Notes: generated from the letters alone by a model not told the origin. Numbered from the stretch's first letter, positions 1 to 64,000 are shown. The stretch: 64,000 bases of DNA from Cyanobacteriota bacterium (GCA_046047935.1 JBJOHA010000058.1:16601-80600), one strand, 5' to 3'. A program made the numbers and translations.

Positions 1-820
1 TGCGATCCCAGGCCCAGATTCTCAGCGCTCCGGGGCTGGCCTCCAGCTCCGCAAAGCTGAAGACGCTCGCCGCACGGGCGGACTGCTCGCTGGCCAGGAC
101 CGGTCGCAAGCTTGCTCCTCCCCCACCCACCACCAAGTAGGTGATGCCATCGATGGGCTTGCTGCGCTCGTAGTTGTGCTCGTGGCCATTGATGTAGAGC
201 TGAACGCCGTGCCGTCGCATCAGCGTTGTCAACTTGGCGCCAAGGTGTGGATCGTTGCCGTAAAACCCGGAGGAATAGATCGGGTGATGACCCACCACCA
301 CTTTCCATGGGGCGCGGCTCTGGGCCAGAGAGGTCCGCAGCCAGCTGATCTGCCGTTGCCAATCGGCATTGCCGTTTGTATCCAGCAGGAAGAAATCCAC
401 CAGACCACGCCGCAAGGCGTAAAAACGCCCGGCCATCCCGAACGGCTTGTACGCCACTTGTCGCACGCCGTTGGCTGTGCGGATGTCATGGTTGCCAAGC
501 ACCGCGTGGAAGGGCACACCAGCTTGGAGCAATTCCCTGTAGGGACGCTGGAAGGTGCTCTCCACCAGCGCCAGATCCCCTGAGGGGTAGATGTTGTCTC
601 CGCCCATCACCACAAGATCCACGGGGCGCCGTTGATGAACCAGGCCCATCTGCTGACCCACAGCCCGCTGGTTGGCATCGCCGCTGCCGGTGTCGGCAAC
701 GGCCAGAAAACGCAGGCGGCCCTGGGGCGGGAGGGGAGTGACGGCCCGCGCGAGGGCGGAGAACAGGCTCCCGCCAAGCAGGGCGAGAGGCAACTGACGC
801 AACAGGTCGCGGCGTTTCAC
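1..820 (-). CDS. Metallophosphoesterase, purple-acid-phosphatase-like, with Tat-like signal; runs off the left edge
   Basis: Manual translation from GTG at 820: MKRRDLL..., motifs DTG, GDNIY, GNHD, GHHPIY, GHEHNY. Not in the ORF track because the stop lies outside the window. Confidence 0.85.
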   Translation of the reverse strand, partial: MKRRDLLRQLPLALLGGSLFSALARAVTPLPPQGRLRFLAVADTGSGDANQRAVGQQMGLVHQRRPVDLVVMGGDNIYPSGDLALVESTFQRPYRELLQAGVPFHAVLGNHDIRTANGVRQVAYKPFGMAGRFYALRRGLVDFFLLDTNGNADWQRQISWLRTSLAQSRAPWKVVVGHHPIYSSGFYGNDPHLGAKLTTLMRRHGVQLYINGHEHNYERSKPIDGITYLVVGGGGASLRPVLASEQSARAASVFSFAELEASPGALRIWAWDR

Positions 821-897
821 TGAGCGTGCCGGAAGAGATTCCAAGCTTGCCGGACCAGCGGTTCCGATGTGGCTGGCGCCGGAGGTCTCCCGCACAT

Positions 898-1752
898 TCA
901 GTGGAGCATGGCCGCTTTGGAGTCTGCAGCCTCTGCGCAAGGGGGGGCGGGAAGCCTGTCAGTGATGACCTCCAGGGATAGCAGCTGGTGGGGTCCGAAG
1001 CTGCGCAGAAAAGGCACGTCCCCCGCATCCCGCCCTCGGGCAATGAGCACCCGCCCGCAACGGGGGATGTTGTGGCGCGCGTCAAACACGTACCAGCGAT
1101 CCCCGAGAAACACCTCGAACCAGGCGGAGAAATCCACGGGAAACTCCCCCCGAGGGATCCCGGTGTAGCCCAAATATCCAGTGCAATAACGAGCCGGTAT
1201 GTTCAGACATCGGCAGAGGGCGATCGCCAGGTGGGCAAAGTCGCGACAGACACCCGCGCCGTCATTGAGGGTGTGGCTGGCGGTCTTTTCTGCGCGGACC
1301 GCTTGGTAGTCGAAGCGGATGCGCTCATGCACCCAGTCGCAGATGTCCTGAACGAGGCTCCAACCGGTCTTGCGGGTGTCGAAGGTGGCCCAGGCCAGGT
1401 TCATCAGCGCTGACGTATCGCAATAGGTGCTGGCGTTGAGATAGCGATAGGTGTCGATGGGAAGCAGCCGCACCGGACACAGGGACGCGCTCGGCACCAC
1501 AGGATCCGTTTGGTCCGGACGAATCACGGTAGCGGCGAAGTCAAAGCCGCTGTCGCCCGCAGGAGCGACCCACCGGCTCCAACGATTGCCACTGCTTTCG
1601 GTGAGCAGCTCATAGGCGCGGTCCGGCTCCAGCCTGGTGACCTCCCCGCCTACCAGGTCTTCCAGCACGGTGGGATGGGGATGAACCAAGGCAAGGAACG
1701 GTGTGGATTCCGGACAGCGCAGGGCGAGCCGGCAGCCGATTTGAAGGTGCAC
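898..1752 (-). CDS. Transglutaminase-like family protein
   Basis: GVCRDFAHLAIALCRCLNIPARYCTGYL, WFEVF and FDAR motifs. Confidence 0.85.
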   Translation of the reverse strand: MHLQIGCRLALRCPESTPFLALVHPHPTVLEDLVGGEVTRLEPDRAYELLTESSGNRWSRWVAPAGDSGFDFAATVIRPDQTDPVVPSASLCPVRLLPIDTYRYLNASTYCDTSALMNLAWATFDTRKTGWSLVQDICDWVHERIRFDYQAVRAEKTASHTLNDGAGVCRDFAHLAIALCRCLNIPARYCTGYLGYTGIPRGEFPVDFSAWFEVFLGDRWYVFDARHNIPRCGRVLIARGRDAGDVPFLRSFGPHQLLSLEVITDRLPAPPCAEAADSKAAMLH

Positions 1753-2439
1753 GGGCAGAGGCTGTGAACGGACCGTCCCCTCATCCTGGCCAAGCCAACC
1801 TGTTGTCGCCTGAACCGCGTACCCCCTGCCAGGAAGCCCTGATCAAGGCCGAACCGGTGTGGGCGTCATGGTGTCTCCCAGCCCAGACCGTGTCCCCTGA
1901 CCACTCATGGGCACAACGCTCAACGCTGCCCTAGAAGATCTTCCCAACTGGGTTCTTTGGAGGGCCACGGCAAGGTGGCCAACATCACGGCCTCAGGACG
2001 AGACAATTGCAAACGCCCAATAGAGGACTTTGGGGTCGTAGCGACCCGAACAGACGGATGATGATTCATCAAAACGCGGTGAGGACGGATTATGGAGATC
2101 GCGACTCGGCAGCCAAAAGCAGCGAGTTTAAGACGGTGACCAATCCACAAACCTTACTGCATGGTTGAGCAAAGGGCAACACGCGAGGTCCCGAAGCGGC
2201 TGAATGGCGATCGTTCTGGCTGCAGGAGAGCCGGTGCAGCTGGCCGGGGGCAGAGCCCGCAAGAAGGGCGAACACTGCAGCGTGTCGTGACCATCCCCCA
2301 TGCTGAAGCGTTGTGGCCTCTGGAGTCTTGAGGAGCCAGCGTCAACCCAGCGGGTGGACGAACCAAGACGAGCATGACGGCGTCAAAAGCGGCCGGAATC
2401 AACAAGACTAAGGTTGCATGATGCAGCACTGAGCCGCCG

Positions 2440-3231
2440 ATGGCGCCCCGCAGACTTCTCCTTCATGCTGGCCCCCACAAGACCGGCACGAGTTCGATAC
2501 AAGCCATACTGCGTGATCGTGGTTTCAAATCCTTTTATTATCCGCGAACCGGCCAGTGGTATGACGGTGCTCATCATCAGCTAATCTTCAGCCTCATTCC
2601 TGAATTGCGGCGTCCTGATGGAGAAAGCATTGAGCCCAATGATCTTGAAATGCTCCTGAAGACTGAACTCGAATCAGTTAAGCACGACACCCTCTTGATC
2701 AGTAGTGAGTACCTTAGTGGGGAATGTCTGCCTCGCGTCCTTGACTGGTTGATCAGCAGGCAGATTGCAGATCCAAAGGACGTTCGTGGCATTCTTGTCG
2801 AGAGGGACATGCTGAGCCGAGCCGCGTCTCTTTACAATCAATCTGTAAAAGATCCCTATATTGGAGAGAGACGATCGCCGGACCAGTGGTTCCATGATGA
2901 GCGTTCAAATCTGCTACTGGAACCCATGGTGAACCGGATGCGCAGTGCAGGAATCATGGTGGATGTTCTCCCGTACGAGCCGGCCTCGAGTCTGGCGAGC
3001 CGTTTTTTGTTGGCTGTTGGAGCTCATGCTGATGAAATTCCTGAACAAATCCCTTGGGAAAACATGTCCATGAGTAAGTCTGTTTTACTGGCCTTGCTAG
3101 ACATCAATCGCTCAATCGCAGATCCGTTGGAACGGATCGCCCAAAGAACACGACTGTTCGAGACCCATCAACCAGCCTTTGAACTCTCCACAGCAACGTT
3201 ATTCTCCTGCAGCAGCGAGCCGATGCATTAA
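2440..3231 (+). CDS. Sulfotransferase-like protein
   Basis: N-terminal LLLHAGPHKTGTSSIQ resembles the PAPS-binding loop; later LLISSE and SLYNQ; lower-GC context. Confidence 0.65.
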   Translation: MAPRRLLLHAGPHKTGTSSIQAILRDRGFKSFYYPRTGQWYDGAHHQLIFSLIPELRRPDGESIEPNDLEMLLKTELESVKHDTLLISSEYLSGECLPRVLDWLISRQIADPKDVRGILVERDMLSRAASLYNQSVKDPYIGERRSPDQWFHDERSNLLLEPMVNRMRSAGIMVDVLPYEPASSLASRFLLAVGAHADEIPEQIPWENMSMSKSVLLALLDINRSIADPLERIAQRTRLFETHQPAFELSTATLFSCSSEPMH

Positions 3232-3323
3232 GGGTGTCTCGCCAGAAGAGAGACGCACTGGCACAAAGAGGATGGGTCGAGTGCGGCAACGAAATGTTGG
3301 TGACTCGGCTGATCTCTTATGAA

Positions 3324-6300
3324 TCAAGAGTCCATATGGTTATACAGGTCAACAGCTTCAAGAGCCTCCTTCATTTTCCGTTGTCCTTCCCGATAAGAAA
3401 ATTGAGTGGCGGCATACTCCCGCCCAGCATTCGACAGCGCAATCCATCGATCATCGTGCCGATAAAGAAGTAAGATTGCTGAAACCCACTCCTCGGGATT
3501 GCGGACAATCAGGCAGTCATGACCATGTCGCATGCCGATACCCTCTGCAGCGATAGGCGTTAATACGCAGGGGAGGCCATAGGCGAGGGCATGAACAACC
3601 TTTCCCTTGACACCAGCACCGCTCAGGAGGGGCGCAACAAACACTCGATGCTTCTCGTAAGCAGCTGCGACATCTTTGATATAGCCTACAGGGACAATCC
3701 AATCACTCGCTAAATCTCTAATGTCGTCTTTAAGATTTGAGCCATAGATTGTAAGTCGTATGCCTTGCGAAGCAAGCAGTGGCATGACCTCGCGGCAAAA
3801 CCATTTCAAGCCTTCAGCATTGGGAAAATGATCAAAGTTGGCGAGGAATGACAAACCTTCGCGCTGAGAGAGCGGGGCAATGGTTTCGGGGACAGAAACG
3901 ATCCATGGACATGCCTTCACCTTGACCTCACCGTCCGTGTGCGACGTGATCACCACATGCTCAACTTCATTATAGCTTAAGACCAAATCAACACGACGCA
4001 TGACGTCGAGCTCATGCTCACGTGTGCAACGCATTGCAGCCATTATTTGCTCATCATTATTGACTAGTGCCGAACGCAGTTGTCGAAGGAAATGAAGATC
4101 CGCTGGATTGAGAAGGATCTTGGTTTTCGGTGAATGTTCTCGAATCAGGGGCACAGCTTCCACCGCTACGGTGTAACGAGTCAGATAAGCTGCATCAAAC
4201 TCCTTTGCACGATCAGAAAGGAAGCTGGCGAGGCTTGGATAGAAGGGTGCGGTAATGACCTCTACTCCATTTCGCATCAAGATATCTGTATAGTCACCCA
4301 GACAGTAAAGATTTTGTGGAACAAAGGTGACCTTGTAACCCAGGGATTGGATCAATTCAATTTCCCTCATCGCGGCGTAAGAACCTGCATCTTGATCTTC
4401 GCGTGGTGTTGTATAGTCAATAAATAAGATCCTTCCCTTAATTCCACGATCTTTTTCGAGATCTGGCTGATTACCCTCATCGCCATGCCGAGCAAAAGCC
4501 TTGGCCCACCGTTGCTTGAACTTGGGTCGATTAACTTCCTGATACATCTTGAATCCTTGTGAGGGATCCTTGCCAGCGGTCGTGCCTTCGTCGTGATAAA
4601 CAATAGATGAAGGAATAATATAGGTTTTGTAACCGGCATCACGAACCTTGAAGGAGAAGTCAGTATCTTCAAAATACATTGGTTCTAAATAATCAGACAG
4701 ACCCCCGACTTGATTCCAGATGTGCGTTGTAGTCATCAATGCTGCACCAGAGAGATAGTCCACCTGGCGTGCATAGCTGAAACGCGGTTCCCAAGGATTT
4801 CTACCATGGCCATAATTGCAGGGGTTGCCAGACCCCCAAACGATTCCTCCAGCATCTTGAAGACTTCCATCGGGGTTTAATAATTTAGAACCAACGACTC
4901 CAACATTTTCAAAGCGATGAAATGCATCGATAAGTTCATCAAGCCATCCGACAGTCACTTCCGTATCATTATTGAGGAGAACAACATACTTTCCGCGTGC
5001 TTCCTTGACAGCTTTATTGCAAGCCGCGATGAAGCGTAATGGCTTCTGATTGCGAATCACCCGTATACCAGTAACAAACTTTTCAATGTTACTTGTTTCA
5101 TCAGTTGAGCCATCGTCTACCAGAATGATTTCAAACTTGGTTTGGTTATGAGCTAAAAGCAAGGCACATAAGCAATAATGCGTTACTCTCACATGATTGT
5201 GAGCAGGGATGACGATGGAAACTTCTGGCTCGCTCACGATTGGAAAGGCGAGAGGTGCCATCTCCCGTGACTGAAGCCCTGCTTCCAACGTCTCCAAAGC
5301 GAGCAGCACCATCTCAGCTTGGATCCCTTCGATGGGATGCTTGCAGTGCCGCTGCAGAGATTGGTAACGCTGATGCGCACGCAGGCTGAGCTCTGTTGGA
5401 AGCGGTGGTTTGACTTGGTGGAGAAGCACTTCCCGTGGTGTAAGAAAACGCGGGGCCACGCTGGAGGCGCTCAAGTAAACTTGACTTCCTGCTAGGTCGC
5501 GAATCTCAATCAGGATCGGTTCGCCGCGGAGCCAGTTAACAGGTAGGGGAATGTGTGTGGAATGAGTTCCGATGAAAACAAGCCGACAAAACGTGTGGTT
5601 GATATACAGAGAATAATCACCGGCTGGTTGAGCCTCAACCTCAAGGGTGTGACCATAGTCAGTCCTGAGTTGAACACCAGCTACCCCAGGGCAGAACAGC
5701 TCGTGAGCCGTTCCATTTCCCAGGTTCAGAATAAGACCGGGGTCCTCTGACGCGTAAAAGAGGGAAACGTGGGCTAAGAGCAAACATGTCGATGGATCTG
5801 GTTTTAATCTTTGGCCTAAAGCGCGAGCCTGCAGACCCAGTTGATCTTGACCAGTTTTTCCGCAGTAGCGAAGAACTGGGTTGGCGATAAAATAGTAGCA
5901 ATCAAAGACATCCTTCGTGACATAACAGATACATGTATGCTTAATAAGCAAAGACAAATAAGTTGTGCCTTTCTCGAAGTTCAGCTCTAGCTTGATATCT
6001 TGAAAGGTTGCAGGGTCGTTACCACCTGCCTTGGCCGCATCAAACGAGATTTCTTGAATCTTGCTTTTCCCCTGGTGGGTTGTCATGAGGGCAAGACTGC
6101 CTTGAGCACGATGGCAACCAAGCAGTGCTTCAAAAGACCAGATTTCATCAGTCTCACAATGAACTTCAAGATCAACAAGGAGAGAGATCTCAATAGACTC
6201 ATCTTGAGTTGCAAGCCGAACATGCAGGGTTTGACCATTCAGCACTGAAAAGTTGTGAATTTGATTCAAGCCTGCGTCAAGGACATGAGCCTCACGTAGG

Positions 6301-7499
6301 TCTGATAAAATACTCAGATTATGTTGATTTGCCGAGGTAAAGATATGAAGGCTTTGATGGTGTTGTAATTTCTCCACAATCTCCTGGCTCCATTCTATCT
6401 TGTGCAGGGGGAATGCTTCAGTTCCCTGATAGATAGCTGGAGAAATCGATCCCAAGAGCTCTTCAGGAAAGCTGATGAAAAGACGACCCTCCAACAACCA
6501 TGCCTGAATGGGTGTATCCGTGATCGGACAGAAGTTCAGCGCAGACGTGTATTGATCGCTCCAGGCAGTGGTTCCCGCATCAGAGAGACCTTCCGTGGCA
6601 GTCCTTGCCAAGGTGGTGGTCGATGTTGGCGAACCAGAACAAAGCACTGAGGTCGATGTGTCCGCATTGCCTTGCCTCATCTCAGCACCAAGAGACGCTT
6701 CGTCAAGATGAAGTCCTTCCTCCAGGCCGGAGGTTATGACGTGAGCGATGAGATCAGGATCACTGAGATCAGCCAGCTGAGGATGTCTCTTTCGATAGAT
6801 GGAATAGGGAAATATCAAAGAGAGGACCTGGCAAGACTTGTTCAAACGTTCCTGCCTCTCCTCCAATTCCAGCTGGCGTCCCTGAAGAAGGGAGGAGACT
6901 TTCTCCTGAAGCGAGGCGATTTCATCTCTTTGTTTCAGCAACCTCAGCCCTTGATCAGTCAACAGCCATGTGCACGGCGACTCCGGATCCCTGTTAAATC
7001 CCTGCTCTTCCAACCAACGTGCGCACCCATCACCCCAGAGCTCATCGACTTTGGGGCCATCCAGTTCAATGCGACGAATCCGGTGCAGCCATGTGTCCAC
7101 TCCCTTCAAGATCTCAAGAGGATCACCTTGGCGAAGGATGAGGCTGATGTCGTCAGACCCCTCAGTGGCTGCAGGCCATTGAGCCAAAAGATCGGCAAGA
7201 GATTGGCTCGACAGCCTTTCCTCTTGCAGTAGAACTAGGTTAGGATAGTACTCTTTCCATCTATCTAGAGGTACAACACCATTAAAGCGGGGATCGCTAT
7301 AACGATACCAGTGGATCTCCAGGCCAGATCGACTGGCAAGCACAGCCTGGTGCAGGCTCACGTCCTGGAGAGTCGAACCTCCCGCCCTTTGTTGACGCAG
7401 ATCTTCGATTCTCTCGGCTTCGGCTTCGACGACAAGAAGCGGAATGCGATCATTGTCAGCGAAGGGGCTGGAACCCACCAGGACGTACAACAATGACAT
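3324..7499 (-). CDS. 1391-aa multidomain glycosyltransferase (FkbM-like N-terminus, GT2, GT4-like C-terminus)
   Basis: GT2 motifs VSIVIPAHN, ILVDDGSTD, LLNNDT, YFEDTD; C-terminal GT-B-type RVFVAPLLSGAGVKGKV...ALAYGLP. Confidence 0.85.
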   Translation of the reverse strand: MSLLYVLVGSSPFADNDRIPLLVVEAEAERIEDLRQQRAGGSTLQDVSLHQAVLASRSGLEIHWYRYSDPRFNGVVPLDRWKEYYPNLVLLQEERLSSQSLADLLAQWPAATEGSDDISLILRQGDPLEILKGVDTWLHRIRRIELDGPKVDELWGDGCARWLEEQGFNRDPESPCTWLLTDQGLRLLKQRDEIASLQEKVSSLLQGRQLELEERQERLNKSCQVLSLIFPYSIYRKRHPQLADLSDPDLIAHVITSGLEEGLHLDEASLGAEMRQGNADTSTSVLCSGSPTSTTTLARTATEGLSDAGTTAWSDQYTSALNFCPITDTPIQAWLLEGRLFISFPEELLGSISPAIYQGTEAFPLHKIEWSQEIVEKLQHHQSLHIFTSANQHNLSILSDLREAHVLDAGLNQIHNFSVLNGQTLHVRLATQDESIEISLLVDLEVHCETDEIWSFEALLGCHRAQGSLALMTTHQGKSKIQEISFDAAKAGGNDPATFQDIKLELNFEKGTTYLSLLIKHTCICYVTKDVFDCYYFIANPVLRYCGKTGQDQLGLQARALGQRLKPDPSTCLLLAHVSLFYASEDPGLILNLGNGTAHELFCPGVAGVQLRTDYGHTLEVEAQPAGDYSLYINHTFCRLVFIGTHSTHIPLPVNWLRGEPILIEIRDLAGSQVYLSASSVAPRFLTPREVLLHQVKPPLPTELSLRAHQRYQSLQRHCKHPIEGIQAEMVLLALETLEAGLQSREMAPLAFPIVSEPEVSIVIPAHNHVRVTHYCLCALLLAHNQTKFEIILVDDGSTDETSNIEKFVTGIRVIRNQKPLRFIAACNKAVKEARGKYVVLLNNDTEVTVGWLDELIDAFHRFENVGVVGSKLLNPDGSLQDAGGIVWGSGNPCNYGHGRNPWEPRFSYARQVDYLSGAALMTTTHIWNQVGGLSDYLEPMYFEDTDFSFKVRDAGYKTYIIPSSIVYHDEGTTAGKDPSQGFKMYQEVNRPKFKQRWAKAFARHGDEGNQPDLEKDRGIKGRILFIDYTTPREDQDAGSYAAMREIELIQSLGYKVTFVPQNLYCLGDYTDILMRNGVEVITAPFYPSLASFLSDRAKEFDAAYLTRYTVAVEAVPLIREHSPKTKILLNPADLHFLRQLRSALVNNDEQIMAAMRCTREHELDVMRRVDLVLSYNEVEHVVITSHTDGEVKVKACPWIVSVPETIAPLSQREGLSFLANFDHFPNAEGLKWFCREVMPLLASQGIRLTIYGSNLKDDIRDLASDWIVPVGYIKDVAAAYEKHRVFVAPLLSGAGVKGKVVHALAYGLPCVLTPIAAEGIGMRHGHDCLIVRNPEEWVSAILLLYRHDDRWIALSNAGREYAATQFSYREGQRKMKEALEAVDLYNHMDS

Positions 7500-7677
7500 T
7501 GCCTACACTCACGTCCCAATCTTAAGACATCTTTAGCCACAGGCTTGGATTTGAGCTTCTCGCTGGGTCGTCCACCGCCGGGGGCGCTGCACACCAACCC
7601 CGCCCTTTGACAGCGGTGGGCTGTGAGCCGCCCCTGGCTCCCTTTAACGTGACCAGGACTCAAGGCAAGGACTGGTC

Positions 7678-8367
7678 ATGGCGTCCAGGCGCCGCATTGG
7701 ACTGACTGGTGGCATTGCCACTGGAAAAAGCAGCGTGGCTCGCTGTCTCAGCGAACGTTTCGGGTTGCCTGTCCTTGATGCGGATCGCTTTTCCCATGAG
7801 GTGTTGGCCCCGGGAACGGAGGCCACGCGCGCGGTCATGAATCGCTACGGCCACGCCATCCGCGCACCGCAGGGGCAAGATGAGCCGGCTGCTCTGGATC
7901 GCCGAGCTCTGGCCCGCATCGTGTTTGCTGATGAAGCGGAGCGACGTTGGCTGGAGCGGCTGGTGCATCCTCTGGTCCGCCATCGCATGGAAAACGCTTT
8001 GGCGCTTCTGGAGAGCGAACCGGTTGTGATCTTGATGATCCCCCTTCTCTTTGAAACGGGCCTGGATGCCCTCTGCAGCGAAATCTGGCTGGTGGACTGC
8101 GGTGATGAAGGGGAACAGATCCGACGCCTGATGGCAAGGGATCAGCTCAGCCTGGACGAGGCCAAAGCCCGGATCACAGCTCAATGGCCCATGGCAGCGA
8201 AGCGCGCGCGGGCGGACGTCATCCTTGACAACAGCGGCGAGCCCAACAGCTGGGTGGAGCATGTGGGCAGGAGTCTGGCTCTCTCCGATCCGCCGGCGGT
8301 GGCATTCAGCGACGGGCTTCCATCAGCCGTTCCACCAATCGGGCACGATGCTCCTCCAACTGCTTGA
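7678..8367 (+). CDS. coaE: Dephospho-CoA kinase
   Basis: IGLTGGIATGKS, DAD, LVHPLV, IPLLFE motifs. Confidence 0.95.
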   Translation: MASRRRIGLTGGIATGKSSVARCLSERFGLPVLDADRFSHEVLAPGTEATRAVMNRYGHAIRAPQGQDEPAALDRRALARIVFADEAERRWLERLVHPLVRHRMENALALLESEPVVILMIPLLFETGLDALCSEIWLVDCGDEGEQIRRLMARDQLSLDEAKARITAQWPMAAKRARADVILDNSGEPNSWVEHVGRSLALSDPPAVAFSDGLPSAVPPIGHDAPPTA

Positions 8368-8518
8368 TGGCCAAGAGCATCCATTCCAGTTCGATGCGCA
8401 CCTGGACAGGCAAATCCTTGTCCAGATAAACCCGTAATGAGTCGAGACTGAGGCTGCCGCGACGAAGTTCCCCTTCCAGAGCTTCCAAAGGAGGGGTGTC
8501 GGATGCGGGGCTATTCAT
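8306..8518 (-). CDS. Small hypothetical protein (70 aa) coupled to gatB
   Basis: ATG overlaps the gatB stop (ATGA, 8515-8518); helical composition. Confidence 0.5.
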   Translation of the reverse strand: MNSPASDTPPLEALEGELRRGSLSLDSLRVYLDKDLPVQVRIELEWMLLAIKQLEEHRARLVERLMEARR

Positions 8519-10032
8519 CCTTCGAGCCTCTCTGAAAGCAGACGGTTCGCCAATTGCGGATCCGCTCGGCCACCGGTGCGCTTCATCAGTTGTCCGACAA
8601 AAAAGCCGCGCAACTTGGTTTTGCCAGAACGAAACGCGGCGACCTCCTCGGGATGGGCCTCCAACAGGTCAGCCACAATCGCGGCAAGCTCGGCCGAATC
8701 ACTCATCATGCCCAGGCCCTTGTCCTCGACCAGCGCTTTGGCTGACCCCCCCCGCTCGAAGAGTTCGGGCAAAATCTCTTTGGCGATCTTGCCGCTGATG
8801 GTTCCTGAGGCGATCAATCCCAACAGTTCAGCGAGGTCAGTGGGACGCAATCGCAGTGTGGTGTAAGACAGTCGATGCGCATTCACGTATGCGGCTATAT
8901 CACCAGTGATCCAATTTGCAGCTGCTTTGGGATCAGCACCAGCCGCCACCGTGGCTTCAAAGTATTCGGCCATCGAGCGTTCATCCGTCAGTACACGGGC
9001 GTCATAGGGGGAGAGGAGAAAGGTATCGGCATAGCGGTGGCGTTTGTTTGCGGGAAGTTCCGGCAATTCAGAGCGCCACTGCTCACGCCAGGCATCACTC
9101 ACCTCGATTGGCCCTAAATCAGGTTCTGGGAAGTAACGATAATCACTGCTCCCCTCCTTGCTGCGCATCGGTTTGGTGAGCTGTCGAGCCTCATCCCAGA
9201 GGCGCGTCTCCTGGCGAATGGTTTCACCGGCCTCAATGGCTTTGATCTGGCGCTGAATCTCAAACTCGCATGCTTTTTGGATGGCGCTGAATGAATTCAT
9301 GTTCTTGATTTCCACCTTCACGCCAAACGGAGCCTCAGGACCTTGTCGCACAGAAATGTTGACATCACAGCGCAAGGATCCCTCTTGCATGTTGCCGTCG
9401 CTGACACCGAGATAGCGCATGATGCGCCGAATTTCAGAGGCATACTCGGCCGCTTCACGCCCAGTGCGCAGGTCGGGTTTGCTGACGATTTCCGCCAGGG
9501 CTACACCAGCTCGGTTGTAATCCACCAAGGAGTGGCTGCTGCCCGCCAGGCGGTCGCTACCGGCATGGACAAGCTTTCCCGCATCCTCTTCCATGTGCAG
9601 GCGCTCAATTCCAATCACTTTGAGATAGGTTTCCTTTCCTTTTTCGGCAACTTCTACTTCGATTTGACCTTCGTAACCAATCGGCTCATCATATTGGGAA
9701 ATTTGATAGTTTTTGGGCAAATCGGGGTAAAAGTATTGCTTGCGATCAAATTTGCTGTGGGATGCAATTTGCATATTCAATGCAAGGGCGGCTTTGACGG
9801 CATATTCCAAAACCTTTTCATTGAGCACAGGCAAGGTGCCCGGCAAGCCGCAGACCAGGGGGTCGATATGGGTGTTGGGGTCTTCCCCGAAGGACACCGC
9901 CGCTGGGCTGAAGATCTTTGTGGCGGTCCCCAGTTGCACGTGGATCTCCAAGCCGATCACCGCCTCCCAGGCAGGCTGGCTATCCGCAGGGTGCGTTGTG
10001 GTGGAGACGGCGGAAGCGGCGGCGCTGGCCAT
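8515..10032 (-). CDS. gatB: Asp/Glu-tRNA amidotransferase subunit B
   Basis: IGLEIHVQL, FDRKQYFYPDLPKNYQISQ, LRCDVNIS, YRYFPEPDL; ATG at 10032 chosen. Confidence 0.98.
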   Translation of the reverse strand: MASAAASAVSTTTHPADSQPAWEAVIGLEIHVQLGTATKIFSPAAVSFGEDPNTHIDPLVCGLPGTLPVLNEKVLEYAVKAALALNMQIASHSKFDRKQYFYPDLPKNYQISQYDEPIGYEGQIEVEVAEKGKETYLKVIGIERLHMEEDAGKLVHAGSDRLAGSSHSLVDYNRAGVALAEIVSKPDLRTGREAAEYASEIRRIMRYLGVSDGNMQEGSLRCDVNISVRQGPEAPFGVKVEIKNMNSFSAIQKACEFEIQRQIKAIEAGETIRQETRLWDEARQLTKPMRSKEGSSDYRYFPEPDLGPIEVSDAWREQWRSELPELPANKRHRYADTFLLSPYDARVLTDERSMAEYFEATVAAGADPKAAANWITGDIAAYVNAHRLSYTTLRLRPTDLAELLGLIASGTISGKIAKEILPELFERGGSAKALVEDKGLGMMSDSAELAAIVADLLEAHPEEVAAFRSGKTKLRGFFVGQLMKRTGGRADPQLANRLLSERLEG

Positions 10033-10146
10033 GGAGAGCTCGTTCAGGGCGGCTGGGCCGCAAGACGCTGTGGGGATCATACGGAGAGCCTTCCGTACGG
10101 CAGGCCATCAAGCCTGGCCACACTGGAGGCATCCGCATGGGCCGCC

Positions 10147-11331
10147 ATGGCAACGCTCACCGGCGATCCGGTATTGATTCTCGGTGGAGGCTTGATGGGC
10201 TTGTCGATCGCCCATGCACTGGCCCTGCGCGGGGAGACCGTTCGGGTGATCAGCCGGCGCCGGAGAGAGGCGGCGGGATTTGTGGCGGCGGGCATGCTGG
10301 CTCCCCACGCGGAGGGCCTGAGGGGCCCGATGCTGGCTCTCGGCCAGGCCAGCCTGGCGCTCGTCCCCCGTTGGGTGCGGCGCATCGAGGCGGACAGCGG
10401 CCTTCCCTGCGGTTTGCGCATCACGGGCATCGTGGTGCCCTTTGCCAGTCCACGGGATCGGGACGCCTTTCCCACGGCCTCCTTCGGACAGGCCCTGGAC
10501 CGTCGGGCCTTGGAGCGGGAGGTTCCAGGGATCGACACGGGATGGAGCAGTGGCTTGCTGTTCCCACAAGATGGCCAGATCGACAACAGACGATGTCTCA
10601 TGCGGGCCTTGGAGGCCGCCTGCGCGCATCGCGGCGTGGCCTTTGAGGAAGGCAGCGAGGTGTTGGAGCTCTTGACCGCCTCCAGTGGCGCCTTGTCGGC
10701 GGTGCGGGTCCGCGGCGCGAACGGGGAGACCTGCAAGATCGCCTGCCGACGAGCGGTGTTGGCCTGCGGCGCCTGGGCGGCACAGGTGCTGCCGGAGGTG
10801 CCCGTGCGGCCCGTCAAAGGGCAAATGCTGTCGCTGCAAGGTCCTCGCGGTGCCCTGGGCCGCGTGCTGTTCGGTCCCGGCATCTACATGGTGCCTCGCG
10901 AAGACGGCCTGGTGGTCGTCGGGGCGACGAGCGAGCCGGAGGCGGGCTTTCACGACGGCCTGACCCCTGCGGGACAGCGTCAGTTGGAGGAGGGGGTGGG
11001 CGCCCTTCTGCCAGAGGCTCGCACTTGGCCGCCGATGGAACGTTGGTGGGGGTTTCGGCCATGCACCACCGATCGGGAACCGTTGTTGGGGGAGGGGCTG
11101 ATTCCCGGGGTTTGGCTGGCGACAGGCCATCACCGCAATGGCGTTTTGCTGGCCGCGATCACGGCGGAGGTCGTGGCCCATGCCCTTGTTACGGCTGAGG
11201 GCGGTTCCGCCTTCCATTCGCCCTCTGTCGAGACCGCGGCCACAGAAGAGGCCCCCTCCACCGACGCGCGCCACTGGCTGAGCCTGTTTTCACCGAATCG
11301 ATTCCTGCGGAAGCCCGCGGCGAATGGGTAG
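10147..11331 (+). CDS. thiO: Glycine oxidase
   Basis: GGGLMGLSIA FAD motif, AAGMLAP, PVKGQML, GHHRNGVLLA; start ATG 10147. Confidence 0.92.
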   Translation: MATLTGDPVLILGGGLMGLSIAHALALRGETVRVISRRRREAAGFVAAGMLAPHAEGLRGPMLALGQASLALVPRWVRRIEADSGLPCGLRITGIVVPFASPRDRDAFPTASFGQALDRRALEREVPGIDTGWSSGLLFPQDGQIDNRRCLMRALEAACAHRGVAFEEGSEVLELLTASSGALSAVRVRGANGETCKIACRRAVLACGAWAAQVLPEVPVRPVKGQMLSLQGPRGALGRVLFGPGIYMVPREDGLVVVGATSEPEAGFHDGLTPAGQRQLEEGVGALLPEARTWPPMERWWGFRPCTTDREPLLGEGLIPGVWLATGHHRNGVLLAAITAEVVAHALVTAEGGSAFHSPSVETAATEEAPSTDARHWLSLFSPNRFLRKPAANG

Positions 11332-11405
11332 GGCTGGATCCAGACGGCGTTGGCGAAACGGTTCGCCATCGGCATGCCTTGCTGAGGGAGCGAAGCGGCC
11401 GGACT

Positions 11406-13304
11406 TCAGGGGGCGAGGGGGAGGGGTTGTTGCTTGGTGGCACGGATCTGTTGGTGCCAGAGGGAGGCATAGCGCCCGCCCAGGCGGAGGAGCTCTTGAT
11501 GGCTGCCCTGCTCGATGATGCGACCTTGATCCATGACATAGATGCAATCAGCATTCACAATCGTGCTGAGCCTGTGAGCGATGACAAGGATGGTGTGTTT
11601 GCGATCAAAGCGATCGATCGCTTCCTGAACGAGCCGCTCGCTCTCAGTATCCAACGCGCTGGTGGCTTCATCCAGGATCAGCAAATCGGGATTGCGCATG
11701 ATGGCGCGAGCGAGCGAAATTCTTTGTCGCTGTCCGCCGCTCAACCGATAGCCGCGTTCTCCGACAAGTGTGTTGTACGAATCCGGAAGGGCCTCAATGA
11801 AGGTGGCGGCTTGGGCCTGCCGTGCGGCAACGATCACATCGTCGAGGGTTGAACCCGGCGAGCCGAAGGAGATGTTGTCGGCAATGGAGGCGTTGAAGAG
11901 GAAGGTGTCTTGGCTGACCACACCGATGCGACGCTGCCAACTCGAAAGTTCGAAGGAGCGAAAATCAACGTCATCCAGGAGGATGCTGCCCTCTGTTTCG
12001 ACATAGAGACCGGCGAGAAGATCGGCGATGGAGCTCTTGCCAGCTCCGCTTCTGCCGACCAGAGCAACGGTGTGTCCGTGAGGGATGGAGAGGTTGATGT
12101 TGAGGAGCGCTGGTGTTGAACTGCTGCCATAGGTCAAACCAACATTTTTAAATTCGATGGATTTTGAAAAGCCTTGATAGACGGTGCCGGAGCGATAACG
12201 AAACTCTTTGTCATTGACAAGCATGAATTCGTTGAGCAGTTTCAGATTAGCGGAATTATTTTTTAATCGCATGAGCAACTCTGAGATCGAGCCTATGGAA
12301 CCATTCAAGCGCTGCAAGGCCACCACGAAAGTCACGAGGCTGGGGAGCACCCCCGAATTCTTGTTGCCGAAAACGACCAGACTCATAAAAGCAATCCCGG
12401 CGATCATAATCATTGGGAGAACCATCGTCACAGGTGCGTTTATTGAATTCAACCGCGTTTGTCCACGGAGATTATGTTCGAGCAAATGACTTTGACGCTC
12501 AACTTCAGCAGCGGCTTCATCGAGCCAGCCTGTCGTGTGGAGTAATCGCAATCCCTGAATGTTCTCCATCATCCGACTGCCGAGCTCTTTTGAGATCTCC
12601 GTTGTCACACTGGCTCGCACCGTCGCTCTTGGCAGCAGCTGTCGTTGGATCAGTGTTGAAGCGATGCCAAGACTGACAGCTGCGATCAGAAGCCAGGGAG
12701 AGAGGCGTGTGAGGACCACCAAGTAGGTGATCAACATCAAAGTCGAAACGAGGAGCCCATTGTAGCTATTGATCTCGGAAATAATACTGGGAGGACCGGC
12801 GCTATTGATATATTGAAGTTCGCCTATTCGATAACGGCTCGCGCATGAGAAACTAAAGCTTAAAACTTGAGCATGGAGAAGAGACGTCAGCCGCCGGGAA
12901 ACACGGTTGGCAAAGTAACCTAAGGAAACAGATCCGAGGTAAAAGAATAATCCCTGAAGAAGCTTCAGGAGGACAGCAGCACCAATCAGGAGGGAAAATG
13001 CTTGAAGGGGCGAAATCTGATTGAGCGTGCGAACAAGATCAGGAAAATATTTGATGGCAAAATCATTTGCAATTCCCAGGGTGCCGCCGTCTGGCTTGGA
13101 GAGAACCTTGACAGCAAGAAAAATGACCGCCAGGGTCAAGCCCTCGATGGAGGCATTGAGAAGTGAGCAAAAGATATTAACAATAATAAGCCGTCCATCC
13201 TTTTTTGCTGTTTCCCGAATCAGACGGGAAACAGGACTTTGATCGCGCAGGGGATTGAGGAGTGTTGCGCCAAGGCGACGCACTGAAATGAGGGGGGAGG
13301 CCAA
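11406..13304 (-). CDS. ABC exporter, fused permease and ATPase (MsbA/HepA-like)
   Basis: N-terminal TM helices; GRSGAGKS, LSGGQRQR, ILDEATSALD, IAHRLST. Confidence 0.92.
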   Translation of the reverse strand: MASPLISVRRLGATLLNPLRDQSPVSRLIRETAKKDGRLIIVNIFCSLLNASIEGLTLAVIFLAVKVLSKPDGGTLGIANDFAIKYFPDLVRTLNQISPLQAFSLLIGAAVLLKLLQGLFFYLGSVSLGYFANRVSRRLTSLLHAQVLSFSFSCASRYRIGELQYINSAGPPSIISEINSYNGLLVSTLMLITYLVVLTRLSPWLLIAAVSLGIASTLIQRQLLPRATVRASVTTEISKELGSRMMENIQGLRLLHTTGWLDEAAAEVERQSHLLEHNLRGQTRLNSINAPVTMVLPMIMIAGIAFMSLVVFGNKNSGVLPSLVTFVVALQRLNGSIGSISELLMRLKNNSANLKLLNEFMLVNDKEFRYRSGTVYQGFSKSIEFKNVGLTYGSSSTPALLNINLSIPHGHTVALVGRSGAGKSSIADLLAGLYVETEGSILLDDVDFRSFELSSWQRRIGVVSQDTFLFNASIADNISFGSPGSTLDDVIVAARQAQAATFIEALPDSYNTLVGERGYRLSGGQRQRISLARAIMRNPDLLILDEATSALDTESERLVQEAIDRFDRKHTILVIAHRLSTIVNADCIYVMDQGRIIEQGSHQELLRLGGRYASLWHQQIRATKQQPLPLAP

Positions 13305-13441
13305 GCGGGAATAAATGTACGGATGGACCCTTTTGGACCAGGGTTGGCATCATTAAAGCGCATTATTTTGCCGGATTCCGCCCGCAGGGACAGTCTGCGC
13401 GGGGATCGATCCAGAAGCGGCCCCGTGTGGAATGATCCGCC

Positions 13442-13903
13442 TTAGATCGATTCGGTGCGCCAGGTTTGATCCGCCGGAGACCAGTCATTGAGTTCCCCCT
13501 CGGAAAACCACAGGGCGATTTCCTGGATCGCCGTGTCAGCGCCATCGGACCCATGAATCACATTGCGGCCAATGTTGATGGCCAGATCGCCGCGAATCGT
13601 TCCCGGACTGGCTTCCAGGGGTTTGGTGGCACCGATCATCAAGCGGGCGGCTGCGATCACGCCCTCTCCCTCCCAGACCATCGCCACCACAGGTCCGCTG
13701 GTGATGAAGTCGACCAAACCGGCAAAGAACGGGCGCTCGCGATGCACGCCGTAGTGGCTTTCCGCCAACGCGCGGCTGGGTGTGAGCTGCTTGAGACCGA
13801 CGAGCTTGAACCCCTTGCGCTCAAAGCGACCGATGATCTCGCCGACCAGACCCCGCTGCACGCCATCCGGCTTGATGGCGAGAAAGGTGCGCTCAGCGGG
13901 CAT
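13442..13903 (-). CDS. ndk: Nucleoside diphosphate kinase
   Basis: [30 protein letters not shown]; start ATG 13903. Confidence 0.98.
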
Positions 13904-14036
13904 GACAACAAAAAACAAAACCTGCTCATCATGGATTTTCAAGAGTCCGCTTGGCAAGGCTTGTTGCGTCCATCACGCTTCCCTCCCCGGTTCCGCCTCG
14001 CCCTAGGGTGAATCGAGGTGTTGCTGGTGCCTGTCC

Positions 14037-15224
14037 ATGGCCGTTGCGCCGCCCAAGGGCTTCCCTCACCAGCCTCCAAGGGCCCGCCCTGAAGTCGAGG
14101 ACCTTCAGGGCTACAGCGCCCCCTTGGAAGGTCGCAGGGGCATGCTGCGTCTTGATTTCAACGAAAACACCCTCGGTCCCAGTCCGTCGGTGGTGGAGGC
14201 GATACGAGCCATTCCGCCCGAGCACTACGCGATCTACCCGGAATACGACGGGTTGCGGGAGCGGGTTGTGGAGGCTCTGGGCTCGTCCGGACGACACCTG
14301 GATCCAGCCCACATCGGCCTGTTCAATGGGGTGGACGCGGCCTTGCACGCGATTTTTCATGCCTACGGCCAGCCTGGCGACCGCCTGCTCACCACCACAC
14401 CCACCTTCGGCTACTACGCACCCTGCGCCCGCATGCAGGGCATGGCCATCGAGGCCATTCCCTATCGCTTGCCCTGCTTCAGCTTTCCCCTGGAGGAGAT
14501 CCAAGCCATCTTGACCTCCGGTGCGTCGCCGGGATCAGCCACAGGGCCGAGACTGCTTCTGATCTGCAACCCCAACAACCCCACCGGAACCCGGCTGGCC
14601 CCCGCCCGGATCTTGGAGCTGGCCGCCGCCGCTCCCCATACCCTTGTGGTGGTGGATGAGCTCTACGAGGCCTTCAGCGGCGACAGTGTGCTGCCCCTGC
14701 TGGAAGAGCGGGCCGCTGCGGGCGGGTGGGAGCACGCATTCAGCGCCCACCCGAATCTGGTGGTCCTTCGTTCCCTCTCCAAAACAGCCGGGTTGGCAGG
14801 GCTGCGCATCGGTTTTGCCATCGGCGACAGGGCCGTGGTGGAGCGTCTCGATCGGGTCGGTGGTCCCTACGACGTGAACAGCTTTGCGGTGGCGGCCGCC
14901 CGCGCCGCTTTGGCGGATGCCACCTACGTGTCGGCTTATGTGGAAGCGGTCATCGAAGCCAAGGAGTGGCTTTCGGGTGAATTGGCCCGCACAGGCGTGC
15001 GTCACCATGTGGACGGTGGCAATTACCTCTTGATCTGGCCGGCGACGCCGGCTGCCGAGATGGAGCATCGCCTTCGCGAGGCTGGCATCCTGGTGCGCTC
15101 GATGGCGGGGAAGCCCCTGATCGACGGATCCTTGCGGGTGAGCATTGGCACACGGGAGCAGATGGAGCGCTTCTGGACCGCGTTTCAAGCCATCGAGGCC
15201 ACAACATCGCCGCCATCGTTCTGA
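14037..15224 (+). CDS. hisC: Histidinol-phosphate aminotransferase family
   Basis: LDFNEN, CNPNNPTG, VDELY, SLSKTAGLAGLRIG. Confidence 0.85.
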   Translation: MAVAPPKGFPHQPPRARPEVEDLQGYSAPLEGRRGMLRLDFNENTLGPSPSVVEAIRAIPPEHYAIYPEYDGLRERVVEALGSSGRHLDPAHIGLFNGVDAALHAIFHAYGQPGDRLLTTTPTFGYYAPCARMQGMAIEAIPYRLPCFSFPLEEIQAILTSGASPGSATGPRLLLICNPNNPTGTRLAPARILELAAAAPHTLVVVDELYEAFSGDSVLPLLEERAAAGGWEHAFSAHPNLVVLRSLSKTAGLAGLRIGFAIGDRAVVERLDRVGGPYDVNSFAVAAARAALADATYVSAYVEAVIEAKEWLSGELARTGVRHHVDGGNYLLIWPATPAAEMEHRLREAGILVRSMAGKPLIDGSLRVSIGTREQMERFWTAFQAIEATTSPPSF

Positions 15225-15236
15225 GCCCACCCGTGC

Positions 15237-15989
15237 TCAGCGCATCACCTCCACCACCGGTCCATCCGGAAGGGGTGGGGTGAGGCTCAGGCTTGATCCC
15301 GCTTGACGCACCGTGGGCGAGCCGAGAGCGTCGAGAAAAGGTTGCAGGCCCCCCTGGTCACAGCCGACAGGAGCCCTGCCGCTTCGGACAAACTGCACCG
15401 GGATCACACGTCGGGGATTGAGGTCGCGCACCACCGCCGCCGCCTCGGCGCCGGTGTAAACCTTGGCGCCGCCGCCAACGCCGATCACCAGGACGTCCGG
15501 CCGGCCCAGGAGAACCCTGTCGGCGGGGGTGATGGTTCCGGCGGTGCCGCCGAGGTGGGCGAAATCCAATCCTCCCTGGCGCCAACGCCAGACCGTGGAG
15601 AGGCCAAAGCGGCGACCGTTGACCCGGTCATGGGGGATGCCGATGCCTTCGATGCGCAGGCCCGCCACCTGATAGGAACCCGGCTTGCTGAGAAAGCGGC
15701 CGCTGGCCACCGCAGCCCCTTCATCCTTGAGGAGGCTGCTGGCCAGGATCACATCGGCATTCACCCGCGGTTCCGCCAACCCCGCGGCACAGGCGACGGC
15801 CCGGAAGGGATTGAGCAGCACCCGGGCTCCACCACCCTCGATCAACACCGCGCTGTGGCCAAAGCTTGTGATCCGCACCCCGCCTTGGGCTTGCGCGGGG
15901 GGAAGGGCCAGGCTGGCGGTCAGAAGAGCGGCGCAGAGCAGCCCGCCGGTCGAGCGTTGAGCACAAGCACGCGCGAAGGCGGTGGGCAT
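15237..15989 (-). CDS. MBL-fold metallo-hydrolase-like exported protein
   Basis: Signal-like N-terminus, FGHSAVLI, FAHLGG, DVLVIGVGGG, PRRVIPV; start ATG 15989. Confidence 0.75.
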   Translation of the reverse strand: MPTAFARACAQRSTGGLLCAALLTASLALPPAQAQGGVRITSFGHSAVLIEGGGARVLLNPFRAVACAAGLAEPRVNADVILASSLLKDEGAAVASGRFLSKPGSYQVAGLRIEGIGIPHDRVNGRRFGLSTVWRWRQGGLDFAHLGGTAGTITPADRVLLGRPDVLVIGVGGGAKVYTGAEAAAVVRDLNPRRVIPVQFVRSGRAPVGCDQGGLQPFLDALGSPTVRQAGSSLSLTPPLPDGPVVEVMR

Positions 15990-16015
15990 GGGAGGAGGGG
16001 CGTCGTCGCGCGAAG

Positions 16016-16627
16016 TTAGCAGTGGTTGGCGGGGCGGCTTTGCGCCAACTCGAGGAAATTGGCCAGCAGGGCGTGGCCCGACTCGGTGAGGACGCTTTCC
16101 GGGTGGAACTGGACCCCCTGCAGGTGCGGCCACAGCCGGTGGCGCAACCCCATGATTGTCCCGTCCTCCAACCAGGCGGTGACCTCCAGCACCTCCGGGA
16201 GGGTGGAGCGGTCGACAATCAAGCTGTGGTAGCGGGTGGCGACCAGGGGGTCGGGCAGGCCCGCGAAAACGCCTTGCCCGCTGTGGTGAACCGGCGAGGT
16301 TTTGCCATGCATGAGTTGCGGTGCTCGCACCACGTGACCACCAAACACCTGGCCCAGGCATTGATGGCCCAGGCACACACCCAGGATGGGCAGGTCGGGC
16401 CCCAATTCCCGCAACACCTCCAGACAAACGCCGGCCTGGTTCGGATCCCCGGGACCAGGCGAAATGAGCACGGCACGGGGAGAGAGGCGGCGAATCTCCC
16501 CCAGGGTCAAGGCATCGTTGCGCTCGACGCGCACCTCGGCGGCCAGGGGGTGGGTGGCTGCCAACTCCCCTAGATATTGCACCAGGTTGAAGGTGAAACT
16601 GTCGTAATTGTCGAGGACAAGCAGCAT
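16016..16627 (-). CDS. trpG: Anthranilate/aminodeoxychorismate synthase component II
   Basis: [36 protein letters not shown]; could equally be pabA. Confidence 0.9.
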
Positions 16628-16635
16628 GGCGCTCC

Positions 16636-17112
16636 TTAGCGATTGAGCAGGCCAAAACGCTGCAACAAGGGAGGAATCAGCAGCAGCAGAGCGATCAGGA
16701 GGGAGGAAAGAGCCGCGACGAGCACCGCCGCCGCCGCACAATCCTTGGCAATCCGCGCAAGGGGATGAAACTTGCGGCCGATGGCCAGGTCGACCGCCGC
16801 TTCCGTGGCGGTGTTCAACAGCTCCAGCACGAGCACTGCGGCGACCGTGAGCACCAGCACGGCCATGCGATCAGGGCTCAGGCCAAGCCAGAGACCCAAG
16901 ACAAACACCACCAGCCCCATGAAGACATGGATGCGGAAGTTGCGCTGGCTGGCAAAGCCATAAGCGAGACCCTGGGCTGCATAGCGAAAACTGGAGGGCA
17001 GGTCGCCGGCCATCTTCCAGGCTCCGACGCGCAGGCGACGACCGCGGCGATGGACATCAACGCCCACGTCGTGAAGGTGGGTGGGCTGGGGATCGTGTAC
17101 GGGCAAGGCCAC
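16636..17112 (-). CDS. dgkA: Diacylglycerol kinase family (start uncertain)
   Basis: [39 protein letters not shown]. Confidence 0.88.
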
Positions 17113-17141
17113 TCCACAACACTCAGCTTGCTGGCGGCACC

Positions 17142-17729
17142 CTAACCGGTTGGCTCGCCCTGGCAAGACGCTGTTGTCACGGAGGGAAGATGAGCCGAGG
17201 CGGCGAGCAAGGCCTCCTGCAGATCGAGCATGGCCGCGAGGGAGGGGTCGTCGGGATGATCCCAGCCGAGCAGATGCAACAGGCCATGGCTGGCGAGAAA
17301 CAGCAGCTCCCTGGAGAGGGCGTGTCCCTCGGCCTCCGCCTGGCGCCGGGCGGTCTCCGTGGAGATCACGATGTCGCCCAGTTCGAGGGGCTGGTCCTCG
17401 GGTTCCCCTCTGATGGCGGCAGCCGCCGGCCAGGACGCGTCGCCATGGGGAGGCGCGGGAGGCGCGGGGAGGGGATCCTCCTGGAGGGCGAATGCCAACA
17501 CGTCCGTTGGGCCCTCCTGGCCGCGCCACGTGGTGTTGAGATGGCTGATCTCCGCATCGTCACAGAGGGTCAAGCCCAGGCTGTAACTCGACGCGGCCAG
17601 GTGAGGGGGCACCCGCGTCGCGAGCGCGTGCAACCAGGCGCTCACATGGTCGTGCCAGACCTGGCGAAGGTGATCGTCCTCCGGCAGCCCGGTGAGGGCA
17701 AGGTCGAGAGCCGGTGGAGCCGTGGTCAT
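17142..17729 (-). CDS. ybeY: rRNA maturation RNase YbeY
   Basis: PTDVLAF, LGDIVIS, HGLLHLLGWDH. Confidence 0.95.
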   Translation of the reverse strand: MTTAPPALDLALTGLPEDDHLRQVWHDHVSAWLHALATRVPPHLAASSYSLGLTLCDDAEISHLNTTWRGQEGPTDVLAFALQEDPLPAPPAPPHGDASWPAAAAIRGEPEDQPLELGDIVISTETARRQAEAEGHALSRELLFLASHGLLHLLGWDHPDDPSLAAMLDLQEALLAASAHLPSVTTASCQGEPTG

Positions 17730-17741
17730 GAGGGGAGGATC

Positions 17742-17948
17742 TCAGAGGGGGACGCGGGGCCGACCCAGCCAGGCCAGGAGCAGGAGAAAAGCGCTCAATC
17801 CGAGGGCCGTCAGACCAAAATGCAGCAAACTTTGGCGACCTTTGCGCACCATGTTGCGCATGGCCAGCTTGACAAATCCCGCAGATTCCTCCTTCGTTGC
17901 CGCCTTGCTGCCTGTTGTCGCTGGAGTGGCCTCAGGGGAGGGGGCCAT
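17742..17948 (-). CDS. DUF3285-like small membrane protein
   Basis: FVKLAMRNMVRKG...SLLHFGLT followed by a TM helix. Confidence 0.8.
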   Translation of the reverse strand: MAPSPEATPATTGSKAATKEESAGFVKLAMRNMVRKGRQSLLHFGLTALGLSAFLLLLAWLGRPRVPL

Positions 17949-17989
17949 GGGGGCACATCGGAGATGGTGGGGACATTAACGGGGGCGAC

Positions 17990-19109
17990 TCACACCGCGA
18001 CGCCCACTTCCACCCCCTGACGCAGCAGACTTTGAATGAAGGGATCGAGATCCCCATCCATCACGCCTTGCACATCGGTGGTTTCTTCACCAGTGCGCAG
18101 ATCTTTCACCATCTGGTAGGGGTGAAACACGTAGTTGCGGATCTGATTGCCCCACGCTGCCTCGACGATGTCACCGCGGATGTCGGCAATTTGAGCGGCC
18201 CGCTGTTCCTGGGCGATCACAAGAAGTTTGGCTTTCAAAAGCGCCATGGCCTTTTCCTTGTTCTGCAACTGGGAGCGTTCCTGAGTGCAGCGCACGGCGA
18301 GGCCCGTGGGCACGTGCAGGATTCGCACGGCGGTCTCCACCTTGTTCACGTTCTGGCCACCGGCGCCGCCAGAACGGGAGGTGGTGATCTCCAGGTCTTT
18401 GTCGGGGATCTCCAGATCGAGTTCCTCCTCCAGTTTCGGCATGACCTCCACGCCTGCGAAACTGGTTTGGCGCTTGTCATTGGCGTTGAAGGGAGAGATG
18501 CGCACCAGACGATGCGTGCCCTTCTCATTGCGCAGATAGCCGTAGGCGTAACGCCCCTCGATCTCAATCGTGCAGCTTTTGATGCCCGCTTCCTCCCCCT
18601 CGGTGATCTCATCGACGCTGACCTTCATGCCATGGTCCTCGGCCCATCGGGTGTACATGCGCATCAACATCAAGGCCCAATCCTGAGCATCGGTTCCACC
18701 CGCCCCGGCATTGATGCTCAGAACGGCTCCCTCCTTGTCGTAGGTGCCACTGAGGAGTCGCTCGAGTTCCCAGCGATCCAGATCGCTTTTCAATTGCCGC
18801 AACCCGCCATTGGCCTCGCTCAGGAGCTCGTCGTCAGGCTCCAGGTCGTAGAGCTCAAGGGTGGCTTGGGCGTCCTCCACCAGGCCGCGCCAACGGGCCA
18901 GCTGATCGAGTTGGGCCTTCACCTCGTCGAGCTGCCGCATCTGCCGCTGGGCCAGGGTTTGATCGTCCCAAAAGCCTGGCTGGGAGGCGAGCTGCTCGAG
19001 ATCCCGCTGCCGCGCGTTCAGAGCAGGAACGTCAAAGACAGTCCTGGGCATGGCCCAGGCGGTCGCTGAGTTCGGAGAGGTCGCGCTTGAAATCCGTCAG
19101 ATCGAGCAC
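17990..19109 (-). CDS. prfB: Peptide chain release factor 2, +1 programmed frameshift
   Basis: ORF1 from GTG 19109 ([25 protein letters not shown]) ends at CTT TGA C; the shifted frame continues DVPALNARQ with SPF and GGQ motifs. Confidence 0.97.
19031..19045 (-). promoter_or_regulatory. RF2 frameshift signal: AGGA SD-like element then CTT TGA C
   Basis: Minus strand reads AGGACTGTCTTTGAC. Confidence 0.92.
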
Positions 19110-19295
19110 GTGGCCACACGTCGCAATGGCATGACCCTATCAGCGCGGACCCGGTTCAGCGCCGACCCGGTTCGACGCGGGACCGGTTCAGTGCGGGACA
19201 GGGGGCACGGCGGTGGCGTCACGTCCGCCTCACCTCGACAAACGTCCCTGAGGACCACCACGCCTAGGATCCTTGCCTCCTCAACCCACCCCTCG

Positions 19296-19592
19296 ATGTC
19301 TCCAGAGAACCCGGCGGCGCCCCCTGGAGCCCCCACCGTGGAGATCTACACCTGGCGGTTCTGCCCCTTCTGCATCCGCGCCAAAAGCCTGCTGGATCGC
19401 AAGGGGGTGGCCTACCGGGAGTACGCCATCGATGGGGATGACCAAGCCCGGCGGGCGATGAGCCAGCGGGCGGATGGCCGCAGCAGCCTGCCGCAGATCT
19501 TCATCAACAATGAAGGCATCGGCGGTTGCGACGAGCTGCATGCCCTGGAGCGGCGCGGTCGGCTCGATGCTCTCCTGGGATGGAGCGCGTGA
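19296..19592 (+). CDS. grxC: Glutaredoxin 3
   Basis: CPFC active site, SLPQIFI, IGGCDEL. Confidence 0.95.
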
Positions 19593-20632
19593 GCGAGATC
19601 GAACGCGCCGCAGACGTGGATCGGAATCAGGGATCGAGCCAGCGACACCTGTTTGTGATCGATCCCTTGGAGCGGCTCAATCCAGCCAAGGACAGCTCCG
19701 TGGCCCTGATGCAGGCCCTGCAGCGCGCGGGTGGCCAGGCCTGGTGCTGTGAGCTGGCGGATCTTTGCGCCGATCTCCATCCCGATGGCGGCCATGGCGC
19801 CTGGGTGCGCGCCAGGCCTCTGGAGTTGGCGGAGATGGGCTGCCGGGAGGGCCGATGGGAGGTGCCCGACCCTTGGGTGCGCCCCGGGACGGCCCGGTGG
19901 TTGCCCCTGGATCACTTCCCGGTGGTGTGGATGCGGAAGGATCCGCCTGTGGATGAGGCCTACCTCTATGCCACCCATCTCCTTGAGCTGGGGGAGCGTC
20001 GCGGCGTGCGGGTGGTGAATCGCCCGGCCTCCCTGCGGGCCTGGAATGAAAAGCTCAGCGCCCTGCGCTTCAGCCACCGCATGGCGCCCACCCTGGTGAG
20101 CAGCCGGGTGGACACCCTGGCCCGATTCGCTCGGGAGCAGGGGGAGGTGGTGCTCAAGCCCTTGGCCGGGCGTGCTGGCCAGGGGGTGGTGTTCGTCTCG
20201 GCGCGGATGCCAGGCCTGGGGGCCCTGCTGGAGCTCGTGACGCAGATGGAGACGCTGCCCGTGATGGCCCAGACCTTCTTGAGCGGGGTGCGGGCTGGCG
20301 ACAAGCGCATCCTGCTGGTGGATGGAGAGCCTCTGGGCGCTGTGAACCGGGTGCCGACGGATGGCGAGTTCCGCAGCAACCTGGCGGTCGGCGGCCAACC
20401 CATGGCCACAGACCTCACCCCGATCGAGCGGGAGATCTGCGCCGAGCTGGCCCCGGTGCTGCGGGAGGCGGGGTTGTTTTTCGTCGGCATCGACGTGATC
20501 GACGGTCGGCTGAGCGAGATCAACGTCACCAGCCCCACGGGGGTGCGGGAAGTGGAGCGTCTGGGCGAGTGTCCCGTGGCGGATCAGACGATCGCCCGCC
20601 TGCTGGCGCCATCGGTTGCGGGAAGCAGCTGA
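19589..20632 (+). CDS. gshB: Glutathione synthetase (start uncertain)
   Basis: [44 protein letters not shown]. Confidence 0.95.
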
Positions 20633-22044
20633 TCCCGCAGCACGCGGAGTTTGAGAGCCACCTCCCGCTCCTCTCGATCGGGCTCTGATCCCCGCACCAA
20701 GCCCGCCCCGGCCGTGAGGTCCAGGCTGTCGGGGCGGAGCAGGCCGCTGCGGATCGCCACGCGCAGCTCCGCGTCGCCTTGGCTGTCGATCCAGCCGATC
20801 GGGGCCGCGTAGCGCCCGCGCTCAAACGGCTCAAGGGTGCGGAGCCAGGCCATCGCCTCCCGCCGTGGCAAGCCCGCCACGGCCGGCGTGGGATGGAGAG
20901 CTTCTGCCAGCTCCAAGGGGGTTTGCCCCTGGAGGCGAGCGGTGATCGGCGTGTGCAGGTGCACCAACCCGCCATGGCGCGCCAATCGCGGACGACGAGG
21001 CCGCTGGGGAAGAAGGCCAGCCTGGCGGAGCACGCGGTGGATGGTCTCCACCACAAGATCATGCTCATGGAGGTCCTTGTCGGACCCGAGGAGCGCCCCG
21101 GCGTCGCCGCCGCCGGGGCAGGTGCCTGCCAGGGCATCCGCGCGCAACACCCCCTGCCGCAGGCTGAACAACCGCTCAGGGGAGGCTCCCAGGAGGGTTT
21201 CCTCGCGGGTTGTCTGCCACAGGAAGCGGCAGCTCCCCGGCTGGCTGCGGCGCAGGTGGGTCAGCAGTTGTCGCGGATCGAGGGGACCGCGCAGCTCCAG
21301 ACGCTGCCGAGCGGCCAACACCAGCTTGTGCAGATCGCCCCGCTCCACCAGCTCCAGTCCTTGATGGAGCGCGGCCCGATAGGCGTCTCCCCAGGTGGAG
21401 CAGCGCTCCACCAGCGGCGCCTCCAGCGTCGCCGACGGGGGGAGGTCAGCCTCCAGAGCCGCCAGGCCCTCAAGATGGCGAGCCATCTCCCAAAGCTCCT
21501 CCGCCACCGCCCGGGGCGTGATCGCCCCCCCCAGGCCTCGCTGCAGCCTCAACCAGCCATGGCGTCCCTGGCGACTGAATTGCCAGCGGGGCAGCACGGC
21601 CTCCACACCAGCCACGCCCTCCCCCTCCAGCAGGGGGCTGTCGAAGAAGGCGAAGGCCAGCAGCACCCGCGGACGGGCCAGGGGCGGCAACGGCCGCGGA
21701 TCGCAAGCCAGGCGTTGCAGGCTGAGGCCGCAGAACCGTTGGGCGAGCTCAAAGCGGCGCGGCCCGCTCAGCTGCAGGGTGTTGCACCGTCCGCTGGCCG
21801 CCAAGCACAAGCCGGGGGCCCCATCCCACAGGAAGCGGAAGGGATCGGCGCTCCCCAGCGCGGCGTTCCCCAGGGCCGGGAGTAGCGCCAGGGGGTCGAG
21901 CCGTCGCCCCGGCCTGATTTGGAGCGGGAGGGCGAGGCTGAGCACAGGCTCCTCCTCCATGGCGCCCGGCGACGCAGACTCCGCGCGGCGGGCCAGGGCC
22001 GCCGCCGCGTCAAGCAACCCGGGGAAGGTCGGGGGGGCCAGCAC
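20584..22044 (-). CDS. menF: Isochorismate synthase
   Basis: [39 protein letters not shown]. Confidence 0.92.
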
Positions 22045-22104
22045 CAGGGGAGCCTCGGATCAAGGTCGAAGAGCTGCTCAAATGTATGGGCCTTTGCCCG
22101 TCCC

Positions 22105-23160
22105 ATGCCTGTGCCAGGCCCGCTGGAGCCCAAGGTCGTCGCAAGCCGTTACGCCACGCCCCCCTCCTCGCCCTCCACGCCCCCCGGTTCCCGCAGCGGA
22201 TCCCCGTCCCCGTCGCCGGCGGGGGGGGATTCACTGGAGCGCGGGCGACTGTGGCGAGCGGCCATCAAGTGGCCGATGTACAGCGTGGCCGTGATGCCCG
22301 TGCTGCTGGCCGCCGGCTGGCGCTGGGGGCAGGGACTGCCGGTGCGGATCGAGCAGGTGGGACTCTTCTTGATGGCGGCCATCCTGCTGCTGGGCTGGGA
22401 GAACTTGACCAATGACGTCTTCGACGCCGATACGGGCGTGGATGCCATCGGCAAACCCCACTCGCTCGTGAACCTCACCGGGCGGCGGGACCGGATCGCT
22501 GCCCTGGCCCAGGGCTGTCTGGGGCTCGGCCTCGCCCTCATGGCCCTTGTGGCCCTGCGCAGCGTCCCCGTGGTGCTGGCTCTGGTGCTGGCCTGTTGCG
22601 GGCTTGGCTATCTGTATCAAGGCCCCCCCTTCCGCTTGGGCTACCGAGGCTGGGGAGAGCCCCTCTGCTGGCTGGCCTTCGGCCCGCTGGCCACCGCCGC
22701 CGCCCTGCTGGCCGTGGCGCCCCCGCCGCCCGTCCCGGCTCCCGTCCCCTGGACGACGGCGATGGTGCTGGGGGCGGGTCCGGCCCTCGCCACCACTTTG
22801 GTGCTCTTCTGCTCCCATTTTCATCAGGTGGAGGAGGATGCGTTCCACGGCAAGCGCTCCCCGGTGGTGCGGCTCGGCACAAGACGGGCGGCGGCCCTCG
22901 TTCCCTGGTTTGTGGCCAGCGGCCTGGCGTTGCAGTGGGCGCCGGTGCTCATCGGTTGGTGGCCCCCCACAGCCCTGCTCGCGGCTGTGGGCCTGCCCCC
23001 CGCGCGGGCCTTGATCCGCTTGCTGGCCACCGGCCACGACCAACCGGAGAGGATCGCCGGCAGCAAATTTCTGGCCCTGCGCTTCCAGGCCTTGAGTGGT
23101 CTGGGATTGACGGCCGGGCTGGCCCTCGGACCCTGGTGGCTGGGTCTGACAGGACGATGA
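22105..23160 (+). CDS. menA: DHNA phytyl/prenyltransferase
   Basis: AAIKWPMYSVA, NDVFDADTGVD, YQGPPFRLGY; start ATG 22105. Confidence 0.92.
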   Translation: MPVPGPLEPKVVASRYATPPSSPSTPPGSRSGSPSPSPAGGDSLERGRLWRAAIKWPMYSVAVMPVLLAAGWRWGQGLPVRIEQVGLFLMAAILLLGWENLTNDVFDADTGVDAIGKPHSLVNLTGRRDRIAALAQGCLGLGLALMALVALRSVPVVLALVLACCGLGYLYQGPPFRLGYRGWGEPLCWLAFGPLATAAALLAVAPPPPVPAPVPWTTAMVLGAGPALATTLVLFCSHFHQVEEDAFHGKRSPVVRLGTRRAAALVPWFVASGLALQWAPVLIGWWPPTALLAAVGLPPARALIRLLATGHDQPERIAGSKFLALRFQALSGLGLTAGLALGPWWLGLTGR

Positions 23161-24200
23161 ACCGGCGGATCCAGCTCCATTGGCGTCCCTTCGCCTTCCC
23201 CCTTCCCACCCCCCTCCAGACAGCCGCCGGTGCCCTGATCGAGCGGCAAGGCTGGCTGCTGCGCCTCGAGACCGCTGCGGGGCAGGTGGGGTGGGGGGAG
23301 GCGACGCCCCTGGCCTTCGGCGAGGCCCTGCCCGAGAGGCTGGCGGCCTGCGCCAGGGCCCTGGAACGGCTGGGCGACGCCACCTGGACGCGCCTGGACT
23401 GGGAGCGGCAGCTGCCGCATCTGCCCCCACCGCTGGCCTTCGCGCTGGGGGCGGCCTTGGCGGAAGCCGACGGGCTGGTGGGGCCGGCCGCGGGGGGATG
23501 GCGCCCGGCGCCACCCTCCGCCGAGTTGTTGCCGGCGGGCGCGGAGGCCCTCGCCGTGGCCCGCGCCCTGTTGGAGGCCCGTTCCGCGCTGAAGGCCGGG
23601 GGCGCGGGGGAGGTGGCCGCCCAACCCCTCACGCTCAAATGGAAGGTGGGGGTGTGCGCGGAGACGAAAGAGCTGGACTGGCTGGCGCAGCTGTTGAACC
23701 TGCTGCCCGCAGAGGCCCGTCTGCGACTGGATGCCAACGGCGCCTTCGACCGCGCGACGGCTTGGCGCTGGGCCGAGCGCTTGCGCGGCGAGGGCCGTCT
23801 GGAGTGGCTGGAGCAGCCCCTCGATCCAGCGGATCTGGTCGGTTTGGAGGCCTTGGCCCGACAGGTGCCCGTCGCCCTGGATGAGTCGCTGCTGCGCGAT
23901 CCCACCCTGCGGGACCGCTGGCCGGGTTGGCAGGTGCGCCGCCCCTCCCAGGAGGGCGATCCCCGCCCTCTGCTGCGCGCCTTGGAGGAGGGGCGCTCGA
24001 AGTGGATGGTGAGCACCAGCTTCGAAACCGGAATCGGCCAGCGTTGGCTGGCGCACCTGGCGGCGCTGCAACAGGCGGGTCCCACCCCCGTCGCTCCCGG
24101 ACTGGCCCCCGGATGGCGCGCGCCGGGGGGATTGGGGTCCGACGTTCCAGAAGCGGTCTGGCAGGCGGCAGCCCCCTGCGTGCCCCTGGCGCGGAGTTGA
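23157..24200 (+). CDS. menC: o-succinylbenzoate synthase
   Basis: ATGA overlap with menA; LKWKV, LRLDANG, LEQP, ALDES. Confidence 0.9.
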   Translation: MNRRIQLHWRPFAFPLPTPLQTAAGALIERQGWLLRLETAAGQVGWGEATPLAFGEALPERLAACARALERLGDATWTRLDWERQLPHLPPPLAFALGAALAEADGLVGPAAGGWRPAPPSAELLPAGAEALAVARALLEARSALKAGGAGEVAAQPLTLKWKVGVCAETKELDWLAQLLNLLPAEARLRLDANGAFDRATAWRWAERLRGEGRLEWLEQPLDPADLVGLEALARQVPVALDESLLRDPTLRDRWPGWQVRRPSQEGDPRPLLRALEEGRSKWMVSTSFETGIGQRWLAHLAALQQAGPTPVAPGLAPGWRAPGGLGSDVPEAVWQAAAPCVPLARS

Positions 24201-24204
24201 GACG

Positions 24205-25524
24205 ATGGCGAGATCCATCGTGCCGTTCACCCTGCTGGCCGCGGAAGCGGGTTGGCCAACGCTGGAAGAAACCCTCTCGGCCCTGTCGCAGCGCGGTGGC
24301 CTGGTGGGCCTGGCAGAGGCGCGGGAGCTGGGGGCGTTGGCGGAGGCCTTCGGGGGGGCGACCGGCGAGCCCTCGCTGGAACTGGCCGGCTTCCCACCGG
24401 GGGTGGTGGTGGGCAGCGGCGGCAGCAGCGGGGGACGGCGCTGGTGTCTGCAGCCCCTGGCCGGTCTCGAAACCTCCGCTGCGGCCACAGGCGCCTGGCT
24501 GCGCGGGTTGGGAATCGAACCCAGCCAGACCGTGGTGGTGAACCCCCTGCCTTGGCATCACGTCAGCGGCCTGATGCCCTGGCTGCGGGCGCGGATGTGG
24601 GGGGCGGAGCATCGGGTGTTGGCCCCTGAACGCTTGCGCCAGGCGAGCGCCCTGGCCGACGCTCAGCCCCTTCCGCGCCAGAAACCCGCCCTGCTCTCCC
24701 TCGTCCCCACCCAGCTGCATCGCCTCCTGGCTGATCCGACGGGCGTGGACTGGTTGCGGTCCTTCGCGGTGATCTGGGTGGGCGGGGCTCCTTTGGCGCC
24801 AGCCGAGGTGGAACGCAGCCGGGCGGCCGGCCTTCGGTTGGCTCCGTGTTACGGCAGCACGGAAACCGGCTCGATGGTGACGGCCCTGGCGCCAGAGGCC
24901 TTTCTGGCGGGGCGCGAGGGCTGTGGCCCGCCCCTTCACCATGCCCGTCTGCGCATCGCCTCGGGGGATGGAGCGGTGGAGGTGCAGGCGACGAGCCTGA
25001 GCCCGGGCCACTTGCAGGGCGGCGAGCTGCGTCCTCTGGCACTGGCGGGGGGGTGGTGGCGCAGTGGCGATCAGGGCCGCCTCGATCCCGGAGGCCTCAC
25101 CCTGCTGGGGCGTCTGGACGGGGCGATGCACAGCGGCGGCGAAACCGTCTTCCCTGAGGCGGTGGAAGGGGAACTGCTCCGTCTGGCGGCGGAACGAGCC
25201 CTGCCGCTCGACCACCTGTTGCTGCTGCCGCGCACGGATCGGGAGTGGGGGGAGCGGTTGGTGGCCCTGGCGCGACCCCTGGAGGGGAGAAAGGAAGAGC
25301 CTCTGCTGAAAGCCCTGAAGGAGCTGGCCCAAGGCCTTCCTCCCGCCCAACGCCCCGTGGCGTGGCATCTCTGCCCGGAGCTTGGGCCCACTGCGCTTGG
25401 GAAGTGGGAGCGGGGGCGGTGGCGCGCTTGGCTGGATGAGGCGGAACAGGCTCGAAGCACCGGCAGGAGCAGAGAAGCCGGCAGGAGCAGAGAAGCTGGG
25501 GAGGGGGGAGCTCGGGGGGAGTGA
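24205..25524 (+). CDS. menE: o-succinylbenzoate-CoA ligase
   Basis: SGGSSG, PCYGSTET, SGD, GRLD...SGGETVFP adenylation motifs; position in the men cluster. Confidence 0.9.
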   Translation: MARSIVPFTLLAAEAGWPTLEETLSALSQRGGLVGLAEARELGALAEAFGGATGEPSLELAGFPPGVVVGSGGSSGGRRWCLQPLAGLETSAAATGAWLRGLGIEPSQTVVVNPLPWHHVSGLMPWLRARMWGAEHRVLAPERLRQASALADAQPLPRQKPALLSLVPTQLHRLLADPTGVDWLRSFAVIWVGGAPLAPAEVERSRAAGLRLAPCYGSTETGSMVTALAPEAFLAGREGCGPPLHHARLRIASGDGAVEVQATSLSPGHLQGGELRPLALAGGWWRSGDQGRLDPGGLTLLGRLDGAMHSGGETVFPEAVEGELLRLAAERALPLDHLLLLPRTDREWGERLVALARPLEGRKEEPLLKALKELAQGLPPAQRPVAWHLCPELGPTALGKWERGRWRAWLDEAEQARSTGRSREAGRSREAGEGGARGE

Positions 25525-25617
25525 GGGGCATTGGCCTCTTGAGCGCGAGCCCGCTGCGGCGAGCCGTCCGTCTCCTGCGGAGCCGCAGGGCATGGAGGCA
25601 AGAGGCCGGGCTTGGGC

Positions 25618-27585
25618 TCAAAGCCGACAGGTCAACATCCAGCCGTTGGTTCCCGCGACCTGCCAGCGGGGCAGCCAATGGAGGAAAGAATAATGAAGTC
25701 CGGCGCCGTCGTGATGGCTGAGGTAGCCACCCTTCAGCAGGTCGCAGTTGCCATAGGGGTCGTTGATGAAGAAACCCGTGGCGTCGTAGCCGATGATCAC
25801 ACTCCAGTGGCCGCCGCCCGTGGGTGCGGAGAAGGGCCCGTCGCAAAGCCAGCCAACAGCCACCGGTCGACCGGCGTCAATCTCCTCCTTCAGCATGGGT
25901 GGGGTGCCATCCGTGCGGAAATCGGCCTTCAATCCCAGGGAGCGGAGCGCCGCCAGCTGGGCTTGCGAGGACGTGCTGTCGCCATAACGAGCTCGAACGG
26001 AATCGTAAATGTTTTCATTGGGTTCCTTGCCCCAATACATGGCGAGCATGGCAGAGCTGGCGGAGAAACATTCGCGCCATCCCTGTCCATCCGCCATCGC
26101 CAGTTGATCGGCGTAAGGCACCCGGAGGAGTTTGGATCCAGGGGGTGCGGCTGGGGTGCTTCCCTCCGGGCGGCACCAGAGATTGCCCTCCGCTTCACGG
26201 CGGCGGCGCAGACCCGCCTCCACCGCAGTGCCAGGATCGCAGTAAAGGAGGAAGGCCTCAGGCACCTGATCCCAATCGCGGCTATCAAGGACAAGGCTGA
26301 TGGTGGCGAAGTTGGCGGTGTCGCCATAGAAATTCGCTCCTAGATTCCAGGCAAAGTCGAGGAGGGCGCAACGCTGATTCCCGTGCATCTCCCCCCAATG
26401 CGGGATCGTTTCGGCCAGATGGCGGGACAACGCCTCCACCTGACGCACCAATTCTGCCTCGGCCTGGGCCGGATCGATCATCTGCCCTGGCCGCACGGGC
26501 TCACCCGCCAGGGTGATGAAGCCATAGCCAATGGTCCAGGGTTCGCCGCCACTGGCAGGATCGGGGTAAGCGTGGTCGACAAAGCCCTCAAAGGTGCGGA
26601 TCAAATCGAGGGCGGGTGCGATGGCTGAGGGGGCCGCCCCACGGGGGCCATCAGGGGACGGCGCGGCTGGGGCTTGTGGAGCAACGGCGGGCGGGGAAAT
26701 CACAGGCGAGGCAACCACAGGGGGAGCGACTGCGGGCGGGGCGACGGATCGCGGAGCAGCGTCAACGGCTGGGGGGGCCATGGATCTAAGGGGGATCGCT
26801 GGCGGAGGAGGCGCTTGCTCAGCGGCGGCTGTGGTGGTGGAGGTGGTGTTGGCGGCGGTGGCGATGGTGCTGGCGGTGGCGTCAATACGGGAAGCGGCCT
26901 CATCGTCTGGAGTGCCGCTGCGAAGGCGGGGCTGTATCGCATTGGACACCTTGTTGGCCACGTAGGGAGCAAACAGGCTCAGGCCGGAAACCAGAAACGT
27001 GGTGACAGCTGTCATCGACGCGGGCAGCTGACAGGTGAGGCCAAAGCTGTAGAGCGCAAAGGTGCCGAAGCCCATGTAGAGCATCAGGATTCCCATGCCG
27101 CCCAGGGTCGCGATCATCCGACTGCTGCTGGCCTCCAGCATCATCACCGCAACCGCTCGACCACTGGCGTCGCGCAACACCTTGCGGGAGGCCGTGTCCT
27201 TGGAATTGATGGTCATGACATCGCCGCCCGCATCCGTCCAGCGGCTCTCCACCGGCAGGGTGAGGCGGGTGGGCTCGGAGAGCGCGTTGGCCAGCGACCA
27301 CCCCTCCTTTTGCAGACGCCGCTTCACCAACAGCAAGCCACCCGCAGTGCCGATGGCGACAACCAGGGTGATGGCGCAAACCATGGGCAGGGCCATGGTG
27401 CGGCAAGCGGCATCGTTGACCCCCGCAGCCATGACTCCCACCGCCTGGTTCAGGGGTTGGGCCAGAGCACCCGGAGCGCTCAGACCCAGCGCGAAGGCAG
27501 CCGCGCGTCTCCACGGACACCAGCGCACCAGTCTGGGCCAGCTCCCCGGGGACGAAGGTCCGCGATCCAAGGACAATCTCGGCAT
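25618..27585 (-). CDS. Membrane-anchored GH24 lysozyme plus C39-like peptidase fusion
   Basis: Hydrophobic N-terminal helices, Pro/Ala linker, FEGFVDHAYPDPASGGEPWTIGYG, RRREAE; then ECFSAS, GGGHWSVIIGYD, DPYG; start ATG 27585. Confidence 0.85.
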   Translation of the reverse strand: MPRLSLDRGPSSPGSWPRLVRWCPWRRAAAFALGLSAPGALAQPLNQAVGVMAAGVNDAACRTMALPMVCAITLVVAIGTAGGLLLVKRRLQKEGWSLANALSEPTRLTLPVESRWTDAGGDVMTINSKDTASRKVLRDASGRAVAVMMLEASSSRMIATLGGMGILMLYMGFGTFALYSFGLTCQLPASMTAVTTFLVSGLSLFAPYVANKVSNAIQPRLRSGTPDDEAASRIDATASTIATAANTTSTTTAAAEQAPPPPAIPLRSMAPPAVDAAPRSVAPPAVAPPVVASPVISPPAVAPQAPAAPSPDGPRGAAPSAIAPALDLIRTFEGFVDHAYPDPASGGEPWTIGYGFITLAGEPVRPGQMIDPAQAEAELVRQVEALSRHLAETIPHWGEMHGNQRCALLDFAWNLGANFYGDTANFATISLVLDSRDWDQVPEAFLLYCDPGTAVEAGLRRRREAEGNLWCRPEGSTPAAPPGSKLLRVPYADQLAMADGQGWRECFSASSAMLAMYWGKEPNENIYDSVRARYGDSTSSQAQLAALRSLGLKADFRTDGTPPMLKEEIDAGRPVAVGWLCDGPFSAPTGGGHWSVIIGYDATGFFINDPYGNCDLLKGGYLSHHDGAGLHYSFLHWLPRWQVAGTNGWMLTCRL

Positions 27586-27923
27586 GGTTTTCTCGCCGGA
27601 GAGGCTTGCCGATGGTGACACGATAAACGTCGCCTCCGGACCGGAGTCACGGCGAGGATGTTCAACGTTGGCTGGCCTCCATGACCCCAAAGGACGCTCG
27701 GCCCTTGCTTGGAGGATTGACAGGGGGGCGCTGCGTGAATGGCCGGCGGCCTCATCCTTGAACGATGGCGCTGCAGCTGCATCACAATCATTCCTGAACG
27801 CAAGCATTTCGCGTCTTGGGTGTGTTTCGGAGCTGCTCCAAGCCGACAGATCAAGCCGACAGATCAAGAGCCTCTGCTGAGCTCGATCGCTTGGCAAGCG
27901 TGCTCAAGGCGCGCCGGACCGCT

Positions 27924-28388
27924 TCAAAGGGGTTGCACGCCGTTGACCAGACTGGACGCCTCGAGCCAACGCCCGATGGGATCGGGAAGCAGGCAGCGTC
28001 GGCGTTCGGCGGCTTGGATGGCCAGATGGCGGGTCAACGCTTGGGCCACCAGCTCACCATGGCGGCTGAAGCGATAGCTCACCTCAAATCCCCCCGGATC
28101 CAGCCGAGCCGGTCGAAGAGCAATGGCCAGGGGATCGCCCACCCGCAGGGGCTGAAGGTAATCGGCACGGCAATGCACGATGGGCAGGGCCACAGGCAAG
28201 GGGGTGTCGTCGGCCGACAACGCCAAGCGCGGGAAAATGTCCACGGGGGGCACGCCAAAGCGTTCCAAGCTCTCTTCATAGGCTTCATGACACCAGCGCA
28301 GAAGCTGGTGAAAATGCATGACGCCAGCGGCATCCGTCTCTCCGAATCGCACGCTGCGGCAGAGCATGAGCCAAGTGGAAGGATCCAT
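27924..28388 (-). CDS. DHNA-CoA thioesterase (hotdog fold)
   Basis: VRFGETDAAGVMHF, HEAYEESL, LPIVHC; next to men genes. Confidence 0.88.
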   Translation of the reverse strand: MDPSTWLMLCRSVRFGETDAAGVMHFHQLLRWCHEAYEESLERFGVPPVDIFPRLALSADDTPLPVALPIVHCRADYLQPLRVGDPLAIALRPARLDPGGFEVSYRFSRHGELVAQALTRHLAIQAAERRRCLLPDPIGRWLEASSLVNGVQPL

Positions 28389-28455
28389 GGTTCCGCCACG
28401 ATGGAAATGACGCCATCCTCCCTGATCCCGGCAGGGTTGATGACGGATGGAGCCA

Positions 28456-29640
28456 TCAACGATCCACAGATCCCATGATCACATCAATGGAGCCAAGAAT
28501 CGCCATGATGTCTGCCACCTTGTTCCCCTTGAGGATGTGGGGAAGAATTTGAAGGTTGTTGAGGTCCGCCGCTCGAATTTTGAAACGCCAGGGCGTGACA
28601 TCATCATTGCCCTGAATCAAAACACCGATTTCCCCTTTGCCAGATTCCAAGCGGGTGTAGAGTTCTCCTGAAGGAATTTTGAAGGTTGGCGCCACCTTTT
28701 TGGCGATGTACTGATAGTCAAACCCATAGGCATCGCTCTGCTTGCCTTCCGCCATGCGCTTGGCTTCCAAATTCTCTGTGGGGCCTCCGGGAATCATCTG
28801 GATGGCTTGCCGCAGAATCTTCAGCGACTGGCGCATTTCCTGGAGCCGAACCCGGTAGCGGGCATAGCAATCGCCCTCTTTTTCCCAAGCCACGTCCCAT
28901 TCGAAGTCGTCGTAGCACTCGTAGTGATCGACCTTGCGCAGGTCCCAAGGCACACCGGACGCCCGCAGCATGGGGCCGGACAGACTCCAGTTGATGGCCT
29001 CTTCGCGGCTGATGGTGCCCAGCCCTTCGATACGACGTCGAAAGATGGGGTTGTTGGTGATCAGCTTTTCGTACTCATCAATCTTGGGACCGAACCAGTC
29101 ACAAAAATCGCTGCATTTCTCCAGCCATCCGTAGGGGAGATCTACAGCAACCCCACCAATGCGGAAATAGTTGTTGTTGATTAAGCGTTGACCTGTCGCG
29201 GCTTCCCAGAGGTCATAGATCATCTCCCGTTCGCGAAAGATGTAGAAGAAGGGTGTCTGCGCACCCACGTCCGCCAAGAAGGGACCCAGCCACAGGAGGT
29301 GATTGGCGATGCGGTTCAGTTCGAGCATCAGCACGCGGATGTAGCTGGCACGCTTCGGCACCTTCACATTGGCAAGACGCTCGGGCGCATTGACCACAAT
29401 CGCCTCATAGAACATGCCTGCCGCATAGTCCATGCGGCTGACATAAGGCACGTACATGATACTTGTGCGATTTTCCGCAATCTTCTCCATGCCGCGATGG
29501 AGATAGCCGATCACGGGCTCGCAATCCACCACATCCTCGCCGTCCAACGTGACCACCAGGCGCAACACCCCGTGCATGGAGGGGTGATGGGGCCCGAAAT
29601 TCACCACCATCGGCTCAGTGCGTGTTTCGAGCTGAGTCAT
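28456..29640 (-). CDS. ndhH: NAD(P)H-quinone oxidoreductase subunit H
   Basis: [37 protein letters not shown], ends GSVDR. Confidence 0.98.
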
Positions 29641-29731
29641 GGAGTGGGGCGTCCGTGGCGGGGCGGATTCTAGGCAGGTTGGAGGCCCTCGGGTTGAGCG
29701 ATCATGGGCTCCTCTGCCTTCGCCCGGGTCC

Positions 29732-30709
29732 ATGACGGCCGACCTGCTGCGCAACAGCCTCAAGCTGGCCGTGGCCATCGGAATCACAGCGGCGCTGGCG
29801 GAGCATTTCGACCGCCTCTCCTTTGCCTGGTACCCCCTGCTGGCCGTGGTGATCGTGGTGGATGACAACGACGATCAGACCCTGCGGGCCGCCAGCGGTC
29901 GGATCCTGGGCACGGTGGTCGGCTGTCTGCTCACGTTTTGGGTGCACAGCGTGGCCAGCGGTTGGCCCGGGGTCTTCCTCACCCTCCTGTTGCTGGTGCC
30001 GGTGTTGCGCCTGCTGGGGTGGCAGAGCGCCATGGGCACCGCAGGCCTGATTCCCATCGTGTTCCTCATGATCCCCGCCCATGTGGAGCTCGACTGGACT
30101 TACGCCGTCGATCGCTCCCTCGACACGGCCGTGGGCTGCGCCGTCGCCCTGGCCGTTGGCCTGCTCTTTTGGCCCCGCTCCGGCCTCCAGCAGCTCGGCG
30201 CCACCGAGGAGAATCTGCGCCAGCGCCTGCGGGAGCAGCTCGTCGCCTACCGCGACTGGCTGGACGGTCGCGCTCCCCGCCCCGATCCCCTGCCCGCCGC
30301 CGCCCTGAGCAGCTCCGTCGAACGGCTCGAGACCTTCCTGCGGGGGCAACTGGCGGGTCCGCGGGGTCGCGCTCCCCACGTCGTCCTCTGGCGACGGCGC
30401 GTGGCCCTCTGGCAAAGCCTTCGACTGCACTGGGTGCAGTGGGAACGCCTGCTGGCCGCCAGCGAGCTGCCCTCTCCGGCTCCCGGCGCCGCCGATCCCC
30501 TCAGGGGCGCCATCGGCGCCCTCGCCTCCCACCTGGACGGGAGCCCAGCGGTCCCCCCTCCATCTCCCACCCTGGACACCTGGACGCGCCTGGCCAGGGA
30601 GAGCGACCGTTCCCTCCTGACGGTGCTCGCTCTCGGGGAGGAGCAACGCCCCCTCCTGGCCTGCAGCCAGAAGCTGGCGGAACTGGGCCTTCTCCCCACC
30701 CGCCCGTGA
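29732..30709 (+). CDS. FUSC/aromatic acid exporter family protein 1
   Basis: [25 protein letters not shown]; TM-rich N-half. Confidence 0.78.
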
Positions 30710-31755
30710 TCAATCGCCCCGAGTTGCGCTTGGCCCTGACCACGGGTTTGGTGAACGGTCTCGCCAGCCTCAGTCCCCTCCCCTTCGGCCTCTACGCGCC
30801 GCTGGCTGTGCTGGCGGCGAGCGGCGGCACCTATGGCACCTCCCTGGAGCTGGGCAGACAACGGATTCTCGGCTCCGTCCTCGGCATGGCCGTTCTGCTG
30901 CTCTGTCTGCGGGGGCTGCAGGCCTGGCCGCAGCCCCTTGCCCTGGCCGTCGCCCTTGGCGCCATGCGCCTGCTCGGGGGCGCCCTGGGGTTGCAGGTGG
31001 GTTACAAGGTGGGCGGCATGATCGTCGTGATGGGCTGGCTGGCCCACGAGGAGCAGTTGGACGCCTGGGTGCCCCTGCGTCTCTTCTGGACAGTCTTCGG
31101 CATTCTTGCCTCTCTGCTCAGCCTGCGACTTCTTTGGCCAAGTCGTGGCGGCACCCTGGTGCGCGGCGCTCTGGCGGAGGTGTTCGCGAGCCTGGCGGAG
31201 GATGCGGAGCGGGAAGCCCGCGCCATGGCGGAAGGCGAGGCCCGCGCCGGGTCGGCCGAAGCGGCCCGCGCGGCGCGCCAGGCCAGTCTGCAGCGGCTGC
31301 GGCGGCTGCTGCCGGCCCTGGCGAACGAGCTGGGCGACCAACCGCTGCGCCATCCTGCCTACCAGTTGGTGGAAACCCTGGAGGAAGCGGCCTCGCGCCT
31401 GCTGGGCGCCAGTCGCTCCCTCAGCGCGCTTCCCCCCGTCACGCCGCTGGAGGCGCGCAACCTGGTGGAAGGGGAGGCAGCCCTTCTGGTGACCCTGGCC
31501 GAGCGCCTGCGCCTTTGGGCGACGATGCTGAACGGATCAGGCCCCGGCTGGCCCGCCGCCCCCGCCACGCCCCTGACCGCGCCATCGCTCTGGCTGGAGA
31601 TCGATGACCACATGAACGGAACCGCCCTCAACGCCCTGGCCCCCCGCCAGCTGGAGCGCCTCGCCGCCCGCCTCACCCTCTGCCGCCAAGCGCTGCAGGC
31701 GATGGAGACAGCGGAGCGACATTGGGCCGCCCTGCGTCCGCCTGCCGCGCCATGA
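30706..31755 (+). CDS. FUSC family protein 2
   Basis: GTG overlaps upstream stop; ELRLA, RILGSVLG, RLFWTVFG, LWP. Confidence 0.78.
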   Translation: MINRPELRLALTTGLVNGLASLSPLPFGLYAPLAVLAASGGTYGTSLELGRQRILGSVLGMAVLLLCLRGLQAWPQPLALAVALGAMRLLGGALGLQVGYKVGGMIVVMGWLAHEEQLDAWVPLRLFWTVFGILASLLSLRLLWPSRGGTLVRGALAEVFASLAEDAEREARAMAEGEARAGSAEAARAARQASLQRLRRLLPALANELGDQPLRHPAYQLVETLEEAASRLLGASRSLSALPPVTPLEARNLVEGEAALLVTLAERLRLWATMLNGSGPGWPAAPATPLTAPSLWLEIDDHMNGTALNALAPRQLERLAARLTLCRQALQAMETAERHWAALRPPAAP

Positions 31756-33512
31756 CCCTCGCTCCGCGCCGTCGCGTCTGGCTGTTGACCCTGGCGCTTC
31801 CCGTGATCGGGGCCCTGGCGCCACCCATGCCTGCACGGGGAGCTCCTCAAGCCGCGTCGACCACGGCTGATCTCGAGCGCAGTTGGCGCGAACTGGATCA
31901 GCAATTGCGCTGGCTCGATCAGATGCTGCCTCTGGAGGCGCTCACTCCGCCGCCTTCGGGCGGCGCGCCGCTGCCCTTGCCCCCCGCCCTGCTGGCGCCG
32001 AACGCGCCCCCTGTCGGTCCCCTCACCTCGGAAGGGGCGCGTCCGCCGCCGCCCCTCAGCCTGCCCGGGCCCGCCAGCCTCCAGGGGGGTGGCGCGCGCG
32101 CGCTCAGTCTGGAGGACGCTGTGGTGCTGGCCCTGCGCCAGAACCCCGCCGTGCAAGCTCGGCGGGAGCAGGTGGGGGCCGCTCTGGGGGAGCTGCGGGC
32201 CAGCCTGGGCGCCTGGTGGCCCCGCCTGGTGGCTGGGGTTGGCGCGGGTTACGACCGCTCTGGCACGCGAACGACCGTGTTGGAGTCGAGCACCGCGTTC
32301 GGGTTCGGGTCGCTCTACGGTCCGGGGGGACCCTTTTTCAACCCCAAGGGCGGCAGTGTGGGGCTGACGGAAAGCTCCGCCAGCCTGGCGGCGGGCTTGG
32401 CCCTGCGGCAGGAGCTCATCGACTTTGCCCGCACCCCTCGCGTGCGCGCGGCTCGGGCGCGGCTGGAGCAGCGGCGGGCCGACTACGCCGACGCCCTGCG
32501 ACGGCTGCAGCTCGAGGTGAGTGAGGCGTACTACGCCTTGCAGCAAGCCGACCAGTTGGTGCGCATTCGCGACGCGGAGGTGCGCAACGACCTGCAGATC
32601 CTGGCGGATGCCCTGCAACTCAAGCAGGCGGGGCTCGTGCCGCGGTTGGATGTGCTGCGCCGCCAGGCGATCGAGGCCAGCGGCCAGGAGGCCTTGATCC
32701 AGGCCCTGGCGGATCGGGCCGTGGCGCGGAGACGGCTGGCCGGTTTGCTCAACCTGCCGCCGGAGATCACGCCAGCGGCGGCGGATCCGATCCGGTTGCA
32801 AGCGCGCTGGCCCCTGGATTTGGAGCGCAGCCTGCTGGCGGCCTATCGGGGCAATCCGGAGCTCGAGGCGGTGCTGGCGGCCCGCCAGGCCTTGGCGGAG
32901 GAGCGTCTGGCGGCGGTGGCGGCCCTTCTGCCGCAGTTGTCGCTGTTCTCGGCTGTGGAAGCGAGCGGCAGCCGCGACAGCCTGTGGGGCTTCCGGGTGC
33001 GCGGCGGCGGGTGCTGCAATGCCTCCATCAGTCCTGAGAGCCGCGCCGCGGGCTGGGAGTGGTCGATCGGATTGAGCGTGCGCTGGTTGCTGTTCGACGG
33101 GGGCACTGCGGCTGGCGAGGCGGAGGCGCTGGAGCGGCGTCGGCGGGCCCTGGACCAGGAGCATGCCGCCCTTCGCGCGGCCATCCGGCTGCGGTTGGAG
33201 GAGGCGTTCTTTCAACACGAGGCCAGCCTGGCGAAGCTCGCCTCCACGCAGCGGGGAGTGGCGGCTGCCCTGGAGGCGTTTCGCGACATCCGCCTTCGTT
33301 ACAAGCTGGGGCTCGCCAATGAAGTGGACCTCTCCCTCACCCAGGAGCGGCTGATCAGCAGCCTGGTGCAGCGCCTCAACGCCACCGTGGGCGTGAATGT
33401 CACCTACGCGCGGCTGTTGCGTGAGCTGCTGCCCATGCCGGGCGATCCCTCCATGCCGATCGAGGCGCGGCTTCAGTTGGGTCGCGACGACCACCAGCGC
33501 TCGACCCGGTAG
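31752..33512 (+). CDS. TolC family outer membrane efflux protein
   Basis: ATGA overlap; LSLEDAVVLALRQNP, VSEAYYALQ, WLLFDGG, RYKLGL. Confidence 0.88.
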   Translation: MTLAPRRRVWLLTLALPVIGALAPPMPARGAPQAASTTADLERSWRELDQQLRWLDQMLPLEALTPPPSGGAPLPLPPALLAPNAPPVGPLTSEGARPPPPLSLPGPASLQGGGARALSLEDAVVLALRQNPAVQARREQVGAALGELRASLGAWWPRLVAGVGAGYDRSGTRTTVLESSTAFGFGSLYGPGGPFFNPKGGSVGLTESSASLAAGLALRQELIDFARTPRVRAARARLEQRRADYADALRRLQLEVSEAYYALQQADQLVRIRDAEVRNDLQILADALQLKQAGLVPRLDVLRRQAIEASGQEALIQALADRAVARRRLAGLLNLPPEITPAAADPIRLQARWPLDLERSLLAAYRGNPELEAVLAARQALAEERLAAVAALLPQLSLFSAVEASGSRDSLWGFRVRGGGCCNASISPESRAAGWEWSIGLSVRWLLFDGGTAAGEAEALERRRRALDQEHAALRAAIRLRLEEAFFQHEASLAKLASTQRGVAAALEAFRDIRLRYKLGLANEVDLSLTQERLISSLVQRLNATVGVNVTYARLLRELLPMPGDPSMPIEARLQLGRDDHQRSTR

Positions 33513-33661
33513 CCGAGCACGACAAGAAAGACCACCAGCCAGAACCAGAGTTCCGGCGGATTGGCGTTGCAGAGCACCACCAGGAGGGCCAACTCGGCCA
33601 CCAGCCAAGGCACTTCGCGCCGGAGGAGGGGATTGGCGTTCACGATGGGAGGCATGGCCAC
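33473..33661 (-). CDS. Small two-TM membrane protein
   Basis: 62 aa, LLRREVPWLV...NANPPELWFWLVVF...ERWW; lies just downstream of the HlyD gene. Confidence 0.6.
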   Translation of the reverse strand: MAMPPIVNANPLLRREVPWLVAELALLVVLCNANPPELWFWLVVFLVVLGYRVERWWSSRPN

Positions 33662-33668
33662 GGGTGGA

Positions 33669-35000
33669 TCATGGCGGCGGAAGGGTCCGGAGGGGAGAGG
33701 AACGATCGAAGGCGCGCGGGCGAAAGCCGCCGGTAAGGGAACGGAGGCCGGGAATCACGTAACTGATCGGGCTGCGCCATTCCACGTAGGCGTGGGTGGT
33801 CACCGTGAGGCCCTCGCGCACGGGGAAGACGGCGCTGCCGCGCGACAGGGTCCAGCGGAAGCCATCCCGGTTGCGCGGATCCCGCTCCAGGGTGATGTCG
33901 CCCCGCAACACCGGCCCCTCCTTGCTGAGCGCTTCCGCCAGCTGGGGGTTGCCGGTGGTGGTGGCGATGTCCTCCGGCGTGGCGGGCAGGGTGAACACCC
34001 GCCGCACCCGACCGACGATCCCCCCGAACCGTCCCCGTTGATTCCACTGGGGCACCACCTCCACCGGCAGATCGACCGGCAGTCGGCGGGCATCGGCGGG
34101 GGAGAAATAGGCCACGGCCTGCAGCGGCGGAGCGGAACCAGGCGGGGAGTCGAGGCGGCCGATGGTGCCCAGCCGTTGGCCGAGGGCGACGGTCTGGCCG
34201 GGGATGACCTGCAGATCGAGCACCACCCCGTCCCGCTCGCTCACCACGAGGCCCTCATACGCCAGACGGGAACGATTCACCGCGATGTCCCGTCGCAGAT
34301 CCGCGAGCACAAAGCCGCGTTGCAGGGCTTGCGTCTGAAGTTCCAGCCGTACTTTTTGAAAAGCATCCCGAGCCTCCTTCTCGCTGATGCGCGTCTGATC
34401 AAGATCCACTCCCGCGTTGGCGAGGCCCTGCTCGGCGGCGACCACCTCCGCCGCCAGGGGGGCCACCACCTCCCGGCGAGCCAACCACTCCAACCGCTTC
34501 ACCTTGGCGGCGTAGGTGGCCTGGAGCTGGCTGTAGCGGCGTCGATTGGCGGCCAGCTTGGCCAGGGTGGTGTCGCGACGGTCACGGGCTGTGGCCAAGC
34601 GAAGGGCATCGCGGGCGTCCAGCTCCCGGTTCTGGCGCTCCAACTGGGCCAGGTTGCCCAGCTGCTGCCGCAGCTGGCCCTCCAAGACCGGCAGCCGGAG
34701 CGCCAGCAACACCTGACCCTGTCGCACCCGGTCGCCGACGGCCACCCGAATCTCCTTCACCTGGCCGGTGGAGCGCGCATTGAGGAGGCCCGCAGTGTCG
34801 GGATAGAGGAGAACCCCCTGGCCGATCACCTCCGTCGGCACCGGCCACAGGAGCGCCCAAAGACCAAGCGCGGCGCCCATGCCCGCCAAAACAAAGCCCA
34901 CCTGGCGGTGATCACGGGCCGGGTCGCGGCCAGAGGATTGCGGGATGCCCCCTGGAGCGGTTGGCGCCAGAGGGGCGTCGATGGGATGGGGGCCCTGCAC
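33669..35000 (-). CDS. HlyD-family membrane fusion protein, NHLP-secretion-like (start uncertain)
   Basis: TM then WPVPTEVIGQGVLL, lipoyl-like GQVKEIRVAVGDRV, coiled coil, RFGGIVGRV, W...SG. Confidence 0.85.
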   Translation of the reverse strand: MQGPHPIDAPLAPTAPGGIPQSSGRDPARDHRQVGFVLAGMGAALGLWALLWPVPTEVIGQGVLLYPDTAGLLNARSTGQVKEIRVAVGDRVRQGQVLLALRLPVLEGQLRQQLGNLAQLERQNRELDARDALRLATARDRRDTTLAKLAANRRRYSQLQATYAAKVKRLEWLARREVVAPLAAEVVAAEQGLANAGVDLDQTRISEKEARDAFQKVRLELQTQALQRGFVLADLRRDIAVNRSRLAYEGLVVSERDGVVLDLQVIPGQTVALGQRLGTIGRLDSPPGSAPPLQAVAYFSPADARRLPVDLPVEVVPQWNQRGRFGGIVGRVRRVFTLPATPEDIATTTGNPQLAEALSKEGPVLRGDITLERDPRNRDGFRWTLSRGSAVFPVREGLTVTTHAYVEWRSPISYVIPGLRSLTGGFRPRAFDRSSPLRTLPPP

Positions 35001-35121
35001 GGGACTGCCCTGGCCTGAGTTCGAGAAGTCTGGCGAATGATCGCTGCGCAAGGTTCTTGGGGCAACCTTCTCTGTGCTTCCTCCCCTGTGCTTCCTCGCA
35101 AACCCTCCACCGCGCCTTTTC

Positions 35122-35213
35122 CAGCCCCAGCGCCTTCTCTCCAACAGCCCCAGCGCCTTCTCTCCAACAGCCCCAGCGACTCCTCTTCAACAGCCTCGGG
35201 GCCTTCTCTCCAA
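35122..35213. repeat. Four tandem copies of a 23-bp unit (CAGCCCCAGCGCCTTCTCTCCAA)
   Basis: Units at 35122, 35145, 35168, 35191; the first two are identical. Confidence 0.9.
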
Positions 35214-35309
35214 CAGTCCGGGACCTCCTCGCCCCCGTCCTCGCCCCCCAACTCGCGATCGCCTGCGCCAACCCGGGCCATTGCTGCACCGCTTCGGTAG
35301 GACAGGACC

Positions 35310-36203
35310 ATGGACACCGCTTCCTTCACCCACCAAAGCGTTCTGGCCACGGAGGTGGTGGAGGCCTTTGCCGCCCTGCCGCCCGCCGAGGAAGGGGAGC
35401 CGCCGCGGCTGATCGATTGCACCCTCGGCGGCGGTGGCCACAGCGCCCTGTTGCTGGCGGCCCATCCCCGGTTGGAGGTGGTGGGGCTGGATCAGGACCC
35501 CACCGCCCGGGCCGCCGCTGCCGCGCGCCTGGCGCCCTGGGGGGAGCGAGGTCGGATCGTGGCCACCAATTTCGCGTTGTACGAGCCGGAGCGTCCGGTG
35601 CAGGGGGTGATGGCGGATCTGGGGGTGAGCAGCCCCCAGATCGATCGGCCCGAACGGGGGTTCAGCTTTCGGGATGACGGCCCGATCGACATGCGCATGA
35701 ATCCCGATGGTGGCGAGACCGCTGCGGCGCTGCTGGATCGGTTGGAGGAGAACGCCCTGGCGGATCTGCTCTTCACCCTGGGAGAGGAACGGCTCTCCCG
35801 CCGCATCGCCCGCCGGCTGGTGGCCGAGCGGGCCAGCCGTCCCTGGCGGGAGCGCGGCACCGCCGACCTGGCTTACGTGATCGCCGGTTGTTATCCGCCC
35901 AAGGCGCGTCATGGTCGTCTCCACCCCGCCACCCGTTGCTTCCAGGCGCTGCGCATCGCCGTGAACGATGAGCTCGGCGCCCTGGAGCGGTTGTTGGCCG
36001 CTGCGCCCGCGTGGCTGGCGCCAGGCGGTCTGCTGGCGATCATCAGCTTCCATTCCCTCGAAGACCGGCTGGTGAAACGCGCCTTCCTGGAGGATCCACG
36101 GTTGGAGCGGCTGAGCCGCAAACCGATCACTGCCGGCGAGGAGGAGGTGCTCGCCAATCCGCGCAGCCGCTCCGCCAAGCTGCGCCTGGCCCGCAAGCGT
36201 TGA
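35310..36203 (+). CDS. rsmH: 16S rRNA m4C1402 methyltransferase
   Basis: [46 protein letters not shown]. Confidence 0.97.
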
Positions 36204-36208
36204 CGCCC

Positions 36209-36658
36209 TCAATTCGTGGAATCGAGGGCATGCGCCGGGCGCGTCTCATCCGGATCCACGGGCAACCCCTGCCAGCCCAACGCCAGTCGCCGCGCCAACA
36301 GCAGCGCGGGGTAGAGGCGCCGGGCGCGGGGGGTGGGGGCGAACAGGGGCGCGAGCACCCGCAGCAAGCCGGCGCTCGGCGTCATGCGCGCGCACAGCCA
36401 GGAGATGGCCTCAGCCCCGTGCCACACCCGCTCCCCTTCGATCACCACGGCGCCATCGCGCAGGTGACATCCCCGCTCGGCCAGGGCGTGGCGCAGGGCG
36501 GCATCCGCGCGGCCATCCCGGATGCGCAGGTCCGGCAAGCCACCGCGCAATTCACTGAGCTCGGCGAAGTGGCGGCAGAAGGGACAACCGCCGTCAAACA
36601 CCAACACCGGCGAGGCCTCCGCGTTTGGTTCAGACCCCAAAAGAGAGCGCGTGTCCAT
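36209..36658 (-). CDS. DUF393/DCC1-like thiol-disulfide oxidoreductase
   Basis: VLVFDGGCPFC, GAEAI; start ATG 36658. Confidence 0.8.
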   Translation of the reverse strand: MDTRSLLGSEPNAEASPVLVFDGGCPFCRHFAELSELRGGLPDLRIRDGRADAALRHALAERGCHLRDGAVVIEGERVWHGAEAISWLCARMTPSAGLLRVLAPLFAPTPRARRLYPALLLARRLALGWQGLPVDPDETRPAHALDSTN

Positions 36659-36731
36659 CGCTGTGACGGGGAATCCAGGAGGAACATCCTGGCGAGAACG
36701 CCAGGACCACCGAGAATGACTCTTCCCTTGC

Positions 36732-37277
36732 GTGTTGGCCATGCCTGCCTGGAGCCGATGCGGGCGACGTTGGGCGCAATCCCTGTTCTCGAGCATCTAC
36801 GCGAGCCTGAGGTCAGGCCTGACCTCAGGGCTGTCCTCGGGCTTGGCCGCAGTCTTGGCGGTGGTGCTGGCACCTCCCCTGACCTTTCCCCTGACCTTTC
36901 CCCTGGCCCTTCCCCTGGCCCTGCTCCTGCCAGGCCCGGGCCCCGCTTGGGCCGACAGCACCCCGCCCCTGCGGAGCTACCTCTGCGAGGGCGATCCCCT
37001 CATCGCCGAGCTGGAGCGCGGTCCCATGGATGATCCCTCCATCCCCGATCCCAGCGCCGCGCCGGTGCCTGTTGGCGGTTGGGTGGTGTTGCGCTGGCGA
37101 GAGCTGAGCCTGCAGCTGCCGCGCACCAACAACGCGGGCGAGGCCAGCTTCAGCGATGGCAAGTGGTGGTGGAGCCTGGAGGATCCGACCCATCCGCGCT
37201 TCCGTCTGCGGCAGCCCCAGGGCGATCCTCGGGAGTTCGCCTGCGTGGAGGCCAGCCTCCCTCAACCACCCCATTAG
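36732..37277 (+). CDS. Hypothetical exported protein
   Basis: Hydrophobic repeat-rich N-terminus, then YLCEGD...LQLPRTNNAG..SFSDGKWWWS...C. Confidence 0.65.
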   Translation: MLAMPAWSRCGRRWAQSLFSSIYASLRSGLTSGLSSGLAAVLAVVLAPPLTFPLTFPLALPLALLLPGPGPAWADSTPPLRSYLCEGDPLIAELERGPMDDPSIPDPSAAPVPVGGWVVLRWRELSLQLPRTNNAGEASFSDGKWWWSLEDPTHPRFRLRQPQGDPREFACVEASLPQPPH

Positions 37278-37371
37278 GGTTTCATCGGGTGGTCTGGTCA
37301 CGCCCTTCCGCATCCCGCCTCCCGCCCTCCCGCCTCCCTGGTCCCGCCTTCCCGCCTTCTCGCCTCGTTCC

Positions 37372-37947
37372 TTGGATCTGCCTTCCCTCCCGACGCTTCA
37401 CTTCACCCGCGTCGACGGGCTGTGGTGGGCGTCCCTGCTGGTGCAGATGTTGGCGATTCCAGGCACCTGGCTTCCGGTGCTGCCTGGCCTGGCCCTGCTT
37501 CCTTTGGGCACCCTGCTGTGGGTGTGGGCGGTGGGGTGGAGCGCGGGCTGGCCGCCCCTGCTGCTCGCGGGGGTGATTCTCCTGCTCGGCTGGGGGGCGG
37601 ATGCCCTGGGTCTGGTGCTCGGCGCCGCCCGGATGCAAGCCACGCGCTGGGCCTACATCGGCTCCGGACTCGGCCTGATGGCCGGGTTGTTCGGACTGCT
37701 GCCCGCCCTGCCGGTGGGGGGTCCCCTGGTGGGCGCCCTGGTGGGTCCCCTACTGGGGGCCGCCCTCGGGGAGCTCCTCACCGCTCCCACCTCCTTGGGC
37801 CCCCTCGGCCTGCTGCGCCTGCGCCGCTCCCTTCTGGTGGGGCTGGCGGTGGTGGCCGGGATGCTCGTCAGCCGGTTGGCGCAATCCCTGCTTGCGCTGG
37901 CGGGGGTGGCGGGTTTCGTGCTGCTGACGGCCGGACCCTTCCGCTGA
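37372..37947 (+). CDS. DUF456-like membrane protein (start uncertain)
   Basis: PGTWLPVLPG, GALVGPLLGAALGE Gly-rich helices. Confidence 0.75.
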   Translation: MDLPSLPTLHFTRVDGLWWASLLVQMLAIPGTWLPVLPGLALLPLGTLLWVWAVGWSAGWPPLLLAGVILLLGWGADALGLVLGAARMQATRWAYIGSGLGLMAGLFGLLPALPVGGPLVGALVGPLLGAALGELLTAPTSLGPLGLLRLRRSLLVGLAVVAGMLVSRLAQSLLALAGVAGFVLLTAGPFR

Positions 37948-37956
37948 AAGGCGAAA

Positions 37957-38016
37957 CCCTCTCTCAGAGGCCCCTCTCTCAGAGGCCTCTCTCTCAGAGG
38001 CCCCTCTCGCGAAGGC
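37957..38016. repeat. Four tandem 15-bp units (CCCTCTCTCAGAGGC) with internal inverted repeat
   Basis: Units at 37957, 37972, 37987, 38002; CCTCT-N3-AGAGG stem; between converging genes. Confidence 0.85.
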
Positions 38017-38824
38017 CGCCCATCTCCGGCAGGGCGCGCGTGAGGCCCGTGCGGTCCTCCGGTCCGAACACTTGGCGATAGGCCGCCGTCGAGACGCAGG
38101 TCACCAGGGGGATGGCCACCACCAGACCCACCCCGCAAGCGCACAGACCCGCCACCAGGAGCGCGCCATTGAGCAGAAGCAGGCTCACCACCGATGGCCA
38201 GACGGGATCGACCCGCCGAGGGCCTTGGGCCAGGGCCTCAAATGCATGGTCGTCATGGAGCAGGGCCACCTGCGGAAGGAACGCCTGGCTCACGGAGAGG
38301 TAGACGGTTCCGGCAAGAAGGGCGAGTGCGGGCGGCAAGGCGAGCCAGGCGTTCCAGCGCCCCAGCACCGCCGCCAGCATCACCAGCACGGCCACCACCA
38401 GCGCCATGCCAAAGCCCAGCAGGAATCCCGGCAGATACAACCGCAGCAGGGCCCGCGAATCCCAGCGGGTGAAGGCGTGGGGCCGGGGCCGCGCGCCGCT
38501 GAGCGCCACCCAAGCCGCCCGCACCATGCCGCAGCTGCCCCAGAGATTCACAACGACGCTCAACAGCGAGGAGAAGAGCAGAAGGCCGAGGGTCACGGTG
38601 AGGTCGCGAAGAGCGGGAAGCAGCGTCGACCAATCGCTCGGGGACCCCAGCCGCCGCACCGTCTCCGGCGTCAGGTCGGGTTGCAGGCTTTGCAAGAGCA
38701 CCTGCAGGGCGGCCAGCAGCAGGGCGAAGCCTGCAAACAGCCAGGGGGCCCGCTGGAAGGCTCGCCAGCCGTCCCGCAGGGCCAGCCCCACATCTAGGAA
38801 GGGTTGGGACGGAGAGGCGCTCAT
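37994..38824 (-). CDS. Integral membrane protein of unknown function
   Basis: Multiple TM helices; GLALRDGWRAF...P, ACGVGLVVAIP, AAYRQ. Confidence 0.75.
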   Translation of the reverse strand: MSASPSQPFLDVGLALRDGWRAFQRAPWLFAGFALLLAALQVLLQSLQPDLTPETVRRLGSPSDWSTLLPALRDLTVTLGLLLFSSLLSVVVNLWGSCGMVRAAWVALSGARPRPHAFTRWDSRALLRLYLPGFLLGFGMALVVAVLVMLAAVLGRWNAWLALPPALALLAGTVYLSVSQAFLPQVALLHDDHAFEALAQGPRRVDPVWPSVVSLLLLNGALLVAGLCACGVGLVVAIPLVTCVSTAAYRQVFGPEDRTGLTRALPEMGGLRERGL

Positions 38825-38851
38825 GGCGGCGAAAGCGGCAGCGGTCGCAAG

Positions 38852-39994
38852 CTAGGCCGATCCCTTGAGGGTGGACAGGGCGTCCGCCACGGCCTCCACC
38901 GCCGCGTCCACCTCCCGTTGCCCGGTCTGGCGACCCAGGCCGAAACGAATCGAGGCGGCCGCCTGCCGCCGGTCGCGTCCGAGGGCGGCGAGCACATGGG
39001 AGGGCCTTCCCTCAGCGCAGGCGGAGCCACTGCCCACCGCCAGCCGTCGCCGCAGCTGCTGGTGGAGGCGGGTGCCGTCCACCTCCGTCAGGGTGACGTT
39101 CAAATTGTGGGGGAGGACCTGACAGGCGGCGCCGTTGCGCTCCACCCCCCCCAGGGCCTTCAGACGCTGCCAGAGCTGATCCCGCAGGGCGCCCAGCCTT
39201 TCGGCCCGCTCCGCGCGGTCGGCCAGAGCGAGCTCCAAGGCGGTGGCCAGGCCGAGGATCAAGGGCACCGGCAGGGTGCCAGCGCGCAGCCCCCGCTCCT
39301 GCCCGCCCCCGAGCTGCTGGGGGGCGAGGCGCACGCCGGGGCGGATCACCAAGGCACCCACCCCCTTGGGGCCATAAAACTTGTGCGCGCTGAGGCTGAG
39401 CAGATCCACGCCGAGGTCTGCCATGGACAGGGGGATGTGGCCCGCAGCCTGGGCGGCGTCGCAGTGGAGCAACACCCCCTGGCGACGGCAGAGGGCGGCG
39501 ATGGCCTTCAGGGGCTGCAGCACGCCGATCTCATTGTTGGCCGCCATCACCGAAAGCAGCAGGGTGTCGGGGGTGAGGGCCTCGGCCAGACGATCCAGAT
39601 CCACGAGCCCGTCGGGTCGCACGGGCAGGAGCGTCACAGGGGCGCCCTGGCGGGCGAGGGCGGCGATCGGATCGAGAACGGCGTGATGCTCCGTCGCCAG
39701 GGTGACCAGGCCACGGCGCCGCTGGCCATCCGCCCGGGCCGCTTCCACCACGCCGCGCAGAGCAAGATTGTTGGCCTCTGTGGCGCCACTGGTGAAGACC
39801 ACCGTGTCGTCCGCCATGCCCAGGGCCCTGGCGATCTGGCCGCGGGCGCGCTCCACGGCGGCGGAGGCTTCCAGCCCCGGACGGTGAAGGCGGCTGGAGG
39901 GATTGGCAAAGCGCTCCTGCCACCAGGGCGCCATCGCCTCCACCACCGCTGTGGCACAGGGGGTGGTGGCGTGGTGGTCGAGATAAGCGAGCAT
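38852..39994 (-). CDS. iscS: Cysteine desulfurase
   Basis: YLDHHATTP, FTSGATEANN, SAHKFYGPKG, GSGSAC. Confidence 0.92.
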   Translation of the reverse strand: MLAYLDHHATTPCATAVVEAMAPWWQERFANPSSRLHRPGLEASAAVERARGQIARALGMADDTVVFTSGATEANNLALRGVVEAARADGQRRRGLVTLATEHHAVLDPIAALARQGAPVTLLPVRPDGLVDLDRLAEALTPDTLLLSVMAANNEIGVLQPLKAIAALCRRQGVLLHCDAAQAAGHIPLSMADLGVDLLSLSAHKFYGPKGVGALVIRPGVRLAPQQLGGGQERGLRAGTLPVPLILGLATALELALADRAERAERLGALRDQLWQRLKALGGVERNGAACQVLPHNLNVTLTEVDGTRLHQQLRRRLAVGSGSACAEGRPSHVLAALGRDRRQAAASIRFGLGRQTGQREVDAAVEAVADALSTLKGSA

Positions 39995-40000
39995 GGCGCC

Positions 40001-40726
40001 ATGCTGACAAAACGTTTCACCCGTCGGGATCGGGAGCGCCGTCACTGGCGGGCGGCTCTGGGGGCGATGGCTCCTCTGGCAGCGATCGCGGGGATCGCGG
40101 CATTGGCGGAGATCGCGGCATTGCCGGGGATCGCAGGGATGACGGCGATCGCGGGGACTGCGGGAATGGCGGGGACGGCGGGGATGGCGGGAATGGTCCT
40201 CAGCGAGGCGGGACCGGCATTGGCGCAACCGGTCGGGGCGGGGGAGCCGGCGGCGAGCCCCCTGCCGTTCCCCCGGTTGGACCCGGACTTCGGCGACGAG
40301 CCTCCCCCTCCCGAGGATCTGGTCGTGCTGACGAAGCGAATCACCCTCAAGGGTCGCTCAAGGCTGGGGGTGTTCGGCCGAGAGCAGGACCCGGCGCAAC
40401 CGCTGGTCTGGCGGTTGAAAGTCTGGGAGCAGACAGAGGATCGGGTGTTTGTCTCCACCGATGTGCTCCATTGCGGCACGACGCAGCCGATGCGCATCAC
40501 CGGTGGAAGCGGTGGTGTTCGCGGGGTTCTCATCCTGCGGGAGCTCAATCCCGGCGGACCGATCACCCCCGCCAACCGGCTGGACCACCAGATCTGGTGG
40601 GCGGCCTGCTTCCCCGAGCAGGCGGGCCGCGATCCCGCCAGCCTCGGGCCGGAAGCCCGGCGTCTGGGCTTCAGCGGAACCCTTGTCGAGCGTGAGCAGG
40701 TGTTGCCCGGCGCCCGTCGTCCGTAG
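40001..40726 (+). CDS. Hypothetical exported protein with 9-bp repeat-coded AGIA/AGMA tract
   Basis: Long hydrophobic N-terminus; C-terminal domain LKVWEQ...HC...NRLDHQIWWAAC. Confidence 0.65.
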   Translation: MLTKRFTRRDRERRHWRAALGAMAPLAAIAGIAALAEIAALPGIAGMTAIAGTAGMAGTAGMAGMVLSEAGPALAQPVGAGEPAASPLPFPRLDPDFGDEPPPPEDLVVLTKRITLKGRSRLGVFGREQDPAQPLVWRLKVWEQTEDRVFVSTDVLHCGTTQPMRITGGSGGVRGVLILRELNPGGPITPANRLDHQIWWAACFPEQAGRDPASLGPEARRLGFSGTLVEREQVLPGARRP

Positions 40727-40748
40727 GCTGAGCGGGTCGCCCGTTCCC

Positions 40749-41525
40749 ATGGCTCCCACCTCCCCCGCTGACGCCACCGGCTCCGATTCCCTTGGAGCGT
40801 CCCCTCCTGAGACGGCCAACTCCGAGATGGAACACGCGCCGGTGCGCGTGTTGCTGGTGGATGATGAACCCGGTTTGCGCACTGCGGTGAAGGCCTTTCT
40901 CGAGGATGAGGGGTTTCAAGTGACCACCGCCAATGACGGCGAGGAGGGCTGGACCCAGGCTCAACAACTCGCGCCGGATGTGGTCATCACCGACGTGATG
41001 ATGCCCCGTTGCGATGGCTACGGCCTGCTCAAGCGCCTGCGGGCCGATGAGCGGCTGGGCGGCACGCCCGTGATCTTCCTCACCGCCAAGGGGATGACCG
41101 CCGATCGCATCGCCGGTTTCACCGCCGGCGCGGATGACTACATTCCCAAGCCCTTTGATCCGGAAGAGCTGGTGGCGCGGCTGCGCAATGTGGCGCGCCG
41201 CCAGGAGCGTCTGCTGGCCGAGGCCGCCCGTTTCGCCGATGCCGACATCGGTCAGATGGCCAAGCAGATCACCGAGATCCGCTCCATGCTTGGCACCGGC
41301 GGAGTGAAAAAGCAAGCGCCAGCGCTGGCCTTTGATTTCACGCCACGGGAGGCGAGCGTGCTCCAGTTGGTGGCGGAAGGGCTGATGAACAAGGAGATCG
41401 CCCGCCAGCTCGACACCTCCATCCGCAATGTGGAGAAGTACGTCAGCCGCTTGTTCATCAAAACGGGCACCTCCAGCCGCACCGAACTGGTGCGCCATGC
41501 CCTGGAGCATGGGCTGGTCGACTGA
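40749..41525 (+). CDS. NarL/LuxR-type response regulator, ycf29/Rre1-like
   Basis: LLVDDEPGLR, TDVMMP, FLTAKG, KPFDP; HTH TPREASVLQLVAEGLMNKEIA. Confidence 0.92.
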   Translation: MAPTSPADATGSDSLGASPPETANSEMEHAPVRVLLVDDEPGLRTAVKAFLEDEGFQVTTANDGEEGWTQAQQLAPDVVITDVMMPRCDGYGLLKRLRADERLGGTPVIFLTAKGMTADRIAGFTAGADDYIPKPFDPEELVARLRNVARRQERLLAEAARFADADIGQMAKQITEIRSMLGTGGVKKQAPALAFDFTPREASVLQLVAEGLMNKEIARQLDTSIRNVEKYVSRLFIKTGTSSRTELVRHALEHGLVD

Positions 41526-41580
41526 TCGCGCGCCCTCGCCCCCTTTCCCCGCCCCCGAGGAGCATGGCGGCCAGGAGGGG

Positions 41581-42618
41581 GTGGAGAGCGGCTGGCTGCC
41601 GGCGGCCCTCAACTCCGGCTTCCACTACCGCGACCGTGTGGATGTCGCCGTCCCCAGCGTGGCGACCTTCTACGCGAACCGCCATTCGCACAGCACTCTG
41701 GCTGTGTGGCAGGGCCGGCTCCTCGCTGGAGAGATCTGGCGAAACGGCGAGCGCCTCTCAGGCGATGTCCCCCTCCGGGTCGGAGATCGCCTCTGCTGGC
41801 AGCGCCCACCCTGGCGAGAGGGGGCGGTGCCCGGAGCCTGGCCCGTCGTGCATGACGATGGCGACCTGCATGTCATCGACAAGCCCTCCGGCCTGCCGGT
41901 CCTGCCGGCCGGCGGTTGGCTGGAGCACACCGCTTTGCGGCTGCTGGAGCGCCGCCATCGCCTGGATCCTCGCGGGGTGCCGGTTCCGGTGCATCGCCTG
42001 GGGCGCTTCACGAGCGGCCTGCTCGTCTGTGCGCGGCAAGCGGCCACCCGCCGCTGGCTGAGCGCCCGACTGCGGGAGAGCACGGCAGAGCTGGCGGCCT
42101 GTGAGGGGCTCGATGGGGATGGGGATTGGGATGGAGATGGAGATGGAGATGGGGAGCGACCGGCCTGCCGCAAGGTCTACGCGGCGCTGCTCGTGCCCGG
42201 GGGGCTGCCCGAGAGCCTGAAGCCCGGCGATGCGCTGACGATCTCGACAGCGATCGGGCGCCGCCTCCACCACCGGCTGGGGTGGATCTGGTGCGCGGCC
42301 CTGAGGCCGCGGCCCGGGGATCTGGCCGCCCGCAGCACCCTCACCCTGGTGGAGAGGAACGGCGAGGGCGATCGGGTGGAGGTGCGCATCGCCAGCGGCC
42401 GTCCTCACCAGATCCGCATCCACTGCGCCGCCCTTGGCGCGCCGCTGCTGGGCGATCCGCTCTACCTGCCCGGCGGCCTGGCGCGGGAGGAGGTCCTGCC
42501 CGGCGAGGGGGGCTACCGGCTGCGGGCGCGGCGACTGGAGCTTCGGCGACCGGATGGCCGTTGGCTGCGGCTGGAGGCATCCCCGACGCCCCCCGGCGCC
42601 GGGGATGCGGAAGCGTGA
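41581..42618 (+). CDS. RluA-family pseudouridine synthase homologue (HRLG instead of HRLD)
   Basis: DKPSGLPVLP, VHRLGRFTSG, KVYAAL, SGRPHQIRIH, GDPLY. Confidence 0.85.
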   Translation: MESGWLPAALNSGFHYRDRVDVAVPSVATFYANRHSHSTLAVWQGRLLAGEIWRNGERLSGDVPLRVGDRLCWQRPPWREGAVPGAWPVVHDDGDLHVIDKPSGLPVLPAGGWLEHTALRLLERRHRLDPRGVPVPVHRLGRFTSGLLVCARQAATRRWLSARLRESTAELAACEGLDGDGDWDGDGDGDGERPACRKVYAALLVPGGLPESLKPGDALTISTAIGRRLHHRLGWIWCAALRPRPGDLAARSTLTLVERNGEGDRVEVRIASGRPHQIRIHCAALGAPLLGDPLYLPGGLAREEVLPGEGGYRLRARRLELRRPDGRWLRLEASPTPPGAGDAEA

Positions 42619-42645
42619 CAGGGTGAGCGTTTCCTCCCGCCCGCC

Positions 42646-43287
42646 ATGCTCCTGCTCGCCTCCGCTTCGCCCGCCCGCCGCCGCCTGCTGGAGCAAGCGG
42701 CCATTCCCCATCAGGCGCGGGTCAGCGGCGTGGCGGAGGAGGAGGTGAAGGAGCCCGATCCGGTTCTGCTGGTGCAGGCGTTGGCCCTGGCCAAGGCGGC
42801 CGCTGTCCACGGGCGGCTGACGGCCGCCGATGGGGCGATCCGGGCGGTGCTGGGTTGCGACTCCGTGCTGGTGGTGGAGGGCAGGGTGCATGGCAAACCC
42901 CTGGATGCGGCGGAGGCGATCGAGCGCTGGCAGCGCATGGCTGGAGGCTGGGGCGAGCTCCACACCGGCCACTGCCTGCTGCCCTGCGGAGACCGGCCGG
43001 CCCCGGGGCTGGGGCCGGGGCCGGGGCCGATGAAGGGGATGAGGCTCACCACCGTCACCACCCGGGTGCGCTTCGCCGACCTGACCGCAGCGGAGATCGC
43101 CGCCTATGTGGCGACGGGGGAACCGCTGCGCTGCGCGGGGGGCTTCGCCTTGGAGGGGCGAGGCGGATCGATGGTGGAGGAGATCGCGGGCTGCTTCTCC
43201 AACGTGATCGGGCTCAGCCTGCCGTTGCTGCGTCGCTGGCTGCGGGCTCTGGATGGGGAGGCAGCTCCCCGGCCCGAGGCGCCATGA
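42646..43287 (+). CDS. maf: Maf nucleoside triphosphate pyrophosphatase
   Basis: [29 protein letters not shown]. Confidence 0.92.
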
Positions 43288-44170
43288 AGCAGCGCATGAG
43301 GACGGAGACATCCTCATCGCCGTGTCCAGCGGCCAGCAGTTGATCCTCCATGGCGGCAACGGTGCGGCAGATCGGCAGGTTCAGCCCGGTCTCCGCCGCT
43401 GCGGCCAGGGCAATGGCCAGATCCTTGCGATGGAGCGCCAGGCGGAAACCAAGGGGAAACTGCCCGGCCACCATGCCAGCGGCCCGATGCTCCAGGGCCC
43501 AGGAGCCGGCCGCGCCGCAGGCCAGGGCGCGGCGGAGGTCGTCCATGGGCAAGCCCAGCCGCTGGCCGAGGGCCATGGCTTCCGCCACGGCGGCGTAGCT
43601 CCCCGCCACAAGGATCTGATTGATGGCCTTGGCCTGCTGTCCCGCCCCCGCCTCTCCGAAATGGGTGATCATGCCGCCGACCACCTCCAGAAGAGGCCTG
43701 GCTCGCTCCAGGGTGTCCGCCGCCCCACCCACCAGGATCGAAAGGGTTCCCGCCCGGGCACCCTCCGTGCCTCCCGTGACGGGCGCATCGAGCCAGGCGA
43801 TGCCCAGAGCGGCGAGGCGGTTGGCCAGGGAGCGGGTGCGATCCGGCTCGATGGTGGAGAAATCCACCACCAGCGGCGGAAGCGCGGACGGGGCGCGGCG
43901 GCCCGAGGTCAGCCCTGCCACCACGCCTTCCGGGCCGAACAAGACCCCCTCCACCGCCGGGCCATCGCTCAGGCAAAGCAGAACGACCCGGGCGTCGGCG
44001 ACGGCCTCCGCCGGAGTGGCCGCCGCTTGGGCCCCCGCTTGCACCAGGGGAGTCTCGCGCTGCCGCGTGCGGTTGTGCACGGTGAGTGTCATGCCGGCGG
44101 CCAGCAGGTTGGCGGCCATGGGGGCGCCGAGGGCGCCGAGGCCGATGAAGGCCACGGGGGGGTGATCCAT
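43214..44170 (-). CDS. NAD(P)-dependent beta-hydroxyacid dehydrogenase
   Basis: [34 protein letters not shown]. Confidence 0.9.
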
Positions 44171-44686
44171 GGGGAACCGGGGAGATGGCGCACAACGCTG
44201 ACACGCGCATGACCCTGATCAGCAAAGGATCGAAGGCCTGGTGTCAACCCTTTGCCAGAGAGAGGCGACAACGGTGGAGGCCGATGTTGCGCTCCGCCCG
44301 CGCGGCGCGGCAAGCCATTAACGGTGTAGCCAGCGATACACAGGATTCCCAAAAAGGTTGGGTGACAATGGGATGTTCCCCAATAGAAACGGAGAGAGGG
44401 CCGATCGTCTTGCCTTGGGCAGACACAAACGAATGGAAGCCTTTGCTTTCATTTAAGCCATCTGCAAAGACTTGGAAAAAAGTTCAGGGCAAGCCGCTTT
44501 GACTGGTTTCAGACTTTTCATGAAGCTCTCCTTGGCAGAGGAAATGGATGACTAGCTTGAGCCACGAAAGGTTCTGGCGGCTGATCTAGCAATATCCCGC
44601 TTTTCTTAATGGCCAAAGCAACTCCGCAGCTGGCACCCTGAAGGTGTGGCCATCCCCAGCCTCCCTCCCTCCCCGCGAAGGTCCAG

Positions 44687-45100
44687 ATGTTGACACCATC
44701 CCCCACGGACCCCTCCCCTCGCCAACCGGGGGAGGCCGAGGCTCGGCTGATCCTTTCGGCCGCCACAGCCAGTGATCCCGCGCGCCTCAGCCAGAGCCTG
44801 AAGCGCATGGTCGAGCGTTCGCGGGGGGCGGAGGGTGTGCTGTCCCGCCCTGATCCCTCGACCACCACCGTGTCGGCCCCCGCCAACCGCGAGCCCAACC
44901 CTCAGCCAGGGCCTCAGGAGGCCCTCTTCAAGCCGCCTGCGGTCGTGGCCGACATCGACGCCCTGAGCGCGACCATCCAAAAAGTTGGCAGGCGCTTGGG
45001 TTGTCCCCATTGCTGCTCCGGATTCGACATTGACTTCCAGCGCGAAATCGAGGCCTCTGCCCGGACTTCACAGCCCACCATTCCGCGAACCACGCTTTGA
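44687..45100 (+). CDS. Putative RiPP precursor (137 aa, GCPHCCSG motif) for the adjacent MNIO
   Basis: GAAGGT just upstream of the ATG; Cys only at 106, 109, 110; stop overlaps the MNIO start (TGATG). Confidence 0.75.
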   Translation: MLTPSPTDPSPRQPGEAEARLILSAATASDPARLSQSLKRMVERSRGAEGVLSRPDPSTTTVSAPANREPNPQPGPQEALFKPPAVVADIDALSATIQKVGRRLGCPHCCSGFDIDFQREIEASARTSQPTIPRTTL

Positions 45101-46569
45101 TGAACCCTCCCAGTCTCACCTCTCCAGGTCTCGGCATCTCCTGGATCCAAGGGCTTGATCCCTTGCTCCTGACGCAGCGGGAGCTGGTGGACTGGGTCGA
45201 ATTTGAACCCCAGACCACCTGGCTGGTCGCCGAACCCGAAGCGGAGGAGCGGGCCTCCTACGACCTGATCGAGCATGTGCTGCAACTGCCCGGCCGCAAG
45301 CTTGTGCACAGCGTCGCGGCGCCGGTTGGCGGCAGCAGCGAAGCGAGCGCCCACCACCTGAACCTCCTGCGCAAGACGGTGGGTGTGCTGAACGCTCCTT
45401 GGGCCTCCGAACACCTGGGATTCAATGCCTCCCATGGCGTTTGCACAGGTTTCTTTCTGCCGCCGCGACAAACGGAAGCCCAGGTGCGGATCGTGGCGGA
45501 CAACATCCGCAGACTGCAAGACGCGCTCGGCGTGCCCGTGGCGATTGAAAACATCGCCAGTTATCTGCGGCCCCGCAGCGATGAAATGTCGGATGGCGAA
45601 TTTCTTGCCCGGGTGCTGGAGGCTGCGGATTGCGGCTTGCTGCTGGATCTGCACAACGCCTATACGAATGCGCGCAATGGTCGCCAAGCCTTGGAACCAT
45701 TCCTCAACGATCTGCCCTTGGAGCGCGTTTGGGAAATCCATCTGGCGGGCGGTCTGCTTCAAGATGGCTTCTGGCTGGATGCCCATTCCGGGCCGGTTCC
45801 CAAGGAGTTGTGGCCCCTGATTCGCGACCTCCCCGATCGCTTGCCTTCCTTGAAGGTGGTGAATCTTGAGCTGTATCCGGCTTTTCTCGAGACGCACGGT
45901 CTGGAGGTGGTGGTGGACGAACTGCGACGCATCCGCTCTTGGATCAGTCGGTCCTCCGCGGCGGAGGCGGTCGCCCTTCCCGCTGTCCAGCCATCAGCGC
46001 CCCTGACCCTCCGGGATCAACGGGGCCAACCCCCCCTCACAGACCTGGGCGATCCCTGGGAAGCGGCTCTCACCGCCCTGGTGACCGGCAAGGAGGTGTT
46101 GACAGCGAGTCCGGAGACGGCGGATCTCCAGGCCCATCTGGCGGATGAGCGTGGCGTGCCCCTGGTGCGCGAGATGGTGTTCTCCTTCCGCGCCTCGATG
46201 GTGGTGCAAGTGTTGAAGCTGTCCGCCCGCCTGCTGCTGCGCGCCGTGGGTCCCGGGGTCTGTCGCCAGATGCTCAGCGATGCGTTCGCCCACCATCCAC
46301 CGGCGCTGTACGCCACCCTCGAGGCCCTGTCATTCGCGGAGCATGTCAAATCGCGCGATTGGCAGATTCCGCTCCTGGAGGACGTGTTGGGCTATGAGCT
46401 GGCTGTCGCCCAGACCCTGATCGATGGCAAGCCGCGGGTGGTCACCTTTCCGGTGGAGCCCATTCCGCTGTTGCGGGCGCTGATGGAGGGACGGATTCCG
46501 GAGGCTGATTTGCTGCGGGGGACGTATGAAATCGAGATCCAGCCCGACCCCAACCGGCTCCTGATCTGA
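45100..46569 (+). CDS. DUF692/UPF0276 multinuclear non-heme iron oxidative enzyme (MNIO) with C-terminal extension
   Basis: GLG start, HSV, SEHL, ENIASY, LLLDLHNAY, EIHLAGG, LDAHS, NLE metal-ligand series; about 200 extra C-terminal residues. Confidence 0.9.
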   Translation: MNPPSLTSPGLGISWIQGLDPLLLTQRELVDWVEFEPQTTWLVAEPEAEERASYDLIEHVLQLPGRKLVHSVAAPVGGSSEASAHHLNLLRKTVGVLNAPWASEHLGFNASHGVCTGFFLPPRQTEAQVRIVADNIRRLQDALGVPVAIENIASYLRPRSDEMSDGEFLARVLEAADCGLLLDLHNAYTNARNGRQALEPFLNDLPLERVWEIHLAGGLLQDGFWLDAHSGPVPKELWPLIRDLPDRLPSLKVVNLELYPAFLETHGLEVVVDELRRIRSWISRSSAAEAVALPAVQPSAPLTLRDQRGQPPLTDLGDPWEAALTALVTGKEVLTASPETADLQAHLADERGVPLVREMVFSFRASMVVQVLKLSARLLLRAVGPGVCRQMLSDAFAHHPPALYATLEALSFAEHVKSRDWQIPLLEDVLGYELAVAQTLIDGKPRVVTFPVEPIPLLRALMEGRIPEADLLRGTYEIEIQPDPNRLLI

Positions 46570-46627
46570 CGCCGCAGGGGTCCTTGCCCAGCCGGCGCGG
46601 TTCGATGGGAGGCCAGAACCCCCCCGC

Positions 46628-48169
46628 TCACGCCTGGGCCGCGAGAAAGGCCTCCGCAGCGTCGACATACCCCTGCCGGGTGTCCTCCCCGAGGCGATCG
46701 AGTTGGCGCACCATCATCGCCAGGCGAGGGTGCCTGCGGAAGCGCTCCGCATGCCGGCTCTGGAACGACCAGTAGAGGGCTTGAAACGGGCAGGCCTCCG
46801 GTCCGGTTTTCACCTTGGGGTTGTAACGGCAGCGGGCGCAGTGGTCGCCCATGCGATCGAGGTAGGCGGGTCCTGCGGCGTAGGGCTTGGTGGCCAGCCA
46901 GCCGCCATCGGCGTAGAGCACCATGCCGAGCACGTTGGGCACCATCACCCAGTCATAGGCATCGCTGTACATCTCCAAGTACCACCGCAACACCTCTTGG
47001 GGCGCATAGCCCCCCAGGAGAAAAAAGTTGCCCAGCACCATCAGGCGCTGAATGTGGTGGTTGTAACCCAGCGCGAGAGCTGTCCGAATGGCACGGCTGA
47101 CACAGCGCAGGTCGGTTTCGCCGCTGTACGCCCAGCGCGGCAGCGGGCGATGGGCCTCCAAGGCGTTCACCGCGAGGTAGTCGGGCATGTGGCGCCAATA
47201 CATGCCGTTGATGAATTCGCGCCAGCCGAGGATCTGCCGGATGAACCCCTCCACGGAAGCGAGGGGAGCCGCGCCGGCCAGCCAGGCCGCTTCCGCCGCC
47301 CGCACGCATTCCATCGGCGTCAGCAATCCGATGTTGAGCAGCGGGGAGAGCACGGAATGGAAGAGCACCGGCTCCTCCTCCAGGGTCACGTCCTCCCAGG
47401 GGCCGAACGCCGCCAGCCGCTCCCGCACAAAACGCTCCAGCCAGGCCAGGGCCCCCGCCCGCGTGGCGGGAAGCCAAAGATCAGCGGCCCGGCCGGGGTG
47501 ATCCGCGAACAGGCGCGCCACCTGGGACGCCACCTCCCGCACGACGGGATCCGCTTCAGGAGGGGGCAGGGGGGGCACGGGCGGGTTGGCCTTGCGGAAC
47601 TGGGCACGGGTCTGGCGGTTGTCCGCATCGGTGTTCCAGACACCGCCAGCGGGCTGGCCATCGGCGGTCAGCAACACGCCCAGCTCCTTGCGCAGGCGAC
47701 GGTAGTGCTGCTCCATCACGACGGAGCGGCGCCCCTCCGCCCAGGCCAGGAAGTTGGCGCGGGGCAGGAGAAACTGCGTGGTGGGATGGGTGTGAAGGGG
47801 GAGGCCCAGCCGCTTGGCGAGTGCGGGAAGGGAGGCTTGGGTGTGGAAGTCGTTGGGTTCGAGGAGATGGAGGGCTTGCGGGCCATGCTGCTGAATCCAA
47901 GCGGCCAGAACCGCGCCGCTGTCGGGCGGGTCGGGGGAGGGGAAGGGATCTTCGAGGCGGTGGTACAGAACGCGATGGCCGGCTTGCTTCAGCGCCGCCG
48001 CGTAGTGGCGCATGGCGGCATAGAGCAGGGTGAGCTTTTGTTGGTGGTAGCGCAGGCGGCGCGCCCGGGGAGCGGACTCCACCATCACCACCCAGCGGTC
48101 GGGATCCGGCGCTGGCAGCAGGGGATGGTCGCTCAACAGCTGATCGCCCAGGATCCACACCAGCTCCAT
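46628..48169 (-). CDS. Cryptochrome/photolyase, FeS-BCP (PhrB-like) type
   Basis: WILGDQL, HQQKL, FHSVLSPLLNIGLL, GWREF, HHIQRLM, KPYAAG; Cys in DLRC, CARC, CPF. Confidence 0.9.
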   Translation of the reverse strand: MELVWILGDQLLSDHPLLPAPDPDRWVVMVESAPRARRLRYHQQKLTLLYAAMRHYAAALKQAGHRVLYHRLEDPFPSPDPPDSGAVLAAWIQQHGPQALHLLEPNDFHTQASLPALAKRLGLPLHTHPTTQFLLPRANFLAWAEGRRSVVMEQHYRRLRKELGVLLTADGQPAGGVWNTDADNRQTRAQFRKANPPVPPLPPPEADPVVREVASQVARLFADHPGRAADLWLPATRAGALAWLERFVRERLAAFGPWEDVTLEEEPVLFHSVLSPLLNIGLLTPMECVRAAEAAWLAGAAPLASVEGFIRQILGWREFINGMYWRHMPDYLAVNALEAHRPLPRWAYSGETDLRCVSRAIRTALALGYNHHIQRLMVLGNFFLLGGYAPQEVLRWYLEMYSDAYDWVMVPNVLGMVLYADGGWLATKPYAAGPAYLDRMGDHCARCRYNPKVKTGPEACPFQALYWSFQSRHAERFRRHPRLAMMVRQLDRLGEDTRQGYVDAAEAFLAAQA

Positions 48170-48252
48170 CGCTTGCCGCTCGGCGGTTCTGCCGGGAATC
48201 CTCGCTGCGGGAGGGCCCGGTCCACAATCGAAGCCGGACGTCGTGCCCCCCT

Positions 48253-49122
48253 TTGCCCGCGCCATCCTCACCCTCTTTGCTCCTGCCCCCGGCGGGCCCT
48301 GTCGCCGTGATGGGGGTGCTCAACCTCACGCCGGATTCCTTCAGCGACGGCGGCCGTCTGCCCACCGTCGAGGCGGCCGTGGAGCAAGCGGGGCGCCTGT
48401 TGAAGCAAGGCGCGGCGGTGTTGGATCTGGGAGCCCAGAGCACCCGGCCGGGGGCGGAGACGGTGGGGGTGGCGACCGAGCTGGATCGCCTGCTCCCCCC
48501 CCTGCGGGCGATCCGCGCCGCCTGGCCCGAGGCCGTGTTGTCGATCGACACCTTTCATGCGGCCGTGGCGGAGGCGGCCCTGGCGGAGGGCGCGAGCTGG
48601 ATCAATGACGTGCGCGGCGCCAACGTCACGCCAACGGCAGCGGGGGGGAGCCTCCGAGATCCGGCGATGCTGCCCCTCGCCGCCGCCGCCGGTTGCCCTG
48701 TGGTGTTGACCCACAGCCGCGGAGACAGCGCCACGATGGATGAGCTCGCCCGCTACGAGGATGTGGTCGTGGAGGTGCGGCGGGAGTTGGCGGCGGCGAC
48801 AGCGCTGGCCCTGGAGGCGGGCGTGCGGCTGGAGCGGATTCTTTGGGATCCCGGCCTGGGCTTTGCCAAAACCACCGCGCAAAACCTGGAGCTGCTGCGC
48901 CGCCTTCCGGAGCTGGTGGCCGCCGGTCATCCCGTGTTGATCGGCCCGTCCCGCAAACGGTTCATCGGCGCGGTGCTGCATGAGCCGCGGCCAAGGGCGC
49001 GGCTTTGGGGCACGGCAGCGGTTTGCGCCCTGGCGGCGACGCGCGGGGCGGCGGTGTTGCGCGTGCATGATGTGGGTCCGATCGTGCAGGTGGCGCGGAT
49101 GGCTGAGGCGGTGGGGAGCTGA
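48253..49122 (+). CDS. folP: Dihydropteroate synthase
   Basis: MGVLNLTPDSFSDGG, DLGAQSTRPG, SIDT, DPGLGFAK, SRKRF, RVHDV. Confidence 0.96.
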   Translation: MPAPSSPSLLLPPAGPVAVMGVLNLTPDSFSDGGRLPTVEAAVEQAGRLLKQGAAVLDLGAQSTRPGAETVGVATELDRLLPPLRAIRAAWPEAVLSIDTFHAAVAEAALAEGASWINDVRGANVTPTAAGGSLRDPAMLPLAAAAGCPVVLTHSRGDSATMDELARYEDVVVEVRRELAAATALALEAGVRLERILWDPGLGFAKTTAQNLELLRRLPELVAAGHPVLIGPSRKRFIGAVLHEPRPRARLWGTAAVCALAATRGAAVLRVHDVGPIVQVARMAEAVGS

Positions 49123-50411
49123 TGCGCTTCCTTCACACCTCCGACTGGCATCTGGGTCGCTCGTTCCATGGAGCCTCCCTGCTGGAGGAGCAGGCGGCGG
49201 CCCTGGAGCGCATCGTCGCGCTGGCACGGGAGGCGGAGGTGGATGCGGTGTTGATCGCGGGCGACATCTACGACCGGGCCATCCCTCCCGCCGAAGCGGT
49301 GCGGCTGTTCAACGACACCCTGGCCGCGCTGCGCGCCACAGGGGCGGCGGTGGTGGCGATCGCGGGCAACCACGACTCCCATGTGCGGGTGTCGGTGTAT
49401 GACCCCTTGCTGTCGGCCCTGGGGGTGACGATCCGCGGAGACGTGGGCCGAGCGGATCAACCGGTGCTCGTGACGCCCCGACGGGGCGGGGGGCCGGTGG
49501 CGATCTACCCGGTGCCCTACCTGGATCCGGCGGTGGATGGGGCAGCCCTGGAGGAGCCGGAGCGGGCAGGAGCCAAGGGGGAGGCGGGAGCCGAGGGCCA
49601 GGGCCTGGGATCCCCGTTCGTCGGGGGACGGCTGCGCCACGAGGAGGTGACCCGATGGGCCCTGGCGCGGGTGCGCCGCGACTGGAGCCAGCGGCCGGGG
49701 CACCGCGCGATCGTCGTCGCCCATGGCTTTGTGGCGGGAGGCGTGCCCTCGGAGTCGGAGCGGGAGCTGACGGTGGGCAATGTGGAGCGGGTGAGCGTGG
49801 AGGCGTTCGCCGGTTTCGACGCGGTGGCACTCGGCCACCTCCATCGGCCCCAGGAGCTCGCGGGCCCGCGGCTGGCCTACTGCGGCTCTCCCCTCCCTTA
49901 CTCCTTCTCCGAGGAGGGGCAGCGCAAGGAGGTGCGGCTGGTCGAGCTGGCGGCCAACGGGGAGCCGGTGGTGGAGCGGGTGGCGCTGGAGGTGGGGCGG
50001 CCCCTGGCGACGGTGGAGGGCGCGATCGAGGACTTGTTGCGCGATCCCGCCCTGGCGGCGGCGGAAAGCGCGCGGGTGCGGGTGATCCTCACCGATGAAA
50101 CGCTGCCCCTGCAGGCCAAGGCGCGCCTGCAGCGGCGCTTCCCCCACATCGCCGAGCTGCGGCACCGCCCCCCCCTGGCGGATCGTCAACCCGATCGCGA
50201 CCGGCAGCGGCGGGCGCGGCAAGCCTCATCGCCCCTGGATCTGCTGACCGCCTTCTACGCCGAGCAGCAAGGGCGCCCCGCCTCGCCCGAGGAGGAGCGT
50301 TTGCTGCGCCGCGCCCTGGAGGTGGCCAGCGGGCGGGAGGCCGCCGGCGGAACAGGCGGGCGGATGAGTGGGCCCGAGCCGGAGCAGGACAGAGCGGTGA
50401 ACGCCCCATGA
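49122..50411 (+). CDS. sbcD: SbcD nuclease subunit
   Basis: LHTSDWHLG, AGDIYD, GNHDS, LGHLH, YCGSP. Confidence 0.95.
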   Translation: MRFLHTSDWHLGRSFHGASLLEEQAAALERIVALAREAEVDAVLIAGDIYDRAIPPAEAVRLFNDTLAALRATGAAVVAIAGNHDSHVRVSVYDPLLSALGVTIRGDVGRADQPVLVTPRRGGGPVAIYPVPYLDPAVDGAALEEPERAGAKGEAGAEGQGLGSPFVGGRLRHEEVTRWALARVRRDWSQRPGHRAIVVAHGFVAGGVPSESERELTVGNVERVSVEAFAGFDAVALGHLHRPQELAGPRLAYCGSPLPYSFSEEGQRKEVRLVELAANGEPVVERVALEVGRPLATVEGAIEDLLRDPALAAAESARVRVILTDETLPLQAKARLQRRFPHIAELRHRPPLADRQPDRDRQRRARQASSPLDLLTAFYAEQQGRPASPEEERLLRRALEVASGREAAGGTGGRMSGPEPEQDRAVNAP

Positions 50412-53400
50412 GGCCCCGTCTCTTGACCATCGAGGCCTTCGGCCCCTACGCCGATCCCGTGCGGATCCCCTTTGACGGGCTGAGCCAGGAAGGCGTCTAT
50501 CTCATTCATGGCCGCACCGGCGCCGGCAAGACCTTCCTCCTTGACGCCCTCTGCTTCGCCCTGTATGGCGAGGTGTCAGGCGACCGCAATCTGAAGGGTT
50601 TGCGCTCGGATCACGCCCCCCCCGGGGCTGTGCCGCGGGTGGGACTGGAGTTTTCCTGCGGCGAGGCCCTCTACCTGGTGGAGCGCTCCCCCGCCCACAG
50701 CGCTCCGCGCAGCCGGGGCGGAGGCACCACGGACAAGGCGGCGAATGCGGTTCTGTTTCGCCTCCGCGGCGGCGAGCGGCAGCCGATCGCCAGCCGCACC
50801 ACCGAGGTCACCCGGGAGGTGGAGGGCCTGATCGGACTGAACGCCAGCCAGTTTCGCCAGGTGATCCTGCTGCCGCAGGGTCGATTCGCCGAGGTGCTGC
50901 GCGCGAAGGCGGAAGAGCGGGAAACGCTCCTGCGCACCCTGTTCAACACCGGTGTGTTCGAGCGGGCGGCGTTCTGGTTGGAGGAGCGGGCCAAGGCGGC
51001 CCGGTTGCGGGCCCAGGCCACGAGCCAGGCTCAGGAGGTGTTGCGCCAGCAGGCGGAGCGGGAATGGAGTCCCTGGCGCGGACCGGAGGACCCCGCGGAG
51101 GTGCCGGCTGATCAGGCCGGCCTCGACCGTCTGCGGGAGCGCTTGGAGGTGGTGGTGGCGGAGGCCGACACCCGGTTGGCGGCGGCGAGCGACGCGTTGA
51201 CGGCGGCGGAGCGGGCGCGGCAGGCCACCCTCGCCCTGGCCGATCGCTGGCAACGGCGCTCGACGGCGCTGGCGCGCTTCCAGGAGTTGGAGGGCAAGGC
51301 GGAGGTGGTGGAGAGCTATCGCCAGCGGCTGCGGCGGGCGGGGCAGGCCGAGGGGCTGCGGCCGAGCCTGGAGGCGGAGGCGGCGGCCCGAGGGGCCTTG
51401 GCGGTGGAGGTGGAGCGCGTGAGCGGGCTCCTGCGCCAGGCGCGTCACGCCCGAGAGACGGCTCCTGCCCTGCCAGGGGCTGTCAGTGACCTGCCCCTGG
51501 ACGCCCTGCCCGCGTCGGAGGCGCTGAACGAGGCGAGCCAGGCCTTGGCGGCCCGGCGCGCGGAGGTGAAGGCCCTGGTGGGCTTGGCGGAGGAGGGCGC
51601 CAAGGCCCGGGCGAGGGAGCGGCAGGCCCGAGAGGAGGTGGAGCGCCTGGAGGCGGAGCGCCTGCGGGAGGGCGCCGCCATGGGCACCCGGGAACGGGAG
51701 CGTCAGGCCAACGCGGAGGCCGTGGTGGCCGCGCGCACGGCGCGGGACCAGCTCGATGGCCTGCGCCGCGCCGCCGAGGAGGCCCGACGGCAGGCGGACG
51801 CGGTGGCGGCCCTTCCCGCCCTGCGAGACAAGGCGTCAGCGGCCCATGCCGCCCGGAACCAGGCGGACGACCGCCGCAACCAGGCCAGCGCGGCCCTGCT
51901 CGCCCTGCGGCACGCCCAGCTCGATGGCATGACGAGCCGCTTGGCGGCCGGCCTCGTGGAGGGTGTCCCCTGCCCGGTCTGCGGCTCCAGCCAGCACCCT
52001 GCCCCCGCCAAGGGCGACACGGGGGCGCCCACCCCTGACGAGGCCACCCTCCAGGCGGCGGAAGCGGCCCTCGCCACCGCTGGCCGCGAGGCGCAACAAG
52101 CGGCCGCGACGCTGGCGGCGACGGAAGCGGAGCTGAAGGCGATGGTGGAGAAGGCGGGGGCTGCGGCAACGGAACCCGACGACGCCCGCGTCACGGCGGA
52201 GCAGGCCGTCGCGGCCCTGGAGCGGGCACGGATCGCCGCCGCCTCGGTGGACACCCTGGAAAAGGCGCTCGCGGCGCAGGATCAAGCGCTGCGGCACCTG
52301 GGGGAGAGACTGCGCCAGCTGGACACGGCGATCGCCGTCGGGCGAGAAGCGGGCCACGAGGCCGGGGAGAGGGCGCGGACGCTGGAGGTGGAGATCGGCC
52401 GGGCGTTGGGGGAGGGGGTCGATCCGCGCGCCGTTCTGGCGGGGTTCACCCCTGTGGAGCGCGCCCTGAGCGCCCTGACGGCGTGCTGGCAGAGCCACAA
52501 CCAGGCCCTCCATCGACAGGAGATCTGCGCGGCGCGGTTGCGGCAAGACCTGGCGGCCTCGGAGTTCACCAGCGTCGAGGCGGCGGCGGCGGCGATGGTG
52601 GAGGCCAGCGTGCGGGAGCGATGGGCGGAGCGCATCGCGGCCTATGAGCGGGAGCTGAACGAATGGCGCGGCGTCCTGGCGTCGGAGGATCTGGCCAACC
52701 TGCCGGAGACCTGTCCTGACGTGGCTGCGGCTGAAGCGGCCTGGAACGCCGCCGATGCGACGCGCTTGGGAGCCCTGGAGCGCCTCAGCCAGGCGCGCGG
52801 CAGCCTGGCCGACCTCGCCCGGCTCAGCGCGGAACATCGTCAGGGCGCCGGGCTCCTCGCCCGGCAACGGGAGGAGGCTCAACAGCTGACCGGCGTGGCC
52901 GAGCGCTGCCTGGGCAAATCGCCGCCCTACATCTCTCTCCAGCGTTGGGTGCTCGCCGCCTATCTGGAGGAGATCTGCGGTCACGCGAACCTGCGGCTCG
53001 ACCTGATGACCTCCGGTCGCTATCAACTGCGGCTGAGCGAGGAGGGTGGGCGCGGCGGTCGACACGCGGGCCTGGGATTGAAGGTGCTCGATGCGTTCAC
53101 CGGAGAGGAGCGGGAGGTGAACAGCCTCTCGGGTGGAGAGACGTTCCAGGCCTCCTTGGCCCTGGCCCTGGGGGTGGCCGACACGGTGGAGGCCCGCTCC
53201 GGCGGGGTGCACCTGGAGGCGCTGTTCATCGATGAGGGCTTCGGCACTCTGGATCCCGACAACCTGCAGCTGGCGATGGATGAACTCGACCGACTGCGGG
53301 AGGGAGGACGGCTGGTCGGCATCATCAGCCACGTGGGTGCCCTCAAGGAGCGCATTCACAGCGGTATCGAGGTTCGCGCCACCGAGCGTGGGTCGACGGC

Positions 53401-53428
53401 GCACGTTGTGCGCACGGCCATGGAATGA
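50408..53428 (+). CDS. sbcC: SbcC SMC-like ATPase
   Basis: GRTGAGKT, LPQG Q-loop, CPVCG zinc hook, LSGGE, LFIDEGFG, IISH. Confidence 0.95.
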   Translation: MRPRLLTIEAFGPYADPVRIPFDGLSQEGVYLIHGRTGAGKTFLLDALCFALYGEVSGDRNLKGLRSDHAPPGAVPRVGLEFSCGEALYLVERSPAHSAPRSRGGGTTDKAANAVLFRLRGGERQPIASRTTEVTREVEGLIGLNASQFRQVILLPQGRFAEVLRAKAEERETLLRTLFNTGVFERAAFWLEERAKAARLRAQATSQAQEVLRQQAEREWSPWRGPEDPAEVPADQAGLDRLRERLEVVVAEADTRLAAASDALTAAERARQATLALADRWQRRSTALARFQELEGKAEVVESYRQRLRRAGQAEGLRPSLEAEAAARGALAVEVERVSGLLRQARHARETAPALPGAVSDLPLDALPASEALNEASQALAARRAEVKALVGLAEEGAKARARERQAREEVERLEAERLREGAAMGTRERERQANAEAVVAARTARDQLDGLRRAAEEARRQADAVAALPALRDKASAAHAARNQADDRRNQASAALLALRHAQLDGMTSRLAAGLVEGVPCPVCGSSQHPAPAKGDTGAPTPDEATLQAAEAALATAGREAQQAAATLAATEAELKAMVEKAGAAATEPDDARVTAEQAVAALERARIAAASVDTLEKALAAQDQALRHLGERLRQLDTAIAVGREAGHEAGERARTLEVEIGRALGEGVDPRAVLAGFTPVERALSALTACWQSHNQALHRQEICAARLRQDLAASEFTSVEAAAAAMVEASVRERWAERIAAYERELNEWRGVLASEDLANLPETCPDVAAAEAAWNAADATRLGALERLSQARGSLADLARLSAEHRQGAGLLARQREEAQQLTGVAERCLGKSPPYISLQRWVLAAYLEEICGHANLRLDLMTSGRYQLRLSEEGGRGGRHAGLGLKVLDAFTGEEREVNSLSGGETFQASLALALGVADTVEARSGGVHLEALFIDEGFGTLDPDNLQLAMDELDRLREGGRLVGIISHVGALKERIHSGIEVRATERGSTAHVVRTAME

Positions 53429-53445
53429 GCCACGGTGAGCCGCCT

Positions 53446-53505
53446 CGGCGGGAACGGCGACGGCGGGAACGGCGACGGCAGGAACGACGACGGCAGGAAC
53501 GACGA
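53446..53505. repeat. Four tandem 15-bp units (CGGCRGGAACGRCGA)
   Basis: Units at 53446, 53461, 53476, 53491, just after the sbcC stop. Confidence 0.85.
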
Positions 53506-53817
53506 CGAAGAGCGCGGTCAAGAGTCCGCGACGGGGTTCGGGGCCAGCGCCATGATGCGGGCACTCTCGCTGTCCTCCGAACAACAGCTGTCGGCGTCAT
53601 CCGCCTCGAATAGAGCATGGGCGGCCTCAATCCTGTCGAATGTTCCTCCGGCGGAATGTTCCCCCGGCGGAATGTTTGTTCTGCATGGCCAGCGTGAGCA
53701 TGGCCAGCGTGACCACCATCAGCCTTCGTGATCATGTAGCGCGTTGTCGCCAGGGTGTTGGCAAGACCATGGCATGGAACAATGCGGGCCCAGGCCGCAT
53801 TTGCCGAGTGGAGAGCT

Positions 53818-54045
53818 TCAGGCCTCAAGAGCCTGTTTGAGGTGGAGGTAAAGATGTTCAGGATTCTTATACCGATGCGGCAAGACATGATGGAGTGCCA
53901 GCAAGCGATGCCAGCAGACACTGCGTTTGATGTTGGCGATGGTTTTCCCCTCGCGAATCAAGATTCGCATCGACTTGCAATACAACGCATGGCTGGTCTC
54001 CAACTCAGCCATCGTGAGCGTGGTTGTGAAGGTTGCCTGATCCAT
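53818..54045 (-). CDS. DUF3136-like protein
   Basis: LT.AELE...LYCK..R.L..EG...I.R.VCW..L..L...LP.RYK.P pattern. Confidence 0.8.
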   Translation of the reverse strand: MDQATFTTTLTMAELETSHALYCKSMRILIREGKTIANIKRSVCWHRLLALHHVLPHRYKNPEHLYLHLKQALEA

Positions 54046-54121
54046 GACAGAGTCGCGACGGGCGTCTGGCTGAAAGGGTCAGGCAACTCCCGTCTTGGCG
54101 CAATCCCCATTTGGGGACAGC

Positions 54122-54340
54122 TCAGTCGTCATAGACCAGGCAGTTCATGTTGGATGGATTCAGATCGCAGAACACCTCCAGAGGCGAAGGGGCCTCCGTC
54201 TCTTCAGGATGGCGCTGCTGATACTGCTCCAACTCCTGGATGCGCTGTTCCAGTTTGCGAGCAATGGCTTGATCTCCCTTGGCCTGGGCGTCTTGAAGCT
54301 CAGAGCGGTAGGTCTGAAGCTGGTCTTGGATGCTGGACAT
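54122..54340 (-). CDS. cp12: CP12 protein, picocyanobacterial type lacking the N-terminal Cys pair
   Basis: C-terminal PSPLEVFCDLNPSNMNCLVYDD; start ATG 54340. Confidence 0.88.
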   Translation of the reverse strand: MSSIQDQLQTYRSELQDAQAKGDQAIARKLEQRIQELEQYQQRHPEETEAPSPLEVFCDLNPSNMNCLVYDD

Positions 54341-54514
54341 GATCGAAAGAGCAACAGTGCACAAGTCAGGCCGAATTTAACCCTGAGACTGATCCAACCA
54401 GCTCAAGGTCTGGCACACAGAAAACAGGCGTTGTGTCGTTCGAACCTGCCATGACGAATGGCGCTCTCTGGCTCGTTATGTTGGGCGGGCTCTTGACGTG
54501 TTCAGGCAACTTTC

Positions 54515-54904
54515 ATGGCGGATGCTCCCTATCTCGTGGCGTTGGCGTTTTTAGACATCGGGGGCAAGCGAGCGATGCCGCTGGCCGGCCGATCGCTCTC
54601 CGCGGCGGCCGCAGAGGCCGCCGATCCGGGCGAGGCGGGCCGCACCCTGGCCCTGGAACTCTTGCTTCGTCTTTGGCAACGCACGGATGAAGGGCCCATC
54701 CAACGGGCCATGGGCAACAACAGCCTGCTGCTGGTTGAACTGCCGTTGGAGGTCATGACGGAACAGCTTCCCCTGCTCAAAGCCAGCTGGATCGCCAATG
54801 GTGATCACGAGGACGTCCTGCGGAAGCTGCAGGAGCTGACACGTCGCGGCTGGAGGCTTCTGTTCAGCAAATACGAACCGATCAGCTATGAGCCATGGCC
54901 GTGA
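54515..54904 (+). CDS. Hypothetical protein
   Basis: 129-aa ORF MADAPYLVALA...ALELLLRLWQ with protein-like composition. Confidence 0.7.
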   Translation: MADAPYLVALAFLDIGGKRAMPLAGRSLSAAAAEAADPGEAGRTLALELLLRLWQRTDEGPIQRAMGNNSLLLVELPLEVMTEQLPLLKASWIANGDHEDVLRKLQELTRRGWRLLFSKYEPISYEPWP

Positions 54905-55192
54905 TCAGCCCCTGTCTGGGGCGGCCCTGGCTGCGCCCCTGTTGGCTCTGACGCTTCCTGGACAGGTTGCGATTGAATGCGCTGCACCCGCTCGCCCACG
55001 CCCCATGCATAGGGTGTAAAAACTGAGCGGAGCAGAGCGATGACACCCAAGCACCTTCCATGGACAGAAGCCGGTTGCAGGCCGCGCCCGGGGCCAACAC
55101 CGACAACCGCCAACGCGGGAGGGTTTCCCCTCCACAGGCTGCCCAACATTTGTTGCTCCTCAGGCACCTGCAGCGAAGTGGAGTACTGGCCC

Positions 55193-55453
55193 ATGAACCA
55201 TCCCCAGGAGGGCTGGTTGCAATTGGATCAAGCGGATCGTGCTGTCCGGCCAGTGGATCTCTTCGCCTTCAGCAGCCAGGGCGTCGGCGTCATCCTCAGG
55301 GCTGACGTTCCTCTTGAACAGGGAGCTCGTGGTCTGTTGATGACGCCGGCCCATGGAGCGGGGCTTGGCCAACGCCTTGTGCGGGTGTGTTGGCATCGCC
55401 CGCATCCAAGCGATCCGGAACGCCAATGTGCTGGATTGCGCTTTGCTTCGTAG
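55193..55453 (+). CDS. Small PilZ-like beta-barrel protein
   Basis: FSSQGVGV, VRVCW, AGLRF resemble a PilZ barrel; start ATG 55193. Confidence 0.45.
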   Translation: MNHPQEGWLQLDQADRAVRPVDLFAFSSQGVGVILRADVPLEQGARGLLMTPAHGAGLGQRLVRVCWHRPHPSDPERQCAGLRFAS

Positions 55454-55537
55454 GAGCAGGCCTCTGTCTCGCGTCCAGTCCCTGGGCCGGCCAACTTCAT
55501 TGGCGCGGAACAGCCCACAGATTTTCGGGACTTCATT

Positions 55538-56335
55538 CTAGGCGCCAATGCTCAGAGGCAGGAAGAGCCCTTGATCGACCAACAGGGCATACTGCTTGTG
55601 GATCTCACGCACTCTTTGAGCAGATGTTGTAAGCCAGCCGGCCTCATAGTTATGTCGCTGGGCGGTCTCACTAAAGTTGGCGCTTGTCACCAGGGCCTTG
55701 GCTTCCGGCGTTTCCGCATCAGCAATCACTACCTTGGCATGTTGGTAGCAGCGCTCGCTTGATCCATTCATCAGGCGGCTGTCGACATAGGCATGGGGCT
55801 TGGCTGGCCAGGGCCAGACGTCCTGGTTGAACCATGATGAGATTGTCGCCAGCGGATCAGCGCCCAGGCGATCCTCAATCTGCTTGGGGTGAAAGAACAG
55901 GTCGACCCGGTTCAGCTGAGCGTGGGCCAGGCGATCAGCAATGGAGGCAAACAAGTCGCGAAACTCGCTGCTGAGCCCGATGTTGTAAGTGGCGATCAAC
56001 AGGCTGCAGCGCGCTTCGCTGATCAGTTGATCCACCGTGGCAAACGTGTCGGCGGTTTTGGCATGAAGAGGATCCGGGCCAGACCAGACAAAGCTCCAGG
56101 CGTTGCGTTCCTTTTGGAGAGCGTCTTGGGCATCGGCGAGGCGATCCAGCAGCAACGCCATCAAGCGGGGGTGGGCCTCCTCTCGCACCATCTCCACCAG
56201 CAGAGGTTCCAGTTGCAGGCGGATCGCTTCGCTGTGAGTGGAGAGCAAACCCTGCCAGCTGGTGGGCGTGTAGTTCAGACGCCGGAGATCGGCAGCAACA
56301 GCCCGCAATGTCTGAGCTGGCAGCGTGAGGCTCAT
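55538..56335 (-). CDS. drmC: DISARM phospholipase D-like nuclease
   Basis: Single HKD (HAKVVIAD), TSANFS; ATGA overlap with drmB. Confidence 0.88.
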   Translation of the reverse strand: MSLTLPAQTLRAVAADLRRLNYTPTSWQGLLSTHSEAIRLQLEPLLVEMVREEAHPRLMALLLDRLADAQDALQKERNAWSFVWSGPDPLHAKTADTFATVDQLISEARCSLLIATYNIGLSSEFRDLFASIADRLAHAQLNRVDLFFHPKQIEDRLGADPLATISSWFNQDVWPWPAKPHAYVDSRLMNGSSERCYQHAKVVIADAETPEAKALVTSANFSETAQRHNYEAGWLTTSAQRVREIHKQYALLVDQGLFLPLSIGA

Positions 56336-58230
56336 GCCTTGATGAACTCCCAGAAGGATGGATCGCCAATTTCCGGGCTTGCCGAAACGGTGGGGCTCAC
56401 CAGTGCTCGATCCAGGAACTCATTGCGCATTTCGCAGGAGGTTTCGGCAATGAGCTCGCAGCCATGGCAAGCGGCGCCATGGGTCGGGCGGATGTCGAAG
56501 GGGTGGTTGGGGTCGTGTTCAGAGCAGAAGGGATCATTGCTGCAGAGTTGACCGCGCTCAAATGCTTTCTCCAGGTAAGAGACGATCCGCTTCCCGGCAC
56601 CGACAAGGCCACCCAAGGTGCCCTCTGACCCGGAGCTGCTGGTGAACAGCAGGATGCCGTAGCCAATTTCACTGTTGGCGTAAATCCTCTCGCGGATGGA
56701 GCTGGCTCCATAGCCGCACTCCAGGGCCATTTCGGTGATCAGCAGATGGCTGAGGCTATGGAGCAGGAGGTAAGGAGCTCCAGGGAAGGGGAACTGGGCT
56801 TCGTCGAGGCCGCGGGACGCGAGCCATTCGTTCTCGAAGGCCTTGGTGAACTGGCTGGCGCGCATCACCACCGGATCACTGGCGGCCCAGGCCTTGATCG
56901 TGGCGGGATCGAATTCGATGATGATTCCTTCGCCTTTGTTCTCACTGGTCGGCACCCAGCGCAGATCGTTGGCCAGCGGTGCCCGGCGGTTCACCTTGGT
57001 GGTGTCGATCGGCAGGCCGCCCAGGCTGCTGGTGCGAGCCGTGAAGCGGGTAAATCCCACCAGGGCCTGAACCTCCCGCAGGCGGTGGACCAGCAGCACG
57101 CGCTTGATGGCCTTGCGGAACCAGGCAGGTGCGTTGGGGGGCTGCCACACATCAGCCTCGAACAAGCTCCCCTCGGCTGAGCTGGAGACCCCATCCATCG
57201 GACCGATCAGCAGGGCCAACTCCTCATCCTTGGGTTGGGCGAGCTGACCGGCGGATCCGCCCCTCTGGGCCTCGATCGTCTGCCAGAGGAGGGCTGGATC
57301 CACCCCGGCGAAGGCGCTCTTGAGACGTGGGTTGAACCGGATGGCTGCGGACACATCGGCTTCCGCCTCAATCAAGGCAAGGTCATCCTTGAGTTCGGTG
57401 ACGCGCTTGGCGAGAGAGTTGGCTTCCTCCGGAAGCGAGATCACCGAGATCGTCTCGGTGAAGTAGGCGTTGGTGGCCGAACGCACCAGGAGACGGTTCT
57501 TGGTGGGCTTGCCATCGGTCTGGCACTTTTCGGGATCACGGGTGTTGCGGCCCAGCCAGGGCGTGTTCCCCTGACAGAGTCCCAGAGGACTCATCTCTGT
57601 GACCAGGGCATCGGCAAGCTTGCGGGTGGTCCCGCCTTCCGACTGCACATAGATCTGGGTGAAGTCGTTGCCGGTGCCAGCCTCGAGCAGATAAAGACGC
57701 TCGGTGTTCTTGCAACCGAACTGGCGGAAGCAGAAGTCGCGCCAGCGGATGTCGCTGAGGTGGCCGTGGGGGCAAGCCATCACGAAGCGAACAGGGACCA
57801 GCGGATAGTTGCCTTCGTCGTCTTGATAGGTGCGCCAGTTTGAGATGCAGCCGTCGTTGAAATGCACCAGCGGCCTGGCCCGGCAAGGGATCCCGAAAGC
57901 CAACCGCTCGCTCACCTTCTGAGCCACCGACCACTCCGGGAAGCGCAGCGCCTTGATCGAACCGCTGATGGCCTTGAGCGGATCCACCTCCTTGGGCGGA
58001 GTGCGCAGGTCAACGCGCGCCACCCCGGTGGCCTGCCGCACCAGGTTGAGCAGCCGCGGTTCATGGATCAGATCGCAGCCACGATCATTCCAGAAATCCA
58101 GCCCCCCGATCAACAGCGCGTAGTCGGGCAGATCAACCATCGCCCCGGGACCGTAGAGCTGCAGCACCTGGCTCTGACGGGCCTCGCCGAGGAGAGGGGG
58201 AGCAGCTTTGCGGCGGTTGGAAGGGGGCAT
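56332..58230 (-). CDS. drmB: DISARM DUF1998 protein
   Basis: SQ...YGPGAMVDLP, LLLHSLSHLL, GTLGGL, CSNDPFC, ACHGC, SCE. Confidence 0.9.
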   Translation of the reverse strand: MPPSNRRKAAPPLLGEARQSQVLQLYGPGAMVDLPDYALLIGGLDFWNDRGCDLIHEPRLLNLVRQATGVARVDLRTPPKEVDPLKAISGSIKALRFPEWSVAQKVSERLAFGIPCRARPLVHFNDGCISNWRTYQDDEGNYPLVPVRFVMACPHGHLSDIRWRDFCFRQFGCKNTERLYLLEAGTGNDFTQIYVQSEGGTTRKLADALVTEMSPLGLCQGNTPWLGRNTRDPEKCQTDGKPTKNRLLVRSATNAYFTETISVISLPEEANSLAKRVTELKDDLALIEAEADVSAAIRFNPRLKSAFAGVDPALLWQTIEAQRGGSAGQLAQPKDEELALLIGPMDGVSSSAEGSLFEADVWQPPNAPAWFRKAIKRVLLVHRLREVQALVGFTRFTARTSSLGGLPIDTTKVNRRAPLANDLRWVPTSENKGEGIIIEFDPATIKAWAASDPVVMRASQFTKAFENEWLASRGLDEAQFPFPGAPYLLLHSLSHLLITEMALECGYGASSIRERIYANSEIGYGILLFTSSSGSEGTLGGLVGAGKRIVSYLEKAFERGQLCSNDPFCSEHDPNHPFDIRPTHGAACHGCELIAETSCEMRNEFLDRALVSPTVSASPEIGDPSFWEFIKA

Positions 58231-58250
58231 GGGGGTGATGGCTGGCGGGC

Positions 58251-61200
58251 TCAGTCGTCGGCGGTGATCTCTTCCCTGAAATTCACCATCCGGATCGGCG
58301 CGGAGGGTTCCACCTCGCGCAGGCTCCAGTTGGTGGTGAACTGCTTGTAGCCCTCGCCCTTGTAGGTGCTTTCCGTATCCAGAGCCGTGTGAAGCAACCC
58401 CAGGCCTGCACCCTTGTCCTCATGGGTCCAGTACTGGAGCTTCATGTTGTCCTCCTGGGTGAGCTTCCACCAGGCTTCGAGCAGATCGATCACGTGATCG
58501 CGCACGTCGTTGGGGAGGTGTTCGTCGAGGGTGTCATCAGCGGCTCCGGTGGCGATGCAGCGATCCTGAAGCGCTTTGGCGATCTGCGCCTTGATGCGCT
58601 GCAGGGCGTCTGCGGCCATGGCGCCCTTGGCCGGAGCCAGGGCTGGATCGCCGTGGCGAGCCATCGCCACCACCACCCCCGGCAGACCCCGATCAAGGGC
58701 CCGACTGGCGAAGGGGGTGCAACTGGTGGCCTCCACATGGCGGTAGAAGGTCTGGTGCCAGTAGGGGAAGAGCTCGAAATGGGAGCGATCCCTTGGACGG
58801 TTTGGATTGAGCAGCACCAGCACCAGCCCGGGTTTGTTCTGCTCAGGCTTGTCGCTGAGCTGTCGGCCCACACGGCTGGTGGCCTGGATGTATTCCGCGG
58901 CGGTCTTGGGCTGGTTGAGCACCACCATCAAGCCGAGGCGCGAGATGTCGAGGCCCACCGAAATCATGTTGGTGGCCAGCGTCACGTCGAGGTGGTCTTT
59001 GTCGATGTAGGGCTTGGACAGGCGGTCTTTGGTGCTGCTGATCTCGGCGGTGTTGACGCGAGAGGTGAGTTCCTGCGGTTCTTTGGGCCGCTTACGAGAG
59101 GCAAAAGGATTCTCGAAACCCTCCATGGGAAGGGATCGGTTTTTGGCGAATTGCTCCAGCTGGCCGCCGAGCTCGTCTTCCAGGATGCTGCGGGTCACGC
59201 CCAGCTCCTTGAGGTTGGAGAAATAGCCCAGCAGCGTCATGTAGGGGTCGGCCGGGTTGTTGGCGCCCATGGGCTTGTTGTCGTTCCAGGCCTTCTGAGC
59301 CGCAGCCATCAGGCCGAGGTAGGAGCGCAGCAGGACACCTTTCAGATTTCGGCCAGGGGCTGAGAGCCCCACGTAGAGACGAGCTTGGTCTGGATCAGGG
59401 ATCGTGCGGGAGAAGAAGTTGTCATCCCGTTCGGGACCCGGTGGCGGGAAGATCCGAACCTGACTGCGGGCGAACAAGGCCTTGATCTGAGCCTCTGCCC
59501 GGCGCACGGTTGCGGTGGAGGCGATGATCTTGGGAGGGGGTGAGGAGGAGTTTGGCCGCATCAGCCCCTCGATCACCGCTTCATAGAGGCCAGCGAGGGT
59601 GCCAAGGGGACCACTGATCAGGTGCAGTTCGTCCTGGATGACGAGTTCTGGTGGCAGCAGGCGGCCCTGGGGGATCTTGAGGCCACCGGAGGCCTTTTCC
59701 GCCGGCCCCCAGAAACCGGCAGCGCCACTCCCATGGGGCAGCTGATAGGTGCTGACGTTGCCGAAGAGCGCGGATGTTTGCCCGACCCAGGGCAGGGCCG
59801 CGAACTTGTCGACGGTGGCGATCAGGAAGCAGGGCAGGCGGCGGTAGATCTGTTCGTCCACCGCAAGCAGCGGCAAGGGCGTGCCCTTGTGGAAGGGGCA
59901 TGGCCCCATGGGAGCGAAGTCCTGCTTGGCCTCGGGAGAGCGTGGCTCGCGGCAGTAGATCTCGAGGCGATCGGGATGGCGCGGGGGCAGCAGGTGAAAG
60001 CCATCCGGCTGGAGGGGGCGGTTGCACCAGGGGCAGGTTTCGATCGGGATGGGCCGATCGCGCTTGCCTGCTTTCCATTTGGTGAGCACCGCATGGGTGG
60101 ACTGCTGATCGCTGTCGCCCGGCCCGCCGAGCTTGTTGGGGGTGGCGGCCTTCCCGACCCACATGCCGATCTCGAAGGGCCATTCACCCAGCAGGTAGGG
60201 GGCGCTCGTTTCGATGCGCTCCAGGCGCTCGAGCTCGAGGGCACAGATCAAGGTTGCGGCGCGGCCGAGCTGATCGAGGGTGAGCAGCCGCAGGGTGTAG
60301 CGCATCAGGACGGTGATGCCAGCTGACTCGATCCCCGGGCTCAACAAGCGGCGGTGCACCAGCGTGAAGGCGGCCAGGCCGAGGTAGGCCTCCGTTTTGC
60401 CGCCACCAGTGGGGAAGAACAGCAGCTCCACTGTTTCACGATCCAGCCGGCCTTCGGGTGTCTCTGGGGTCGCCAGGCCCGGCAGATTCATCAGCACAAA
60501 GGCCAGCTGAAAGAAGCGCCATTTGGGGATGCGAGTGTTGGGAGCCATGCCGATCTGATCGGGCGGCACCTTCGCAGTGAAGGCGCTGCGCTGACGCTGG
60601 GCCCTTGCCATCACCACGTTCATGGTGCGGAAGGCCTCGCGCACAAGGGGATCAGCCAGCAGCTTGATGCCGTTCTCAATGCGCTTGGCGCAGGCTTCCG
60701 CCTGGGCCCGGAGCTGCTTGGCGGTTTCGTTTTGATCGTTGTCGCTGATGGGGTGTTTGGGTTGCTGGATGATCCAAGCCCGGTAGGCCGTCACCATTGG
60801 CATCAACTCCTGGCCGATGCGTTCGCTGCGGGCCAGATCCGCCAAGGCCTCCATCCCCATGGGCACGTTGGTGCCGGGGGGTGGTTCGGGAAGGGTGCGA
60901 AACACCCGGGCGGTGGGGAGCCAGGTGGTCGTGAGCGTGTGGCAGCGGGCGGGGTTGTCGTCTTGGATGCCTGAGGCGATCACGGCGACGTTGTGGCCGG
61001 TGGCGAAGCAGTAGTCGCGCCGGTATTGAAGAGCGGCGAGGCGTTCATCGGGATCTTTGGCGACCTGCTGCAGCGCATCGCGACGGGGAGGGAAGCCCCG
61101 GGCGCAGTGGAGGCTCAGCTCCACTTGGAAGGCGGAAACCGGATCGCGATAACGGATCTGATTGGTTTTGGGCGGTTCCCGCTTGTTGAGCAGAAAGAGC

Positions 61201-61790
61201 GACACCGACAGCTGATCACTGGGATAGCCGAGGGTGCTGGGGGCAGGGCGAGCGATCCAACGCAGGCAGAGACCTTGAGGGGTGGCCTCCAAGGGGAGGT
61301 CTGGGCTGCTGCCTTGGCCGGGAATGGTGACCGTCACGCTCTGGCGCTGAGGAGTGCGCAGCCAGAGCTTGTCGTCGTCGCCATCGGCTGGGGCTGTGTA
61401 ATCCCCCCAAGAGACCGTGGCTTGGATGGTGGAGCCCCGCTCCAGGATGAAGCTGAGGCCGCAGGAGGAGGTGAACCAACTGCGGCGGGTGTTGGCCTGA
61501 TCGAGGGCATCGTTGGCGTCGTCGTCCTTTTCCTGCTTCTCCAGGCGATGGGTCGCCTCGCTGCTGGGTTCTTCGCCAGCGAGATCCGAGAAGGAGAGTT
61601 GCTCATCTGGTGTGGTGCGGCCAGCTTCCTGCTGGAACACATGGGGCACCAGGAAGCCCGTGGTGTACCAGACCGAGGGCGGCTGGGGCAGGGGCTCATG
61701 GCGACGGGCGACATCGTCCCAGCCGGGGCCGATCAGGTCGCTGTGCAGGGCGGCGACGAGCTGGGAGCGGATGTCAGCGGAGGTGGCCAT
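58251..61790 (-). CDS. drmA: DISARM SF2 helicase
   Basis: PTGGGKTEAYL, QDELH, ASTAT, ATNMISVGLDI, QATSRVGR. Confidence 0.9.
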   Translation of the reverse strand: MATSADIRSQLVAALHSDLIGPGWDDVARRHEPLPQPPSVWYTTGFLVPHVFQQEAGRTTPDEQLSFSDLAGEEPSSEATHRLEKQEKDDDANDALDQANTRRSWFTSSCGLSFILERGSTIQATVSWGDYTAPADGDDDKLWLRTPQRQSVTVTIPGQGSSPDLPLEATPQGLCLRWIARPAPSTLGYPSDQLSVSLFLLNKREPPKTNQIRYRDPVSAFQVELSLHCARGFPPRRDALQQVAKDPDERLAALQYRRDYCFATGHNVAVIASGIQDDNPARCHTLTTTWLPTARVFRTLPEPPPGTNVPMGMEALADLARSERIGQELMPMVTAYRAWIIQQPKHPISDNDQNETAKQLRAQAEACAKRIENGIKLLADPLVREAFRTMNVVMARAQRQRSAFTAKVPPDQIGMAPNTRIPKWRFFQLAFVLMNLPGLATPETPEGRLDRETVELLFFPTGGGKTEAYLGLAAFTLVHRRLLSPGIESAGITVLMRYTLRLLTLDQLGRAATLICALELERLERIETSAPYLLGEWPFEIGMWVGKAATPNKLGGPGDSDQQSTHAVLTKWKAGKRDRPIPIETCPWCNRPLQPDGFHLLPPRHPDRLEIYCREPRSPEAKQDFAPMGPCPFHKGTPLPLLAVDEQIYRRLPCFLIATVDKFAALPWVGQTSALFGNVSTYQLPHGSGAAGFWGPAEKASGGLKIPQGRLLPPELVIQDELHLISGPLGTLAGLYEAVIEGLMRPNSSSPPPKIIASTATVRRAEAQIKALFARSQVRIFPPPGPERDDNFFSRTIPDPDQARLYVGLSAPGRNLKGVLLRSYLGLMAAAQKAWNDNKPMGANNPADPYMTLLGYFSNLKELGVTRSILEDELGGQLEQFAKNRSLPMEGFENPFASRKRPKEPQELTSRVNTAEISSTKDRLSKPYIDKDHLDVTLATNMISVGLDISRLGLMVVLNQPKTAAEYIQATSRVGRQLSDKPEQNKPGLVLVLLNPNRPRDRSHFELFPYWHQTFYRHVEATSCTPFASRALDRGLPGVVVAMARHGDPALAPAKGAMAADALQRIKAQIAKALQDRCIATGAADDTLDEHLPNDVRDHVIDLLEAWWKLTQEDNMKLQYWTHEDKGAGLGLLHTALDTESTYKGEGYKQFTTNWSLREVEPSAPIRMVNFREEITADD

Positions 61791-61793
61791 GGG

Positions 61794-61955
61794 TCAGGGG
61801 AGCTCCCGATCGAGGCGATCGAGCAGCCGACGGCACTGATCGACCAACACAGGCAGATTGCCGTGCTCGTCGAGGCGGATGCCAGCGATCGCCTGGTGGA
61901 TGGCTTGCCCGGCCTCCAGGATGTCGCTCAGGTAGGCCCGGGGGTCACGCTGCAT
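61794..61955 (-). pseudogene. HepT/DUF86 (HEPN) toxin with internal in-frame deletion
   Basis: 53 aa: DUF86-like start MQRDPRAYLSDIL joined to C-terminal-like HGNLPVL; no RX4-6H; overlaps the MNT stop. Confidence 0.7.
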
Positions 61956-62265
61956 CGATCTGCTGCTTGCTGGCCTCGATGCTTTGTTTGATGCAGGGAT
62001 TGCGGACGGCATCGGCCATCACCAGATCGACTTGCGAGGCCAGGGCCAGGCGCAGGTCGTTCAGGAGAGCGAAGCAGGCCTTGTAAAGGCTGCCGGGATC
62101 AAGTGGCAGAAACTCCACCAGCAGGTCGATGTCGCTTTCTCCAGGCCGGTAATCGGGCCTCAGCACCGAGCCGAACACATCCATGCGCGCCACGTGGCGC
62201 CGCCGGCAGGCGTCGGCGATGGCGTCAAGCTGGGGTTGGGGAAGGGGATGAGCCATGGCCTCCAT
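61945..62265 (-). CDS. Minimal nucleotidyltransferase (MntA-like antitoxin)
   Basis: VFGSVLR...SDIDLLVEF, VDLV. Confidence 0.88.
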   Translation of the reverse strand: MEAMAHPLPQPQLDAIADACRRRHVARMDVFGSVLRPDYRPGESDIDLLVEFLPLDPGSLYKACFALLNDLRLALASQVDLVMADAVRNPCIKQSIEASKQQIDAA

Positions 62266-62270
62266 TGTGC

Positions 62271-62771
62271 TCAGGCTTTCAGGGTTGCGGCGATGTCGAC
62301 CAACCGCAGCAGCAGCATGTTGGGGTCGCTGGGCGATGGATCAAAGCCCAGGTGCAGAGAGAACTCCCGTGCCGCTGCCGATGCGGCATGCACCACGAGT
62401 CCGCGCACGCCGATCTGCTCACTGGCCATCCGTACCCGCTCAAAGGCATCGGCCAGAAGGGCGCGGGCGATTCCCTGGCCCTGAAGGCTGCGGCAGACCG
62501 CCAGACGTGCCAGCACCACCACGGGGATCGGATCGGGCATGTTGCGCCGGAAGCGGCCAGGACTGGCGGCTACGGCCACGGCACCGGAGGCCAGGGCCAC
62601 GTAGGCCTTCACCGCGCCATCGACACAGCAGACCACAAACGTGCGTGTGGCGCCGCTGCGCTGGTTGCCCAGGGCCCGTTGCTGAAGCCACCGGTTGAGG
62701 GAGTCGTCCCCGCAGTCAAACCCTGCGGTGCTGTGGCTTTCTGCCAGAGGTTGCGGTGCTTGCAGCCTCAT
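62271..62771 (-). CDS. GNAT toxin, AtaT/TacT/KacT family
   Basis: FDCG...LNRWL, RNMPDPIPVVVLARLAV, QGQGIA, LVVHA. Confidence 0.88.
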   Translation of the reverse strand: MRLQAPQPLAESHSTAGFDCGDDSLNRWLQQRALGNQRSGATRTFVVCCVDGAVKAYVALASGAVAVAASPGRFRRNMPDPIPVVVLARLAVCRSLQGQGIARALLADAFERVRMASEQIGVRGLVVHAASAAAREFSLHLGFDPSPSDPNMLLLRLVDIAATLKA

Positions 62772-63043
62772 CCGGCCTGCCAGGGCCTGGGGGCAGCCAT
62801 GGTGCGCCGAAGTCGCTCATTCGGATTGGCCGGAGCATCGAGCCGGCGGCGGAATGCCTCGAAGGCCTCTGGTTCGATGGCAGACCAGGCCTGCTCCACC
62901 AGAAGCTCCTGGGCTGCAGCCCGAGCCGCCTTCAGCACGAAATCGGTCCGGGTCAGTCCTGAGGCGTTAACAGCGCGATCGATCAGCTCCTGATCGCCAG
63001 GAGTCACGCGCAGATTCCAGCTGAGCCGAGGGGTGACGGCCAT
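62768..63043 (-). CDS. DUF1778 RHH antitoxin
   Basis: NLRV...LIDRA...RTDFVL.AA..AA, LDAP..PNERL; ATGA overlap with the GNAT gene. Confidence 0.9.
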   Translation of the reverse strand: MAVTPRLSWNLRVTPGDQELIDRAVNASGLTRTDFVLKAARAAAQELLVEQAWSAIEPEAFEAFRRRLDAPANPNERLRRTMAAPRPWQAG

Positions 63044-63082
63044 GGTTGCACATCGGTTCTTGCCTCATCCTACTTAGATTGG

Positions 63083-63095
63083 TAGACGGCGTCTA
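63083..63095. promoter_or_regulatory. Possible operator palindrome upstream of the antitoxin
   Basis: TAGAC-GGC-GTCTA, 40 bp upstream of the antitoxin ATG. Confidence 0.3.
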
Positions 63096-63382
63096 TCAGC
63101 CCTAGACGTTGCTGGTGGGAGTATCCAGCCGGCAGTGGCTTTGCCTTGCGCTTGATCCGCTCCAGGGCCTCCAGCAGGGGGTGAGCAGCAGAAGCAGCTG
63201 CTCGCAGCTGAGCGGTGTCTGGACGGCTGAGCTGGGCATGGCACCAGGCCGAACAATTCGGCATGGAAGGTTCCAGTCGCGCCCGCCTCGGCGGTCGTGG
63301 CCATGGCGATGGCCAAACGAGTGCCTCGAGCACAAAGCCAAACCATCGTCTAATTTGAAGCAAGTTTGAAGTTCATGGACCC

Positions 63383-64000
63383 TTGTCCACCCGGCTGCCC
63401 CGCAAGCCCCCGCCTCTGCAGGAGCTGTTGGAGCGTTGCGGCGGGCTGCAGGAGACGCTGTCGCTGCTCTCCCTCCTGGCCGCCGCAGAGGAGTCGGATC
63501 GCTACCTGCATTGGGATGAACTGCGCCATCGCCCACCGCCCCAGGGTCTGAGCCATGAGCAATGGTGGCTGGCGGAGAAGCTCTCCCGCCGCCCCACCCC
63601 CCTGCCGCTTCTGGCGAGTGATCGCCAGCCGTTCTGGTTCTCGCAGCCGCCTGTGCTGCTCCAGGGGCTGCATCAGATCGACCTGCAGGCCGGTATCCAT
63701 GCGGTGGCTCCCCGGGGCGTCACCAGTCGCTCCACCCGCGATCGCTATCTGTTGAGCTCGCTGATGGAGGAGGCGATCACCTCCTCGCAGATGGAGGGCG
63801 CCGCCACAACGCGGGATGTGGCCAAGGCGATGATCCGCAGCCGCCGGCCGCCCCGGGACCGCTCCGAGCGGATGATCCTCAACAACTTCCTGACGATGCA
63901 GCGCATCCGGGAGCTGCGGGAGCAACCGCTGACACCTGAACTGGTGCTGGATCTGCACCGGCTGGTGAGCGCGGACACGCTGGATGACCCCGGGGATGCC
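63383..64000 (+). CDS. Fic family protein, N-terminal part; runs off the right edge
   Basis: Manual translation from TTG 63383: YLHWDELR, SSLMEEAITSSQMEGA, ERMILNN, LTPELVLDLHRLV. The Fic catalytic motif is not within the window. Confidence 0.8.
   Translation, partial: MSTRLPRKPPPLQELLERCGGLQETLSLLSLLAAAEESDRYLHWDELRHRPPPQGLSHEQWWLAEKLSRRPTPLPLLASDRQPFWFSQPPVLLQGLHQIDLQAGIHAVAPRGVTSRSTRDRYLLSSLMEEAITSSQMEGAATTRDVAKAMIRSRRPPRDRSERMILNNFLTMQRIRELREQPLTPELVLDLHRLVSADTLDDPGDA

Follow-up and report, generated by a model that had tools for sequence, protein, structure and literature searches.

The window analysed here, a 64,000-nucleotide stretch of a contig from a Cyanobium-like picocyanobacterium, carries seven tightly packed genes on the minus strand in the order DUF1778, GNAT, MNT, HEPN stub, drmA, drmB and drmC, as the initial annotation had described and as the ORF listing and family scans bear out. 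A divergent Fic gene, also noted at that stage, lies on the plus strand and runs off the window. The contig continues for 2,058 bases past the window and ends within drmMI; positions above 64,000 are given in window-equivalent numbering on this same contig. The features are as follows.

55538..56335, minus strand: drmC, PLD-family nuclease, 265 aa, intact
56332..58230, minus strand: drmB, DUF1998/MZB protein, 632 aa, intact
58251..61790, minus strand: drmA, DISARM helicase, 1179 aa, intact
61794..61955, minus strand: HEPN1 stub, HepT/DUF86-type toxin, 53 aa, with an in-frame internal deletion
61945..62265, minus strand: MNT1, MntA-type minimal nucleotidyltransferase antitoxin, 106 aa, intact
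62271..62771, minus strand: tacT-like GNAT toxin, 166 aa, intact
62768..63043, minus strand: tacA, DUF1778 antitoxin, 91 aa, intact
63067..63095, minus strand: candidate tacA operator/promoter, a palindrome and a -10-like box, putative
63383..64708, plus strand, past the window edge at 64000: Fic gene, 441 aa
about 64709-64990, minus strand: MNT3 pseudogene, frameshifted, with a 16-nt tandem duplication
64990-65400, minus strand: HEPN2 pseudogene, with two in-frame TAA codons
65397-65726, minus strand: MNT2, intact
65723-66058 (contig end), minus strand: 3′ end of drmMI, last 111 codons

The three drm genes of the core appear undamaged. DrmA (PADLOC 1.2e-248) carries the Walker A motif GGGKT at 462 and DELH at 720 and is 87-92% identical to the full-length DrmA of Cyanobium and Synechococcus relatives; DrmB (PADLOC 2e-63; Pfam MZB, PF09369) aligns to its relatives over the full length; and DrmC (PADLOC 7.5e-129; Pfam PLDc_2), which equals its relatives in length, has an HxK motif at residue 199 in the stretch HAKVVIAD, matching the pattern HxKxxxxD. 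DrmA, DrmB encoded directly 3′ of drmA, and DrmC, all of which were looked for as members of a class I DISARM system, are therefore present, DrmC being optional for class I function. The class II genes drmE and drmMII (the latter a cytosine-5 methylase) were found on neither side of drmABC when the flanking ORFs of the contig were scanned with Pfam and PADLOC, and none of drmD, drmE, drmMI and drmMII lies inside the window, as had been reported. The overlaps and 3-20 bp gaps first described are likewise borne out, with gaps of 3, 5 and 20 nt and overlaps of 4 to 11 nt when the junctions are read directly: tacA and tacT overlap as ATGA, tacT is followed by MNT1 after 5 nt, MNT1 and the HEPN1 stub overlap by 11 nt, the drmA ATG comes 3 nt after the HEPN1 stop, drmA and drmB are 20 nt apart, and drmB and drmC overlap by 4 nt.

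The genes directly upstream of drmA belong to two toxin–antitoxin (TA) types. TacA (Pfam TacA1, PF08681, 3.3e-19) is encoded directly 5′ of a toxin that matches GNAT Pfam families, carries the acetyl-CoA motif QGQGIA and finds its best PDB matches in TacT-family chains (7AK7, 5.5e-54; 5FVJ, 2.3e-37), with further matches to KacT and AtaT-type N-acetyltransferase chains; the pair is therefore a type II TA of the TacAT (DUF1778-GNAT) kind, and the RHH-type antitoxin gene overlapping its toxin gene, with a palindrome upstream, adds to the resemblance. MNT1 matches NTP_transf_2 (PF01909, 1e-8) and the PADLOC family PDC-S09 (6.5e-25), has a GSx12DxD motif, and has the MntA antitoxin as its top NCBIfam match, with a score under that model's cut-off. 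As in MntA-HepT (type VII) systems, this MNT gene with its GSxnDxD motif, which MNT2 shares, precedes a DUF86 HEPN gene with stop and start overlapping. The HEPN1 stub, however, keeps only about 25 residues at either terminus, the roughly 65 between them being gone, and has lost the RX4-6H motif that reads RNLLTH in full-length relatives (118 aa; loci L038 and L044). A 72-aa "HEPN" ORF at 61794-62012 was rejected because it starts out of frame within MNT1 and has no family match of its own, the true stub being 61794-61955.

Beyond the tacA intergenic region, the Fic protein (Pfam Fic, PF02661, 1.6e-18) has the active-site motif HPFCDGNGRTAR at residue 272 and the inhibitory motif SSQMEG at residue 134, and this combination of HxFx(D/E)GNGRxxR with an N-terminal (S/T)xxxE(G/N) places it in the class II (self-inhibited) group of Fic/Doc proteins. 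Three other readings in this part of the contig were discarded as genes: orf90 (63074-63346), which has no family match of its own and mirrors conserved DNA upstream of Fic; a 566-aa minus-strand ORF opposite Fic, also without a family match of its own; and orf98, an out-of-frame reading that spans MNT2 and HEPN2. Further upstream, the two TAA codons of HEPN2 replace a Q and a W of its relatives while its RDVIAH motif is kept, and the third MNT/HEPN module, that of MNT3, has no HEPN gene. An exact-protein look-up of MNT2 returned no record. No module retains a HEPN toxin with both an intact ORF and an RX4-6H motif, and in this respect both HepT copies, lacking a functional ORF or motif, differ from those of MntA-HepT systems. 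Of the "two TA pairs" initially proposed, TacAT thus stands, whereas in the MNT/HEPN pair the toxin is dead, and two more decayed MNT/HEPN modules lie beyond the window. All three HepT-type toxins are inactivated, each by a different lesion, and the antitoxins MNT1 and MNT2, TacAT and Fic are intact. Loss of HepT beside surviving antitoxins is the usual decay route of addiction modules, and the locus offers a clean example of it inside a defence island.

The drmMI 3′ end shares contig and strand with drmABC; it lies 1.7 kb outside the window, at an upstream distance of 2.7 kb from tacA and 3.9 kb from drmA, and its stop overlaps the MNT2 start as ATGA. The fragment covers positions 1286-1324 of the 1347 in the PADLOC DrmMI model, is 70-80% identical to the C-termini of the relatives' DrmMI (1387-1392 aa), and stays in frame and homologous up to the final base of the contig. 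Relatives at 87-92% DrmA identity encode full DrmD and full DrmMI (PADLOC E=0 for each), with drmD placed upstream of drmMI, a position that the present contig does not reach. Because the DrmMI C-terminus is on the contig and the closest relatives have complete drmD and drmMI, we assign the system to class I, and we consider the locus likely to represent a class I DISARM in which cargo has become embedded, the TA genes standing between methylase and helicase and not replacing the methylase. The initial annotation had read the TA pairs as present "instead of" the methylase; this was a window-edge artefact, since the contig past the window holds the end of drmMI, and the picture of a DISARM core paired with TA genes in place of its methylase is corrected accordingly. 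It had also suggested that the methylase was either displaced beyond 64000 or lost: displacement holds for the last 111 codons of drmMI, while the rest of drmMI and drmD are not in the assembly. Finally, it had named drmMI/drmD or drmMII/drmE just beyond the window, together with an independent drmA promoter, as what would speak against its reading, and the first half of this is what the contig shows.

Comparison of 33 related loci (the present locus is labelled G000) indicates that the region between drmMI and drmA is far less stable than the drmABC block. The drmMI-to-drmA gap ranges from 39 to 10,250 nt (median 3,211 nt), while drmA-to-drmB spacing stays between -12 and 44 nt and drmB-to-drmC spacing between 0 and 12 nt; drmD and drmMI are 3-6 nt apart in four loci and 0.7-4.7 kb apart in ten. 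Three loci are cargo-free (gaps of 39-195 nt), and in at least 16 of the 33 some cargo in the gap lies on the opposite strand. The cargo varies by locus. Beside MNT/HepT, TacAT and Fic, the families seen in relatives include AbiEi/Eii, GmrSD, AAA_13 and AAA_21 ATPases, a STAND NTPase, a HipA-like protein and a DUF4011 helicase-REase, and the junction gathers a broad sample of defence genes. Even the six loci at or above 90% DrmA identity (L024, L029, L042, L048, L054/L060 and G000) hold five or six different cargo sets. The drmMI–drmA junction, and to a lesser degree the drmD–drmMI junction, is a permissive hot-spot, which in freshwater and symbiotic picocyanobacteria turns over far faster than drmABC. 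Some arrangements do recur: Synechococcus sp. CS-1325 (L039) has tacA-tacT-MNT-HEPN between drmMI and drmA, and MNT-HEPN stands directly 5′ of drmA in Cyanobium sp. ATX 6A2 (L029) and Synechococcus sp. HJ21-Hayes (L044). Inheritance of MNT-HEPN together with drmA was rejected on the ground that the identity of MNT1 does not follow that of DrmA, being 54-61% in loci where DrmA is at 90-92%; similarly, the TacA of L045 is 96.7% identical although DrmA there is at 82%. The cargo thus moves independently of the core genes.

One may postulate that DISARM has functional partners in the TA and Fic genes embedded in it, which would serve as abortive-infection back-ups or as guards set off by phage inhibition of the system, with MNT/HepT as a near-constant accessory of picocyanobacterial DISARM. 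There is precedent for such an arrangement: the anticodon nuclease PrrC, whose gene lies within the EcoprrI type I R-M operon, guards EcoprrI, and here too the modification genes of a methylation-based defence are separated from its restriction or effector genes by a toxin-like gene. In 12 of the 33 loci an MNT gene begins no more than 30 nt from the drmMI stop, and in roughly nine, including the lineage of L065 whose DrmA is only 45% identical, the end of an MNT/HEPN module comes to within some 40 nt of the start of drmA. The tight or overlapping junctions suggest co-expression, and PDC-S09, the family matched by the MNT genes, is a PADLOC defence candidate compiled from embedded genes of BREX, DISARM or type I RM systems. 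Against this, every HepT toxin in this genome is broken, cargo-free loci exist, cargo identity does not follow DrmA identity, and opposite-strand genes are common in the gap; unlike PrrC, moreover, the cargo is variable, partly decayed and drawn from other protein families, and the genes give no evidence of functional coupling. We therefore regard partnership as a rather unlikely explanation.

Another scenario is that drmABC has been orphaned, with drmD and most of drmMI deleted, only a 3′ remnant left, and the block expressed from the TA promoter without a methylase. The remaining roughly 1,280 drmMI codons and a true drmD are indeed absent from the assembly, which is MAG-like, 96% complete and divided into 111 contigs, the shortest of 2,560 nt. 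On this genome the PADLOC DrmD and DrmMI models gave generic matches only, and tblastn with the relatives' full DrmMI and DrmD returned nothing beyond two drmMI fragments, both C-terminal, and a generic SNF2 match that was weak; on contig C6, a type IIG-like methylase (33% identity over about 170 aa) was rejected as DrmMI. A k-mer comparison of the end of the present contig (C58) with all other contig ends found no overlap, the metagenome contigs scanned for the exact contig-end sequence gave no match, and the region past drmD in the closest relative (G009), compared for synteny, revealed no common flanks. Contig C6 of the same genome also holds a decayed second DISARM locus in which some 93 codons of the drmMI 3′ end survive beside TacAT and a drmA 5′ fragment, an instance of this kind of truncation within the genome. 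An orphaned block could be viable, since in Serratia class I DISARM the methylases could be removed without autoimmunity and drmABC alone protected against some phages (bioRxiv 10.1101/2021.12.28.474362). The break in the drmMI fragment, however, is simply the end of the contig, and in an assembly with no contig below 2,560 nt an island piece of 7-8 kb could easily have gone unbinned or been fragmented; drmABC is wholly intact with its catalytic motifs, and all close relatives with enough flank have a complete drmD-drmMI. Orphaning thus seems unlikely to us, and from the relatives an intact methylase module would be expected in this genome. That the TA genes and drmABC were joined chimerically in a metagenome-assembled contig is highly improbable, fragmented and MAG-like though the genome is, given that the same block types occur in the same order in independent assemblies (L039, L029 and L044).

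Under the reading we prefer, a class I DISARM with embedded cargo, the locus would have the order drmD-drmMI followed by drmA-drmB-drmC, and a 3.9-kb stack of small cargo genes would have built up at the drmMI–drmA junction. In transcription order the stack comprises the drmMI 3′ end, MNT2, the HEPN2 and MNT3 pseudogenes, Fic (opposite), tacA, tacT, MNT1 and the HEPN1 stub, followed by drmABC. TA and other defence cassettes may have been exchanged at the junction by recombination while the drmABC block stayed rigid, the homology arms probably being the 3′ end of drmMI and the 5′ end of drmA, and the HepT-type toxins would have been inactivated afterwards. The drmMI tail/MNT start junction GAGCAGATGGGnTTGGGnnnATGAG, read as a probable recombination scar, occurs twice in the present locus, one copy joining the drmMI tail to the HEPN2 pseudogene, and four other loci have this motif where drmMI stops. 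As to where the TA block might otherwise reside, plasmids gave only distant DUF1778-GNAT matches, on proteobacterial plasmids, and phages gave no match.

Fic, in reverse, stands between drmMI and the tacA–drmC block and would interrupt the path of transcription from drmMI to drmA. As the genes from tacA to drmC also overlap or are spaced by 3-20 nt, cotranscription of drmABC with tacAT-MNT1 is suggested, presumably from a promoter in the tacA–Fic intergenic region. No terminator-like site was predicted on the minus strand from tacA to drmC, and a scan for the sigma-70 consensus gave no promoters anywhere in the region. The intergenic region does contain a 13-bp palindrome, TAGACGCCGTCTA, at 63083-63095 (also written as TAGACGnCGTCTA) and a -10-like TAGGAT at 63067-63072, both conserved upstream of tacA, and the palindrome is invariant upstream of tacA in G000, L045 and L039 despite differing surroundings. 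It is a candidate operator, likely bound by TacA in a putative autoregulation, and expression of drmABC from a TA-controlled promoter upstream of tacA is plausible. In a bolder version, the drmMI–drmA junction of picocyanobacterial class I DISARM would be a dedicated cassette-exchange site, where cargo is swapped along with its homology arms, the drmMI 3′ end and roughly the first 250-370 codons of drmA, and this exchange would have brought drmABC under a TacA-controlled promoter and tied DISARM expression to TA state. It draws on three observations: the duplicated drmMI tail/MNT start junction, the free-standing drmMI 3′–TacAT–drmA 5′ unit of contig C6, and mosaic DrmA N-termini in L038, L042 and L051. 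We advance it only tentatively and think it rather unlikely. Since reverse-strand cargo occurs in roughly half the loci, transcription of drmABC must often be separate from that of the methylase, which bears on the balance between self-protection and effector expression in DISARM.

The locus resembles the class I DISARM of Serratia sp. SCBI (bioRxiv 10.1101/2021.12.28.474362) in its DrmA, DUF1998 DrmB and PLD DrmC, in their order and tight packing, and in the C-terminus of a DrmMI-type N6-adenine methylase upstream on the same strand, with an SNF2-type DrmD in relatives. It differs in that drmMI and drmA are set 3.9 kb apart by unrelated cargo, one gene of which is on the reverse strand, and in that the assembly shows neither drmD nor most of drmMI. 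As a difference from known TacAT and MntA-HepT systems, the tacAT and MNT1-HEPN1 modules here are packed against drmA, apparently in its transcription unit. That DISARM often contains embedded genes has already been published (Payne et al. 2024, bioRxiv 10.1101/2024.01.29.577857), and the comparative turnover of the junction is a modest addition. The small defence or TA-type genes nested between DISARM core genes here resemble those of that "guilt by embedding" study, and the PDC-S09 family matched by the MNT genes is a PADLOC candidate defined from embedded genes of this sort. There, 96.7% of embedded genes were co-oriented with the host system and pseudogene-bearing systems were excluded (Payne et al. 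2024), whereas here Fic, and elsewhere other cargo, lies on the opposite strand and several embedded toxins are pseudogenes. The GmrSD-like genes embedded in relatives also have counterparts in that set, where they were reported for Hma and type I RM systems.

The initial annotation had read seven co-directional, tightly packed genes here, and both points held: the ORF list and the Pfam and PADLOC scans place all seven on the - strand, and at every junction in the sequence the neighbouring genes either overlap by 4-11 nt or stand 3-20 nt apart.

62768-63043, - strand: tacA (DUF1778; Pfam TacA1, 3.3e-19)
62271-62771, - strand: tacT-like GNAT gene (GNAT Pfam families; TacT-family PDB chains)
61945-62265, - strand: MNT1, nucleotidyltransferase antitoxin gene (PF01909; PADLOC PDC-S09, 6.5e-25)
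61794-61955, - strand: HEPN1 stub, HepT/DUF86 gene, 53 aa
58251-61790, - strand: drmA (PADLOC DrmA, 1.2e-248)
56332-58230, - strand: drmB (PADLOC DrmB, 2e-63)
55538-56335, - strand: drmC (PADLOC DrmC, 7.5e-129)

The GNAT protein matches the solved TacT-family toxins 7AK7 (5.5e-54) and 5FVJ (2.3e-37). DrmA, DrmB and DrmC have the lengths of their relatives, and the set retains the catalytic motifs GGGKT, DELH and HAKVVIAD. The HEPN1 stub carries an in-frame internal deletion in which ~65 middle residues are gone; the RNLLTH motif of its full-length relatives (118 aa) falls within the deleted part.

The contig (C58) extends just 2,058 b beyond the window end. Upstream of tacA, across a 339-nt intergenic region, the divergent Fic gene was recovered as an opposite-strand ORF, and further genes lie beyond it (L001 coordinates, equal to window coordinates minus 54000).

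L001 9383-10708, opposite strand to tacA: Fic, intact, 441 aa (Pfam Fic, 1.6e-18)
L001 10990-11400: HEPN2, second HepT gene, RDVIAH kept, two in-frame TAA codons
L001 11397-11726: MNT2, intact
L001 11723-12058: drmMI 3' end, final 111 codons of the gene for a DrmMI-type methylase, running off the contig end

In Fic, HPFCDGNGRTAR is the active site and SSQMEG the inhibitory motif. In a third MNT gene, MNT3, a perfect tandem duplication of 16 nt (GAAGATCGAGACCACT x2, L001:10821-10852, window-equivalent 64821-64852) shifts the reading frame, and the gene is truncated by the 3' end of Fic. The two TAA codons of HEPN2 replace the Gln and Trp codons of five relatives.

Class I DISARM is defined by drmABC preceded by drmD and drmMI. 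The drmMI fragment, whose stop overlaps the MNT2 start, aligns to positions 1286-1324 of the 1347-position PADLOC DrmMI model and shares 70-80% identity with the C-terminal ends of the DrmMI proteins (1387-1392 aa) of relatives. Since this DrmMI-type C-terminus lies upstream on the contig, the locus is probably a class I DISARM with TA genes between methylase and helicase. The earlier proposal that TA pairs stand in place of a methylase either displaced or lost thus survives in part: drmMI ends 3,932 nt upstream of drmA, which upholds displacement and removes replacement.

The remaining ~1,280 drmMI codons and the entire drmD were not found in the assembly of this genome (G000). No contig end overlapped that of C58 when all contig ends of the assembly were compared; tblastn with relatives' DrmMI and DrmD picked up in G000 just the C58 fragment, another drmMI C-terminal piece on contig C6 and one weak match of a generic SNF2 kind; PADLOC models for the missing genes gave generic matches only; and the C58 end sequence had no exact match when metagenome contigs were scanned. 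A 7-8 kb island segment with the rest of drmMI and drmD could simply be unbinned, because the assembly, at 96% completeness, comprises 111 contigs, none shorter than 2,560 nt. True loss of drmD and most of drmMI in G000 is the other reading of these searches, and we consider it unlikely; in close relatives both DrmD and DrmMI are complete, each at PADLOC E=0.

By its related loci, the organism belongs among Cyanobium and freshwater Synechococcus picocyanobacteria. The drmMI-drmA gaps were measured in 33 loci from distinct genomes with drmMI stop and drmA start both visible.

Distances between DISARM genes in related loci
drmMI to drmA: 39 to 10,250 nt, median 3,211; at least 681 nt in 30 loci (n = 33)
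drmA to drmB: -12 to 44 nt (n = 38)
drmB to drmC: 0 to 12 nt (n = 24)
drmD to drmMI: 3-6 nt in 4 loci, 0.7-4.7 kb in 10 loci (n = 14)

Cargo in the drmMI-drmA gap includes MNT/HepT pairs, TacAT, Fic, AbiEi/AbiEii, GmrSD, AAA_13 and AAA_21 ATPases, a 1954-aa DUF4011 helicase-REase, a STAND NTPase, an HNH protein, and HipA-like plus HIRAN proteins; no fewer than 16 of these 33 gaps contain cargo on the opposite strand. Even where DrmA is 90% identical or more (L024, L029, L042, L048, L054/L060 and G000), the loci carry different cargo sets; MNT1 identity is merely 54-61% where that of DrmA is 90-92%, and in L045 TacA is 97% identical and DrmA 82%. Across these sequences, core identity and cargo identity are uncoupled. 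Relatives have a second embedding site at the drmD-drmMI junction (L029:3090-4235, L039:1504-2649, L044:2589-4175, L060:2614-3372): the L029 insert encodes a 381-aa Fic protein, the L039 ORF of the same length has a Fic-like tblastn match, and those of L044 and L060 encode proteins without family matches. In the sponge symbiont Candidatus Synechococcus spongiarum SP3 (L050, 4690-12116) DISARM looks degraded, with a frameshift that splits drmA near codon 750 and an insertion of ~2.4 kb between drmA and drmB.

How the cargo arrived may be read from the GAGCAGATGGGnTTGGGnnnATGAG junction, which covers the drmMI tail, stop and MNT start. G000 has two copies of it, one at the true drmMI end and one joined to the end of the HEPN2 pseudogene just before MNT3; four other loci carry the motif at their drmMI stop. 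We infer that the duplicated junction is a recombination scar, in which case MNT3 would once have followed drmMI, and MNT2-HEPN2 would have come in together with a drmMI-tail copy. In several relatives the first 275-372 residues of full-length DrmA are markedly more divergent than the remainder (L038, L042, L051), and three genomes contain drmA 5' fragments that break off near codon 231-254 and run into unrelated downstream flanks (L059:10001-10693, G002:C49:14017-14709, G000:C6:17862-18521); together these suggest a recurrent recombination breakpoint. The divergent N-termini, and a C6 unit in which TacAT is combined with 93 codons of a drmMI 3' end and ~250 codons of a drmA 5' end, fit cassette exchange by homologous recombination, for which the drmMI and drmA ends would serve as arms.

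The most likely driver of tacA-tacT-MNT1-HEPN1-drmABC is plausibly a promoter between tacA and Fic, because Fic lies antisense between drmMI and tacA, the tacA-to-drmC junctions all overlap or span at most 20 nt, and no - strand terminator was predicted from tacA to drmC. A sigma-70 consensus scan of the region found no promoter. Upstream of tacA, a perfect 13-bp palindrome, TAGACGCCGTCTA (63083-63095), is followed by a -10-like TAGGAT; both are kept in three loci with otherwise different flanks, and the palindrome fits a candidate TacA operator. The suggestion in the initial annotation that drmABC may be transcribed from a TA-autoregulated promoter is therefore plausible.

In Serratia class I DISARM, methylase deletion causes no autoimmunity, and drmABC without methylases still protects against some phages (bioRxiv 10.1101/2021.12.28.474362). 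Embedding of genes in DISARM is a known phenomenon, given the report of Payne et al. 2024, in which 96.7% of embedded genes are co-oriented (bioRxiv 10.1101/2024.01.29.577857), and the PDC-S09 (PADLOC) matches of the MNT genes here. The loci described here differ from that report in the large share of reverse-strand cargo, in three stacked MNT/HepT modules with each toxin killed by a different lesion, and in fast cargo turnover between closely related picocyanobacterial loci.

The DISARM island (59-66% G+C) has its boundary at the sbcC end, with no tRNA gene nearby; the housekeeping genes folP, sbcD and sbcC (48253-53428) reach 70-77%, against a genome mean of 64.4%. Between sbcC and drmC lie 2.1 kb of lower G+C (53429-55537; 57-63%) with three ORFs lacking any Pfam, PADLOC or NCBIfam match.

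53755-54342, + strand: ORF
54515-54904, + strand: ORF
55040-55453, + strand: ORF

Homologues of the first two ORFs lie downstream of drmC in L031, and the two may be further uncharacterised island cargo. A second defence island lies outside the window (C6:17862-40555; loci L022 and L023), with a 1389-aa type IIG/PglX-like methylase at the contig end, a 2211-aa DruE/YprA-like helicase and a 738-aa GajB-like helicase, a set that we read, following the 2025 YprA paper, as ARMADA-like. Adjoining it is the decayed DISARM remnant, in which TacA/GNAT genes on the opposite strand accompany the drmMI 3' end and drmA 5' fragment.
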